A DNA stretch of 63,964 bases, counting the filler, from Reclinomonas americana ATCC 50394 (lineage: Eukaryota): assembly GCA_048213135.1 (NCBI GenBank). It is 7 parts of 4 records of this genome, joined end to end, with 100 filler letters (N's around TTAATTAATTAA, not from the genome) between each part and the next. Parts side by side here need not be neighbours in the genome. Positions count along the whole stretch, not along the records: positions 1 to 9,374 come from PS015289.1; 6 more parts are not named here. One strand, given 5' to 3'. Made by a program: the position numbers and the translations under genes. Under the pieces are notes generated by a model, which was not told the DNA's origin, made no database searches, and saw only the letters and a list, made by a program, of their open reading frames with translations. Positions 1 through 63,964 of this stretch are shown here, piece by piece; position 1 is the first letter of the stretch, and each line of letters begins with the position of its first letter.

Positions 1-1
1 A

Positions 2-406
2 GTACTGTCTGTCGCCGTTACTGCTGATGGTGAGCGCATTGTCAGTGGAGGCGATGACAACACCGTGCGAGTGTGGTCAATGGCGAGCGGCGAAGAAGTT
101 CGACGGGTGGAAGAGCTTGCGTGGGGGGTGTGGTCTGTTGTCATCACTCCCGACGGGCAACACATTGTGAGTGGCAGTGAAGACGGGACAGTGCTGGTGT
201 GGGCGACTCCGTGTGGCCTTGCTCGACAGGAGCTCGACCGCGCTCGTGCGGCCATGCAGTCGGTGCAGGAGATGCAGCCGGAGGACGAGGAGGAGGAGGC
301 AGGTGATCCGCGCTGTCTGGTGGAGATTGTACTGCGCTGCTTCCTGGTCGAGGATGCCGCAGTCGTTTTTCATCGGTGCTCTGTCGATGATAGTCTGCGG
401 CTGTAG
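2..406 (+). CDS. WD40-repeat protein, 3' part (paralog of 675-1766)
   Basis: Open frame from position 2: VLSVAVTADGERIVSGGDDNTVRVW...TPDGQHIVSGSEDGTVLVW. Its C-terminal tail is near-identical to that of the next gene. No introns seen. Confidence 0.85.
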   Translation, partial: VLSVAVTADGERIVSGGDDNTVRVWSMASGEEVRRVEELAWGVWSVVITPDGQHIVSGSEDGTVLVWATPCGLARQELDRARAAMQSVQEMQPEDEEEEAGDPRCLVEIVLRCFLVEDAAVVFHRCSVDDSLRL

Positions 407-674
407 GAGAAGCGGCGACAGAAGCGGCGTCGTGTTGCAAAGGAGTGTCTCTTTCTCGTGTGTTTCTTGTGTATTTGCTAATCTTGGTGCAACTATACTG
501 CTTTCTCTGTTAATTGATGGTTCATTTAGTCTTTGTCTTTTCTCTTCTGTGTAGTAAACGCGCGTGCTGAAGGTAGTGGAAGTAACGAAATCAAATATTG
601 GTCCTCGGTGCTGAGGACACGCAAATCTAACTCACGACCGGCGCTGCACGCAAACACACCCTCCCTTTCCCAAC

Positions 675-1764
675 ATGACCTCACCGCCTCCGTCTCTCCC
701 GTGCAAGTGCTTCCAGGGACACACTGGCCATGTGCTCTGTGTTACCGTCACTCCCGATAGTCAGCACGTGGTGAGTGGCAGTGCGGACAGCTCTGTGCGG
801 GTGTGGTCGCTGGCGACTCGGGAGGAGGTGCAGCAGTTCGAGGGACACACTGGCGTCGTGTGGTGTGTCACCGTCACTCCCGACGGTCAGCACATTGTGA
901 GTGGAGACAGCGACAATATGATGCGAGTGTGGTCGCTGGCGAGTGGCAATGAGGTGCAACAACTGCACGGTCACACTGGTCCGGTGAACTCAGTTGCCGT
1001 CGCTCCCGATGGCCAACACGTCATGAGTGGGAGTACTGACAGAACCGTGCGCGTGTGGTCATTGGTGAGTGGTGCACAATTGCGGCGATTTGAGGGACAC
1101 ACTGAAGGTGTGTTTTCCGTCGCCATTGCTCCCGATGGGAAACACGTTGTGAGCGGGGGTGATGACAACATAGTGCGTGTGTGGTCACTGGCGACTGGAG
1201 AAGAAGTGCGCCGATTCGAGGGACACACGTTTTGCGCATGTTCTGTCGCATTCACTCCCGATGGTCAGTTCGCGGTGAGTGGTGGCGACCGAACTGTGCG
1301 CGTGTGGTCACTGGCGAGCGGCGAGGAAGTGCGACGGTTTGAGAGCCACACGGCAGGAGTACTGACTGTCGCCGTCACTCCCGACGGTCGGCACGTTGTT
1401 AGCGGAAGTGGTGACAAAACAGTACGAGTGTGGTCATTGGTGAGAGGCAAGGAGGTGCGACGACTGGTGGAGCACGCACATGAGGTGCGATCTGTTGCAG
1501 TGACTCCCGACGGTCAGCACGTTTTGTGTTGTGGCTTCTCCTTTGTCAGCGACTGGCCGATTCGCATATGGTCAACGCCATGCGGCCTCGCTCGACAGGA
1601 GCTCTATTTTGCGCACTGGGCTATGCGGGTGGTGCAGGAGATGCAGCCGGAGGACGAAGAGGAGGAGGGATTGGATCGGCGCTGTCTCGTGGAGATTGTC
1701 TTGCGCTGCTTCCTTGTCGAGGATGCCGCAGTCATTCTTCATCGGTGTTTTGCTGATGGCTTGT

Positions 1765-1766
<2 letters not shown>
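675..1766 (+). CDS. Intronless 7-repeat WD40 beta-propeller protein with conserved C-terminal tail
   Basis: 363-aa ORF with seven GHT-x-x-V-x-SVAVTPDG-x-HVVSG-x-x-D-x-TVRVWSL repeats. Confidence 0.92.
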
Positions 1767-1810
<44 letters not shown>

Positions 1811-1946
1811 GCCTGTTTGAACCTTTTCCTCACTCACTGTCCGCTCTTAGATAAGCCTGCTGATGAAATATGCCCCACCACATTAGCACACTGTACACGT
1901 TTCACTGCTGTTGTGAGTTTTCCCGAATTAGCTTCTCTCTCTTCGC

Positions 1947-3552
<1,606 letters not shown>

Positions 3553-3630
3553 GTCTTGTTGTTCGAAGGTTGTCTTTGCGCACAAAGTTGGAGGAAAAGT
3601 TGAGGTTGAGAGTGGCGGGCATCCGGCGTG

Positions 3631-3647
3631 CTTTTATAACCCATTGG
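3631..3647 (-). promoter_or_regulatory. Putative TATA box (TATAAAAG) with adjacent CCAAT upstream of actin
   Basis: Minus strand reads CCAATGGGTTATAAAAG about 80 nt upstream of the actin ATG, in otherwise GC-rich DNA. Confidence 0.4.
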
Positions 3648-3982
3648 CGTGTCTGGCGGGGCGGACAAGGAGGGCCCTCTGCTTTTTTCGGCTGACAGCG
3701 GCGTACCTTACATGGCAGTTATATTTAAGCGTTGACGAAGAACAATCACATCACACGCAAGTGTGAGTGCACGCGCGAGAGAGTGAGAACGAGAAAGGGG
3801 TGAGCATGACAAGATTTGTCATGTTGTCGGATTTCCTTTGTCAGGGTGATTGTGAGACCGAGGAATCTCGACAGCGAGGTTGGTGCGTCGAGACGCATGA
3901 ATCGCATGCCCGTCGTTTGTCGCGCACACACGAATCTTCCGTCGTCCATCGCATTTTTTAAAACCACTTCACAGAGAAAACC

Positions 3983-4375
3983 ATGTCGAGCACACGCCAG
4001 AACCTCGGCCAGCAGCAGCAGCAGCAGCAGCAGCCGTTGCAGCAGCCGTTGCAAACGGGCGCCGGCTGCCCCGTCATCAGTCAGGTCGGACAGAGCACCG
4101 TGCTGGAGAAGACGGAGCAGCCGGTGATGTTCGAGAAGACGGTGCAGCAGCCGATGGTGATCGAGCAAAAGGTGCAACAGCCGGGGATCATCGAGACGCA
4201 GACAAAGCTGCGCCAACAGCAGCCGATTGTTACCGAGGCCGTCCGCAACGTCGGCAACGTTCTCGAGCAGCCCGTGCAAGTCATGCAGGGTCAGGCGACG
4301 ACGTGCGTGCCGGGCGCCCAGGTGCCACAGCAGACGGGCGGCGCCTCGACCGTGCGTCAGTCGGAGCGCATGTAG
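3983..4375 (+). CDS. Gln-rich repeat protein 1 (EKTVQQP motifs), unknown function
   Basis: 130-aa intronless ORF sharing VMEKTVQQP-like motifs with the two downstream paralogs. Confidence 0.75.
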   Translation: MSSTRQNLGQQQQQQQQPLQQPLQTGAGCPVISQVGQSTVLEKTEQPVMFEKTVQQPMVIEQKVQQPGIIETQTKLRQQQPIVTEAVRNVGNVLEQPVQVMQGQATTCVPGAQVPQQTGGASTVRQSERM

Positions 4376-4799
4376 GCCGCCTACAGAAGTGAGAGAGGTA
4401 GAGGGTGGACATCGTAGAGTGCTGATGAGTTCGTGAAATGAACACAGTCCACCACGTGCACGCAGTGATCGCCACCAGAAAAACCGTTGTCGAGTCGGAG
4501 ATCCTCTCTCACACTCCCACAGGAACAAAGTGGCATCACCAAACCGTTCACCAAGAGATGAGCTGCCTTGATGTCAAGCATACCAATCAACAAGTTCCCT
4601 CTTCAAGCCACTGGCCTCCCCTCATCCCACAGCATTCCTTTCTAGCTCACCGGCTGAGCATTGCACAGTTGCTCCTGTTTCACAGATACCACTGTCGCGA
4701 CTGGTGAATCCAGAACAATCCTCGCAGAAATCCTGGTTGGCGATCATCGACTCAAATCACCGTACTTCACCTACACCGACTCGAGCACGCACCATCGCC

Positions 4800-5498
4800 A
4801 TGTCCTTCAATCAGCAGCAGCAGCAACCGGGCTCCGCACACCCCACTGGCTTTGGCCAGCAGCAGGTGCCAGTGCAGCAACAATTCACGACGGAACAAGT
4901 CGTGGGTATCCAGCAGCAGCCGCTCGTCATGGAAAAGACAGTGCAGCAGCCGGCTGTTCTCGAACGAACAATCCAGCAGCCGGGTACGCTGTCAACGGAG
5001 CGCACACTTCACGCTCAGCAGCCGCAAGTTATTCAGTCGGCGCAGTTTGTCGGTGCGCCGCAGGAGCAGCCTACTCGCTTCTTCCAAGGCGACGTGCAGT
5101 CAGTCCCGATCCAGCAACAGCAGCAGCAGGAGACCTATCAGCAACAGGCCTGGCCGCAGCAGCAGCAGCAGCAGCAACCACTGCAGCAACCGATACCGGC
5201 AACGCCCGGCGTCGGCGGTCAAGTGAGTGATGCTGTGCGTGCGACGACGTTCGACGCCCAGTTGGCGCTGGAGGCTGCGGACCCGACCAAGGCCTTCCCT
5301 GGCAGTGGCCTCAACGTCACCACGCCGTTCACGTACGATGAGCGTTCCCATCTGCTGGTCGGCGAGAGAGCTCCAACTGGTACCACCACCACCGGCACCA
5401 AGACGACCAAGACGACTGAGGAGCATCATCGCCACCACAAGCACGACAAGAGCAAGAAGAAGTCGGACAGCGACGTGCGTGCTGAGCCGACAGTGTGA
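4800..5498 (+). CDS. Gln-rich repeat protein 2 with His/Lys-rich C-terminus
   Basis: ATG at 4800 (MSFNQQQ). Core EQVVGIQQQPLVMEKTVQQPAVLERTIQQPG...EQPTRFFQG; tail EEHHRHHKHDKSKKKS. Confidence 0.8.
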   Translation: MSFNQQQQQPGSAHPTGFGQQQVPVQQQFTTEQVVGIQQQPLVMEKTVQQPAVLERTIQQPGTLSTERTLHAQQPQVIQSAQFVGAPQEQPTRFFQGDVQSVPIQQQQQQETYQQQAWPQQQQQQQPLQQPIPATPGVGGQVSDAVRATTFDAQLALEAADPTKAFPGSGLNVTTPFTYDERSHLLVGERAPTGTTTTGTKTTKTTEEHHRHHKHDKSKKKSDSDVRAEPTV

Positions 5499-5714
5499 GG
5501 AGGTGCAGGGGCGATAGAGAGAGAGAGAGAGGGAGAGGAAGTGAGGGAGAATGGAAGACAAAATGCAGGCTGATTCTTGCCGAATATCGAACACGCAGAT
5601 TCTTGTCGCCCGTCTCGACACTGGAATCGAGAATGCTCATGCTCGACCACACGGGTTGAGCACCCGCTATCAAACCTGCATTCTAACCGGGAGAGAGAGA
5701 GAGAACACTCAGCC

Positions 5715-6410
5715 ATGTCCTTCAGCCAGCCACAACAGCAGCGTACCGGTGCCGCGTGCCCCCCTGTCTACCAGCAGCAGCAGGGCCTCCAGCAGGGGCA
5801 GCAGCAGGAACAAGTGGTCGGCATTCAGCAGCAGCCAATGATGGTCGAGAAAACGATGCAGCAGCCGGCGGTGCTGGAGCAGACCGTGCGGCAGCCGGGC
5901 ACGATCACCACGGAACGCGTTCTGCATCTTCAGCAGCCGCAGGTTTTCCAGTCGGCGCACATTGTCGGTGCCGAGCAGGAGCAGCCTACTCGCTTCTTCC
6001 AGGGCGAGGAACGCTCCATTCCCATGCAGCAGGGCACCGGTCAGCAAGAGCAACAACTGCAAGAGCAACAAGTGTGGCAGCAGCAGCAACTTCAGCAGCA
6101 ACAGCAACTTCAGCAGGAACAACTGTGGCAGCAGCAGGGGCTCGAGCAGCAACAACTCGAACAGCAGCAGTTCCACCAGCAGAAGTTCCAACAGCAGCAG
6201 CAGCAGCTCGGAACTGGGCTGCAGAGTGGGGCTCAGGTTGGCGACCAGACGGCCGGAATCGGCGCGTCGCGCATCGAGAAACAGGAGGAGCACCATCACC
6301 ACCATGGCCACAAGCACGACAAGGACGACAACAGTGGCAAGAAGAAGAAGAAGATCGCGGAAGAGGAGAGGGCGATCGCTGCCGCGCGTGCATCGCCCAT
6401 CAAGAAGTAG
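5715..6410 (+). CDS. Gln-rich repeat protein 3 with His/Lys-rich C-terminus
   Basis: ATG at 5715 (MSFSQPQQ). Core near-identical to protein 2; tail EEHHHHHGHKHDKDDNSGKKKKK. Confidence 0.8.
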   Translation: MSFSQPQQQRTGAACPPVYQQQQGLQQGQQQEQVVGIQQQPMMVEKTMQQPAVLEQTVRQPGTITTERVLHLQQPQVFQSAHIVGAEQEQPTRFFQGEERSIPMQQGTGQQEQQLQEQQVWQQQQLQQQQQLQQEQLWQQQGLEQQQLEQQQFHQQKFQQQQQQLGTGLQSGAQVGDQTAGIGASRIEKQEEHHHHHGHKHDKDDNSGKKKKKIAEEERAIAAARASPIKK

Positions 6411-6565
6411 TGTTCTCAGGCAGAGAGAGAGAGAGAGAGAGAGAGAAAGTGGTGTATAGCAGCTGGTGCCAGGTGCAAAAAAGAGCAATGAATAAAATGC
6501 AGACGTGGCACACTCACGGTCAGTAACTCATTCTTCTAAACCCTCTCCGGTCGTCACTTCACTCA

Positions 6566-9354
6566 TCACCTCCTCGGCCCAACATACGTGTGGAAGCCAA
6601 ACTCTGCACCCGCGTCGAACCCACCTACTTTTGCTCGGCACACCGGACACGAGTCACCACGCGCCACCAGCTGCGTGGCACACTTGCGACACACGACCTG
6701 GTGCTGGCACGGACTGAGGCACGTGTCGCGCCACCCGTCACACAGGATGCACGCTCGGCGGCACGAGAGGGCCGCCAAGTCGCGCAGTTCCGCCACGAAT
6801 TCATCCGCAGACGGGCGACGATCGGGTCGGTGATTGACGCACCTGCCAGCGCATTTTGTGAGCTGCACGCGAGCGCAACACGACAAACTCGTGCACACTC
6901 ATCAAACCTCACTGCGAGTCGCACGATGCGCTCACACATGGGCGCGGGCCACACGCGGCCCACCCCTTGGTCCGCCAGCTGCGCAGCCACGTCGGTAAAG
7001 GCGGCCGCCGACGCCTCGTCTTCGACAAGGTCCTCCAGTTCGTCAATCTTCTTGTGCACGCGCTCAATAGGCAGGCCACTGAAGAGCTGTAGGAGGATGA
7101 GTCCGAGGCAGAAAATGTCGGCACTGGGGCGGAGCTCGCCGCGCAGCGCTTTCGGGTCGGCGTACGAGAGGTCGCCGGCAAACGTCACGGACATGTGTGT
7201 CTGGAAAATGGGGGGGAAGTGAGGGGTGGGAGAGAAGGTAGTGGGTGAGAGGTGGACGCACTCCAGCGGTGCGGAACCAGTGCGCCACCCCCATGTCTGC
7301 CACGTGTGCCTGGCCGTACTTGTCGAAGAGAATGTTGGCGGGTTTGAGGTCGCGATGGATGACTGCGCATGTGGGGAAGGGTGGGCACACAAGAGGGAAA
7401 GGAGGGGGCAACGAGGGAGGGTGGATTGGAGTGTGACTCACCGTTCTGGCAATGTGGCGAGGAGAGGGAGGAGGGAGGAGAGGGAAGAGAGAGGGTGAGA
7501 AATGCAGAACGGAAAAAACACGATAAGTTCGAGAGAAACTGCAAGAGGGTTAGCGGGAGAAGGAGAAAGGAACCAAGAAATTGAGGTACAAGTTGATTAC
7601 GAAGGGAGATGGCAGAAACGAGAAAGAGAGGAACAAGAAAATCAGAGACGACAGAAAGGATATAGAGATGAACAGGTGAGAGAGAGTAAGTACGAGAGAC
7701 GCAAGATGTTAAGCGGCAGACGTGCGAAAATGCAAGTGTGTATGAGAGAGAGAGAGAGAGCAGAAGCAAGTGCTGATCACGACAGGAAAAACAGAAAGAG
7801 AAGAACACGGCACACAGATGAAGTCCCGGAGAATGGCAAGACGGCAAGAGTTAGTGAAAGGAAATGGAGACGAGAGAGAGAGAGAGAGTCAGAGAGAGCA
7901 AAAGCAAGTGCTGATCACGACAGAAAAAACAGAGAGATGAACATGTTGCACAGATGAAGCTTTCGTACAGGAGAATGGCAGAGAGCAAGACTGAGAAAGA
8001 AACGGCGACGAGTGCGAGAGAGGGGAAGAGACGGAGGGAGAGAGAAAGTGAGAGATATATCGTCGACGACGTTCAGTCACTTGCGATATAAAGGGCCATA
8101 AAGCTCCACGCAATGAGGCGAGTGTAACATTGAGAATGAAAGAAAGCAACACGGGGAATGACAAGAAAGATTGCAGGCTCATCAACTGTGGCTTCCCCCC
8201 GCACACGACTCACAATCCTGCGACCAGCACCAGTAAGCCACCAGCGCCAAGCACATGCTTCACCACGCGAGATGCGTTGCGCAACTTGTGTAACGCAGCC
8301 ACCACCTCCGCACACCGCAGAATGCAGTTCATGCGGTCCTCTATCGTCATGACTGGCAATCCGCGAGCCGCGTGCTGGAGCAGGCGATGTTCCAGGTTGT
8401 CCGCACTGGCCACAAATGAGTGCATTCATCTCCTCATCCTTCCTTCTCACCACGCACCTCATCGCCTCAAGCACAATGCACCGCTTGCCGTCGTCCGATT
8501 CAGCGAATCCCAGCATACGCACCACGCCAGGCACGGTGACGGCCTTGAGCTTCTCGAGCTGCATCGCCAAAACAACAATGAGCACAAGAAAACTCTCATC
8601 AAGACCAAGACCACACGCACCTCGTTCGAAAACGACTCGATGCACCACGGTGCGCCGCTGTCAAACACCTTCACCGCCACATCAACACCATTCCACTGCC
8701 CCGCAAACACGTCAGCTTGACCGCCGCCACCGAGGCGACGAGAGAAATTGCTGGTGATGGCCTCCAGTCGCTCCCAGGTGAACACCGTGAGGGGCACTGC
8801 ATGCAAGAGAGGGTGCTCAGGATCGACCCGCAAGAGTCGACTTGCGGCATAACACACAAACCTCGCAGATTCAGCTCCTGCTGCGCCGACTCAAGGTCCG
8901 CAGCCAGTCGTGTGGCGCGGGCATGTTCCTCGTGCAGTCGCTCATCCAGCGCCTCCAGTGCCTGCTGCAGCGACTCGCACTGCGCCTGCAGCATATCGGT
9001 GGCTGCCTGCTTCTCCTCCTTGGCCGCGGCCAGCTCGCGACGCAACTGCGCTGCGGCACTCTTGTAGCGCTGTGCTCGCTGCTCGGCCTCCTCTCGCTGC
9101 GCCTCCAGCTCTGCCATGGAGCTCTCGTACTCCTCCACCTCCTGCACGGCCACCGCCTGCTGCTCCTCCAGTTCGCGACGCAGCCGCTCGGCCGTGCGCG
9201 CTTGTGCATCGGTTGCCGCCCGCTGCTGCTCCATGTCACGCTGCAGTTGCGTCGTGGCGAGTCGCTGCTCGTCAACTTCGCGCTGCTTGTCGGCGAGGGT
9301 GGTCTCCATGTCGCGCAGCTGGCGTGCAAGTTCAGAGGCAGCGGGTGTCATTGT
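6566..9354 (-). CDS. Coiled-coil + RLK/Pelle(IRAK)-like protein kinase + C-terminal RING finger (5' partial, multi-exon)
   Basis: Kinase motifs FTWERLEAITSNFSRRLGGGGQADVFAG, VAVK, IHRDLKPANILFD, ADMG and SADIFCLGLILLQL. RING: CILC..CLSPCQHQVVCRKCA..CPVCR. Heptad-rich segment at 8871-9351. Confidence 0.88.
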
Positions 9355-9374
9355 CTGCAGAGGAGAAGGGGGGA

Positions 9375-9474
9375 NNNNNNNNNNNNNNNNNNNNNNNNNN
9401 NNNNNNNNNNNNNNNNNNTTAATTAATTAANNNNNNNNNNNNNNNNNNNNNNNNNNNNNNNNNNNNNNNNNNNN
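9375..9474. other. Artificial scaffold-joining spacer (N-TTAATTAATTAA-N); same spacer at 23356-23455, 33282-33381, 53972-54071, 55861-55960 and 62474-62573
   Basis: Identical 100-nt N block with a central TTAATTAATTAA, which gives stops in all six frames. Confidence 0.95.
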
Positions 9475-9760
9475 GAGTGAGTGGAGAGAGAGAGAGAGAG
9501 AGTGAGTGAGTGAGTGAGTGAGTGAGTGAGTGAGTGAGTGAGTGAGTGAGTGAGTGAGTGAGTGAGTGAGTGAGTGAAGAGAGTGAGTGAGTGAGTGAAG
9601 AGAGTGAGTGAGTGAGTGAGTGAGTGAGAGTGAGTGAGTGAGTGAGTGAGAAGAGTGAGATGCGAGATTTAGACGAGAAGCATCATGATAAGAGAGCGAG
9701 TGAGTACGAGTGAGTGCGTGAGTAAGTGTGTGAGTGAGTGAGTGAGAGAGAGCAAGTGAG
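9475..9760. repeat. (GAGT)n microsatellite
   Basis: Long run of gagt units seen directly. Confidence 0.9.
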
Positions 9761-9799
9761 CGCAGAAGAGTGCGATACAATGTATGAGTGCTTGATCAC

Positions 9800-10205
9800 C
9801 GTCTCCTCTGCTGCGCCCTTATAATCGCCCTTTGCGATCTCATCGGCAATGTTGACACTCGAGTAGACCAAATCCGCCATCTCTCTCACTAACTTGTTGC
9901 AAAAAAACAAAAAAACACGATCGCAAAATGGAACACAAAAAAGAGAGATTCATTGACTCTCTCTTCTTGTTGTCAAGTTGCTCACTCTGTTTTGTTTTTT
10001 TCAGAGGAGGCCAGTGACGACACCCACGCCGTCCCATGCCGCGCCACTCCAGTTGCCCTGAGCGAGCTGTGTGTGTGACAGAGAGAGAGTGAGTGTGAGA
10101 GTGCGCGCAATTTCACGCGTGACTTGACGCAACAGCGCCGCCCATGTTGTAGGCCGAGACCACCGAGCCGAGGCCGGGGACGAGAGCGCCAGCAACGCCC
10201 ATTGC
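9800..10205 (-). CDS. Fragment of a small Gly/Ala-rich hydrophobic protein (about 3 exons)
   Basis: Spliced reading: AMGVAGALVPGLGSVVSAYNMGGA|LAQGNWSGAAWDG|LVREMADLVYSSVNIADEIAKGDYKGAAEET, with plausible GT-AG boundaries. Confidence 0.45.
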
Positions 10206-11301
10206 CTGTGTGAGAGTGAGAGAGAAGAGAGTGAGTGCGTGTGTTTGTCTGTTTTTTTCATTTTTTTTTTNNNNNNNNNNNNNNNNNNNNNNNNNNNNNN
10301 NNNNNNNNNNNNNNNNNNNNNNNNNNNNNNNNNNNNNNNNNNNNNNNNNNNNNNNNNNNNNNNNNNNNNNNNNNNNNNNNNNNNNNNNNNNNNNNNNNNN
10401 NNNNNNNNNNNNNNNNNNNNNNNNNNNNNNNNNNNNNNNNNNNNNNNNNNNNNNNNNNNNNNNNNNNNNNNNNNNNNNNNNNNNNNNNNNNNNNNNNNNN
10501 NNNNNNNNNNNNNNNNNNNNNNNNNNNNNNNNNNNNNNNNNNNNNNNNNNNNNNNNNNNNNNNNNNNNNNNNNNNNNNNNNNNNNNNNNNNNNNNNNNNN
10601 NNNNNNNNNNNNNNNNNNNNNNNNNNNNNNNNNNNNNNNNNNNNNNNNNNNNNNNNNNNNNNNNNNNNNNNNNNNNNNNNNNNNNNNNNNNNNNNNNNNN
10701 NNNNNNNNNNNNNNNNNNNNNNNNNNNNNNNNNNNNNNNNNNNNNNNNNNNNNNNNNNNNNNNNNNNNNNNNNNNNNNNNNNNNNNNNNNNNNNNNNNNN
10801 NNNNNNNNNNNNNNNNNNNNNNNNNNNNNNNNNNNNNNNNNNNNNNNNNNNNNNNNNNNNNNNNNNNNNNNNNNNNNNNNNNNNNNNNNNNNNNNNNNNN
10901 NNNNNNNNNNNNNNNNNNNNNNNNNNNNNNNNNNNNNNNNNNNNNNNNNNNNNNNNNNNNNNNNNNNNNNNNNNNNNNNNNNNNNNNNNNNNNNNNNNNN
11001 NNNNNNNNNNNNNNNNNNNNNNNNNNNNNNNNNNNNNNNNNNNNNNNNNNNNNNNNNNNNNNNNNNNNNNNNNNNNNNNNNNNNNNNNNNNNNNNNNNNN
11101 NNNNNNNNNNNNNNNNNNNNNNNNNNNNNNNNNNNNNNNNNNNNNNNNNNNNNNNNNNNNNNNNNNNNNNNNNNNNNNNNNNNNNNNNNNNNNNNNNNNN
11201 NNNNNNNNNNNNNNNNNNNNNNNNNNNNNNNNNNNNNCACTCACCCTTCCCCCTCCCTTCTCCCTCCCTTCTCCTCCCTTCATCTCTCTCCCTTCTCCCA
11301 G

Positions 11302-15762
<4,461 letters not shown>

Positions 15763-15796
15763 CCGGAGTAATAAGTGTTTGAGTGTGCAGCAGCGA

Positions 15797-16083
15797 AGGG
15801 TGTAGGGAGGGAGGGTGAGAAGTCGAGGGTCGAAAGTGGAGGGTTGAGGGTGGAGAGTCGAGGGTTGAGAACTGAGGGTTGAGGACTGAGGGTTGAGGGT
15901 CGAGGGTAGAGAGGCGAGGGTTGAGAATCGACAATGGAGGGTCGAGAGTGGAGGGTTGAGAATAGAGGGTTGAGGATCGAGGGTCGATGGTTGAGGGCTG
16001 AGGGTTGAGGATCGTGAGTGGAGGGTCGACAATGGAGTATCAAGGGTTGAGAGTCGAGGGTTGAGGACAGAGGGTTGAGGATC

Positions 16084-16114
<31 letters not shown>

Positions 16115-16225
16115 GGTCAAGGTTAGAGAGTCGAGGGTTGACGACTGAGGGTTGCGGATCGAGGGTTGCGGGACGAGAGTGGAGGGTCACGGGTTGAGTG
16201 CCAATTGTGGAGAGTGGAGGGTGGC
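15797..16225 (+). repeat. Degenerate (TTGAGGG)n telomere-like heptamer array
   Basis: Perfect gagggtt x4 core near 16084-16118, flanked by variants such as gagggtc, gagagtc and gaggatc. Confidence 0.8.
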
Positions 16226-17556
16226 GTATGAAGAGACAAGGTGGGTCGTGGGCGACGAGAAACGTGTCGGCAGTGCAGGATCAAGGGTGATATCTCGGAG
16301 TCGAAATATGAGGGTGCAGAGAGGGAGATCAAGGTCGGTATTGGCCTCCTTTTGGCCTGGCTGCACGGGCGCAGAGTCAAATCGAGTTGGAGAACAGAGT
16401 GCTCACCAGGTTGCTGCCATGGTCGTTGTCGGCAAGCAACTTGCGGGCAATCATCATGTTGCGAGCTTGAAAGAAAAGGAAGATCCAGAGTGAGGCGTCG
16501 AGCGCTCTTGATAATGGGCGACAACCAGCAAACAACTTTCTTGCTCTGCAGATCACCAGCAGCGGCAAGTGAGCAAAGGTGAAGAATGCGAATGCCAATG
16601 TGACGCTTTGAAGAAGGCCGCTGCGTGCTTGAAACCAAGGCACACCTTTCTCTCCTTCACTCTTTCCCTCTCTCTCTCTCTCTCTCTCTCNNNNNNNNNN
16701 NNNNNNNNNNNNNNNNNNNNNNNNNNNNNNNNNNNNNNNNNNNNNNNNNNNNNNNNNNNNNNNNNNNNNNNNNNNNNNNNNNNNNNNNNNNNNNNNNNNN
16801 NNNNNNNNNNNNNNNNNNNNNNNNNNNNNNNNNNNNNNNNNNNNNNNNNNNNNNNNNNNNNNNNNNNNNNNNNNNNNNNNNNNNNNNNNNNNNNNNNNNN
16901 NAGTAAGTGTGTGAGAGAGTCAGAGGCTGCGACGGAAGAAGAGAGCGAGACAGTTGTGCGTGGGCAAGGTTGGTTTGTGTGCGCATCTGGCAGAGTGCGC
17001 AGGAGTGCTCGTGTGTGTGCGCGAGAGCAAGACGGAGAGAGAGAGAGGCTGAGAAGGAAAGAAGATAGCGGGAGGCTGGTGTGTGGAGAGCGCGTTTTAG
17101 AGTTGGGTTCGTTTGGCTGTGTGCGTGAGTAAATAGAAGAGAGGGAATACTCTGAGTGGCCTGTGCTTGGTGTGCGCGTTGCGTTTGCGACTTCGGTTCG
17201 TGTGCTCATTTGGTAGCGTGTGCTGGAGTGCGTGTTTCGGGTGTGCGATAGAGAGAGAGCTCAAAGTCAAAAGTTGGGTTCGTGTTCTCATCTTGCAGTG
17301 TGTTCGTTTGTGCGCGAATGTGAGAGATATGGGTGCTGAGGAGGCAAGGAGATAGCGAGAGGCTGGTGTGTGGAGAGCGCGTTTGAGTGTTGGGTTCGTT
17401 TGGCTATCTGTGTGAGTGAGTGAAAGGGAGAGAGCGAGAGCGAGTGCACGACCGAGGAAGGAGGTTGAGAAGCAAAGAGAGAGCGAGACACTTGTGCTTT
17501 TAAAGCGCTGTTGTGAGTTGAGAATGTTTGTGCATGTGCAGGAGGCATGTGCGCAC

Positions 17557-17599
<43 letters not shown>

Positions 17600-18160
17600 A
17601 GAGAGAGAAGGACCTGGGCTTGGTGTAGTCTCGTGTATCAGGTCGCATGCACTTCTTTGAGTGTCTGTCTTCGTGCCTTCTCGTTTCTCTCGCCCGCGCT
17701 TCTCCTTCGTCTCGCCCTTCCAGCATTGCTCTGTCGCTCCTCTGTCGTTCCAAGCTGGAAAAATGTTTCCTCACTCGCGTCTCTCTGGTCTTGTGTCTCC
17801 GTGAACACCTTGCATTTTCTGCTGCTCTCATCCCTCGTCCACTCTCCTAATCCTGAATCCACGAGCCTTACTTTTTAGCGCATCCTCAACCACTTCTTCT
17901 CACCTCTTTCGTCTGCAGGTGTGTCGCCCTCCATCTCATTATCTTCGTCCTTTATACCTCCTCTCATCGTCGCTCACATCTTGCGCCATTCGTTGCCATA
18001 CGCCTGTCCTTCTCACCCTTCCCCCTTTTATTCATCCTCACTAATTCTCACAATCTCGTCCTCGGTCTTTTCTCCCCATTCCTCCGTTCATCTCATTGCC
18101 CATCCCTCTCCTTTATATCACTCACCCTTTCCCCCTCCCACCCCTTCCCCTTCCCCACAG

Positions 18161-19322
18161 CTCCTTCACCCTCGTCATCCAAGAACCCCACCGCAACGTG
18201 CAACTGTGGATCGAACCCGCCCGCCGACTCGACCCCTCCTCCTCCACCGCTGCCTCCTCGACCACCGACACGGACGACGACGAGTGCATGGTGTTCCTGT
18301 CGACCACGGTACGCACCGTGGCCGTGCACCTGCGCCTGGCCGGCGGCGGCCCCAGCAAGGTGTCGGTGGTGCCCGTTGGCACCAAGGAGCGCAACGGCGA
18401 CCACGGCGCGTGTGTGCAACGTGTGCCTCCGTACCTCGGCGATGCGTCGCCCGTCGGCGCCGATGACGAGAGCTCCGTGGCCGCGCTGCCGTCGGAGCCC
18501 TACGGTGGCGGGGAGGAGGCGGGTGCTTCTTCCTCATCATCGTCGCCGCAGCAAGTGGCCGTATTTGCCGCGCGCCCACTGCGGCGGCTGTGGAAGGCCG
18601 ATGCTCGCACAGGATTGGTCGAGGTTTGTTCTGTTGTCGCCGGTTTGTTCTCGCCACAACTCAAGTATGCTTCAACAGGCCACCTTGCGACCCGCGCCGT
18701 GCAATCCCATTCGCTGCGAGGAACTCCTGCCCGAGCTCGGTGCTGCGGAGGCAGCCGCGCCACAGCTGCAGTACGGAATGTTGTGGCCGTGGGGCATGTA
18801 CCAGCTGGCCTGCGCTCGCCCATCGACGCCGCACATTGTTTCGTGGACCCGGGAGGCAAGGGGATTGAGAGGGCAAAGTCTCTCTCTCTCTCTCTNNNNN
18901 NNNNNNNNNNNNNNNNNNNNNNNNNNNNNNNNNNNNNNNNNNNNNNNNNNNNNNNNNNNNNNNNNNNNNNNNNNNNNNNNNNNNNNNNNNNNNNNNNNNN
19001 NNNNNNNNNNNNNNNNNNNNNNNNNNNNNNNNNNNNNNNNNNNNNNNNNNNNNNNNNNNNNNNNNNNNNNNNNNNNNNNNNNNNNNNNNNNNNNNNNNNN
19101 NNNNNNNNNNNNNNNNNNNNNNNNNNNNNNNNNNNNNNNNNNNNNNNNNNNNNNNNNNNNNNNNNNNNNNNNNNNNNNNNNNNNNNNNNNNNNNNNNNNN
19201 NNNNNNNNNNNNNNNNNNNNNNNNNNNNNNNNNNNNNNNNNNNNNNNNNNNNNNNNNNNNNNNNNNNNNNNNNNNNNNNNNNNNNNNNNNNNNNNNNNNN
19301 NNNNNNNNNNNGTACGACGTAC

Positions 19323-19385
<63 letters not shown>

Positions 19386-22300
19386 TTGCATCAATCACCC
19401 TCTGTCGTCCCATCACTCTCTCCCCGTGTTCCTGCTTCCGTCCGATGGAGTAGAAGGAGCAGAAAAGAAAGCTTGTGGTTTCAGAAACGACGGCGCAGGT
19501 GACAGACAAATGCCTTACTTCCTGTGTCTCTCCTCTATATCACACCCTCCGTATCCTTGCTTTCGGCCAACTCCTGTCGGGAGACAAGAGGGACCGGAAG
19601 AGTGAGCTACTGTCAGAGAGGATCAATTCCTTTGTTTTTTTTATCTCTCCCTCTCTCCGCCTTCGTCCGGAGGAGTAGAAGAGCAAGGAAATAGCTTACG
19701 GTTTCAGAAACGACAACGCAGGTGACAGCAAGAGTCTCTCTCCCTGTCTCACCGTTTCACTCTTTCCTCTCCCCTTCTCTCTTCCTCTCCTCTCCCTCTC
19801 CCTCTCCCTCTTCACTCTTACCCCTTCCCTCTCCCTCTCTCTCCTTCCCCTTTGCCTATTCCACCTTCCCCCTCACATCCACTCTTTCCTCTCCCCTTCT
19901 CTCTTCCTCTCCTCTTCCTCTCTCTCCTTCCCCTTTGCCTATTCCACCTTCCCCCTCACATCCACCCTTTCCTCCCCCTCTTCCTCTCCCTCTTTCTCTT
20001 CCGTCTCCCTCTCCCTCTCCCTCTTCCGTCTCCCTCTCCCTCTCCCTCTTCCCCTCTCTTCCCCCTCCCTCTCCCTATCCCTCTCCATTCCTCCCTTCTC
20101 CCTTTCTCTCCCCTCTCCGTCTTCCTCTCTCACGCTCCCCTTTCCCTATCATCCTCCCCCTCCCCCTCTCCCTCTCCCTCTTCCCCCTCTCTCCCCCCTC
20201 CCTCTCCCTATTCCTCCTTCCTCACATCCACCCTTCCCCTCCTTGCAGGTCATCATCGACATCCAACTGGTATCCCTCACCCGCTGGTACGTGATGCCGC
20301 GGCCAGTGTACGCCATCGAGGTGGTGAATGAGACCGGCCGTATCTACGCCCTGGTAAAATCGGCGCCCGCCGCCGCCGCTGCCGGCGTCCCCGCCTTTCT
20401 GGTGGAGCTGACGCCGCCGTTCGTGACGCCGCCGTCGACACCAGAGCCGGAGGCAGCGCCAGTGCCGGCCTCTGTAGCAGCTGTAGTCCCTGAGCCCCCG
20501 CCAGAGCCACCTGCACCTCTCGTGCCTCTGCCACCACCACCACCTCCACCGCCGGCTCCCGTGGCACACGACACCGTCGTCGTGGCTCCTTCACCCCCAC
20601 CGACACCCCCTCCGACACCCCCGCCTCCCACTCGCACCCCACCGCCTTCCTCCTTGCAGGAGACTGCGGCTGTGGATGACGACCTCACATCCTCGTCCTC
20701 GGCGGCCGATGTGCGCGCTGGGCGCAAGAAGCGATCGAAAAAGGCAACGACAGCGGCCACCATTGTTGAGGGCACGGCGTCGGCCGATGCGGCGGCGACT
20801 GCCACACTGAAACCGTCCTCCGCCGTCAAGACCAAAAAGGCGGTGCGTCGGCGTGTGGCGTCAGTGGATCTCGACGGAGGATCGTCGTTGTCGGCCGCCG
20901 CCGCCGCCGCCGTGCCGCCGCTGCCGGGCTCCAGTACACTGCCGTCGTTGGCCACCGATGCCTCCACGGCCGCCTCAAATTCACCGCCCATGGAGTCCAT
21001 GTCGGTGCAGGCGACGGCGGCGGGGGCGTCGTCGTCGACCGAGGTGCACCTCACGCATCAGCGCTCGTCCAGCAGTCGCGATCTGTCGAGCTCCTCCCAG
21101 CAGGATGCGAGGGAGCGGGCGCCGACGCCGCCGGAGAGGTGGGGAAAGGGAGAAGGGGACGGAAGGGGAAAGGGAGGGGAAGAAGGGGGGAAAGGGGAAG
21201 GGAGAGAGGAGAATGGCGATTGGGAGGGAGAAGAGATAGGATGGTGGAGGCATTTTGTTTGTCGAAGACGTTTCTCAGTTTAGAGTTACGGGGGTGATAG
21301 GAAAGGACAGAAAGGAGTGGAGATATCGAGAGAGTGCAGCAGCGTTTGAGGAAGAAGTTTTGTGTGCAGAACTGTAGAGTGCACAGTGTTGAAAGTGAGT
21401 TGAGGGGAGACTGGATGTGAGAAGGGAGAAGAGAGAGGAGATGATGTACAGGCAGCTTTTCTGGAACGTGAATGGAAGAGAGAATGGATAGGATGCATGC
21501 AGCTCATTCCGGTGCTGTTCTGTGAGGCCGTTTCCAGAGAAGTGAGCGAGAATGGTTGACAGGCTCTGCAGACAGTTTGGTTTCAGATGACTCGACTTCG
21601 TCGTCATTTCTGCTGAATGGGATTTATGGCAGTGAACGTCTGTTGTCCTCTATCTCTCTCTTTTTATTCTATCTTCCGTCGCAGGCACAGGCGGGTTGAG
21701 CAAGCTGCATGGTCAAAGGCTTTCTGACTGTGAAAGCTCTCTTGTCTCTCTCATTTTCTCTTTCTGTCGTCTTCTTGCATGTGGGTTGTGCCAACTGAGA
21801 TTGCAGTGATCATCAATTCTGTCTCGACCTCCGGAGGGTTGAGAGAAGGCGTCACAGCTGTCTGTTCTCTCTCTCGCTCTCTCTCTTTCTCTCTCTCTTC
21901 TGAGTGGATGTGAATCAGTTTGTTCTCTGTCTGCCTCAACGTGAAGCAAGGCTTCTTGACTGCAATCTTCTCTCTGTATATTTTCGTGAGTTGGGCTCTT
22001 CATAAGGTTGAGGGCTTCGCAGCTTCTGTTCTCTCTGTTTTCTCTCTTTCTGTCTTTTCCTCTCACTTTCTCTCTGTTCTCTCTGTTATCTCTCTTTCTC
22101 TCTCACTTTCTATCTCTCTCTCTCTCTCGTTTTCTCTCTCTCTCTGTCTTTCTTTCGTTCTTTCTCTCTCTCTCCCCCTCTCCCTCTTTCTCTCCTTCCT
22201 TCTCTTTTCTAACCTCCCCCTTTCCCCCTTTCCCTTCCCCTACTCAGCGAGGACCTCAGCAGCGCCGCCTCAACCCCCTTTGACCGCGCGAGCAGTGCCG

Positions 22301-23355
22301 GCGAGGACTCACAACTGGCCACCGACCCCATGTCACCGTCGCCGCACACTGGCAAGACGCGCGTTCGCAAGAAAAAGGCGACCAGTGTGCGCATTGGCGA
22401 GACGTCCTCGCCCTCGGCCAATGTGCAATCCTCGGCCTCCTTCACGGCTCCCGGCAGCGTGGCTGTGGCGGCCGCCGGTCCGCCGCCGCCGCGGAAAAAG
22501 AAGGCCGCACGACGGACGGTCGACATTTTCGATTCGGATGAGGCGGCGCTGGCGGCGGCCGCGAGTGGCAATTCATCCGGGCGCACGCGAGGCGGGTCGG
22601 CCCAGCAGCAGCAGCAGCCACCGGCAGCAACGGAGGTCGCCAGTGGGCGTGCGCGCGGAGGATCGGCCCAGCAGCCGGCAACGACCGAAACAGCTGCCGC
22701 AGGACGTGCACGCGGCGCCTCTGCTCAGCAGTCTGTGCCGACCGAGGTCGCCGCACTGCCGTCGACCACTGTAAAGGTGTCGCCTCCGACCCCGACGGTG
22801 CAGGCGGCAGCAGTAGCAGCAGCTCCTCCTCCTCCTCCTGCGCCAGCTCCCGCTCCGGTGGTGGCGCAGCCGGTGCCTGTGCGAAAGCCGTCGGCGTCGT
22901 TGTTCCCGTCGGTCGTCGCGGAATCGGCCAAGGCGCCGTCGCCTTTGCCGACACCGCCCGGCACTGGCGCATCGACGCCACAGCTGCAGAGCCCATCCGG
23001 GAGTCGTGCTGCCTCACCACCACCAGCACCTCCCCCTCCTACTGCCCCTGTTGATCCACCACCGCCATTGGAGTTCGCCACACCCTCGCCACCTGCCGTG
23101 TCGCCCTCGTCGCCGTCCCCTTTATCGCCAGAGGAGCCTCCGGCGGAGCCGGCGCCCCAGCCGCCGGCCACGCCCGCGGAGTGGCTGGAGATGTTGCAGG
23201 CGGCGGCGGCCAGCGACTCGACCATGTCGGTGCGCCAGGTGGTCGAGTCGATGGTGCAGCAGATGGGTTCGGAGCGCGCGCTGCGCATGTTGGGTGACGC
23301 GGCGGCGGTACCGACTGAGGGCGGTCAGCAGCAGCACGATGTGGTGGTGGTGGCC
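18161..23355 (+). CDS. HPS5/TECPR2-like beta-propeller protein with long Pro/Ala/Ser-rich region (partial)
   Basis: Motifs VGTKERNGDHGAC, VFAARPLRRLWKAD..VE|ATL and IVSWTRE resemble the HPS5/TECPR2 family (IGNKERDGEYGAC; ARPG-x-RLW). Low-complexity exons at 20250-21138 and 22248-23355. Confidence 0.7.
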
Positions 23356-23506
23356 NNNNNNNNNNNNNNNNNNNNNNNNNNNNNNNNNNNNNNNNNNNNT
23401 TAATTAATTAANNNNNNNNNNNNNNNNNNNNNNNNNNNNNNNNNNNNNNNNNNNNCTTGCAAGTTTGTGTTCAACAATGCCATCTCACACTGTGACGTGA
23501 ACGCAG

Positions 23507-23964
23507 CATCGACCGCCAAAGGGATCGCTCTTCACCCTCCTCCACGTGCTGCACGAGGCGCTGCTGTGTGTGGATGAGGACGCGGGGCACTTTTTGCAGA
23601 CGCGCCAACTGTTGCGCTGCCTGAAGGACGAAGTGCTGTTCAACGTGAAGAGGGAAGTGCAGCAGGTCATTGCTGGATTCCAGGAAGGCTTCGAGAAGAC
23701 CGTACAGGAGCTGCTCGGTACGTCGACCGTCACTCGACGTGTTTTTCCGCCACACATTGTCTCACACCTGTCACTCACCACGCAGCCATTCTCGTCGAGC
23801 GCCTCGGCCTGGACAAGAAGACACGCATGACGCAGACAGAGTCCGCTGAGACCTCCGAGGTTGAATGCGAGGCCGATCTGCCGCCACCAGTGGACGACTC
23901 GGCACAAGAGCACGAACCAGAGCCACCAGCACCATCCGCCAAGCCCAGCGCACGGAAGAAGTAA
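23507..23964 (+). CDS. 3' end of an unidentified protein
   Basis: HRPPKGSLFTLLHVLHEALL...FEKTVQELL|AILVERLGLDKK...SARKK*, joined across one GT-AG intron. Confidence 0.5.
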
Positions 23965-24114
23965 TCGAATCCATCTCTCGCCGCTGTCTTTTGTCTACTC
24001 TACGCAAGCGCATGCCTCGTGCACTCTCTTGTCTTTCTCTCTCTCATTCTTTCTTTCCCTCCTCCTGTTGAACAAATAACAACGACAACACACGAAACTA
24101 AACAACATGTGGCT

Positions 24115-27100
24115 TCATGCATCCTCTTCTACCATTTGCTCCTCCTCTTCCTCCTCCTCCGCCACCTGCCACACCAGCGGACCGACCTTACCCTGAAATA
24201 CGCGTTGCAGCGTGTCCACTCCTGGAGAAGCCTCGCGCACCGTCGACGTGGCCAGTTGCCACAGCAAAAGCTCATCACCATCGGCCACAAACACCAAACT
24301 CGCCTGCTCCGCCACACCAGACTCGCGCATGCGCACCAACACTGGCGCCACGACGCCCACTGCATCACCACCATGCACACGCACAGTTGCCACCTGCAAG
24401 CGATGCTCATCGCCATCTACAGAGTGCACGCCCTCCAGTGCGCACGCGATCGAGGCTCCTCCCACAGGCAACGAGGACGACGACGACGAGGAGAATGCAC
24501 TGCCGACGGAGAAATCGAGGGCTGTGCACACAGGCAGCGAGTGAGTGAGTGCCTTGCCCAGCAGCGCACGCCTGCACGTACGTCGGTCTTCAATGGCCGC
24601 AAACGAGAGACAGAAGCGTTCGTCGGCGCTACTTATGAGCAGAGAACTGGGAATGCATGGTCAGCATATGCGTGTGACACACACACAAGCATCGACGCGC
24701 ACCAGTCCATGAGGAAGGAGCCGGTGGCCGAGAATGAGGCACGACTGGAGGCAAACACACGCGCGGTCGCCATTCTTTCAAGGATCAAGGACGAGGACAC
24801 GCTTCTCGTGTTTCATTCATCACGTGTAGACGGTCGCAGTGCGAGTTAGCACTCGTTCTTGGCGAGCTCTGGCAGCCGCATCGACTCCCCGTGCAAGCAA
24901 CACAGCAAACCCCCAGATAACCAGCTGGCTGACGACGAGACGAAGTGGCTCCAACAACGTCGCGTGCATCACGTCCGACAGCACCGATGAAGTGGCCTGT
25001 GCGTCCATGTCAGTACATATCCACAGTCAAGAGAGAAAGGTCCCAGCAGCGACTCACCACACCCCAGTCTTCTTGCTCGTCGCGGAATTTGCCAATGGTC
25101 ACCAACACCATGTACGACAGGAACAGGCCGAGAAGCAGGCAGAGGAGGCGAGCGGCCAACTTGAAACCGAATGGCAGATCGTGTTTTCGTGCGCGGTGCC
25201 ACAGTTCCTCCAACGAACTGGCGCCGCGCCGCATCGTCTTCCCGCCAGCATCCACGGCGGCAGCTGTCGGACGCAACAGTGTCGCCTCACGCGTACCGCG
25301 TCGTTGTTCGACCAGCACGGCGGAGGCTCGACAGAGAGTCGGGTCACACACGACGCTGGTGGCGCAATTGACAAAGAGCACGCTGTCAAGGACCACCAAC
25401 GACGGATCCACCATGTTGCCGTCCTGATCCACCTGCATTTCCCCCACCCAAATTGTTGCGTGTCAGCGAAACAAGAGCTGAGCGCTGTGGGAGAATAAAC
25501 AAACAAGACGAAACATTGCTGGACGATGCAGAGGACGACAGCAACTCCTCCACGCCGGCATCGCATTCCACGCGGATACCGGTGCCAAAGCCAACAGTCG
25601 TATCGTGCGACACAACCAGCTGCCGCAAGTGCAACTCCGTAATCGGCCGATACAAGTCGCTCTGTGTCAACGCAACAGCGTCGTCGTCAGTGAACCAGAG
25701 AAAAATAGCCGACCCTTACAGACGGCACGCACCTGCGACTCCACGTCGCTGTCAGAAGAGGCTGTTGGGCCGGCCCATGCACTGTCCGACGGCGGTGGCA
25801 TCAGCGGGAACACGCTCATGCGCCGCGTGCTGCCCACTTGGCTTCCCATTCGAAAACTGACATCGCTGATGCGGGTCGATCGCTTGCGCGACATGGTGGA
25901 CGAGGCGGTGGACTGCGCGACCCACGGCGCACCAGGCGAGTGTGGCGAATACTGCTGCAACAGCTGCTCGTCTACGGCCGTACACACACGCAACGCCACC
26001 CGATTGCTTGGCGACATCAATTCGGATCCACACACTTGGATGACGGCCTGCCACTCGTCGCACGAGATCAGCATCAGAACGCCGGTCTTGGTGCGACCCT
26101 TGGCCGGAATAGTCAGAGGCGGATAGACTCCCGGACGCAGGAACACCACACTCGGCAGCTGCTCATGCTGCTCATCGAATAGTCGTTGAAGCTCAAAGGG
26201 ATCTGTGGTGGCGTCGACAAAGACGTAGTCCTGCGAGTCGCGAATCCGCTGCAACTCGGCCTCCGTGGCCCGCTGCGGCGAGAAGAGACCCTGGATACGC
26301 GCCGACAGGCCTGCACAGCCGTAAGTGTCAGCTCTCACACAGGCAGGAAACAGAAGACTTGTTGCTTCTGCGCCGGCTGTACCTCGTGACTTTTGCGCAG
26401 CCGAGTTCCACCACTCATCCTGCTCGCCGCGGTAGAACTCGTGTTGAAGGAAGGCAGCAACCAAGTCAAAGTAGCTGTCGCGCATCACTCCGTACGGAGC
26501 CAGACGCTCCTGCTTGTCTTGACATTGCATCTGGCAACGAGATACTAAAATCAACAAGCAAAGTCCACCCCAACAAACAACAACAAGAAGCGACGCACAA
26601 TCCAGGCACGAGCGAACAGCAGGAAACCACCCAGCGGATTATCCAACGATGCCTCACACAGCGCCAGCTGCAACAAGCTGTTGACTCGAGGCGCGCAGGT
26701 CTGCACTCGAGTTGACGCAGCATCGGTATCCTGCAGTGTCGGGAGAAAAAGGGATGATTTAACTGCATGCAACAGCTCCAGTCCACCAGGAGACGCGGAA
26801 CGCAACTTGCGAATCAAGAGTCGGTGCACGCCAGGTGAAGCGCAATGTGGCGAGCTTGTAGTCGCCGGTGGCGGAAAGATCGCTGAGAATACTGAATCCG
26901 TGAATGCGGCGCTCCGCAAGCCACCCTCTGCGGGTCAATTGCTGCCACAACTCCAATGTAAGCTGGGACTGCATGTGACTCGCGAATTTTGGACGGCGGA
27001 GAAGGGTACTCACCCCACGGTTACGCGACGACCGGAGCGCCGGCAACGCACTGTTGTTAGACGCCTCCGCATCAAGAAGCATTTCTTGCTCATTGCGCAG

Positions 27101-30100
27101 TGCAGCAGCCTTCAGCTGACTCAGAAGAACAGTTTCTGTGTGCGACAGACGTTTTCAGATTATACATCCTAGCGCAAGAAAAACTACATGGGTCGCAACT
27201 CAGTTGATCCCCTTCGGTACCCTGCTTTCGAGGCGGTCGTCGAGGTGTCACATGGAACACCCAACCAAACACAATCATCACCGGGAGCGCAACCAGAGCG
27301 CCTACGCAAAACAACAAGGTAGAATAATGAGCGACGACCGGACGTCCGGACTCCACAAAGGCAACCGAAAAACAACTCGTACCGACAACCGCAGCGCCAA
27401 GAGCGTGCGCAATCGTCAGCACCACACTTTGACTGCTGGTACTCATCGCCGCATTGACGTAGCAACTGACCACCAGGCCCACCCACAGCAACTGTGCAGC
27501 AGAGAGTGAGAATCACCCCCTGTTCCCGCGTCGCTCGATAACAACATCGAATAACAACAACAACAGCTGTACAGCACTACTCACCAGCACTTTGTCCACT
27601 CGTCGTACGGTTGTGTCACGGCGTGGTTCAATCACTGCCGATACCCACAGATGCTGCCGCGCCAGAGTTCGAGCATGCTCCTTCAGTCGCTCGGCTGTGG
27701 ACCGCTGGCGTCTCAGGGCAATCACCCGGCGCACAACGGCCTGGAAGCGACGCAGTGGACGACTGGGGCGGACTAGATCCTCGCGCTCCGCCACCAGAAC
27801 CACCGCACTGTTCGCTGGCAGGTCGGCACCGACCCGGGGCGATGCGCCTGCTGGCGAAGCAGTGTCCGAGGTGGCGTCGTCACTGATGCGCCGGCCAATC
27901 AATTGTGCCGGACTGTCTGCAGATGTCGCGTCCTCCTGATCGTGATTTTCGGAGAATGGTGAGTCGCCGGCTCGCTGCACCACCGAAGACATTTTCTGCG
28001 CCACCAGGTAATTAGCACATCGCCGCACATCACATCCAGAGAAAGTGCGTACAAACCCGCCGGGCAATGTCGACCTCCAATGACACCGCTCGCCGATGAC
28101 CGACAGACGGACGACGTGACTGCGCCAGCAGCATATGCGTGCTCTCGCGTCGATTACGGGCACGACTGATACTGGTCGACGATGGAGTCGAAGAGTCTGA
28201 CGAATCCACTTCCGCAAACTGCGTCTGGCGACGACGCGGCCGACACCGATACCACGGCTTACTCGGAGCCTCATCGCTCGACTGCGGCGTCTCGACTCTA
28301 ATCGGTGTCACATGCGGCGGTGCAGCGGAGAGGCGGCGTTCGCCACCACCGTCAGCATCGCTTACTGATCCACGGAGGCCATCCCACATCAAATCGGCGC
28401 GCGACACGCGACGTGCCTGTGCTACTGGCAGCTCCTCCTCAAACGTCATCACTGCATTGGTGTCCACAGCATCGACACTGCCAGGCAGTTTGACGTCGCC
28501 GCTCGCTGAGTCTTCCACGCTGACGGAAGGCGATGCACGGGTGGGAGTACTGAAGGCAGGAGACTCGATGCCCCGTGGAGATGACGCCACAAAATCGAAC
28601 AATGGAATCTCAGACAGCGACACGGCCGGCATTTGCGACTGGGTACAAAGCTTGATCGTGAGCACAGCGGAGAATAAGATCACATAATTCGAAAAGTCGT
28701 GCAAACCTGGTGTCGGATCATGGATCCAATCGGCCGCAAGTCTCCTCGCCGACTCGACGAGCGTACCGGCGACTCTTCTTCTTCTTCAACTGGCTCCTCG
28801 ACGAACCGCGACATGCGGCGACGGGCGGAAGCGACACGCTCTGACCCGTCGTCTGCTACTGCCGGAGGTGGCGCGGGCAAGATGAACGAGGACTCCATGG
28901 GTACATGCAGCCATGACGCCACGCCAAGTAGATGACCACGTCGTCGAGACTGCACCCTCTCTCGCAGATGATCGCCGTCATCAACAGAAATCGTGGGTGC
29001 CGTCGCAGGTAGCGTCGCATCCTTCCCCACTTTCGCCTCCACAGCCTGCATTTCGCGATCACGAACAGCCGCCAGCTCGGCGAGCCGCGCCAGATACTTG
29101 TGGCGCTGCTGTACCGCGCATTCATCCTGTTCATGGGGCGGTGACGATTGAGAACAAGCATGCAGGGAATGTCTGTCCGTGTGTGAACAGAGGCCAGCGA
29201 CATACCTCCACGTCCAGAGCGCGATCGCGACGCCACATGACCACAACAGTCACCACAAACAGCACGAAATATGTGCACAGGAGGAAGAACGTTGGGCTGA
29301 GGAACACGTTGTGTTTCGCAATCAGATTGGCATCCGCCGGACTGGCAAACGTGAAGGAGATCTTTGGCAGGATCGAGAGATCCAGCGTCTGCATGGACGA
29401 TGAAGATTATTCAACACAACTGGATCTCACCACGTGAACACCAACAGGAAACGCAACAAAGTCGGTCATGTGACTGGTGGCACAAAAGACGCCAGTGACC
29501 TGTTTCCACTCTTCGTCAGTGACACAGCAACAAAGTGAGAGAGACGTGCATGAACACGCAACATTCGGCAGCTGGCCCCTCACGATCGGTTCCACCACAA
29601 TGTACGTGCTTAGTCCGGTGGCACTCAACCGATTGCCGGTCTTGCATACGTCGCGAGAGACACACAGTGGAATCCACGTATTCGGCAACTCAATCATCAT
29701 CGGTGCCGCGGTGGTCACGTTGAATCGATACTCCGATTCCGCTGCGCACCGAAGCAGCGGCGATGTAAGTCACAAATATGAGCGCTGTCTGCGGCAGTGA
29801 TATTGGCGCAACTTGCATTGGTGCAGTTTTGCAACATGCACATGGCAATCCGTGAAAACGTTTGGTTGTACTGGCCAATCACACTCTGCCACTCGGGAAT
29901 CACAAGAACCAGTGGCTCCAGCTCGTCCTTTACCGATACAGTGTCTTCGGGACTCTGCGCAGCAAGGGTCAGATACACTCGCACGCATGGCAGTAGATGT
30001 CTCAGTCGTCAAGCACACCTGCACCGAGTATGCGTACACCTTGGACGGTTGTGCCTTCCTGTTGTAGTCGTTGGTCGCATTGACAATTGGCACGCCAGTA

Positions 30101-33100
30101 AAGCCCACCTGTGAGGGCACGGACAGTCAGTATGTCACTGCATGCATTGTACATAACCAAAGGACGCACTTCGACCAGCGCGTTAAAGTGATCAGCGTCA
30201 CCGGCGAGTCGCTGGCCTATCGTATGCGGCAAGACTACAAGTGGAGTTCGAAGCGCGTCAGATCCTTGCGCAGACGTCAGCGTCTCAAATGCCACTGAGA
30301 AAAAACATATGGTGAGAACTCTACGAGGACACTTGTCGATTTGAAGGGCTTGTGGCTCACCCGAGTACGCTCCCTTGGAAGCCGATGTCACAGTTGGGTC
30401 CACCTTTTGGGCTCGGAACGTAAAGTTTGGCGTTGAAACCGTTGTCGCACCCTCTTTCCCGGTCTGCTCACAAGGTGAGCATGCACGGCAATGTCCAACA
30501 CACAAAAAGAGACTCACCAGTCCAGCCACTGTGCGATGTGCGATCTGATTCAACACCGGTTCCAAGGCGCACTGAGTGGCAATCGCATCCGCTTCGTCTG
30601 TCGTCGGCAGCGAAAGCATGGTCGACACGGCCTCGGCCAGTGACTGCAAGGCAAGAGAGCAAACATCGGTCAGCTGCTAACTACACCTCGCACGCAATGG
30701 GAACAACACGCGCTGACACGGACGCACACTCAGCGCAGCAGTCGACGGGTATGCCGACAAATTCTGCGCCACTGCGCGTGCCGCGGACACCAAGTTCTGC
30801 CGCACCACCTGCATGTCGGCCGCTGGTAAGCTGCTAGTCACCTGTGTAGCGTGGTACGAATGTCAGTTCCTGACTGTAGCAGATAGTAAAATCGAGGCAC
30901 CATGCACTCACATTCGCCACATTGTTCACCACAGAGGCGAACGACGCCAATTCCAGTCCGTCACCCGTGGACACATGACTGCTGGCGGCAAGCACGACCT
31001 CCGACATGCGCGTCAAGGCGGAAGGGGAAACGACTGTCATGCGCAACGCTGCGTCAATGGCATGACATCAATGAGACGAGAATGCTGGCCAGCCAACTTA
31101 ACTTGGAGAAGTGTCACTATTGCCAGACAGCATGCTGCTACCGCTCAGCAGAGACAAACTTGCTGTCACGGTGCTCAACACAATTGAAGCGGCGCCAGGA
31201 CTCTGTACCAGCACCGATGAGAGTGAGTCACGAACGGCGACGCCAATCAACAATGCCTGTTCAGCGCGCACCGTGATATTCACGGCACTGGCCGACGACA
31301 GCACTGTATCGACTGCGGCTAGCACAGAAGTGGAGTCGGCATACATCTTGCGATGCAATGTAATGACAGCGATGACCGACGTTCTACGAAAGGAGTCAAC
31401 AAGTCGGCAAGAGATTGGTGCGAACAGCCGAGAGCGCAGGTGCGTGAACGACTCACCGGCCACCATCCACATCAGTCGCTGTGACGCCGACAGTGGCTTG
31501 ATCCTGAGCGCGGCACAAGTGCTGCAGTTTGACCCCGCTGACCTTGCCCGATGGACCCGATCCCAGAGTCAACTGTGGCGCACAGAAATGAGACCACAGT
31601 AAGACAGCGACACACAGCGCGAAACTGGCAGACAGGGGATGACGGCACCTGCTGATTGGATTCGGGATCGAGCACAAAGAAAGTATACGTCAGCGGCATT
31701 GGCGAATCAGGATCTTGGAAACCAGTGGCCACCAGGTCGAACTCCGTCTCCAGCTCCACTCCCTCAGACGGCGAACAGACAAGCATTCCACGAGTCGGCG
31801 GCACATTGACCGTGATTAAACGACGAATGAGGACTGCGGAAACGAGATTACGACACGTCAGCTCCATCGCAAATGGTCGGGCAGACGGAAAGTAATGCTG
31901 CAACACACCTCGTCCAGTCAGCGGATGCGTTACCCACGCTTCGGCTTCGTACGCGACTCCAGGAACGAACGAGTTGGCTGGAATAATCGCGAAACCATCG
32001 CTTGGTGTCCATCCGAACGAGGCGACTTTGACCGAAGGTGAGCCGGTCCTGTTTTTTTCAAATTGCACGATCAGAAACGGCAGGATACCAACTCGTGCAA
32101 CAGACACAACGCAACGCTTTCGAATAGATTCCCCACTCGAACGTCATCTTTGCGACGTCAGCAGGCGCCACACCGTCCATGATCAAGTCCAGCGTCAGCG
32201 GCAGCGAGGCATCAAAGCTGCGAGACAAGCTCCCCTGCGCACAGCATGATGAGAAGGAGGAAGGGAGCACACCAGGATCATGATCAGAGCATTTCTCCAC
32301 GCACTCGAATAAAGGCACTTCCTGAGCCGATGCGCGCTGTCTGGGTTCCAAAATCTGCGGCACATTCACACAAAAAGTTGGAACACAACAGAAAACACTG
32401 CTCACACACAACGGGCACACACGCACCTTGGAAGACGTACACGTTTTGCGCGTACACTCCACCGTTGCCGTCATTGGTCTGCACTTGCACCTCGTGATTG
32501 CTGCCAGCCAGGTCGTCCGTGTCCACCACGAGGTTCGAGCCGGTGACGTTGAACTTCGACCCAGATCGCCCGCCGATAATCGTCAACGTCTGCGTCTGGC
32601 AACAATTGTTGTCACTGACGTCTAGCGGTCCAATGACGGTTCCGCGCCGTGCAAACGGCGTCATGCCCACCGCCGCGGGTTCCACTGCAAATGTGTTGTG
32701 CACCAGCGCAATTGATGTCGGTGGCACATTGGCTGTTGTAACAACAATCCCCAAGAGAGTCAGTCGCCAACGGAGCACCACAGTGACGGACAAAGCGAAA
32801 AACAGAACCTTCAGTGATGGTGAACGATTGTGACTGCGACAGCCCACGCGAGTCGGTCACTTGCAGTGTCACTTGCAAGTTCAGGCCCTGCTGCGAAGGC
32901 GACCGGACAACCAGATTTGTTCCCTGGACATCAAAGAGGCTGGCGGCCGGACCACCAGCAACTGAGTATGTCAACACCTCGTTTGAGTTCAGGTCCGTGG
33001 CCGACAGCTGTCCCACTGCGGAATTGGCGGTCCCCGACATGGGAATGTACAGCCGATTCGACAAGGCGAGACCCGTCGGCGCCACATTCACTAACGAATC

Positions 33101-33281
33101 ACAAGATGTGATCATCAATCAACACGCGCACACAGACAGCTGCCACTCGCTCTTGCCTCACCTTCATCAACGATGACGCCGACTTTGACGTAGAAGAGAC
33201 CTGCTGCGTCGGTTACACGCAGATCCACACGGAAACCCATTCCACGAGTTCCGGCGGCACTGATTCGCAGCTGATTGGCGG
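24115..33281 (-). CDS. Polycystin-1-like multi-pass protein: cadherin-like repeats, REJ, GAIN/GPS, TM segments (5' partial; 3' exon structure uncertain)
   Basis: Cadherin-like VNVAPTGLALS..VGQLSATDLNSNEVLTYSV..VTDSRG. REJ-like VNVPPTRGMLVCSPSEGVELETEFDLVATGFQDPDSPMPLTYTF. GPS-like FCATSHMTDF, then TM1 FFLLCTYFVLFVVTVVVMW and PKD1-like HLWVSAVIEPRR. Confidence 0.75.
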
Positions 33282-33393
33282 NNNNNNNNNNNNNNNNNNN
33301 NNNNNNNNNNNNNNNNNNNNNNNNNTTAATTAATTAANNNNNNNNNNNNNNNNNNNNNNNNNNNNNNNNNNNNNNNNNNNNTGCACTCACTGA

Positions 33394-33465
<72 letters not shown>

Positions 33466-33721
33466 GGGCTCCGCACTTTCCCATCTCTCGACGTCGACAG
33501 CGTTGTCGACGTACGCGTCTCACTCCTCGCTGCGTCCACAGTCGTGCAGTTGCCTCTTATTGGTTGTTCCAGAGTGTTCGACTGCTTGCGGTGGGTGCCT
33601 TGTGCACCCAAATCGTCAAGCCTTTTGTGTCTGGCCATGGAACCGGGAGTGACGATACGAAGGCCATGGCCGACCAGTATCGAGTTGTGGAAGCCATCAA
33701 GTCTTTTTTCAATTTGTGCGT

Positions 33722-33777
<56 letters not shown>

Positions 33778-33913
33778 GCACATGTATACACACATGTATA
33801 CACAACACACAGATCCGATAGGAACCCATCTCGAACGCTGGCCATGGTAATAATGGACTAATTCTTTTTTCGCGCCCAGCCCACTGTTGGCGGTCATTTG
33901 TGTTCACTGGACC

Positions 33914-34841
33914 ATGGCTACCACTGTACTTATCCGACACCGCAGCAAGGGACTTGCCAACCACTGCGCCGAGTGTCGCTGCAGAGGTTCCTTCGTCACT
34001 GTATACCTCTGGGTCGCTCTATCTATCCAGCTCGTCAGCTGCCTTGGCGCACCGTGCGTGGATGCAGTACGACAGAGTATGCTTATTAACGGATGTGATG
34101 GTGCACAGTGCGACGAGTTGGACGTTCCATTCGTTGCTCTTGAGCTGATCGCTGTCTGCACAACCGTTGCTGTGCTGGGTGTCGTTTGTGGCGTTTTGAT
34201 ATGTATGCGCTCGCGGAACACTTTAACTGCCCGTTCTCTACGGAACGCTGTTGTCAAGGTTTGTTTCGCTCTTGCTGAGAGTGAGTTTACTCGCCGCAGC
34301 CAATTGTGGGTTTTTGTAATTATCTGTGCGCTGCGCTCTCTCAGTCAACTTTAGTTGCAACGTCTGCGACGCTTGTGTCATTCGTGCGCGCCGTGGAGTA
34401 TATTACGGAGCTCACGCATCCAACTGTCGATCTTGACTCTACTTACTATATCACTCATGTAAGCAGCTCGTGTCGTCGCCATCCGTGCACGTACCCTCTG
34501 TTGTTGTTAACTGACGTCGACTACGTGTCGTATACAAACGGCTCCAGATCGTTGCCTACTGCGCCCTCACCGTCGCTGTTGCATGGGCGTTGCACCAGTC
34601 GAGTGCGGAGACAGATCGTGAGCGCGCAAGGAGTGCTGCTCCGGTGAGACGGCAGCTGCCACATGATGTGCAGCACGCGCAGATTGAGATGTCTGGCACG
34701 TCGGCGCCGGCGACAATTTCCACTGCAACAAGCCAACTTTCAGTCCCTTTTCTGGCCAGTCCCGATCGCGACCACGAAGCATTGACGACGATATCTGCCC
34801 CTGAGGCAGCGTTGAACGACGTCTATCTAACTCGAGATTAG
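33914..34841 (+). CDS. Possible small membrane protein, exon structure unresolved
   Basis: Hydrophobic segments (VTVYLWVALSIQL; IAVCTTVAVLGVVCGVLICM) with candidate short introns. Confidence 0.25.
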
Positions 34842-35171
34842 CTGCCTCGAGGCGAACCAATAATCTTCTAAAAATTAATATTCCCGAACTGGATGTGCCA
34901 TGAACGATTGCAGAAAACGCTTTGCTTCTGTCTACAGTACATGCAAGTGAGTCAAATCCACTGGTCAGGAGCAGCACTTGAAAAGGCCGCAAACATTTCA
35001 TCAGTTTTGTTCGAAAATGTATATCGACCTAATTCTCTGTATTCAGCTCTTCGCAAGCCTGCCATAATTTGGGATTTAGGAGGCCGCCGTACTCCGCCCG
35101 GGCCCTAGTACCAACAGACAGGCCGTTGTGGTCGCGAATTTNNNNNNNNNNNNNNNNNNNNAGAGAGAGAG

Positions 35172-38100
35172 AATGGGCCAGTTAATGTCCCTCGCGGGTG
35201 ACATACCACACGGTGGTCTGGTCCTCCAACAGGCGCCACCCGCTCCTCAGCAGCAGCAACAGCCTGCCGCCGCCGCTGCCGCACCTGCTGCTGCTGCAGG
35301 CGCGGCCGCCGCTGGTGGTGCCGCTGTCGCACAAGCCGTGCCTGCAGCTGCTGGCGCACCTGCTGCTGCGCCTGCCCCCGCCGCTGCTGCAGTGGCGGCT
35401 GTTGCAGCGGCTGCGGCGGCTCCTGCGGCTGCGGCTGCGGCTGCGGCGGCTGCTGCTGCGGCGGCTATGAACAACCCAGCAGGTGCAGCAGGCGCGCCCG
35501 GTGCTGAGTCGCCTGAGGATGTGCTGTTCTTGTCAACGGCGCTGGAGCGGCTCGCCGACGATGACTATGTCAGTGAGCGGTACGATCGCTTTGCGGCGTT
35601 GCTGGGGGAGCCACCGCGTGCGGCACTGCGGAAGCTCTTGGAGGCCGTCAAGAGAGAGCGCGAAAAGGGCGACTTGACTGCGGGGTTTCGGTGGGTGCTC
35701 GTGTGGAGCGTGTGAGCGGGCATGAGATAGAGTGGCAGTGAGAGCGACAGTGAGCGAGTGTGTGAGTGTGTGTGAGAGTGTGTTTGGCGCCATCACCAAC
35801 ATCCCGCGCAACTGCTTGTGTTGTCTCGTGTACGCGCTCCGTTGTTCTCTGCGTGTCATCGCCTTGTGGTGTGTCTGAACATGGCGTATGTGCGTTTGGA
35901 TGGGGGAGAGTGGGGCGCGGGGTGATAGAGCATCGACATTTCCCCCCACGCACGCACGTACGCTGACAACTTCGCGTGGTGCAGACCCGAGTCGGAGCGT
36001 GATCGCCTCAAGAAGCTGGACCGGCTCACGCGGGAGCTTCGGTCGCTGGTCGTGTCGGAGAGCTTCCAGTACGGCGAGCTGTTTGAGCGTCGCTTCTTGA
36101 TTTTGGCCAAGATGCACCGATCGCTGCAGAAGCAGAAGCAGTTGAACGAAGTTGAGCTCCCTGCCCGTCGCCCTTCCCCCTTCCCCCTTTTCCTGTCTCC
36201 CATTGTGCTCATGCATCCGTTGCAGGAGCGCCACCGTGTGTTCTCGTCGCTCAAGGAGGTGGAGGCGCGATTGTCGGGCGCTGCGGTCGCCGGCCAGCAG
36301 CGCATGCACCAGGTGGTGGAGACGTCGATCCTCGGTGGCATTCGCCTCATTCTGGCGCTGTTCCGATCGCTGGGTCGCGTCGACAAGGAGTTGTCGTGGG
36401 AATTGCTGCGCTTCCTGCGTGATCAGCTCGGCTCACTCGATCGCTTGAGCCTGGCCAAGGTCCACTCTCACTCTCCCACCTGCTCGCTCTGTGTTGTTGT
36501 TGTTGTGGATAAGCTCACTGTGTCTATACTATGCTACAGAATGCTGGCCTCCCTGCTCCACATCTGTGCAAGGTGGGACTCGACAGCATTCGCGATTTTC
36601 TGCTCAGCATCAGTCGCGACGCTCCGTCGTCACCGTTGCGTCCGTGGCGTGCAGGTTTACTATCTGACTGGTTCATCAGCCTCTTCAATTGACTGTTGGG
36701 TCTTCTCCAATACACAGTGAGGGTCTGGAGGCGCTGAGTCTGCTGACTGGCCTGGCGCTGAATCGAGCCTCGGTGAAGGAGATTCTGAGCATTGTGGTGC
36801 TGCTGCTGCGTGGCCTCGAGGGGAATGTGGCGGATTCGGTCAACGAGTTGTTGGTGGCCAACTTTTTGGAGCGCTTCGCGCCCCTTCGTTGCGAGTTGCA
36901 ACTGTGTGGCTTTGGCGAAACATCTCGTGTCGGTTCGTCGTGCGGCAAATGTACGCACTCAGTCTCACGCACACAGGCACTGACGTAGTGGTCATTGCGC
37001 GCAGCGTCGGTGGCATGGCCGTCGGTGCCGAGTCTGGACGGTCAGAGTGTGTACAGCATTGCGTGCGATGGCGAGTATCTGTACGTGCACGGCACATTTG
37101 GATTGCTGAAACTGGGTTCCGGACTTCACGGGACTACGGCCGGTGGCGTCATCCACCATCTGCCGGGCTTCATGCCCGCCTCGAGGAGTTCACTGGGCGT
37201 TCTCGGACAGCACCTGTTGGTGCGCTCGGTCGAAGTCGCGCCGGCGGCTTTGGTCGTTCTCAGCCTGGACTCGTTGCAGGTGGGAGAACAAACAGACAGA
37301 GAGGAGATGGGTTGACGTAGCTTCTCACACTGCTGTCGTCGTCGTCGTTGTCGAGCAGGAAGTGGGTCGGGTGATGCAGAATGGCTCGGGATCGTATGCG
37401 ACCGACGACAACTCGGCATTCCCACTGTCTGCACTGACGGCACCTGCCGATGGCTCGGCAGTGCATTTCACGCCCGTGTGCACCGATGGAAAGCGCGTGT
37501 TCCAGATCGTGCGCAGCGACCAAGCCGTGTTTGTGCACGAGTACGACGGCGAGCGATTGCGCCACAGGAAGCGCATTCAACTGCGTGGTCGACGCAAGAG
37601 TTGAGTCGCCTAATATGGCTTCCGCACAGGGCACACCGTCTGACGCCCTTTCCTCTCTCTCTCTCACTCTCTCTCTCTCTCAGTCAATGCCAGCGAGGCG
37701 GAGCGCTCGTGCATTCATCTTGGTCCGGGGAACTTTGTGACGTTGCGCAACCCACCGGCACTGAATTTTGAGGGTCGTGTGACCATTGAGGCGTGGGTGA
37801 TGCTCGACGAGTTGGTGTCGACCAGCATGTGCAACATTGTGGCGCACGGCAATCCAGTGGCGCCCTACCCGCAGGTGTTCCTTCGTGTCAACAAGGGTCG
37901 TTTTGAGGCCGGCAGTTGCCAGGAGCGTTGCTTTGGTGCTGCCGTGCGCATCCAGCCGCGCGACATTGGTCGCTGGGTGCATCTGGCGGCCGTGTATGAT
38001 GGTGCCAATTGGCACATTCACAAGAACGGCGATCGTGCCGCGTCGTCCGGCTGCCACCACGGCGCCGTGACCATTCATGATGCCGATTGGGTGAGTGCCG

Positions 38101-41100
38101 CACTCCTCGCCATACTCCGTCCGACTCTTCTCTTTGTGTGACGTCGCCTCCCTCGTAGTGCATCGGCGCCACGAGCGACGGTGCTTCTCGCTACTTCCCC
38201 GGCTGCATCGATGAAGTGCGCATCTGGTCGTGTGCTCGCAAGTCCAACGACCTGAAGCACTACATGCGTCGCACTCTGCGTGGCGACGAGACGCACTTGC
38301 AGGCCTATTTCGGCCTCAATGAGGGCTCGGGACGCACCGTGTTTGACCTGTCGCCCAACGGATTGACGGGATCGTTTGTCGGCAACCCCAAGTGGCGTCG
38401 AGGCGGCGCTCCGATTGAGCTCGGCGATGCTGCATCGGGTGCGTCATCAAGTCTTTTTTTTCGTCTTTCTCGTGAGTTACGCGTGCTCACTTCTGTGCGG
38501 ATAAGCAGAGATCAAGTACTTTGAGCCTCGCATCCGCCCACCCACCGACAACTACTCGTGGTACACCAATGGCCAGTTCATCGGCGTGGTGCTATCGCCG
38601 GAGGACTCGGCATCGCTGTTGGGCGCCGATGGCAAGCCGCATGAGCGCGTGTGCCAGGTGTATTCGCTGGCCGACGGCGCGCTCACGCGTGAGTGCATTG
38701 TCGAGTTGCCGACTGCCAACCCAGGTGGGTGATGTATGTGGAGCGATGCTGCCGGGGAGTATCTATTCTGACAATGTGTTGGTGCAGTGCTGGCCTTCGA
38801 CCTGTGGAACAATGTGCTGTGGAGCGTCGTCAACTCGGAGAATGCCATTGTCAGCTGGCAGAATCTCGGCTTTGCGCCGTTTGAGGATGTGCCTGACATT
38901 GACAGTGAGCAGTTCCCACTCAAGGCGGAGACCATTGTCAGCTCACCGTTCTTCAAGGTGCAGGCTGGGAGTATTGCTCCGCTAGCACGCTGGAGTCTGT
39001 ACTAATGTTTTGGTGCGCTTCTGTTTCCTAGGGTCATCGTCGTGCCGTGGAGCACTACTCCGTGGAGAAGGTGGTGGTGTGGGCACTGGCTGCCATGGAT
39101 CTGTCGATTGGACGCATCGATGCAGCCACGGACAAGGAGCTGTTTGTGCCGTACATTGTGGAGATCGACGAGCACACGTTCCCGCAGATTTTCCAGGTGC
39201 TGGTGCAGCTGCAACGCTTGTACGTCAGCGACAGCGGCGAGTCGCGGCGCGACAAGCTGGTGCACGTGTACGCGCTGCTGGTGGTGCTGAAGGTGCTGCG
39301 AGCCAACCTCAAGCAGCTCGTGCGCATCAACATCAATCCCATTGATTGCGGACTGGGCGCGGAGAGTGAGCCTACGGCGCTTCGCAAGAAGTACCTCGAC
39401 GTGTTGTTGGTGCTGGTCGACGAGCAGCCGAAGCATCCGCTTGCCGTCACCGCCCAGGCGGCGATCCAGGCCGAGGTGTGCAACGTCCTCACCGAGGGCC
39501 TCAACGTGTTTGTGCCCTCCATCAATCAGCAGGCAGAGGTCAGTCTGTCTCGGGTACACACTGCGTTGGTGACGTCGCTGCTGACTTCTATTGTCTCCAC
39601 CATCCCCAGCTGCTCACCAGCTCAATGGAGAGCCCCGACGCTTTCACAGGCTCGCGCAAGACCCTGTTGGACGCGCTCATGCGCAAGTTCTCGGAGGTGT
39701 CTGCGGCCTTTGAGCTGATGAGCCACAGCACTCCCGCCACGATTCTCAGCAGCGCAGCGGCGGCCGACAGTGGCCACGGCGATGTGTCGTTCCGCGTGCA
39801 ACTGCTGAGTGCCGTGGTCCGTGTCGTTCGCAAGGAGGAGAAGCACGTGCTGGCGTTGGTGCGCGAGGGCGATCCGATTCCGCCCATGACGGCCATATTG
39901 CTGCTGTCCAACCTGGTCAAGGCGTTTTTGAGTGATCTGTGCATGGACTATGTGGAGCGCGACGCGCCGCGCGCATCACAGGCGGGACCGAACCTGAAGG
40001 ACATGCGTGACTTTGCTGTGATGTGGCTGGCCGAGAGCAAGGAGGCGTTCCAGGTTTGTGTAATCGGCGGCTGTGTGTGTTGTGCATATTTGATGTCACC
40101 TCTAACTCGTGTGTGACAGAGTGTGGCGGAGATTGCCGAGGGTGTGCAAATGACTGAGATGCTCTCCGAGGCCATCAAGAGCGGCACCATTCTGGCGCTC
40201 TTCCCGGCCGTTGTCGCCTCCCTGTGCCAGTTTGTGCGCATTCCGTCACTGGCGGCCGCGCTGGTGGTGCCAGTGGTCGACCTGCTGACCTGCCTGGACT
40301 CGATCAACACGAACATTCCGGAACTTTTGCAGGCCGATCGTGAGGTGCTCAAGCTCGCCGACCGTGGTGTCCCGGCGCTGCAGGAGGAGGTCGTGGAATC
40401 GAAGCACCCGTTGCGTTGTCGATACAATCCTTTTGTGGTCGGAGAGCAGTGCACTCATTCCGTGAGTCAGGTATCCGAGCAATGTCGAAGAGTGCTTTGT
40501 GGTCTCGTTTGCCGGCTGCAAGTACCTGTCGCTGATGTTCGACTCGCAGTGCTGCATGGAGCAAGAGTTCCGCTCCAAGTGTGATGCATGTTGACGGTCT
40601 TGCGTCTTTGACTCACACGCATGGTGTGCAGTTCGGATGTGTTGGAAATCTACGCCGGCTCCAACAGGAGCAGCTCGTTGGTCGGGCGTTACACTGGCAA
40701 GGGTGCGTTGGCGTGACCGATGCAAAGTGCTGTTGCTCACGAGTGTGTGTCTCACTCGCTGTTCCTGTACGCCGGCAGGCAACTATCCCAAGGACCAAGT
40801 GCGCGTGGAGACCGATTCCCTTCTCTTCTACTTCAAGAGCGACTTTGCAAGCAACAAGCGCGACTTTGGTTACAAGATCACAGTTCGTGCCACCTATGAG
40901 CATCATCAGCTGTCGATTCCGTGGCTGCTGGATGCCGAAAAGTCTCTTGCGTACCTCGTGGGCAAGGTATGTCATTATTTCCCCTCTCTGTCGGCTTCAC
41001 GAAGCTCATTTTCGCCTCTTTGCGTGACGAATAGATTTGCTTGGTGCTGCTGAGTGGATACCCGACGGATGAGCGAGAGGACGCCATGCGCGTGTGGCTT

Positions 41101-44100
41101 CAGTCGGAGCTGTTGTGTGAGGGTCTGGAGCAGCGATTCTGCAGCGACGACGAGATTGCCGACTTTTTGCCGCTGCTCGACGTGCACTCCATGCGCGACT
41201 CGGGCACCGACCAGACGTCGTACCACTTCCTGCAGTCGGTGGTCAGCAACACCGACAACGGTCGCAAGTTCATCACACTGCTGCAGGAGACGGTGCCGTT
41301 GGAGGACGACTTGCGCCGCCTCGGGTGGAACGATCGTGAGTTTGTTGTCCCTCTTCCTCACTTGTCTTCGTATCTCTTATACACACGCACTCGCAGCGCA
41401 CGTGAATCAAGCCGTGCGAGCGGTGGTGGCCGTGCTCATCAAGCACAATTGCTGCCTGGAGGAGGCGACCGTGTATGCGTCGTCGGACGGGCATCGCGAC
41501 CCACCGGAGGTACTGGAGCGCATTTGGCGCACGGCTAACCGATTGCGTCGCATGATCTGGCAGCGCCGTCATCTGCTCATCAACACACTCGACGATGCCG
41601 GCGACTCCTCATCGTCGTCGGCAGTCGCGGCTGCCGCTTACGAGAATCTGTGTGCGCCCATTGTGGCCAAGTGCGAGTTTATGTTGAAACTCGCACAGAC
41701 GCCCTCCGGCCCCTCGTTCACGCCGGCCACACCGAGCGGCGGTCACTCGTCGAATCCGTTCGTGCTGCAGCAGCCGAACTCGGCACCGGCCACACCGAGT
41801 CCGTCGCGCATGACTCGCACACCGGGCAGTGCCGCACGCAGCCCGCGCAACACCATGAACACGACACCCGAGTTGCGTTCTCCAACACATTATTCTGCTC
41901 AGGCTTTTGGATGTGATTGTACTGATTGGTGGTGTTGTGTGTGTGACGACAGGCACAAGAACTTGATCTCCTGGTCGACTCTTCGCCGGTGGCGTCATGT
42001 GGTGCTCGGTGGCAGCGCGCTGGTGCAGCACGACGACGATGATCGGTTCTCCGTGCTCTGGCGCATCATCCACCAGATGTTGGACGACGACAAGCCGCTG
42101 ACCGACGAGTTGACTCTGTTCCTCAATCGGCGTCGTGTGCGTGCCAGTGCTCGTGCCGTGTCGTATCGCACGATTGGCACGCTGGCCCGCAATCTCGGCA
42201 TGCATTCGATCCGGCACGATCTGTTNNNNNNNNNNNNNNNNNNNNNNNNNNNNNNNNNNNNNNNNNNNNNNNNNNNCTCGTTGGTGATGAACACCGGAAG
42301 ACGAAGCGACGACGAGTGCGCATCCTCCACCAGAGTCTCCTCACGCAGCGGCGAGCACACCACAGCCAGCGCACCGGCCTCTTGCAGGGTCAAAATCTAC
42401 GGCATCGAGTCGGTGAGCACAGGACTGATGACGCGCGCCAGTGGACACATGAAGCAACGGACCTTGTCGGCCACCTTGGCGGTGCATCCGTCCAACAGCA
42501 CCACATGCCCGTTGATCTCCGATGCCGACGGCTCCTCCGTTGACATCACATACACCATGTCGGCCTCGACGACGGCAGTCGCACTCAACGGTCGCCCAAC
42601 ATTGACCATGGCCACATTCATCTGACTGGCCATGTACAGCGGTCGGAGCACGACCAAACGAGGCTCCTCTGTGTCGACACGAGTTTGAGAAACAGGCCAG
42701 TGTGACAGCACACGGCTGGATTGGACACGCAACGATGCCGCAGAAGGACGCGCACGCCGGGAACGTCACCAAGCGAAATGTCTACGATGCGCTCCTGCAG
42801 GCGCGCCGACATTTCTTCCAGATCGAGTGTCACGACAGTCTTGGGGTAAGGTGTCGGCTGCGTGGCCAGAGCCACCAACTGCCGAAGATGTCCTGTGCAC
42901 AGCAGCAGGTAAGCACCGTCACGCAAGCACACGGAGCGAGAATGAGAGGGAAGCGAGAAAACCAACCGTCACCCAAGAAGCGGCTCAACAGCATGGTGTG
43001 CTTGCGCGCCAACATAGCCACCACGCGCATAGCAGCAGCAGTAAACTGTGCATACACAATGGACTGCATGGGGGCGCTGGCCATTGACGGTGGGACCTTG
43101 GTGAAGGCGCCAAGAGATGAGAAAATGTCCTTGACCCACTCAATGTGACCCGTATCCAGCGTGCCCTGCACGACCTCGTGTGTCAGACGAACGCGCAATC
43201 CGTCTCGTTCGGCACACAACGCAACACGTCCACACACCTCAAAGATGGGGATGACATCCAGCACCTTCGCACTCTCAATGTCGGCCGGTGAGCTGTCTCG
43301 CACGTACTTGAGCGAGTTGGACGACGGGTGGTACGTCATGACAGTGCACCTGTGGTGAAGAAAGGCGCTGAGAACCTTGAGGAACAAACCTGGTAATGTC
43401 TGCAAATNNNNNNNNNNNNNNNNNNNNNNNNNNNNNNNNNNNNNNNNNNNNNNNNNNNNNNNNNNNNNNNNNNNNNNNNNNNNNNNNNNNNNNNNNNNNN
43501 NNNNNNNNNNNNNNNNNNNNNNNNNNNNNNNNNNNNNNNNNNNNNNNNNNNNNNNNNNNNNNNNNNNNNNNNNNNNNNNNNNNNNNNNTCGCCGCATCCT
43601 TACGCCGACAACACCGACATCAAGCACGAGCTGCATGTGCCAGAGGCGCGCGGATTGCACATTTCTTTCGATCCACGTTGCGCGACGGAGAACGGCTGCG
43701 ACTACCTCACCTTCTGCACCGACCCCGAGTGCGAAGTTATGCTGAAGAAGTTCACCGGCCCCTCGCGCAAGTTCGTAGCCTTCTTCGTGCCCTACAATCG
43801 GGTGTGGATGCACTTCAAGAGCGACGCCAGCGGCAACGACTGGGGCTACAAGTTCTTTGTGCAGGGTTTGTGCAGCGTTGCTTACTTTTTTGCTTGTGTC
43901 GTTGTCACTCATGTGTCGACTGTGTGGCGCAGGCATTGGATGCGGTCCGAAGAACGACGCACAGGCGCTCAATCAGCCGAACATGGACTACGGCGTGCAA
44001 CTCCTGGGCTTGCTCCTGAAGCAGGTGCACCGATACCATCACATTGTTATTGCAGAGGACCTTGTGTTTGCCATTCTGCGCTGCATTCCGTCGGCGTCGG

Positions 44101-46014
44101 GTGAGGCCAAGGTCCTGCTGGTGGAGCGTGTCACCGAGCTTCTGTCTGCCTTTGAAAAGTACGTGCCACTCGCGACTCTTCTTCAATTTGTCGACGTGCT
44201 GACGTTGTTGGTGTCGTGCGAGTAGGTATCGCGCCGACGGCCTGTCGTTGTGGGTGCTCGATCGCATTCAGCATCTGGTCACCCAGCGATACGAGGAGGA
44301 GCGTCGAACAAAGACGCTGGTGCACTCCAAGTACTTCCAGGCTCTCTGCGACCTGGTGCTGGCGTGCGTGCACCTGCGAAGAGCTCGAGCCGCCGCCGCG
44401 GTCGAGCGGGACTGGAGTCAGGTGGCGCTCATTGAGCAACGTTGCGCTGATTGCCGTCGTGCCCTTTCGAGTGCCACCCTCCCCTCACTGCCATGCTTGT
44501 CGTGTGCAGAGTTTGCCAGTGGGCGCACGGGCCCGGCATCCGGAGAGCTGATCTGCTGCACCGACGATGTCGCAGTGGTCGACGCAGAGGTACGCGATAG
44601 TTTACACTGATGAGATTCGTTTACGAGAGTGCTCATTCGAGAGCGGACAGCGTGTGGTATGTACCGTTGGCTTTGGCACGGTGCGGTCGAGTGCATGCAT
44701 CACCAGTGGTCGCTGGTACTACGAGGTGGAGTTGTTGTCGGCGGCCGATGTCGAAGTCGGTTGGGTTACATCCAAGTTCAATCCCAAGTCGGTGGTACGT
44801 GCAATGACTGTGATTGGCGTCAGTTCTGTGCGTTTGTGTCTCACCGCCACCCCTGTTGCGCAGTTGTCGCGTGGCGTCGGCTTCGATGTCCATTCATGGG
44901 GCTTTGATCCGACCAATGTGCGCTTCTGGCCGGCTAGCACGCCTCGGGTACGTCACGTGGATTGTAGTGTTCGTGACATCTGTGCGTTGCAGCTGATTGG
45001 TGATATAGATGCAAGGCGGCAAAGTGGACACCACCGGTGCTGTGATCGGGTGTGCAGTCGACTTTGAGAGCCGCAGGATGACCTGGTTCATCAATGGCGA
45101 TCCGACCGACTGCATTGTCGAGGTTGGTGGTGTCAGGTTCTTCGTGTGTGTTTGGTCTCCGTTTTTGCTCATTCGCACGAACAGAAATTCGACGCTCCCG
45201 AGGGACTCTACCCCGCAGTCACCGTCCACGAGCGTGGAGTGGTGCTCATCAACCAGGGTCAGCGCCCGTTCCGGTTCGCGCTCTCCCTGCATTTTGTCTC
45301 GCACACGTGCTTACTCACTCACTCTTCAACATATTTGTAGGCACCGATCTCCACGAGGATTCGTGCCGCTGGTGGTCGATCCGCTGCCGGAGATTGGTAA
45401 GGAATCGTGTCCGTGCACTCGATTGTGCTTGCATCTCGCACTCACTCTCGTCCCCCACAGTCGGCACTCAATGGTACCACAAGCTGGCTGACCTGGCGGA
45501 CCTGGCGCGCTCGTTGACAACTGGCGAGCCCATTCATCCGCTGTTGCTGGAGAAGGCTGTGGCCAAGGAGGCTTTCACCCACGGTACTGTGAATTTGCAA
45601 GCCAGTTGTCCAGTGCAGCGCGTTCGCATCGGTTGACACGTGTGTCTCTCTATCTTGCCGCAGAGCCGACGCGCATCCTGTCGAGACCAATGTCGACCAC
45701 CGGTGGCAACACGGAGCATCTGCAGCGCGTGAGCGAAATCAACGACTCGGTGTACACGGCGACTCGCTCGAGCAACGTCGACATTGTGCTGGAGCTGACC
45801 ATGGAACGCGCATACATGGTGTGCGAGGTGGTGCTTGACGCTGAGACGTTGCGTAGCGTGTGCGTGAGAGAGATGGCATGCGTTTATCCCGTGCGCCATG
45901 CTGACCTGGGTCTGCGTGTGCAGGTGTGCTGGCGGCGTACCCGAGTGCACATATGTGCTCGGCAGCACAGGTTTGTGGTTTTCATTTCGATATGTTGTTG
46001 AAGCGACGCACCAC
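35172..46014 (+). CDS. Giant HECTD4/MYCBP2/ZZEF1-like protein: Ala-rich N-terminus, LamG-like domain, two CUB-like domains, SPRY (many exons, gapped)
   Basis: IACDGEYLYVHGTFGLLKLGSGLHGT. LamG: TIEAWV..WVHLAAVYDG..FPGCIDEVRIW. CUB-like: VESKHP|YPSN..FKSD..FGYKITV and SPHPYADN..FDPRCATENGCDYLTF..FKSDASGNDWGYKF. SPRY: FGTVRS..SGRWYYEV..VGW..GVGFDVHSWGFD. Confidence 0.78.
42278..43407 (-). CDS. Coding fragment with a PA (protease-associated)-like domain on a gap-flanked contig, opposite strand to the surrounding giant gene
   Basis: INGHVVLLDGCTAKVADK|ILTLQEAGALAVVC..LRLPVFIT resembles a PA domain; upstream LVALATQPTP..LEEMSARLQERI. Confidence 0.55.
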
Positions 46015-46213
46015 NNNNNNNNNNNNNNNNNNNNNNNNNNNNNNNNNNNNNNNNNNNNNNNNNNNNNNNNNNNNNNNNNNNNNNNNNNNNNNNNNNNNNN
46101 NNNNNNNNNNNNNNNNNNNNNNNNNNNNNNNNNNNNNNNNNNNNNNNNNNNNNNNNNNNNNNNNNNNNNNNNNNNNNNNNNNNNNNNNNNNNNNNNNNNN
46201 NNNNNNNNNNNNN

Positions 46214-47327
46214 AGTCGGAATCTGCAAAGACACACACACACACACACACATAGTCAGCGGCCGACAATTACACCGACCACCACCACCACCAGCCGTTGC
46301 TCACCTTACTTCACCCCACTCAGCCTCGGTGGTTGGCGCACGGCTGCGGCCCCAGACGAAACGCAAGAACCGTGACCGCTCCTCTGGCGAGAACGATTCG
46401 AGTGCCTGCCAAAAGTACTTGACGGTCGGATGTTGCGAATCCAGTGCATTGCGATAGTCTGTTCTTCGCTTGAGGTCCTCGATGTTGAGAACCGGCCGAC
46501 CACACACCAACACCTCCAGATCACGCCAGTCGAAGAGACCCAGGAACTGGATTGGCTGTGGTGCAACATCACTCGATTCAGCAACGCACACAGCGTTTGC
46601 AGCAGTGAGTGACTCGAACACGCGCACTCACCACCACACAGTTCAAGCCCTCCTTCATCTTCTGCACTTGCAACTTGCTTTCCTCCAGTCGCTTCTTCAG
46701 CAACAACTCCGCATACTCTACCAAATTCTCGGAACTGCACGCGGGAGAAGAACGAGCGTCAGCAACCCAGATGTGAATGCAGACGTGGGCGGTGGCGTCC
46801 ACGCAACGTGATTGGTATTTCACGACCGCCCTCCTTTAGCTCCACCTCCACACCGCCCGGAAGTACACACGTGAACGTGGCACCGGTCATGCCGGCCACA
46901 ATGTCCGCGCGGACTTCGTCGTCGGCCTCCAATACCGACTGAATGAACCGTGCTGTTGTCGTGTCAACGGCACTCAGGTCGGAGAGCGTGAGCGGTTGGT
47001 CCACCTGCACCGAGAGAGCGCGCAGTTAGCCTGCAGCCTCCTGTGCATTGCCAACAACACACAGTCGCTGCGCACCAACTGCTTCCACACAGTGACGGCC
47101 AGATCGAGATTGAGCGTGTTCCGCGTGCGCAGCGCAATGCCCATCAACTTGCCCATGAATTTGTACATGCCGAGATGGACGGGCCGCGTTGACGCCGGAT
47201 TCACAACAAATTTCTCGCTGTGACGCATAGAGCGGTTTCAGTAAAACACACAGAGCAGGAGTGGACAGCAAGTGACAGCAGCAACTCACCGATTCTCTCC
47301 AATTTGATTCGTGTTGTTCGAACAGGG
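46214..47327 (-). CDS. HECT E3 ubiquitin-ligase domain fragment (HERC/HECTD4 type) on a gap-flanked contig
   Basis: MYKFMGKLMGIALRTRNTLNLDL, ELKEGGREIPIT, LEVLVCGRPVLNIEDLK and VKYFWQALESFSPEERSRFLRFVWGRSR. Confidence 0.92.
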
Positions 47328-47712
47328 NNNNNNNNNNNNNNNNNNNNNNNNNNNNNNNNNNNNNNNNNNNNNNNNNNNNNNNNNNNNNNNNNNNNNNNNN
47401 NNNNNNNNNNNNNNNNNNNNNNNNNNNNNNNNNNNNNNNNNNNNNNNNNNNNNNNNNNNNNNNNNNNNNNNNNNNNNNNNNNNNNNNNNNNNNNNNNNNN
47501 NNNNNNNNNNNNNNNNNNNNNNNNNNNNNNNNNNNNNNNNNNNNNNNNNNNNNNNNNNNNNNNNNNNNNNNNNNNNNNNNNNNNNNNNNNNNNNNNNNNN
47601 NNNNNNNNNNNNNNNNNNNNNNNNNNNNNNNNNNNNNNNNNNNNNNNNNNNNNNNNNNNNNNNNNNNNNNNNNNNNNNNNNNNNNNNNNNNNNNNNNNNN
47701 NNNNNNNNNNNN

Positions 47713-47828
47713 TTTCGCGGCGGCGACGTATACATGCGCATGGGCGACGCAACGCCACCGCTGGTCGACGACGACGCGGACGACAGCGGACTGAACATGA
47801 CACCACCCAAGTTGTGCATCTCCATCTC

Positions 47829-47859
<31 letters not shown>

Positions 47860-48766
47860 AACGAAAGCGCCACCAGCCGCTCCTTTCTCCGTCGCCGCAC
47901 CCAGTAAAACACGCACATCACCACGATAATGGCGACAATCACAAACGCGCCGAGACCAATGCCCATGTAGAGAATCGTCTGTGAGTTGTCGGTGGTGCTG
48001 GTCGAGTCCACTGTCGTGCCACTGGAGGTCACATCGGAGCCCGTGGATCCATCCGCGCCCGCCAGCACGTACTGCCCACCGACAGTCACCGAGAACGTGT
48101 TATCATTGTAGATGCCGAGACAGTAGATGCCGGCGGCGGGTATGCTCGAGGTGTTGTTGAGCCAGCGAGCGGGATTGACCGAGAGCGGAGTATTCGTGGT
48201 GGCGTCGAAGCTGTAGGCCACAACAAACTGGAAGCTGCGACCAGCCACCATGCTATCATAGGCATCGGTGGTCATCAGATACACACTCCAGGCTGCACGC
48301 ACAAAGGAGGGAGAGTCAGTGAGCAAGCACAAAAAGAGTCATGAAATCAGACACGACGCAACTCGTCGCGCTGTTGGCGCTCGACGACGACAGCGACACG
48401 CCCAAGTTGTAGCCAAAGTAACACGACGGGCATGTGACACTGCCAAACTGCGAGAAGGAGAGTGAGTGAGCGGAGTCAATGACTGTGACGCACACACACA
48501 CAAACAGACAGAGAGCGCGCAACTCGTTGACCGCGCCGCGCCGGTAGTGTAAAGCTCACAGAGACCGGGTTGAAGCCGACTCGCGGCACTTGCTCCGCTT
48601 GCTCGTCAAAGGCAGCACTCTCCCACTCGTGATCACTGTCACTCCGCACTTTGATCGCCGAGGCCACACGCGCTCTCCGCCACTCCGCCCACACGAACAG
48701 CAGCAGCAGTGTGGCCACTGTGCCCATGAGCAGAAGGCGCAGCACAGTGCGACGCTCACGAGTCAT
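47713..48766 (-). CDS. Type I membrane protein with N-terminal hydrophobic segment and poly-Q cytoplasmic tail (3' end in gap)
   Basis: N-terminus MTRERRTVLRLLLMGTVATLLLLFVW; Ser/Thr stalk; TM ILYMGIGLGAFVIVAIIVVMCVFYW followed by RRRRK. Confidence 0.65.
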
Positions 48767-48820
48767 TGCCTGTGCGCATCTATCTATACAAGGAGGACGT
48801 GAGAGAGGACACCTTTGTGA

Positions 48821-50846
48821 ATGACTGCGTTGGAGCAGCAACTGAGTGCGCTGCATGTTGAGTGAGTGTCGGTACTCTTGTGTAAGCACATGCTCACCAT
48901 GTGCACACACACAGGAGAGTGTGGAGCGACTGAAGGCGACGGATGCTGGCAATGAGGTGACGGCGTGCGAGTTGGATAACTTTGAGCGACTGGCTGCGCG
49001 TCACTTGCACGGTCAGTGAGAGCTTGCATACTGTCTCTGTGGCACAGAGTCTGAGCGCGCGCGTGTGTACATAGAGCGAGCTCGTGGGCATCATGAGATT
49101 GCGTGGGAGAGCGTGCATGCACTGTTGCCGGGGGATCCGCGCATGCGTCTGTATGAGGAGCTGGAGGAGCCGGAGTCGCGTGAGGAGTGTCGTGCGCTGT
49201 TGCAGAAGCTGGTGGTGCTCAAGTTGAATGGAGGACTCGGCACCTCCATGGGTGAGCGTCGCTGTCGAGCGTGAGTCGCTGGAGACAAGTGGACTGAGCT
49301 GGTGCGCAGGCTGTGAGGGACCAAAGAACGCCATTGAGATCCGCCCGGGTGTGTCGTTCTACGATTGCTTTGTGGATCAGATCGAGGTGCGAGTGTGATT
49401 GGTGGTGCACAGATGCCCGCGTGATGTTCATTGGTGCTTTGTCGCGCTGCAGCACTTGAATGAGACGTACGATGTGGATGTGCCGCTGGTGCTGCTCAAC
49501 TCGTTCGCCACGCAGTCGCTGACGGAGGAGATTCTGCGTCGCGAGTGCTACTCGCCGGAGCGCAGGCGGTGTCGCATTCTCACGGTACAGCAGCAGCGGT
49601 TTCCGCGCATCGATGCGGAGACGTTGTTGCCGGTGCCGAGTACCGCGTGCGAGGACTCGGTGTGGTCCATGTCTTGCTCTCTCTATGGCATGTCCTCCTC
49701 TCCTTCCTCATCACGCGAATCGCCGCAGCTCGACTTCAATCTCAACGAGTGGTATCCGCCCGGGCACGGCGACGTGTACGACACGCTGCTGTTACATGCA
49801 CCGGAGCTGCTCGAGAAGTTGCGTGCCGAAGGACGCGAGTTTCTCTTCACCTCCAACGGCGACAATCTCGGCGGCTGTGTCGATCTTCATATCCTTTTTG
49901 TTGCTGCTGCTAGCTGGCGATCGTGGTTCTCATGTATTCCGCGTCCTTGACTCGTATGTGTCGCGCACGCATGTTGAAGCATATTGCGGCCGGGCACGTC
50001 GACATGTTCAACGAGGTGGTCGAGAAGCTGCCGCGCGACAAGAAGGGCGGTACACCGATCCTCCACAAGTCGGGCCTGAAGATGTTGGAGACGGCCGAGG
50101 TGCCGGCGCAGCATGTTCGTGTGACTGCAAGTTTAATACCGTGTTGGTGACGGGATGGTTGCTGACTGTGGCGCACCCAGATGCATGAGTTTTGTGGTAT
50201 TGACAAGTTCCAGGTCTTCAACACCAACAATCTGTGGTTCCGCATCGACGCCCTGCAAGCGCACCTCGAGCTCGACATTATCGTCAACAAGAAGGTCTCC
50301 ATTATCTCTCCTCCTTGAGTTCCGTGTGTGTCTCATCATCGCGTCACGCAGCGCCTCGGCGATCGCGGTGTCATCCAGTTGGAGACCGCCATGGGATCGG
50401 CGCTGCAGTTCTTTGAGCGCTCCTGTGCCATTCGTGTGCCACGCATTCGCTACGCCCCCGTCAAGACATGCACCGATCTGCTGCTCATCATGAGCGATCA
50501 GTACCACGTGGAGCACGGACGCCTGATGAAGCACGACCCGCAGTCGCCACCTCCCATTGTGGATCTACACGGTCGATACACCACGGTGTCCGAGTTCATG
50601 GCGCACTTCCCGCGCGGCTTCCCCAGCACCAAGCAACTGACGCACTTGCGTGTCGACGGCAATGTGGTGTTTGGGGCGGATGTCGTGTTGCGAGTTCCGT
50701 CTGCCACTGTTCTCTGCAAACCCCATTGTCTTCGACAGCTCATTCATGCTCCCCCTCTGCAGGGCGACGTGACCATTGTTGCCTCGCACGACGATGCCGT
50801 TGTGCCCGACGGATCCGTGTTGGAGAACGAGACTGTACGAGTGTGA
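48821..50846 (+). CDS. UGP: UTP-glucose-1-phosphate uridylyltransferase (UDP-glucose pyrophosphorylase)
   Basis: KLNGGLGTSMG|CEGPK, WYPPGHGD, SNGDNLG, DKKGG, FNTNNLW, IQLETAMG, PVKTCTDLL and HLRVDGNVVFG. Confidence 0.95.
49889..49968 (+). other. U12-type AT-AC intron
   Basis: 5' end ATATCCTTT, branch site TCCTTGAC at 49944-49951, 3' end AC. Removal restores the UGPase frame. Confidence 0.88.
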
Positions 50847-50956
50847 CGAGTGAAGCGCCTTTTGTGCTCACAATGTTCTTTTTATGGTGTTGCGATTTTC
50901 ATTGTTGTTCCTGCTGTTATTGCTCGGATCGACGTCGCCGTCGTCGTTGCCGCTTC

Positions 50957-52025
50957 TCAACGGAACCGATACTTGATGATTGGTACGTCGGCATCGGATT
51001 CATCCCTTCCCGTGGCCATGGCCACCAGCTGCACGTACTTGATGTCCGGCCGCAGCTGGATGCCGCTGATCTTCTCAATGAGCTTTGACACACTGTGCGA
51101 GCACCGCGTTAGGGTCCAAGCAGCACGCAAGAGGGGGGGCTGGAGAGGATGGAATTACTCACGGCATGCTCAGGTGCTCCTCTCGCTTCTTCGGTGCCAT
51201 GAAGAACGTGTAGATCATGGCCTTGCCCGAGGTCAGCATCTGCAGATCGAGGTTGTGTCGCGTCTGCAGAATGTCGACAAACTCGCGCAGCGTTATGTCG
51301 CGGCCCTCGTCGATCACCAGCCAGTCCCAGATCGACCACTCGATTCCATTGTACTGCGACTTGCCTGGCGCCACTGGCGTGGAGAAGTCGTAGTAGGAGA
51401 TGGCAGTGTTGACAAAGGCGTTCTTGTAGGCGTCCAACTCCTTCTGCTGCAGGAGCTTGTACAGTTCGAGCCCGACCAGACCCGTGATCAGCGCCGTGGT
51501 GGTCACCATGGCCGGAATGATCTTGCCGGCAATCATCTTGGACCGTTGCTTGTCGGCCTGTCAACAACGAGACACCAATGAGATGTGGGCTGACGAATAA
51601 TCGTTGATTGATTGCAAACCTCGGGAATCTTGTAGTTGCGTGCACGCAGATTGGAGGCGGCGGTGATAAAGTCCATGTGGAAGTTTCTGTCGTCGTCCTT
51701 CTCAAACTGCTGCGGCGACAGCTCAAAGCCGGCCAACGTGTCGCGCGACGGCAGCTCGGCAATCTGTGTGCGCACCAGTGCATCGTCCGTGTCTTGTGCT
51801 GTGTGTGAATGCACGCAAAATTAGCCACCATTATCATGACCATCACTAGAATAAATACACGCACCCTCACGCTCGTTCTCCGCCGTCTGGATCTTGACAC
51901 CGGCCTTGGGCTGGAACTGCGGAATGGTCGACTCGATGCGGGCGAGAATGCCGCGGATCACGTCAGGCTCCGCAGTGCCATGCAGGCGGTACGTGGCCGC
52001 ACGCAAGTTGGCCGCCGCCGTCACG
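50957..52025 (-). CDS. UBA1: Ubiquitin-activating enzyme E1, C-terminal part
   Basis: [63 protein letters not shown]...[10 protein letters not shown]. Confidence 0.93.
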
Positions 52026-52294
52026 NNNNNNNNNNNNNNNNNNNNNNNNNNNNNNNNNNNNNNNNNNNNNNNNNNNNNNNNNNNNNNNNNNNNNNNNNNN
52101 NNNNNNNNNNNNNNNNNNNNNNNNNNNNNNNNNNNNNNNNNNNNNNNNNNNNNNNNNNNNNNNNNNNNNNNNNNNNNNNNNNNNNNNNNNNNNNNNNNNN
52201 NNNNNNNNNNNNNNNNNNNNNNNNNNNNNNNNNNNNNNNNNNNNNNNNNNNNNNNNNNNNNNNNTTGCTGCTCCTTCCTTCATCTTCTTTTTCC

Positions 52295-53210
52295 CTATGT
52301 CGTGAGCTTCTCGGCCTCGCTTGCTGCCGCTCGCTTGTGCCTTGTCACCAGCACCAGCTTCTCTTCGACGTTGTTGACGAGGTGGTGCGCGAGGCTGCCG
52401 GCAATGAGGCGCTGGAGACCCAACAAGTCCCTGGTGCCCACCACTGCCAGCGACCGTGAGCAACCGATCAGAAGGGCGCGGCGATTCTTCGTGCGGCACG
52501 TACCAATCACATCCGCCTGACGACGGCGAGCCACGTCCTCGATGGTGAGGCGTGGATCCCCGCTGCACACGGTGATGGCCACCTTGGAGTGCAACTTGCC
52601 TCGCGCCACCAGCATTGTCTGCCCGACCGACACATGAGGCACACAGAACCAATAAGACAAAGAAAGAGAGATCTCCTCTGCGTTCAGCACACCAGCATGT
52701 CTGATTGAGCAGCGCGCAGTGATTCGATGGCTGCATCAACTGGCGCCGGTCCCACGTACGGATCTTCGCGAATGTCGGGGGCCAAAAACAAGTCATCCTC
52801 ATCACCACCGGCCGCCACATAGTCACGGATTACCATTGGCAGAGGTGCAGTGCCCTCGATGTTGTAGCCTGTGTGACGGGAGGAAGAATCAAGATGGTCA
52901 GCGAATCTTTTTCCCCACCCTCGTCATTGATTTCTGTCGGCTCGCCTGGTATCGAGTAGTCCGTCTCTATGCACCACGTGAGCTGTGCACGACATTAGTG
53001 GATGAAAGCGGAACATTCAATCTGCGCAAGCACAGGCGCACACACAGACCAACACGAAATCGCCATCCTGAACGAGGTCGGCCACCTGGCGACAGGCCTC
53101 CTCGGCATCGGCCGTTCCGTCGTAGGCTGTGTGGGGCGGGCGCACGGTCAATGCTGGACTAGGAGCTCGGCTCCTGGTGTCTCCCTCTTCTCACCGACAA
53201 CGAAGCGCAT
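52295..53210 (-). CDS. Universal stress protein (UspA family), multi-exon
   Basis: MRFVV|AYDGTADAEEAC...GDPRLTIEDVARRRQADVI|VVGTRDLLGLQRLIAGSLAHHLVNN matches the USP N- and C-terminal motifs. Confidence 0.8.
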
Positions 53211-53363
53211 GCGCAGCACAAGGACGGAATAACAAAAGTCGGCGAATGGATGAACGAAAGGATACCCAATATCAATGCATGAATACACTTGGTTTTTTCC
53301 TGTTGCTTCGTTGTTTTGAATGTGAAAAGAATAGTACGGAAAATGGACAGATTGCAACAAAGA

Positions 53364-53971
53364 TCAGAACTGCTCCAGGAACCACTCAAACACCTCCTCG
53401 CTGTCTACATCGTCGGACATGCCGGTTTCGATGCTGTCGTCGCTTCCCAGAACCTGCCGCCCGACTCAGCGGTGAGATGCACACTCATCATGTACGGAGA
53501 TGAGAGGATACAGGGGCGCGCACCTCAGTTGCCGAGTCGGACATATCGTTGAGTGAGCTCTCGTCGTTGTCTGCCAGTGCATCCTCTGCCACGTACAAGT
53601 CGTCGGCCGACAGTTTTGCTGAGTCGGCGTCCTTTGCTGGGTCGCGCTCCGAGAACACATTACGCAGGAACGGGTTGATGGCGGTTTTTCTTGACCGCGG
53701 CTGTATAGAGGCAACAACTGCACGTGAGAACGCCCGCGCAGAAACGGGAGACAACTCGTTCGCCAGCAGAAACGCAACAGCAGCCCGCCGGCGATGAACG
53801 TAGTGCTTGGCCTTCTGCTCCACAACAGCGGTGAGTAGGGGAAGGGTTGATGGCAATACCACACACACACATATGTGTGCAACGCAACGGGGTTCTGCTG
53901 CATCGCGGCTTCCACTTCGGTATCGTCGACATCATCCTGCGTCTCGTTTACCTCCGGCGCCGATTCCTGCA
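53364..53971 (-). CDS. 3' part of an unidentified protein with an acidic tail
   Basis: AVVEQKAKHYVHRRRAAVAFLLANE...DSATE|VLGSDDSIETGMSDDVDSEEVFEWFLEQF*. Confidence 0.55.
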
Positions 53972-54071
53972 NNNNNNNNNNNNNNNNNNNNNNNNNNNNN
54001 NNNNNNNNNNNNNNNTTAATTAATTAANNNNNNNNNNNNNNNNNNNNNNNNNNNNNNNNNNNNNNNNNNNN

Positions 54072-54102
54072 TTGCAGTTGAGGCGGCGGAGCCTGTGCCA
54101 TC

Positions 54103-54135
<33 letters not shown>

Positions 54136-55798
54136 ATCATGAGCTGCTGTTGCTGCATGGCGGACTGCACCGGCGCAGCCTGCGCGGCGACGCTGACCAC
54201 CGGCATGTTGGCGACGACGGGGTTGACCGCAGGAATAGCGGAGGCTGCCGAAGCATCCTTATCCTTACTGGCACAGTTGCCCGACGCAGCACCGGCTTCA
54301 CCCGCAGCAGCAGCGCCGCCGCCTTCCGCTCCAGCACCATCCTCACCGCCGTTCGCACCAGAGCCGTACGCCGCGGGCGTCACTTCGTAGCCTTCGTCGC
54401 GCAAGTAGCGCACCAAAATGGCCTTGAACTGCTGTGCCATCTTCTCTGCCGTCTCGCGATCCTTGATGGCCTTCTCGGCTTCTGAGAGAGCCTTGGACTT
54501 GTTCTGGCCGTTGTTGTTGTTATTGTTGTTGTTGCTGCCACCCGACGATGAGTTGCTTCCACTGCCACTGCCACCGGCCTTGTTGCTTGCGGTGTCGGCC
54601 GCCACGGCAGCCATGACCTCCTGCGCGAGCGGGACGCCAGTCACTGCCGTGACTTGAGGCATGCCGCTGCTGACAGAGGGCATCGAAGTCTCCGTGGTGA
54701 CCTGTGCATGAAAAGGGAGAATTGTGAGCAACACTGGCAGCAGAGTTGTGACAGACGCACGCGGCGCGGCACGCAAACCTGCGGCTCAATCGTGGGAATC
54801 TGCGAGCTGACCTCGGAGAGCATCAAGATCGGCATATCGTTCTCCGGGTTGTCAAAGTCCTCCAAATCCTTGTCCACGTCGGCGGTGCTCGACGATGCAG
54901 ACGAGGTCTCCGCCGCCGCGACCGGGGGAGGAGAGTTTTCAAGCGGAGCAGCTTGCGAGTCTGCGGCCGCCGGAGCACTTGCTGGCGGCGGCGCCACGCT
55001 AGCGTTGTAGTCGGCATCCGGATCGGCGGCCGGCGGGGCGGCAGCCGGTGGAGGTGGCGGCGGTGAGTACGCTTTCGGCTCCACGGGCTCGCCTGCGGCC
55101 TCGTCGGTGTCAATGTCAGGCGTCTCTGGCCGAGCGGCGTAGTTGTACGCCGGTGGCTGCTGGTACGCTGCCGGCTGTTGCTGCTGCTGCTGAGGGTAGG
55201 CGTATTGCGGAGGGTTCGCATACGCGTACGTCGGCTGCTGCTGCTGCTGCTGCTGTGCAGGCGGGTACGTAGCATACTGCGGCGCCGCAGGTTGCTGCTG
55301 TTGCTGTTGCTGCTGCTGAGGTGGGTACGCATAGTACGCTGGCTGCTGAGGTGCCGCCGGTCGCTGCTGCTGCTGTGGATAGTAGTAGTCGTAGTAGCTG
55401 GGAGCCTGAGGAGCGGCCGGGGCCGCGGGCTGTTGCTGTTGTTGTTGTTGTTGTTGTTGCTGCTGCTGCGGGTACCAGTTGTACGAGCCAGGCGGCCGAG
55501 GTGCTGCCGACTCTGGTGGCATGCCCGACATGTCGTAGTAGTCGTCACAGTACGCAGGTGGACCGCAGTTTCGATTGCGCGTCAGCGGAATGGGCTCCTC
55601 AGGCGGGTACACGTTGGTCGGGTACGCAGCCGGTGGAGCGCCCGGAGCGCCCGGCGCTGCTGATGGCGGTCCAGCCGATGGCGCTGCCGGGGGTGCTGCC
55701 GCCGCTGGCGATCCAGGTGGTGGTGGCGGTGGGGGCGGTGGCAGCAGCTGTTTCGGCGGAGCCACTGGTGCAGCGGCGCCGAGCGTACGTGTGGCGCC
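54072..55798 (-). CDS. Low-complexity Pro/Gln/Tyr/Ala-rich protein fragment (2 exons)
   Basis: ORFs 54641-55765 and 54024-54776 join across a GT-AG intron at about 54702-54778; YPQQQQQPAAP repeats. Confidence 0.6.
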
Positions 55799-55967
55799 CT
55801 ACAGGGGCGAAGAGGGAGAGGAGTGAGATATCGTCTCATGTCGCAACAAAAAAACAAAAANNNNNNNNNNNNNNNNNNNNNNNNNNNNNNNNNNNNNNNN
55901 NNNNTTAATTAATTAANNNNNNNNNNNNNNNNNNNNNNNNNNNNNNNNNNNNNNNNNNNNTTTCAGG

Positions 55968-58900
55968 TGCTCTTTCCACTGTGAGTACTGGCATTCTGAG
56001 CGCAACTGTTGCCGTCGGCGGCTCTGGCTACGCTGTCGGTGACAAGCTCACTGTCAGCGGTGGTTCGAGCGGCCAGCTTGTTGTGCTGACAGTGAGCAGC
56101 AGCAGCGGTGCAGTGCAAACGGTAGCCGTGTATGCTGCTGGCTCTGGATATTCAACGGCGGCCGCAGCTACTACGAGCGTCTCAAGTGGCGGACCTGGAA
56201 CCGGCTGCACTGTCAACATCATCTCTGGCTCACTTGCCACTGCATACACTGGCCTTGTTAGCGCCGCGGTTGCCGCTGGCGGCTCCGGTTACGCCGTCGG
56301 CGACCAGCTCACCGTCACCGGTGGTGGTGGTAGTGGCGGCAAGGTCTACGTGCTTACGGTGAGCAGCGGCGCGGTCCAGACGGTGGCTGTTTTTACTGCC
56401 GGCTCTGGATACGCGACGACGGCGGCGGCGACGACCACTGGCGGTGCTGGAACCTGCACGATCAACATCGTTTCTGGCACTCTTGGCTCTGTTGGCTCTG
56501 GTATTGTGAGTGCCACTGTGACCGCTGGTGGCTCTGGCTACGCTGTCGGCAACACGCTCACTGTCACCGGCGGCGGTGGGTCTGGTGGCACCCTTTCCGT
56601 GCTGGCAGTGAACAGCAGTGGTGCGGTGCAAGCAGTCGCTCTGCTTACTGCTGGTACCACGTACACGACGACGGGAGCAGCCGCTACGACCGGAAGCGGA
56701 TCCGGCTGCACGCTGAGTATTGTTTCTGGCGCGATGTCCTCGGTCAGCACTGGCATTGTGAGTGCCACGGTGGCCGCCGGCGGTACGAGCTATGTTGTTG
56801 GTGACAAGATCACTGTCAGTGGCGGATCGGGCGGACAGCTTGTGGTACTGAGAGTGAGCAGTGGTGCGGTCCAGGCAGTGGCTGTGTTTACAACAGGCTC
56901 TGGATATACTACGGCTGCGGCGGCGGGCACCACTGGTGGTTCAGGATCCGGTTGCACCGTCAACATTGTCTCCGGCACTCTGGCTACTGTCAGCACCACC
57001 CTTGTAAGCGCCGCCGTAGTTGCTGGTGGCTCCGGACACGCTGTCGGTGACAAGCTTACAGTTGGTGGCGGATCGAGCGGGCAGGTGTACGTCTTGTCGT
57101 TGAGCACCGGTGCTGTGCAGACGTTAGCCATGCTGTCTCCCGGCTCTGGGTATTCAACGGCCACGGCGGCCAGCATTTCTACCACAAGTGGTGCTGGAAG
57201 TGGCCTTGCGGTCAACACTCTTTCTGGCACCACCTCCACTGCAAACACTGCCATCCTCAGCGCCACGGTGGCCGCTGGCGGCTCCGGCTACGTTGTCGGC
57301 GATCGGCTCACTGTTAGTGGCGGATCAAGTGGCCAGGTCATCGTGTTGGCAGTGAGTGGCGGCGCGGTGCAAGCGGTGGCTGTGTATACAGCTGGCTCTG
57401 GATATTCAACGGCCACAGGCGTCAGCACTAGTGGTGGCTCTGGATCCAGCTGCACAGTCAACGTCGTGTCTACGGCTCTCTCTGCGGTGGGCACTGGTAT
57501 TCTCAGTGCCACGGTGGCCGCCGGCGGCTCTGGCTATGCCGTCGGCAGTAAGCTCACCGTCAGTGGCGGCTCTGGCGGTCAGCTTGTGGTGCTGGCAGTG
57601 AACAGCAGTGGTGCGGTGCAGGTGGTTGCCGTGTTTACCGCTGGTTCTGGATATTCAACCGCCTCAGCGGCTGCTACTACGTCCTCCGGATCTGGATCCA
57701 GTTGCACTGTCAATGTCGTCACTGGCACTCTAGCCACTGTATACACTGGCATCACGAGCGCCGCAGTGGCTGTTGGCGGCTCCGGCTACGCCGTCGGCGA
57801 CCAGCTCACCGTCACTGGCGGTGGCGGATCTGGCGGCAAGGTGTACGTGCTAACGGTCAGCAGCGGCGCGGTCCAGACGGTGGCTGTTTTTACTGCTGGC
57901 TCTGGATACGCGACGACGGCGGCGGCGACGACCACTGGCGGCGCTGGAACCTGCACGATCAATATCGTCTCCGGTAAGCTTGGCTCCGCTGTGGGCACTG
58001 GCATCCTCAGCGCCACCGTGACCACTGGTGGCTCGGGCTACGCTGTCGGCAACACGCTCACTGTCACCGGCGGCGGTGGGTCTGGTGGCACCCTTTATGT
58101 GCTGGCAGTGAACAGCAGTGGTGCGGTGCAAGCAGTCGCTCCATTGGCTGCAGGTTCTAGCTATACGACGACGGCAGCAGCCGCTACGACCGGAAGCGGA
58201 TCCGGCTGCACCGTAAGTATCGTTTCTGGTGCCATGTCCTCGGTCAGCACTGGCATTGTGAGTGCCACGGTGGCCAATGGCGGTGCGAGCTACGCTGTTG
58301 GTGACACGATCACCGTCAGTGGCGGATCGGGCGGACAGCTTGTGGTACTGAGAGTGAGCAGCGGTNNNNNNNNNNNNNNNNNNNNNNNNNNNNNNNNNNN
58401 NNNNNNNNNNNNNNNNNNNNNNNNNNNNNNNNNNNNNNNNNNNNNNNNNNNNNNNNNNNNNNNNNNNNNNNNNNNNNNNNNNNNNNNNNNNNNNNNNNNN
58501 NNNNNNNNNNNNNNNNNNNNNNNNNNNNNNNNNNNNNNNNNNNNNNNNNNNNNNNNNNNNNNNNNNNNNNNNNNNNNNNNNNNNNNNNNNNNNNNNNNNN
58601 NNNNNNNNNNNNNNNNNNNNNNNNNNNNNNNNNNNNNNNNNNNNNNNNNNNNNNNNNNNNNNNNNNNNNNNNNNNNNNNNCCGGCTACGCTGTCGGTGAC
58701 AAGCTCGCGGTCACTGGCGGTGGAGGATCTGGCGGTCAAGTTGTGGTACTGACAGTGAACGGCAGTGTGGTGGAGTCGGTGGCTGTGTTCGCTGCGGGCA
58801 CTGGATATACAACGACATCGGCGGCGACTACCACCAGTTCCGGCACAGGGTCCGGATGTACAGTCAACATTTTCTCCGGCGCTGTCTCGGCATTCACCAT

Positions 58901-61900
58901 CAATGCCGGCGGATTCGGCTATCAGGTCGGCGATATTATTGATGTGGTACAGACGAATGGTGCGAGTGGCCAGTTGCTGGTGGTGGAGACGAGCACAGGA
59001 ACCAACTGGCGCAAGATTGGTGACACTGGTCGGCCGCCGACGCCGATTGTGGAGAGTTGCGTTTCTTTGACAGGGCAGGGCTAGATAGCGCTACAGTGAA
59101 TCTCACATTGTGAGCCTTCAGAGTATGCGTTTGAGCCGCGGATGATTCCCGAGTCGACTGTTGGTGCCGTGCTGACGTTGACTGGCTGGTCGGCGCTGAC
59201 GGGTGTAAGTGTCAAAGACTGCGCGTCATCGACTGTGTTGTGCACGGTGGCAGCTGGCGCAGACTGGGGGCCGACTAACTTGGCCTATTACGCTCTGTGC
59301 ACGACGACCTCCGTCGCAGCGGTACGTGATGCGGCATTACGCGGTTGCACTTTTTTAGTTGTTGTTGAGTGTGGTCCATCCGTTCAGGGCATCTATGATG
59401 CATGCATTGGGTCGACTCAAATCAATCAAAGCGGCTGGCCGCTAATTGTTGGCAAATGCGGCTGGTACAATATCAACTTCCGACCGTCGCAGTACACCAA
59501 TACGGTTCCGAACATCACCACGCGCGCTCAGAGTGCGGGCGCCTGTGCTGGTGTGTGTGTGTGTACCTGTTCTGTGTGTTCATGCTTCTTGCAAGCATGC
59601 AGGGTTCGGGACTGATCACTCGTTGATGTTGCAGGTGACACCACGATGGGATGCAAGTGGTACGGTTGTTGCCGCCTTTTGTTCATTCGTATCACCCTTG
59701 GCTGACTGTGTGTCCTTGCAGGTGCAACCAGGCTGGTCAGATTCGTGCACTGGGCGACTGGTCCAAGTCCACGCAGTCGTCGACGCGCGGTTACTGCGTC
59801 AACACTGCCACGAACTGCAGCAATAGTGTGGCCGGCATGACGGGCGCTGTGGACATGCTTACCAACCAAGATGCAGTTGTGGCGTATCCGGTGCACGACA
59901 AATGGAAGGAGAATGGCGATCAGGTGTTGGAGGAGGTGTTCCCGAACCGCTTTGCATACTACAGGATCGTGCCACCACACCGGTGATTGACGATGAATTG
60001 TCTCATCTCTTTTCTGTATCTCTCTTGATCTGACTGTTTGTACGTGTGCTGTGCGCAGCAACTTCAATCTGCGCGTGCTGGCGCTGACCATCGACTATCT
60101 GCGACTTGGCGACAATCTGGACCTGTACATTCAACGCAATGCGATTCCGACGACGTCGTCGTGGGCGTTCACGTCGGTGCGCGAGAACAATCCATGGGAG
60201 ATTGATGTGTATCAGGAGGACCTGGCTGCGAATGGTGCGCGCTATAAGGTGTCGAGCACTGTGATTTGTTCGCGTCGCTCACGCAGCTGCGTGTGTGTTA
60301 TGCAGGAATGTGCACGACATCTGGGTGCAATCCATATTACATTGGCGTGATGGGTGACAATCAGTTCCCGCAGAAGAGTGGAGCGTCGGAGTATCAGATG
60401 CAAGTGTGGCTTGGTGCGGCATGTTGTCGAGGGTGTTCTCCCCGATACTTGCAGTTGATGTGTTTGCTGACATACTGCCTTTTTTTGTTCACCACCTTGC
60501 AGAGATGAATTTCACCGATTTCACTTGCGCTGACGCCATGAGTAACAACTGTCTGAACCTCAAGATTCGAGATGGAACTCCGGTGTCATCTGGAGTGACT
60601 GCCATGCTCCTGTCTACGGCCGACAGCAGCAGTTACACAGATGCGGTGACGGTGTGTTTCCTCGGTTCTTGTTTCACTGGGTGCACACATACATGTATGT
60701 AACAAGTGACATTGATTGGCATGCAGTTTGTGGCGGACGACTTGACGCCTGCGAACAATGTGATGCGGCTGGTGAAACAGAAGGCTGGATCGATCCTGTC
60801 GCTGACCGATCGCCATCGCCGCTCGCACGTGTACTACGGCGATCGACTGTTCTTGAAGAACGGGTTTGAGGCACGCTTCCGCTTCCGCATCTCGTCGCTG
60901 GGTCTGTGCACGGAGCTCGACGGGTGCGTGTGTGTTCGAATACGAGCTCGAGAGAGTTCCCAGAAACATTACTCGCTGTGCTGGTGGTCTGATGACGTTG
61001 GCGCGCGCAGATTCTGCGGTGGTGGCGACGGTTTCGCTCTCGTATTCGCCAAAAGCTCGGCCACTGCCGATCGAATTCCGTCGACGTGGGCGTCGGCGAG
61101 CAAGTTCGCTGTGGGCAAGGGTCTTGGATACGAAGGACTGTCGGACGTGCTGGCGATCGAGTTCGACACGTGGTTCAACAAGGACTACTACGACCCGAAG
61201 CAGGTTGCGTTCTTGAGAAGAGTCACACGCGCGCTGTGCACGGGGGATCTCATCAGTGTTGCAGGGTGTTGAGCACTGGTGGATCAACTCGACCGAGTTC
61301 GTGAGCTACTCCGACAACCATTTGGCTGGTGAGTGTGCGGAGTGATGGAGATGTGTTCTCGGCAGTCGTGTTCTCACAAAAAACAAAACACTTCATTCAC
61401 CACATTCCAATAATGCGACAAATGTCCACTGATGATGTGCGCAGTGTTCTCGTCACTTCCTGGACAGCCGGTGCAGGCCGACCACTCGACAGACTCGCTC
61501 ATTGGTACGACGCCATCGATTCCCAATCTGAGTGATGGCCAGATTCACGAAGTGCGCGTGTGGTGAGTGCGACGCGGATGTGACGTGAATGTGACGTGAC
61601 AGCGGCCGTTCTGTGTCGAACCAACAAACACTCACACTGTGTGTGCGTCGTCGTGTAGGTACCTGCCGCCCATGTTTGGTCATGCGGGGTCGCTGTCAAT
61701 CTTCATCGACAACACGGTGCGGCCTGTACTCGTGGTAGACGTGACGTTGGATAGCGCGTACAGCTACTTCCCGAATCACTACATGATGCAGCGGGTGAGC
61801 ACGACTGTGTTTGTGCCTGTTGTCGCTGCTGCCTGCTGACCAGTTGAGCAACTGGCGCGCAGGGAGTGTTGAGTTCGGATGGCTACGGCTACATGGGTTT

Positions 61901-62048
61901 CACAGCGGGAGTTGGCGATGTGACACAGACCGTGGACATTCTGTCGTGGGCGTTCTGCCACAAACCGTTGCGTTCACTGTGACGGCTGTTGATCGCGCAA
62001 TGATGCTTATCACTTTGTTTTGTACGCAGCGGCTGTGTGGCCTACTGA
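55968..62048 (+). CDS. Large extracellular-type protein: about 12 GGSGY beta-repeats, Cys-containing region, PPC-like domain, L-type (legume) lectin domain (5' partial)
   Basis: About 83-aa repeat ILSATVAAGGSGYAVGDKLTVSGG..VQTVAVFTAGSGY..GCTVNIVSG. PPC-like DNLDLYIQRNAIPT..YYIGV. Lectin motifs GDGFALVF..GLGYEG..LAIEFDTWFN..GFTAG..ILSWAF. Confidence 0.82.
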
Positions 62049-62094
62049 GAGAGGCAGTTGTTTTCCTGATTACTCTATGCAATTGACTGATGAA

Positions 62095-62473
62095 TTATGT
62101 ACTCCACAAATGAAGCAACTCAACACAATCCTCCGCCTCCTCCGCACACAAACACGGGTAACATATCGTGCACAGCTTCGCAGGCGAGCTGCGCAGTGGC
62201 CACGACCGAGGGCCACATGCGCACGCAAACACAATCGAGGTGACGGCGACAGACGACACCGTGCCCGCCCATTTGAACTCGCGAACCTGCATGGCGGCAG
62301 CCACCGACCACACTCGCACGCTGCCGTCGTTGCCGGCGCTGACAAGAAGGTCGCTGTCGGCCGTGAACGCCAGCGACGTCACCTCAAACAGATGACCCAC
62401 GAGAAGGCCCCGCACCGCTTCCGGGTCTCGCTTCGGTCTCGCATTCACGGTGGTGAAGCCAGTAAACGCGCTG
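62095..62473 (-). CDS. WD40-repeat protein, 3' fragment
   Basis: GHLFEVTSLAFTADSDLLVSAGNDGSVRVWSV. Confidence 0.6.
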
Positions 62474-62573
62474 NNNNNNNNNNNNNNNNNNNNNNNNNNN
62501 NNNNNNNNNNNNNNNNNTTAATTAATTAANNNNNNNNNNNNNNNNNNNNNNNNNNNNNNNNNNNNNNNNNNNN

Positions 62574-63964
62574 GCATGCAAAGAAAATCCCTGATGCCCA
62601 CCGCACCTGATGTTCCATCTGCGCAGCCACAGTTTCATAGTGTCAGCCAACGTAGCCATCATAGTACAGAAGGCTGCAAATTCCAAACCTCTGCAAGGGC
62701 TGGCGGGAAGCTGGTATACAGAGAATCGCACTTGGTGGCGGCATTCTCGCGATTCAGCTTGTCCTCGAAATGCTCTTTCGACTTGCTCGACAGCGAGAAG
62801 CAGATCTTGGGAATGGGGAAGAACACGCGTTCAAGTCGACGCTTGCGCACGACTTCCACGCGACCCAACAGCCTCGAGAAGAAGAAGTAGTCGTCAAGCC
62901 GCAGACCGAGCTGTTCCATCACAAGATGCATGAGTCGGGAGGCAACGGACAGAAAACACGAGCCTTCACACACACCCTCTTGCTCATGTGCTCATCCTCG
63001 GAGAAGAACTGCAGCATGATGAACAGATGCATGCCGAGATCGAAGCGATGAGACAAGGAGCTGCCGTCGAGTGCGTCGAGTGCGGCGACCAGCGACATGC
63101 CGGACGACTCCTTGGTGACGCCCAGCGTACTGATAAGCTGCATGCGCAGGACAGATGGTACGTGTTAGCATCAGCAGCCGCACAAGCGCGTACCCTCTCA
63201 CGTACCTCGTCGTGAATTCGATGCATCAGGTCGCACATGCGTCGTAGGTCGAGCGTGTCGCTAATCAGGTACGCCAGACCACCTAACAGCATCATCTCAC
63301 ACTGATTAGAAAACGGCATGTTTTTTTCCTTGATCAAGCATGGGTACTCCACCTGATCCCTCCTGGAGCAGACTGGTCAGCGTGATGACAGCGGCAATCT
63401 GCAAACTCGTCACAGCGTCGCTGTCGGGACACTCGGCGGCGAGGTCATCGTGGAACACCTTATTGATGGCCAGATACAGCTTTGAGGCTGCCACGTTTTG
63501 CTGGTTCTCCACTGCGCATCGTTTTTAGAGCCAAGTAAGTCCACCAGCGCACAAACACAAAACGCTCAGTGCCACTACCACGTCACGCACCGCATGGTCC
63601 TTGAATCATGTCGGTAAGAGTGCAAAACACTTGCGATGCTGCAATTGCCAACACAGAGTGAGCGTGCGCCGAATGCAAGAATTCTTCGACAGCCCTCACC
63701 AATGTGCATGTTGGAGCCGTCGATGAAACGCTCGTGCGAAATGTAGGTAACCACTTCGGAGACAATGTCTACCGACTCCACGACGTCGGGCTGTACCCGC
63801 AAGTAGTTCTGCGAAAGGAATCGAAACGCATGAGTATGATTCGTGTCACTACGTATCATGTCGATCGTCGTGCACGCACCTGCCACGGGAGATTGTGTCC
63901 CTCACAGCACAGTTGCACCAGTCGCAGCACCTGAAGGGAGTATCCGCGCTCCTGCAGCATAAAT
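62574..63964 (-). CDS. ITPR: Inositol 1,4,5-trisphosphate receptor/ryanodine receptor-family Ca2+ channel fragment (RIH-associated region)
   Basis: VLRLVQLCCEGHNLPWQ|NYLRVQ, TLTDMIQGPC|VENQ and VEVVRKRRLERVFFPIPKIC. Confidence 0.9.

Follow-up and report, generated by a model that had tools for sequence, protein, structure and literature searches.

The window, that is, the whole 63,964-base stretch of Reclinomonas americana DNA that was analysed, contains on its minus strand a multi-exon gene that encodes, in order, a coiled coil, an RLK/Pelle-like kinase domain and a C-terminal RING finger (Table 1). When the exons are joined by their coordinates, one open frame runs through all three regions. 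The 5' part of the gene meets an N gap upstream of 9354, and the Pfam matches of the coiled-coil exon were weak and of the coiled-coil type only.

Table 1. Exons and proposed introns of the kinase gene, in the order of transcription
Feature	Positions	Strand	Remarks
Coiled-coil exon	8862..9354	-	Open frame; acceptor CAG 9357-9355; donor GTTTGT at 8861
Kinase exon K1, glycine loop and VAVK lysine	8621..8796	-	Translation; flanking introns 65 and 62 nt
Kinase exon K2	8458..8558	-	Donor GTGCGT; next intron 52 nt
Kinase exon K3, end ...A-A-L-H-K with two bases (AA) of the Lys codon	8286..8405	-	
Proposed intron 1	8218..8285	-	68 nt, GTTGCG...GCAG
Proposed micro-exon 1, GATT	8214..8217	-	CAG/GATT/GTGAGT
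Proposed intron 2	7446..8213	-	768 nt, GTGAGT...CCAG, 74% pyrimidine
Proposed micro-exon 2, AACG	7442..7445	-	CAG/AACG/GTGAGT
Proposed intron 3	7363..7441	-	79 nt, GTGAGT...GCAG
Kinase exon K4, catalytic loop HRDLKPAN and DMG variant of DFG	7262..7362	-	Translation
Kinase exon K5, activation segment to C-lobe	6913..7200	-	Inside ORF 6628-7437
Exon K6, end of kinase domain, RING finger and stop codon	6566..6862	-	Pfam; translation

The kinase, its homologues and the neighbouring actin gene

The catalytic motifs of protein kinases are those of the Hanks-Hunter subdomains. In the translation we read stretches that we take to be the glycine loop, VAVK, HRDLKPAN, DMG and the RPS motif, and the joined translation retains the glycine loop, the VAVK lysine, the HRD...N residues and the DFG aspartate, the last in the form DMG. 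The Pfam profile Pkinase (PF00069) matched the single-exon ORF holding K4 with an E-value of 5.4e-07 and 29.7 bits against a gathering score of 31.7, and the RING profile zf-C3HC4_3 (PF13920) matched K6 with an E-value of 2.3e-09 and 37.3 bits against a gathering score of 27. The exon K3 alone gave nothing in the Pfam search; it aligns to the helix that precedes the catalytic loop in the homologues. Judged by its sequence, the gene product is probably an active RLK/Pelle-like (TKL-group) kinase that has the coiled coil at its N-terminus and the RING finger at its C-terminus.

Homologues were sought with HMMER, the query being the ORF 6628-7437, which holds K5, and the target 1.84 billion representatives. 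Only 15 matches were obtained at E ≤0.001, the best at 34% identity, and they are RLK/Pelle-like relatives. The nearest are from Closterium, from a cluster with a Pyramimonas member and from angiosperm RLK-like proteins (31-44% identity), and among the 15 there was no ortholog for a comparison of intron positions. The match P0010, an RLK/Pelle (IRAK)-like TKL protein, carries a kinase followed by a C3HC4-type RING, as does the present gene; it gave the best isoform alignment score (~111 bits) among the four HMMER matches that were modelled and is 41% identical to the ORF holding K5. It differs in its N-terminus, which reads as TIR-like where the present gene has a coiled coil, and in three more residues before the catalytic loop. 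Its 90%-identity cluster includes P0138 (515 aa), labelled Pyramimonas parkeae. A word-index search of the K3 ORF against longer proteins yielded 2112 candidates, none at E ≤10. A scan of metagenome contigs with a protein pattern gave 435 matching stretches, of which none was confirmed, and the exact 42-nt K4 string had 0 matches there.

An actin gene lies 4 kb from the kinase gene at 3552-1947, also on the minus strand, and its exon query retrieved actins from all eukaryotes at 51-70% identity. Actin conservation fixes its exons 2 and 3 as consecutive exons of 15 and 11 nt, its introns as 54-84 nt long and its donors as including GTTGCG and GTGAGT. With the proposed micro-exons, the two genes would be alike in consecutive tiny exons, short introns and these two donor hexamers; they differ in that the actin micro-exons are about three times longer than those proposed in the kinase gene and in that all actin introns are short. 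Elsewhere in the window, the search with a WD40 ORF gave generic repeats only, and scans of the window for Rfam families and tRNAs were negative.

Splice signals and splice paths between K3 and K4

The preliminary description had placed the end of K3 (...CAC AA) at 8286 with GTTGCG following at 8285, a first module cag/GATT/gtgagt at 8217-8214, a second module cag/AACG/gtgagt at 7445-7442 and the start of K4 as cag/TC ATC CAT CGC from 7362. All of these coordinates are right, and the GTGAGT donors of both micro-exons and the 768-nt repeat-rich intron between them are likewise seen in the sequence. Each 4-nt exon is bounded by an AG directly upstream and a GT directly downstream. Joined translation, path enumeration and alignments agree that the reading frame and the conserved spacing of the protein both depend on the presence of the micro-exons. 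The frame shifts when one or both are skipped, as had been claimed, and loss of either one leads to a stop codon after about 40 codons.

The pattern CAGNNNNGTGAGT occurs twice in the window when both strands are searched, and both occurrences are the modules of the kinase gene. As a window-wide count this is ordinary, with 1.30 expected and at least two found in 37 of 100 shuffles. Their co-location is unusual, ~0.009 modules being expected per 923-nt single-strand stretch, a figure that is post hoc arithmetic, as is the whole statistic on CAG-N4-GTGAGT modules. An origin of the two modules by duplication was rejected by eye, only the splice consensus being common to both.

Being in frame is no evidence in itself, since 98,478 in-frame paths lead from K3 to K4 when any GT or GC donor and any AG acceptor are allowed. 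We enumerated paths with reference splice signals, namely the eight donor hexamers of 12 introns anchored by protein conservation, including those of the neighbouring actin gene, and CAG acceptors only. Under these signals the gap holds four donors and eight acceptors, which give 92 paths, 14 of them in frame, and the sole path among the 92 that leaves no insert is the one with two micro-exons. In dinucleotide-preserving shuffles of the gap the exact observed spacing was allowed in 8 of 5000 under the same signals, and any short in-frame path in 57 of 5000. Single GT-AG introns offer seven in-frame solutions, every one of which leaves an insert; for three of them, models gave 12, 25 and 49 additional residues. 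The micro-exon splicing that had been claimed is thus probable, being the reading of the DNA that is best supported and the only insert-free path under the reference signals.

The individual sites vary in strength. A weight matrix derived from these 12 introns failed to separate four of the six proposed sites from background: the donor and acceptor of intron 3 rank in the top 1.7% of GT sites and the top 3.4% of AG sites, those of intron 2 in the top 16% and 65%, and those of intron 1 in the top 26% of all GT and the top 31% of all AG. The matrix is noisy (leave-one-out donor scores from -4.0 to 11.5) and unfit for ranking paths. The intron 1 donor GTTGCG is a real donor in this genome, being used by two of the seven actin introns as fixed by actin conservation. 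It shows no enrichment in the window (59 matches vs 54 expected) and is also present at two non-donor places within the kinase gene.

The three proposed introns have different characters. Intron 1 shares its first nine bases with actin intron 1 and is no shorter or longer than the reference introns, which span 50-84 nt in the set of 12; its composition is indistinguishable from coding sequence, and the open frame continues through it. Intron 2 carries 2.0 tandem copies of a 138-nt unit (79% matches, 7744-8022) together with GA/CT microsatellites, and a long pyrimidine tract lies immediately upstream of the micro-exon AACG (7445). No inverted repeats were found in it and, microsatellite matches apart, no dispersed copy elsewhere in the window; a transposon or introner origin is thus unsupported, no dispersed copy and no terminal inverted repeats having been seen in the one window searched. 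The pyrimidine content of intron 3 (0.73) is above that of all 1736 reference-exon windows of 79 nt (maximum 0.66); it is compositionally an intron, and therefore an exon must end at 7442.

At the protein level, models that add 8 nt between K3 and K4 gave an alignment score that was the highest or within ~2 bits of the highest for 14 of the 15 homologues. The approach to the catalytic loop is unbroken in four junction alignments, and no gap interrupts the junction in the alignment to P0003. The linker before the catalytic loop spans 5-10 residues in the 19 kinase domains of the 15 homologues, by a regex count that was adjusted by hand for three Closterium rows. The spacing LHxxxIIHRDLK, which had been called usual, is present in only six of the 19 domains; in the other 13 the linker is longer by 2-5 residues, so the shortest spacing is not required.

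Alternative readings of the gap

A kinase without micro-exons and with an insert before the catalytic loop is unlikely. In one version K3 would extend to the GTGAGT at 8213 and be followed by one 768-nt intron and an exon starting at 7445, with 49 extra residues; in another the donor at 8241 would be joined directly to 7362, with 12 extra residues. No stop interrupts the frame between K3 and 8214 or between 7549 and K4, the donor at 8213 and the acceptor at 7446 are common to this reading and the favoured one, the region of intron 1 is exon-like in composition, and the 12-residue insert lowers the alignment score by only ~0-7 bits for P0006, P0007, P0008 and P0010. Against this, the linkers would run from 17 to more than 50 residues, beyond the range of the 19 homologue domains, and the longer inserts cost ~18-50 bits with the same four homologues. 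The hexamer of the 8241 donor is absent from the reference donors, the 79 nt before K4 exceed every exon window in pyrimidine content, and the CAG four nucleotides before 8213 and the GTGAGT four nucleotides after 7446 would both be coincidences.

It is quite improbable that no productive junction exists because the kinase is dead, the locus a pseudogene or the stretch locally misassembled. The draft assembly contains 3512 N, with gaps ~1 kb upstream, and no close relative or entry from the organism's own proteome was found. However, no N lies between 8405 and 7262, all nine proposed exons are open, the catalytic residues and the RING cysteines are intact, and retention of a unique insert-free path would be unexpected in a decayed gene.

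There is also a very small chance that only one micro-exon exists, of 8 nt, at either 8217-8210 (donor 8209) or 7445-7438 (donor 7437). The second GT of GTGAGT would then be used, the protein would read LHK-x-V-IIHRD, and the other module would be plain intron; the same very small chance covers the variant in which two such 8-nt exons are mutually exclusive. Both paths are in frame and free of stops, one intron fewer is needed, and the scores to the 15 homologues are within ~2 bits of those of the model with two 4-nt exons. The splice signals argue in the opposite direction: the donors would be GTCGTG and GTCACA, and neither these hexamers nor a C at intron position 3 is found in the 12 reference introns. 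Such donors must outcompete a perfect GTGAGT four bases upstream, and the second CAG-N4-GTGAGT module would become a coincidence, with ~0.009 expected in the gap.

Least probable of all is regulated inclusion, in which skipping of a micro-exon or use of the GT at +4 would frameshift the mRNA and turn the kinase off, e.g., by nonsense-mediated decay: the premature stop after skipping and the tandem GT at +4 in each GTGAGT would permit it, but strong GTGAGT donors fit constitutive inclusion, and two statements in the cited parts of the plant survey, that splice-site motifs are stronger in constitutive micro-exons of the human brain and that intron retention is a commoner variant than skipping among plant micro-exons, count against it (Yu et al., 2022; PMC8831610). 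The on/off switch proposed in the preliminary description had as its sole basis the frameshift on skipping, which any exon with a length not divisible by three would cause, and finds no support.

Proposed order of splicing and comparison with known micro-exons

The favoured reading, which we consider moderately probable from the DNA, is that two constitutive and frame-obligatory micro-exons of 4 nt follow each other between K3 and K4. The codons from LHK to VIHRD would then be split over four exons, namely the AA of K3, GATT, AACG and the remainder in K4, and the junction would read LHK-I-N-VIHRD. The 3' and 5' splice sites that flank each micro-exon would be only 4 nt apart and presumably could not be occupied simultaneously; for this reason the outer introns, which at 68 and 79 nt are short and of normal size here, would be removed first, by intron definition. 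Their removal would fuse each micro-exon to its large neighbour, and the repeat-expanded 768-nt middle intron would be removed last, between two composite exons of normal size. Recursive splicing at zero-length ratchet points was considered for the locus and rejected, as removal of both 4-nt pieces shifts the frame. It is a doubtful extension of the favoured reading that the consecutive 4-nt exons (phases 2, 0, 1) and their fixed order of splicing would form an obligatory three-step pathway that gates kinase production; tuning could then act through detention of the middle intron or through the tandem GT that every GTGAGT offers at +4.

Micro-exons of this kind have counterparts in other eukaryotes. 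In plants, micro-exons of 1-15 nt are described as internal coding exons that lie between canonical introns, frequently escape annotation and are required for conserved domains to stay in frame; one of 4 nt in rice was validated by RT-PCR, the 1-nt exons of APC11 and VPS55 have conserved strong GTRAGT donors, and flanking introns are removed consecutively (Yu et al., 2022; PMC8831610). The same source counts 337 micro-exons in Chlamydomonas reinhardtii, with Pkinase as the top Pfam motif encoded (PMC8831610). Compared with the plant micro-exons as described there, the kinase gene is distinguished by two adjoining 4-nt exons, 8 nt together, which are proposed from DNA alone. A close parallel is the Peptidase M1 gene, which in rice and Zygnema contains adjacent micro-exons of 5 and 12 nt; RT-PCR or RNA-seq confirmed them, and stepwise intronization is given as their origin (PMC8831610; PMC11096116). 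As in the model of the kinase gene, two consecutive micro-exons lie inside a conserved domain; the sizes are 5 and 12 nt against 4 and 4 nt, and the Peptidase M1 case is, according to these sources, conserved across land plants.

In animals, human MPC1 contains a constitutive 4-bp micro-exon (PMC9929638) and RPS24 three micro-exons of 3, 18 and 22 bp (PMC12207440). As far as the cited passages describe them, MPC1 resembles the kinase gene in a 4-base exon that is not a multiple of three and is constitutively included, as is proposed for the kinase, and RPS24 would resemble it in consecutive micro-exons within one gene. The RPS24 micro-exons are alternatively spliced and C-terminal, whereas those of the kinase gene would sit inside the catalytic core; both animal genes, unlike the kinase gene, combine exon-definition splicing with long introns. 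Our literature search found no pair of adjacent exons as small as 4 and 4 nt.

The locus involves no new biological principle, because the literature already contains exons of 1-15 nt, a 4-nt exon that was validated and micro-exons that adjoin each other; the two micro-exons would most likely belong to a known kind of splicing, of which they would be an extreme form. If the favoured reading is true, they would represent an extreme case of exon smallness and close packing and a natural substrate for ordered, intron-definition splicing with splice sites 4 nt apart. Standard gene finders and spliced aligners would mis-annotate such a kinase as truncated, frameshifted or insert-bearing, and since the genome also has the 11- and 15-nt actin exons, its whole annotation needs micro-exon-aware methods.

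The kinase gene and the gap between exons K3 and K4

The kinase gene, delineated by six-frame translation and on the sequence itself, has one exon for the coiled coil, then five kinase exons and lastly an exon that carries a RING finger (Pfam zf-C3HC4_3, 37.3 bits, cut-off 27), and its 5' part is cut by an N gap. The catalytic-loop exon was matched by Pfam Pkinase with an E-value of 5.4e-07 (29.7 bits, cut-off 31.7). Exon K3 ends in LHK and exon K4 starts at the catalytic loop; the remaining five introns measure 50-65 nt and have CAG acceptors and the donors GTTTGT, GTGCGT (three times) and GTGAGG. When the exons and two candidate 4-nt micro-exons in the K3-K4 gap were joined by coordinates, a single open frame to the stop codon was obtained, in whose translation we read by eye what we take to be the glycine loop, VAVK, HRDLKPAN, DMG and an RPS motif.

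On the minus strand, K3 ends in TTA CAC AA and is followed by GTTGCG, and cag/GATT/gtgagt, cag/AACG/gtgagt and cag/TC ATC CAT CGC then come in turn, exactly as in the preliminary description. Intron 2, described there as repeat-rich, indeed contains GA/CT microsatellites and a tandem repeat with 2.0 copies of a 138-nt unit (79% matches), and pyrimidines make up 74% of its coding strand. No N lies between K3 and K4, and the window holds 3512. The proposed intron 1 donor lies within a 10-nt palindrome, and the same nine bases that open the intron can also be read on the plus strand.

Positions of the features, counted along the whole stretch
Feature	Position	Strand	Remark
WD40-repeat ORF	615-1766	plus	383 aa, uninterrupted
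Actin gene (Pfam)	1947-3552	minus	8 exons, 7 introns of 54-84 nt
Actin exon 2	3456-3442	minus	15 nt
Actin exon 3	3357-3347	minus	11 nt
CAG/CTG-type repeat-rich region	3750-6530	both	
Kinase gene	at least 9354 to 6566	minus	
K3, end	8286	minus	
Palindrome	8276-8285		10 nt
Proposed intron 1	8285-8218	minus	68 nt
Proposed micro-exon GATT	8217-8214	minus	4 nt
Proposed intron 2	8213-7446	minus	768 nt
Proposed micro-exon AACG	7445-7442	minus	4 nt
Proposed intron 3	7441-7363	minus	79 nt
K4, start	7362	minus	
N gaps	9372-9480, about 10150-11240 and others		
Long (GTGA)n/(TCAC)n arrays	9480-9740, 12514-12523, 17412-17421, 24541-24550, 45313-45322		microsatellites
REJ domain (Pfam)	31475-32143	minus	gene fragment
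Laminin_G_3 (Pfam)	37644-38521	plus	gene fragment
HECT (Pfam)	46304-46627	minus	gene fragment
UDP-glucose pyrophosphorylase (Pfam)	49020-50843	plus	gene fragment, several exons
E1 ubiquitin-fold (Pfam)	51162-51560	minus	gene fragment
Universal stress protein (Pfam)	52298-52735	minus	gene fragment
Open frame	55909-58752	plus	947 aa

Local splice signals

The actin gene, 4 kb from the kinase gene, was used as a yardstick, its exon boundaries being fixed exactly by actin conservation. Its joined coding sequence of 1125 nt is intact and encodes 374 aa, and the protein is divergent, with about 51-70% identity to other actins for the last exon only. Its tiny exons 2 and 3 adjoin each other and encode the DNGSG-MCK region; therefore, consecutive tiny exons exist in this genome. 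GTTGCG, the weak-looking donor of the preliminary description, starts two of the seven actin introns and is thus a proven donor type here, and the first of these introns has the same opening nine bases as the disputed donor at 8285. Against this argument count the lack of GTTGCG enrichment in the window (59 matches, 54 expected) and its presence at two non-donor sites of the kinase gene.

CAGNNNNGTGAGT occurs twice in the window on searching both strands, both copies being the two micro-exon modules. This window-wide count is ordinary (1.30 expected), but the co-location of both in a 923-nt stretch on the correct strand is not (about 0.009 expected, by post hoc arithmetic). GTGAGT itself was counted 121 times in the window against 52 expected, a number inflated by the (GTGA)n/(TCAC)n arrays, which translate as THSL repeats.

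Pyrimidines account for 73% of the 79 nt before K4, more than in any of the 1736 same-size windows of the reference exons (2701 nt, maximum 66%); these 79 nt are therefore intron, and an exon must end at 7442. A longer exon at 7445 is unlikely because a long pyrimidine tract lies upstream. Intron 1 is exon-like in composition (37% of exon windows are equally or more pyrimidine-rich) and the reading frame is open through it, and its status derives only from donor, acceptor and frame logic. A position weight matrix built from the 12 reference introns failed to single out the proposed sites, a result against the inclusion of both micro-exons: the donor and acceptor ranked in the top 26% of GT sites and 31% of AG sites for intron 1 and in the top 16% and 65% for intron 2, and only intron 3 (1.7% and 3.4%) was a clearly strong pair. 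Leave-one-out donor scores of true introns ranged from -4.0 to 11.5, with -4.0 and 1.8 for the actin GTTGCG donors. The matrix is given little weight because it is overfitted, yet it still lends the model no support.

Candidate paths, homologues and a proposed order of splicing

When every GT or GC was accepted as a donor and every AG as an acceptor, with a minimum intron length of 40 nt and no more than three introns per path, the gap could be bridged in frame and without a stop in 98,478 ways, so that in-frame joining by itself is without meaning and the signals really used in the genome are what counts. The search was restricted to the eight donor hexamers seen in the 12 introns that conservation anchors (7 actin, 5 kinase) and to CAG acceptors, which all 12 use. 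The gap then offers 4 candidate donors and 8 acceptors, and of 92 paths 14 keep the frame and meet no stop. A single one of these is insert-free, and it is the path through both micro-exons; the next-shortest adds 6 residues and alters the strand before HRD. When the 922 nt from the His codon to the final CAG were shuffled 5000 times with dinucleotides preserved, a path inserting at most 23 nt appeared in 57 shuffles and the exact spacing in 8.

With the ORF that contains K5 as query, HMMER found among 1.84 billion representatives 15 proteins at E ≤ 0.001, one at ≤ 1e-10 and none at ≤ 1e-30, the best with 34% identity. The six looked up were four Closterium hypothetical proteins, one angiosperm protein and one kinase-plus-RING protein, whose cluster includes a Pyramimonas parkeae member; several others appear, from reading their sequences, to resemble plant receptor-like kinases. 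No ortholog near enough for comparing intron positions was found in protein collections, these representatives included, or in metagenome contigs.

Six candidate spliced forms were scored against these 15 homologues. The three forms adding 8 nt scored highest or within about 2 bits of it for 14; the exception was homologue P0014, for which two of them, each with a single 8-nt exon, fell 2.2 bits below the form with both micro-exons. Against P0006, P0007, P0008 and P0010, the 12-residue-insert form was about 0-7 bits lower and the 25- and 49-residue forms about 18-50 bits lower (for P0008, 106.8 bits with 8 nt versus 99.4, 85.2 and 56.7), and P0002, P0011 and P0012 scored all forms alike. The P0003 alignment is gap-free across the junction, and P0005, P0008 and P0010 have 2-3 extra residues there. 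For 19 kinase domains of the homologues (one more domain has no LH), a script counted how many residues separate the helix His from the HRD His: 3 and 5 (three rows each), 7 (four rows), 8 (seven) and 10 (two). The rows with 3 are Closterium domains with an additional His; one is 5 by the P0003 alignment and the other two were, on our reading, taken as 5 likewise, so the range becomes 5-10. The linker is 5 with both micro-exons and at least 17 in the insert models. The spacing called usual in the preliminary description thus fits the family, although the family does not require it.

A single 8-nt exon (8217-8210 or 7445-7438), overlooked in the preliminary description, also restores the frame alone, because GTGAGT holds a second GT four bases in. 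Its protein fit is equal, and the resulting IIHRD is even more typical. However, its donors, GTCGTG and GTCACA, do not occur among the donors of the 12 reference introns and must beat a perfect GTGAGT, and the second CAG-N4-GTGAGT module would be left unexplained; it is ranked well below the two 4-nt exons. Splicing of both micro-exons is, on these sequence grounds, probable though unproven, whereas the underlying observation stands. If either one were skipped, a stop would follow about 40 codons on, and the loss of both would likewise shift the frame; the frame-based on/off switch built on such shifts is unsupported, and nothing indicates regulation.

The 3' and 5' splice sites of a micro-exon presumably cannot both be bound at once because they are 4 nt apart. 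The outer introns are of normal size (50-84 nt in the 12 references), and since each micro-exon has such a short intron outside it, an outer-first order is proposed: the outer introns would be removed first by intron definition, which would make GATT the tail of K3 and AACG the head of K4, and the long repeat-expanded middle intron would be spliced last, between two ordinary exons. For plant micro-exons it was reported that both flanking introns are removed consecutively, that one of the two is often detained, and that 1-nt exons have conserved GTRAGT donors (PMC8831610). The same source describes validated 1-nt exons (APC11, VPS55), a rice 4-nt exon confirmed by RT-PCR, two exons of 5 and 12 nt next to each other, and 337 Chlamydomonas micro-exons with Pkinase as top motif. 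The same 5+12 pair in Zygnema was attributed to stepwise intronization (PMC11096116), human MPC1 has a constitutive 4-bp exon (PMC9929638), and RPS24 has three micro-exons (PMC12207440). An adjacent pair as small as 4+4 was not found in the part of the literature that was searched. Two such 4-nt micro-exons would be an extreme example of an already known type of splicing, of value mainly because they can mislead annotation and because ordered splicing could be tested on them.

Other features of the window

The N gaps mark a scaffolded draft. The repeat-rich region beside the 3' end of the kinase gene has several frames open at once, with L, A, Q and C runs, and Pfam matches nothing in it; it either codes for low-complexity protein or is simply repeat DNA. 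The WD40 gene is intron-less, which is unusual next to such intron-rich neighbours. The THOC3 beta-propeller profile matched it just over the cut-off, and its top database matches are generic WD40 proteins of bacteria and fungi (31-58% identity). The 947-aa frame, with only odd, stretch-less Pfam matches (phage tail-sheath, GST C-terminal domain), is probably low-complexity sequence.
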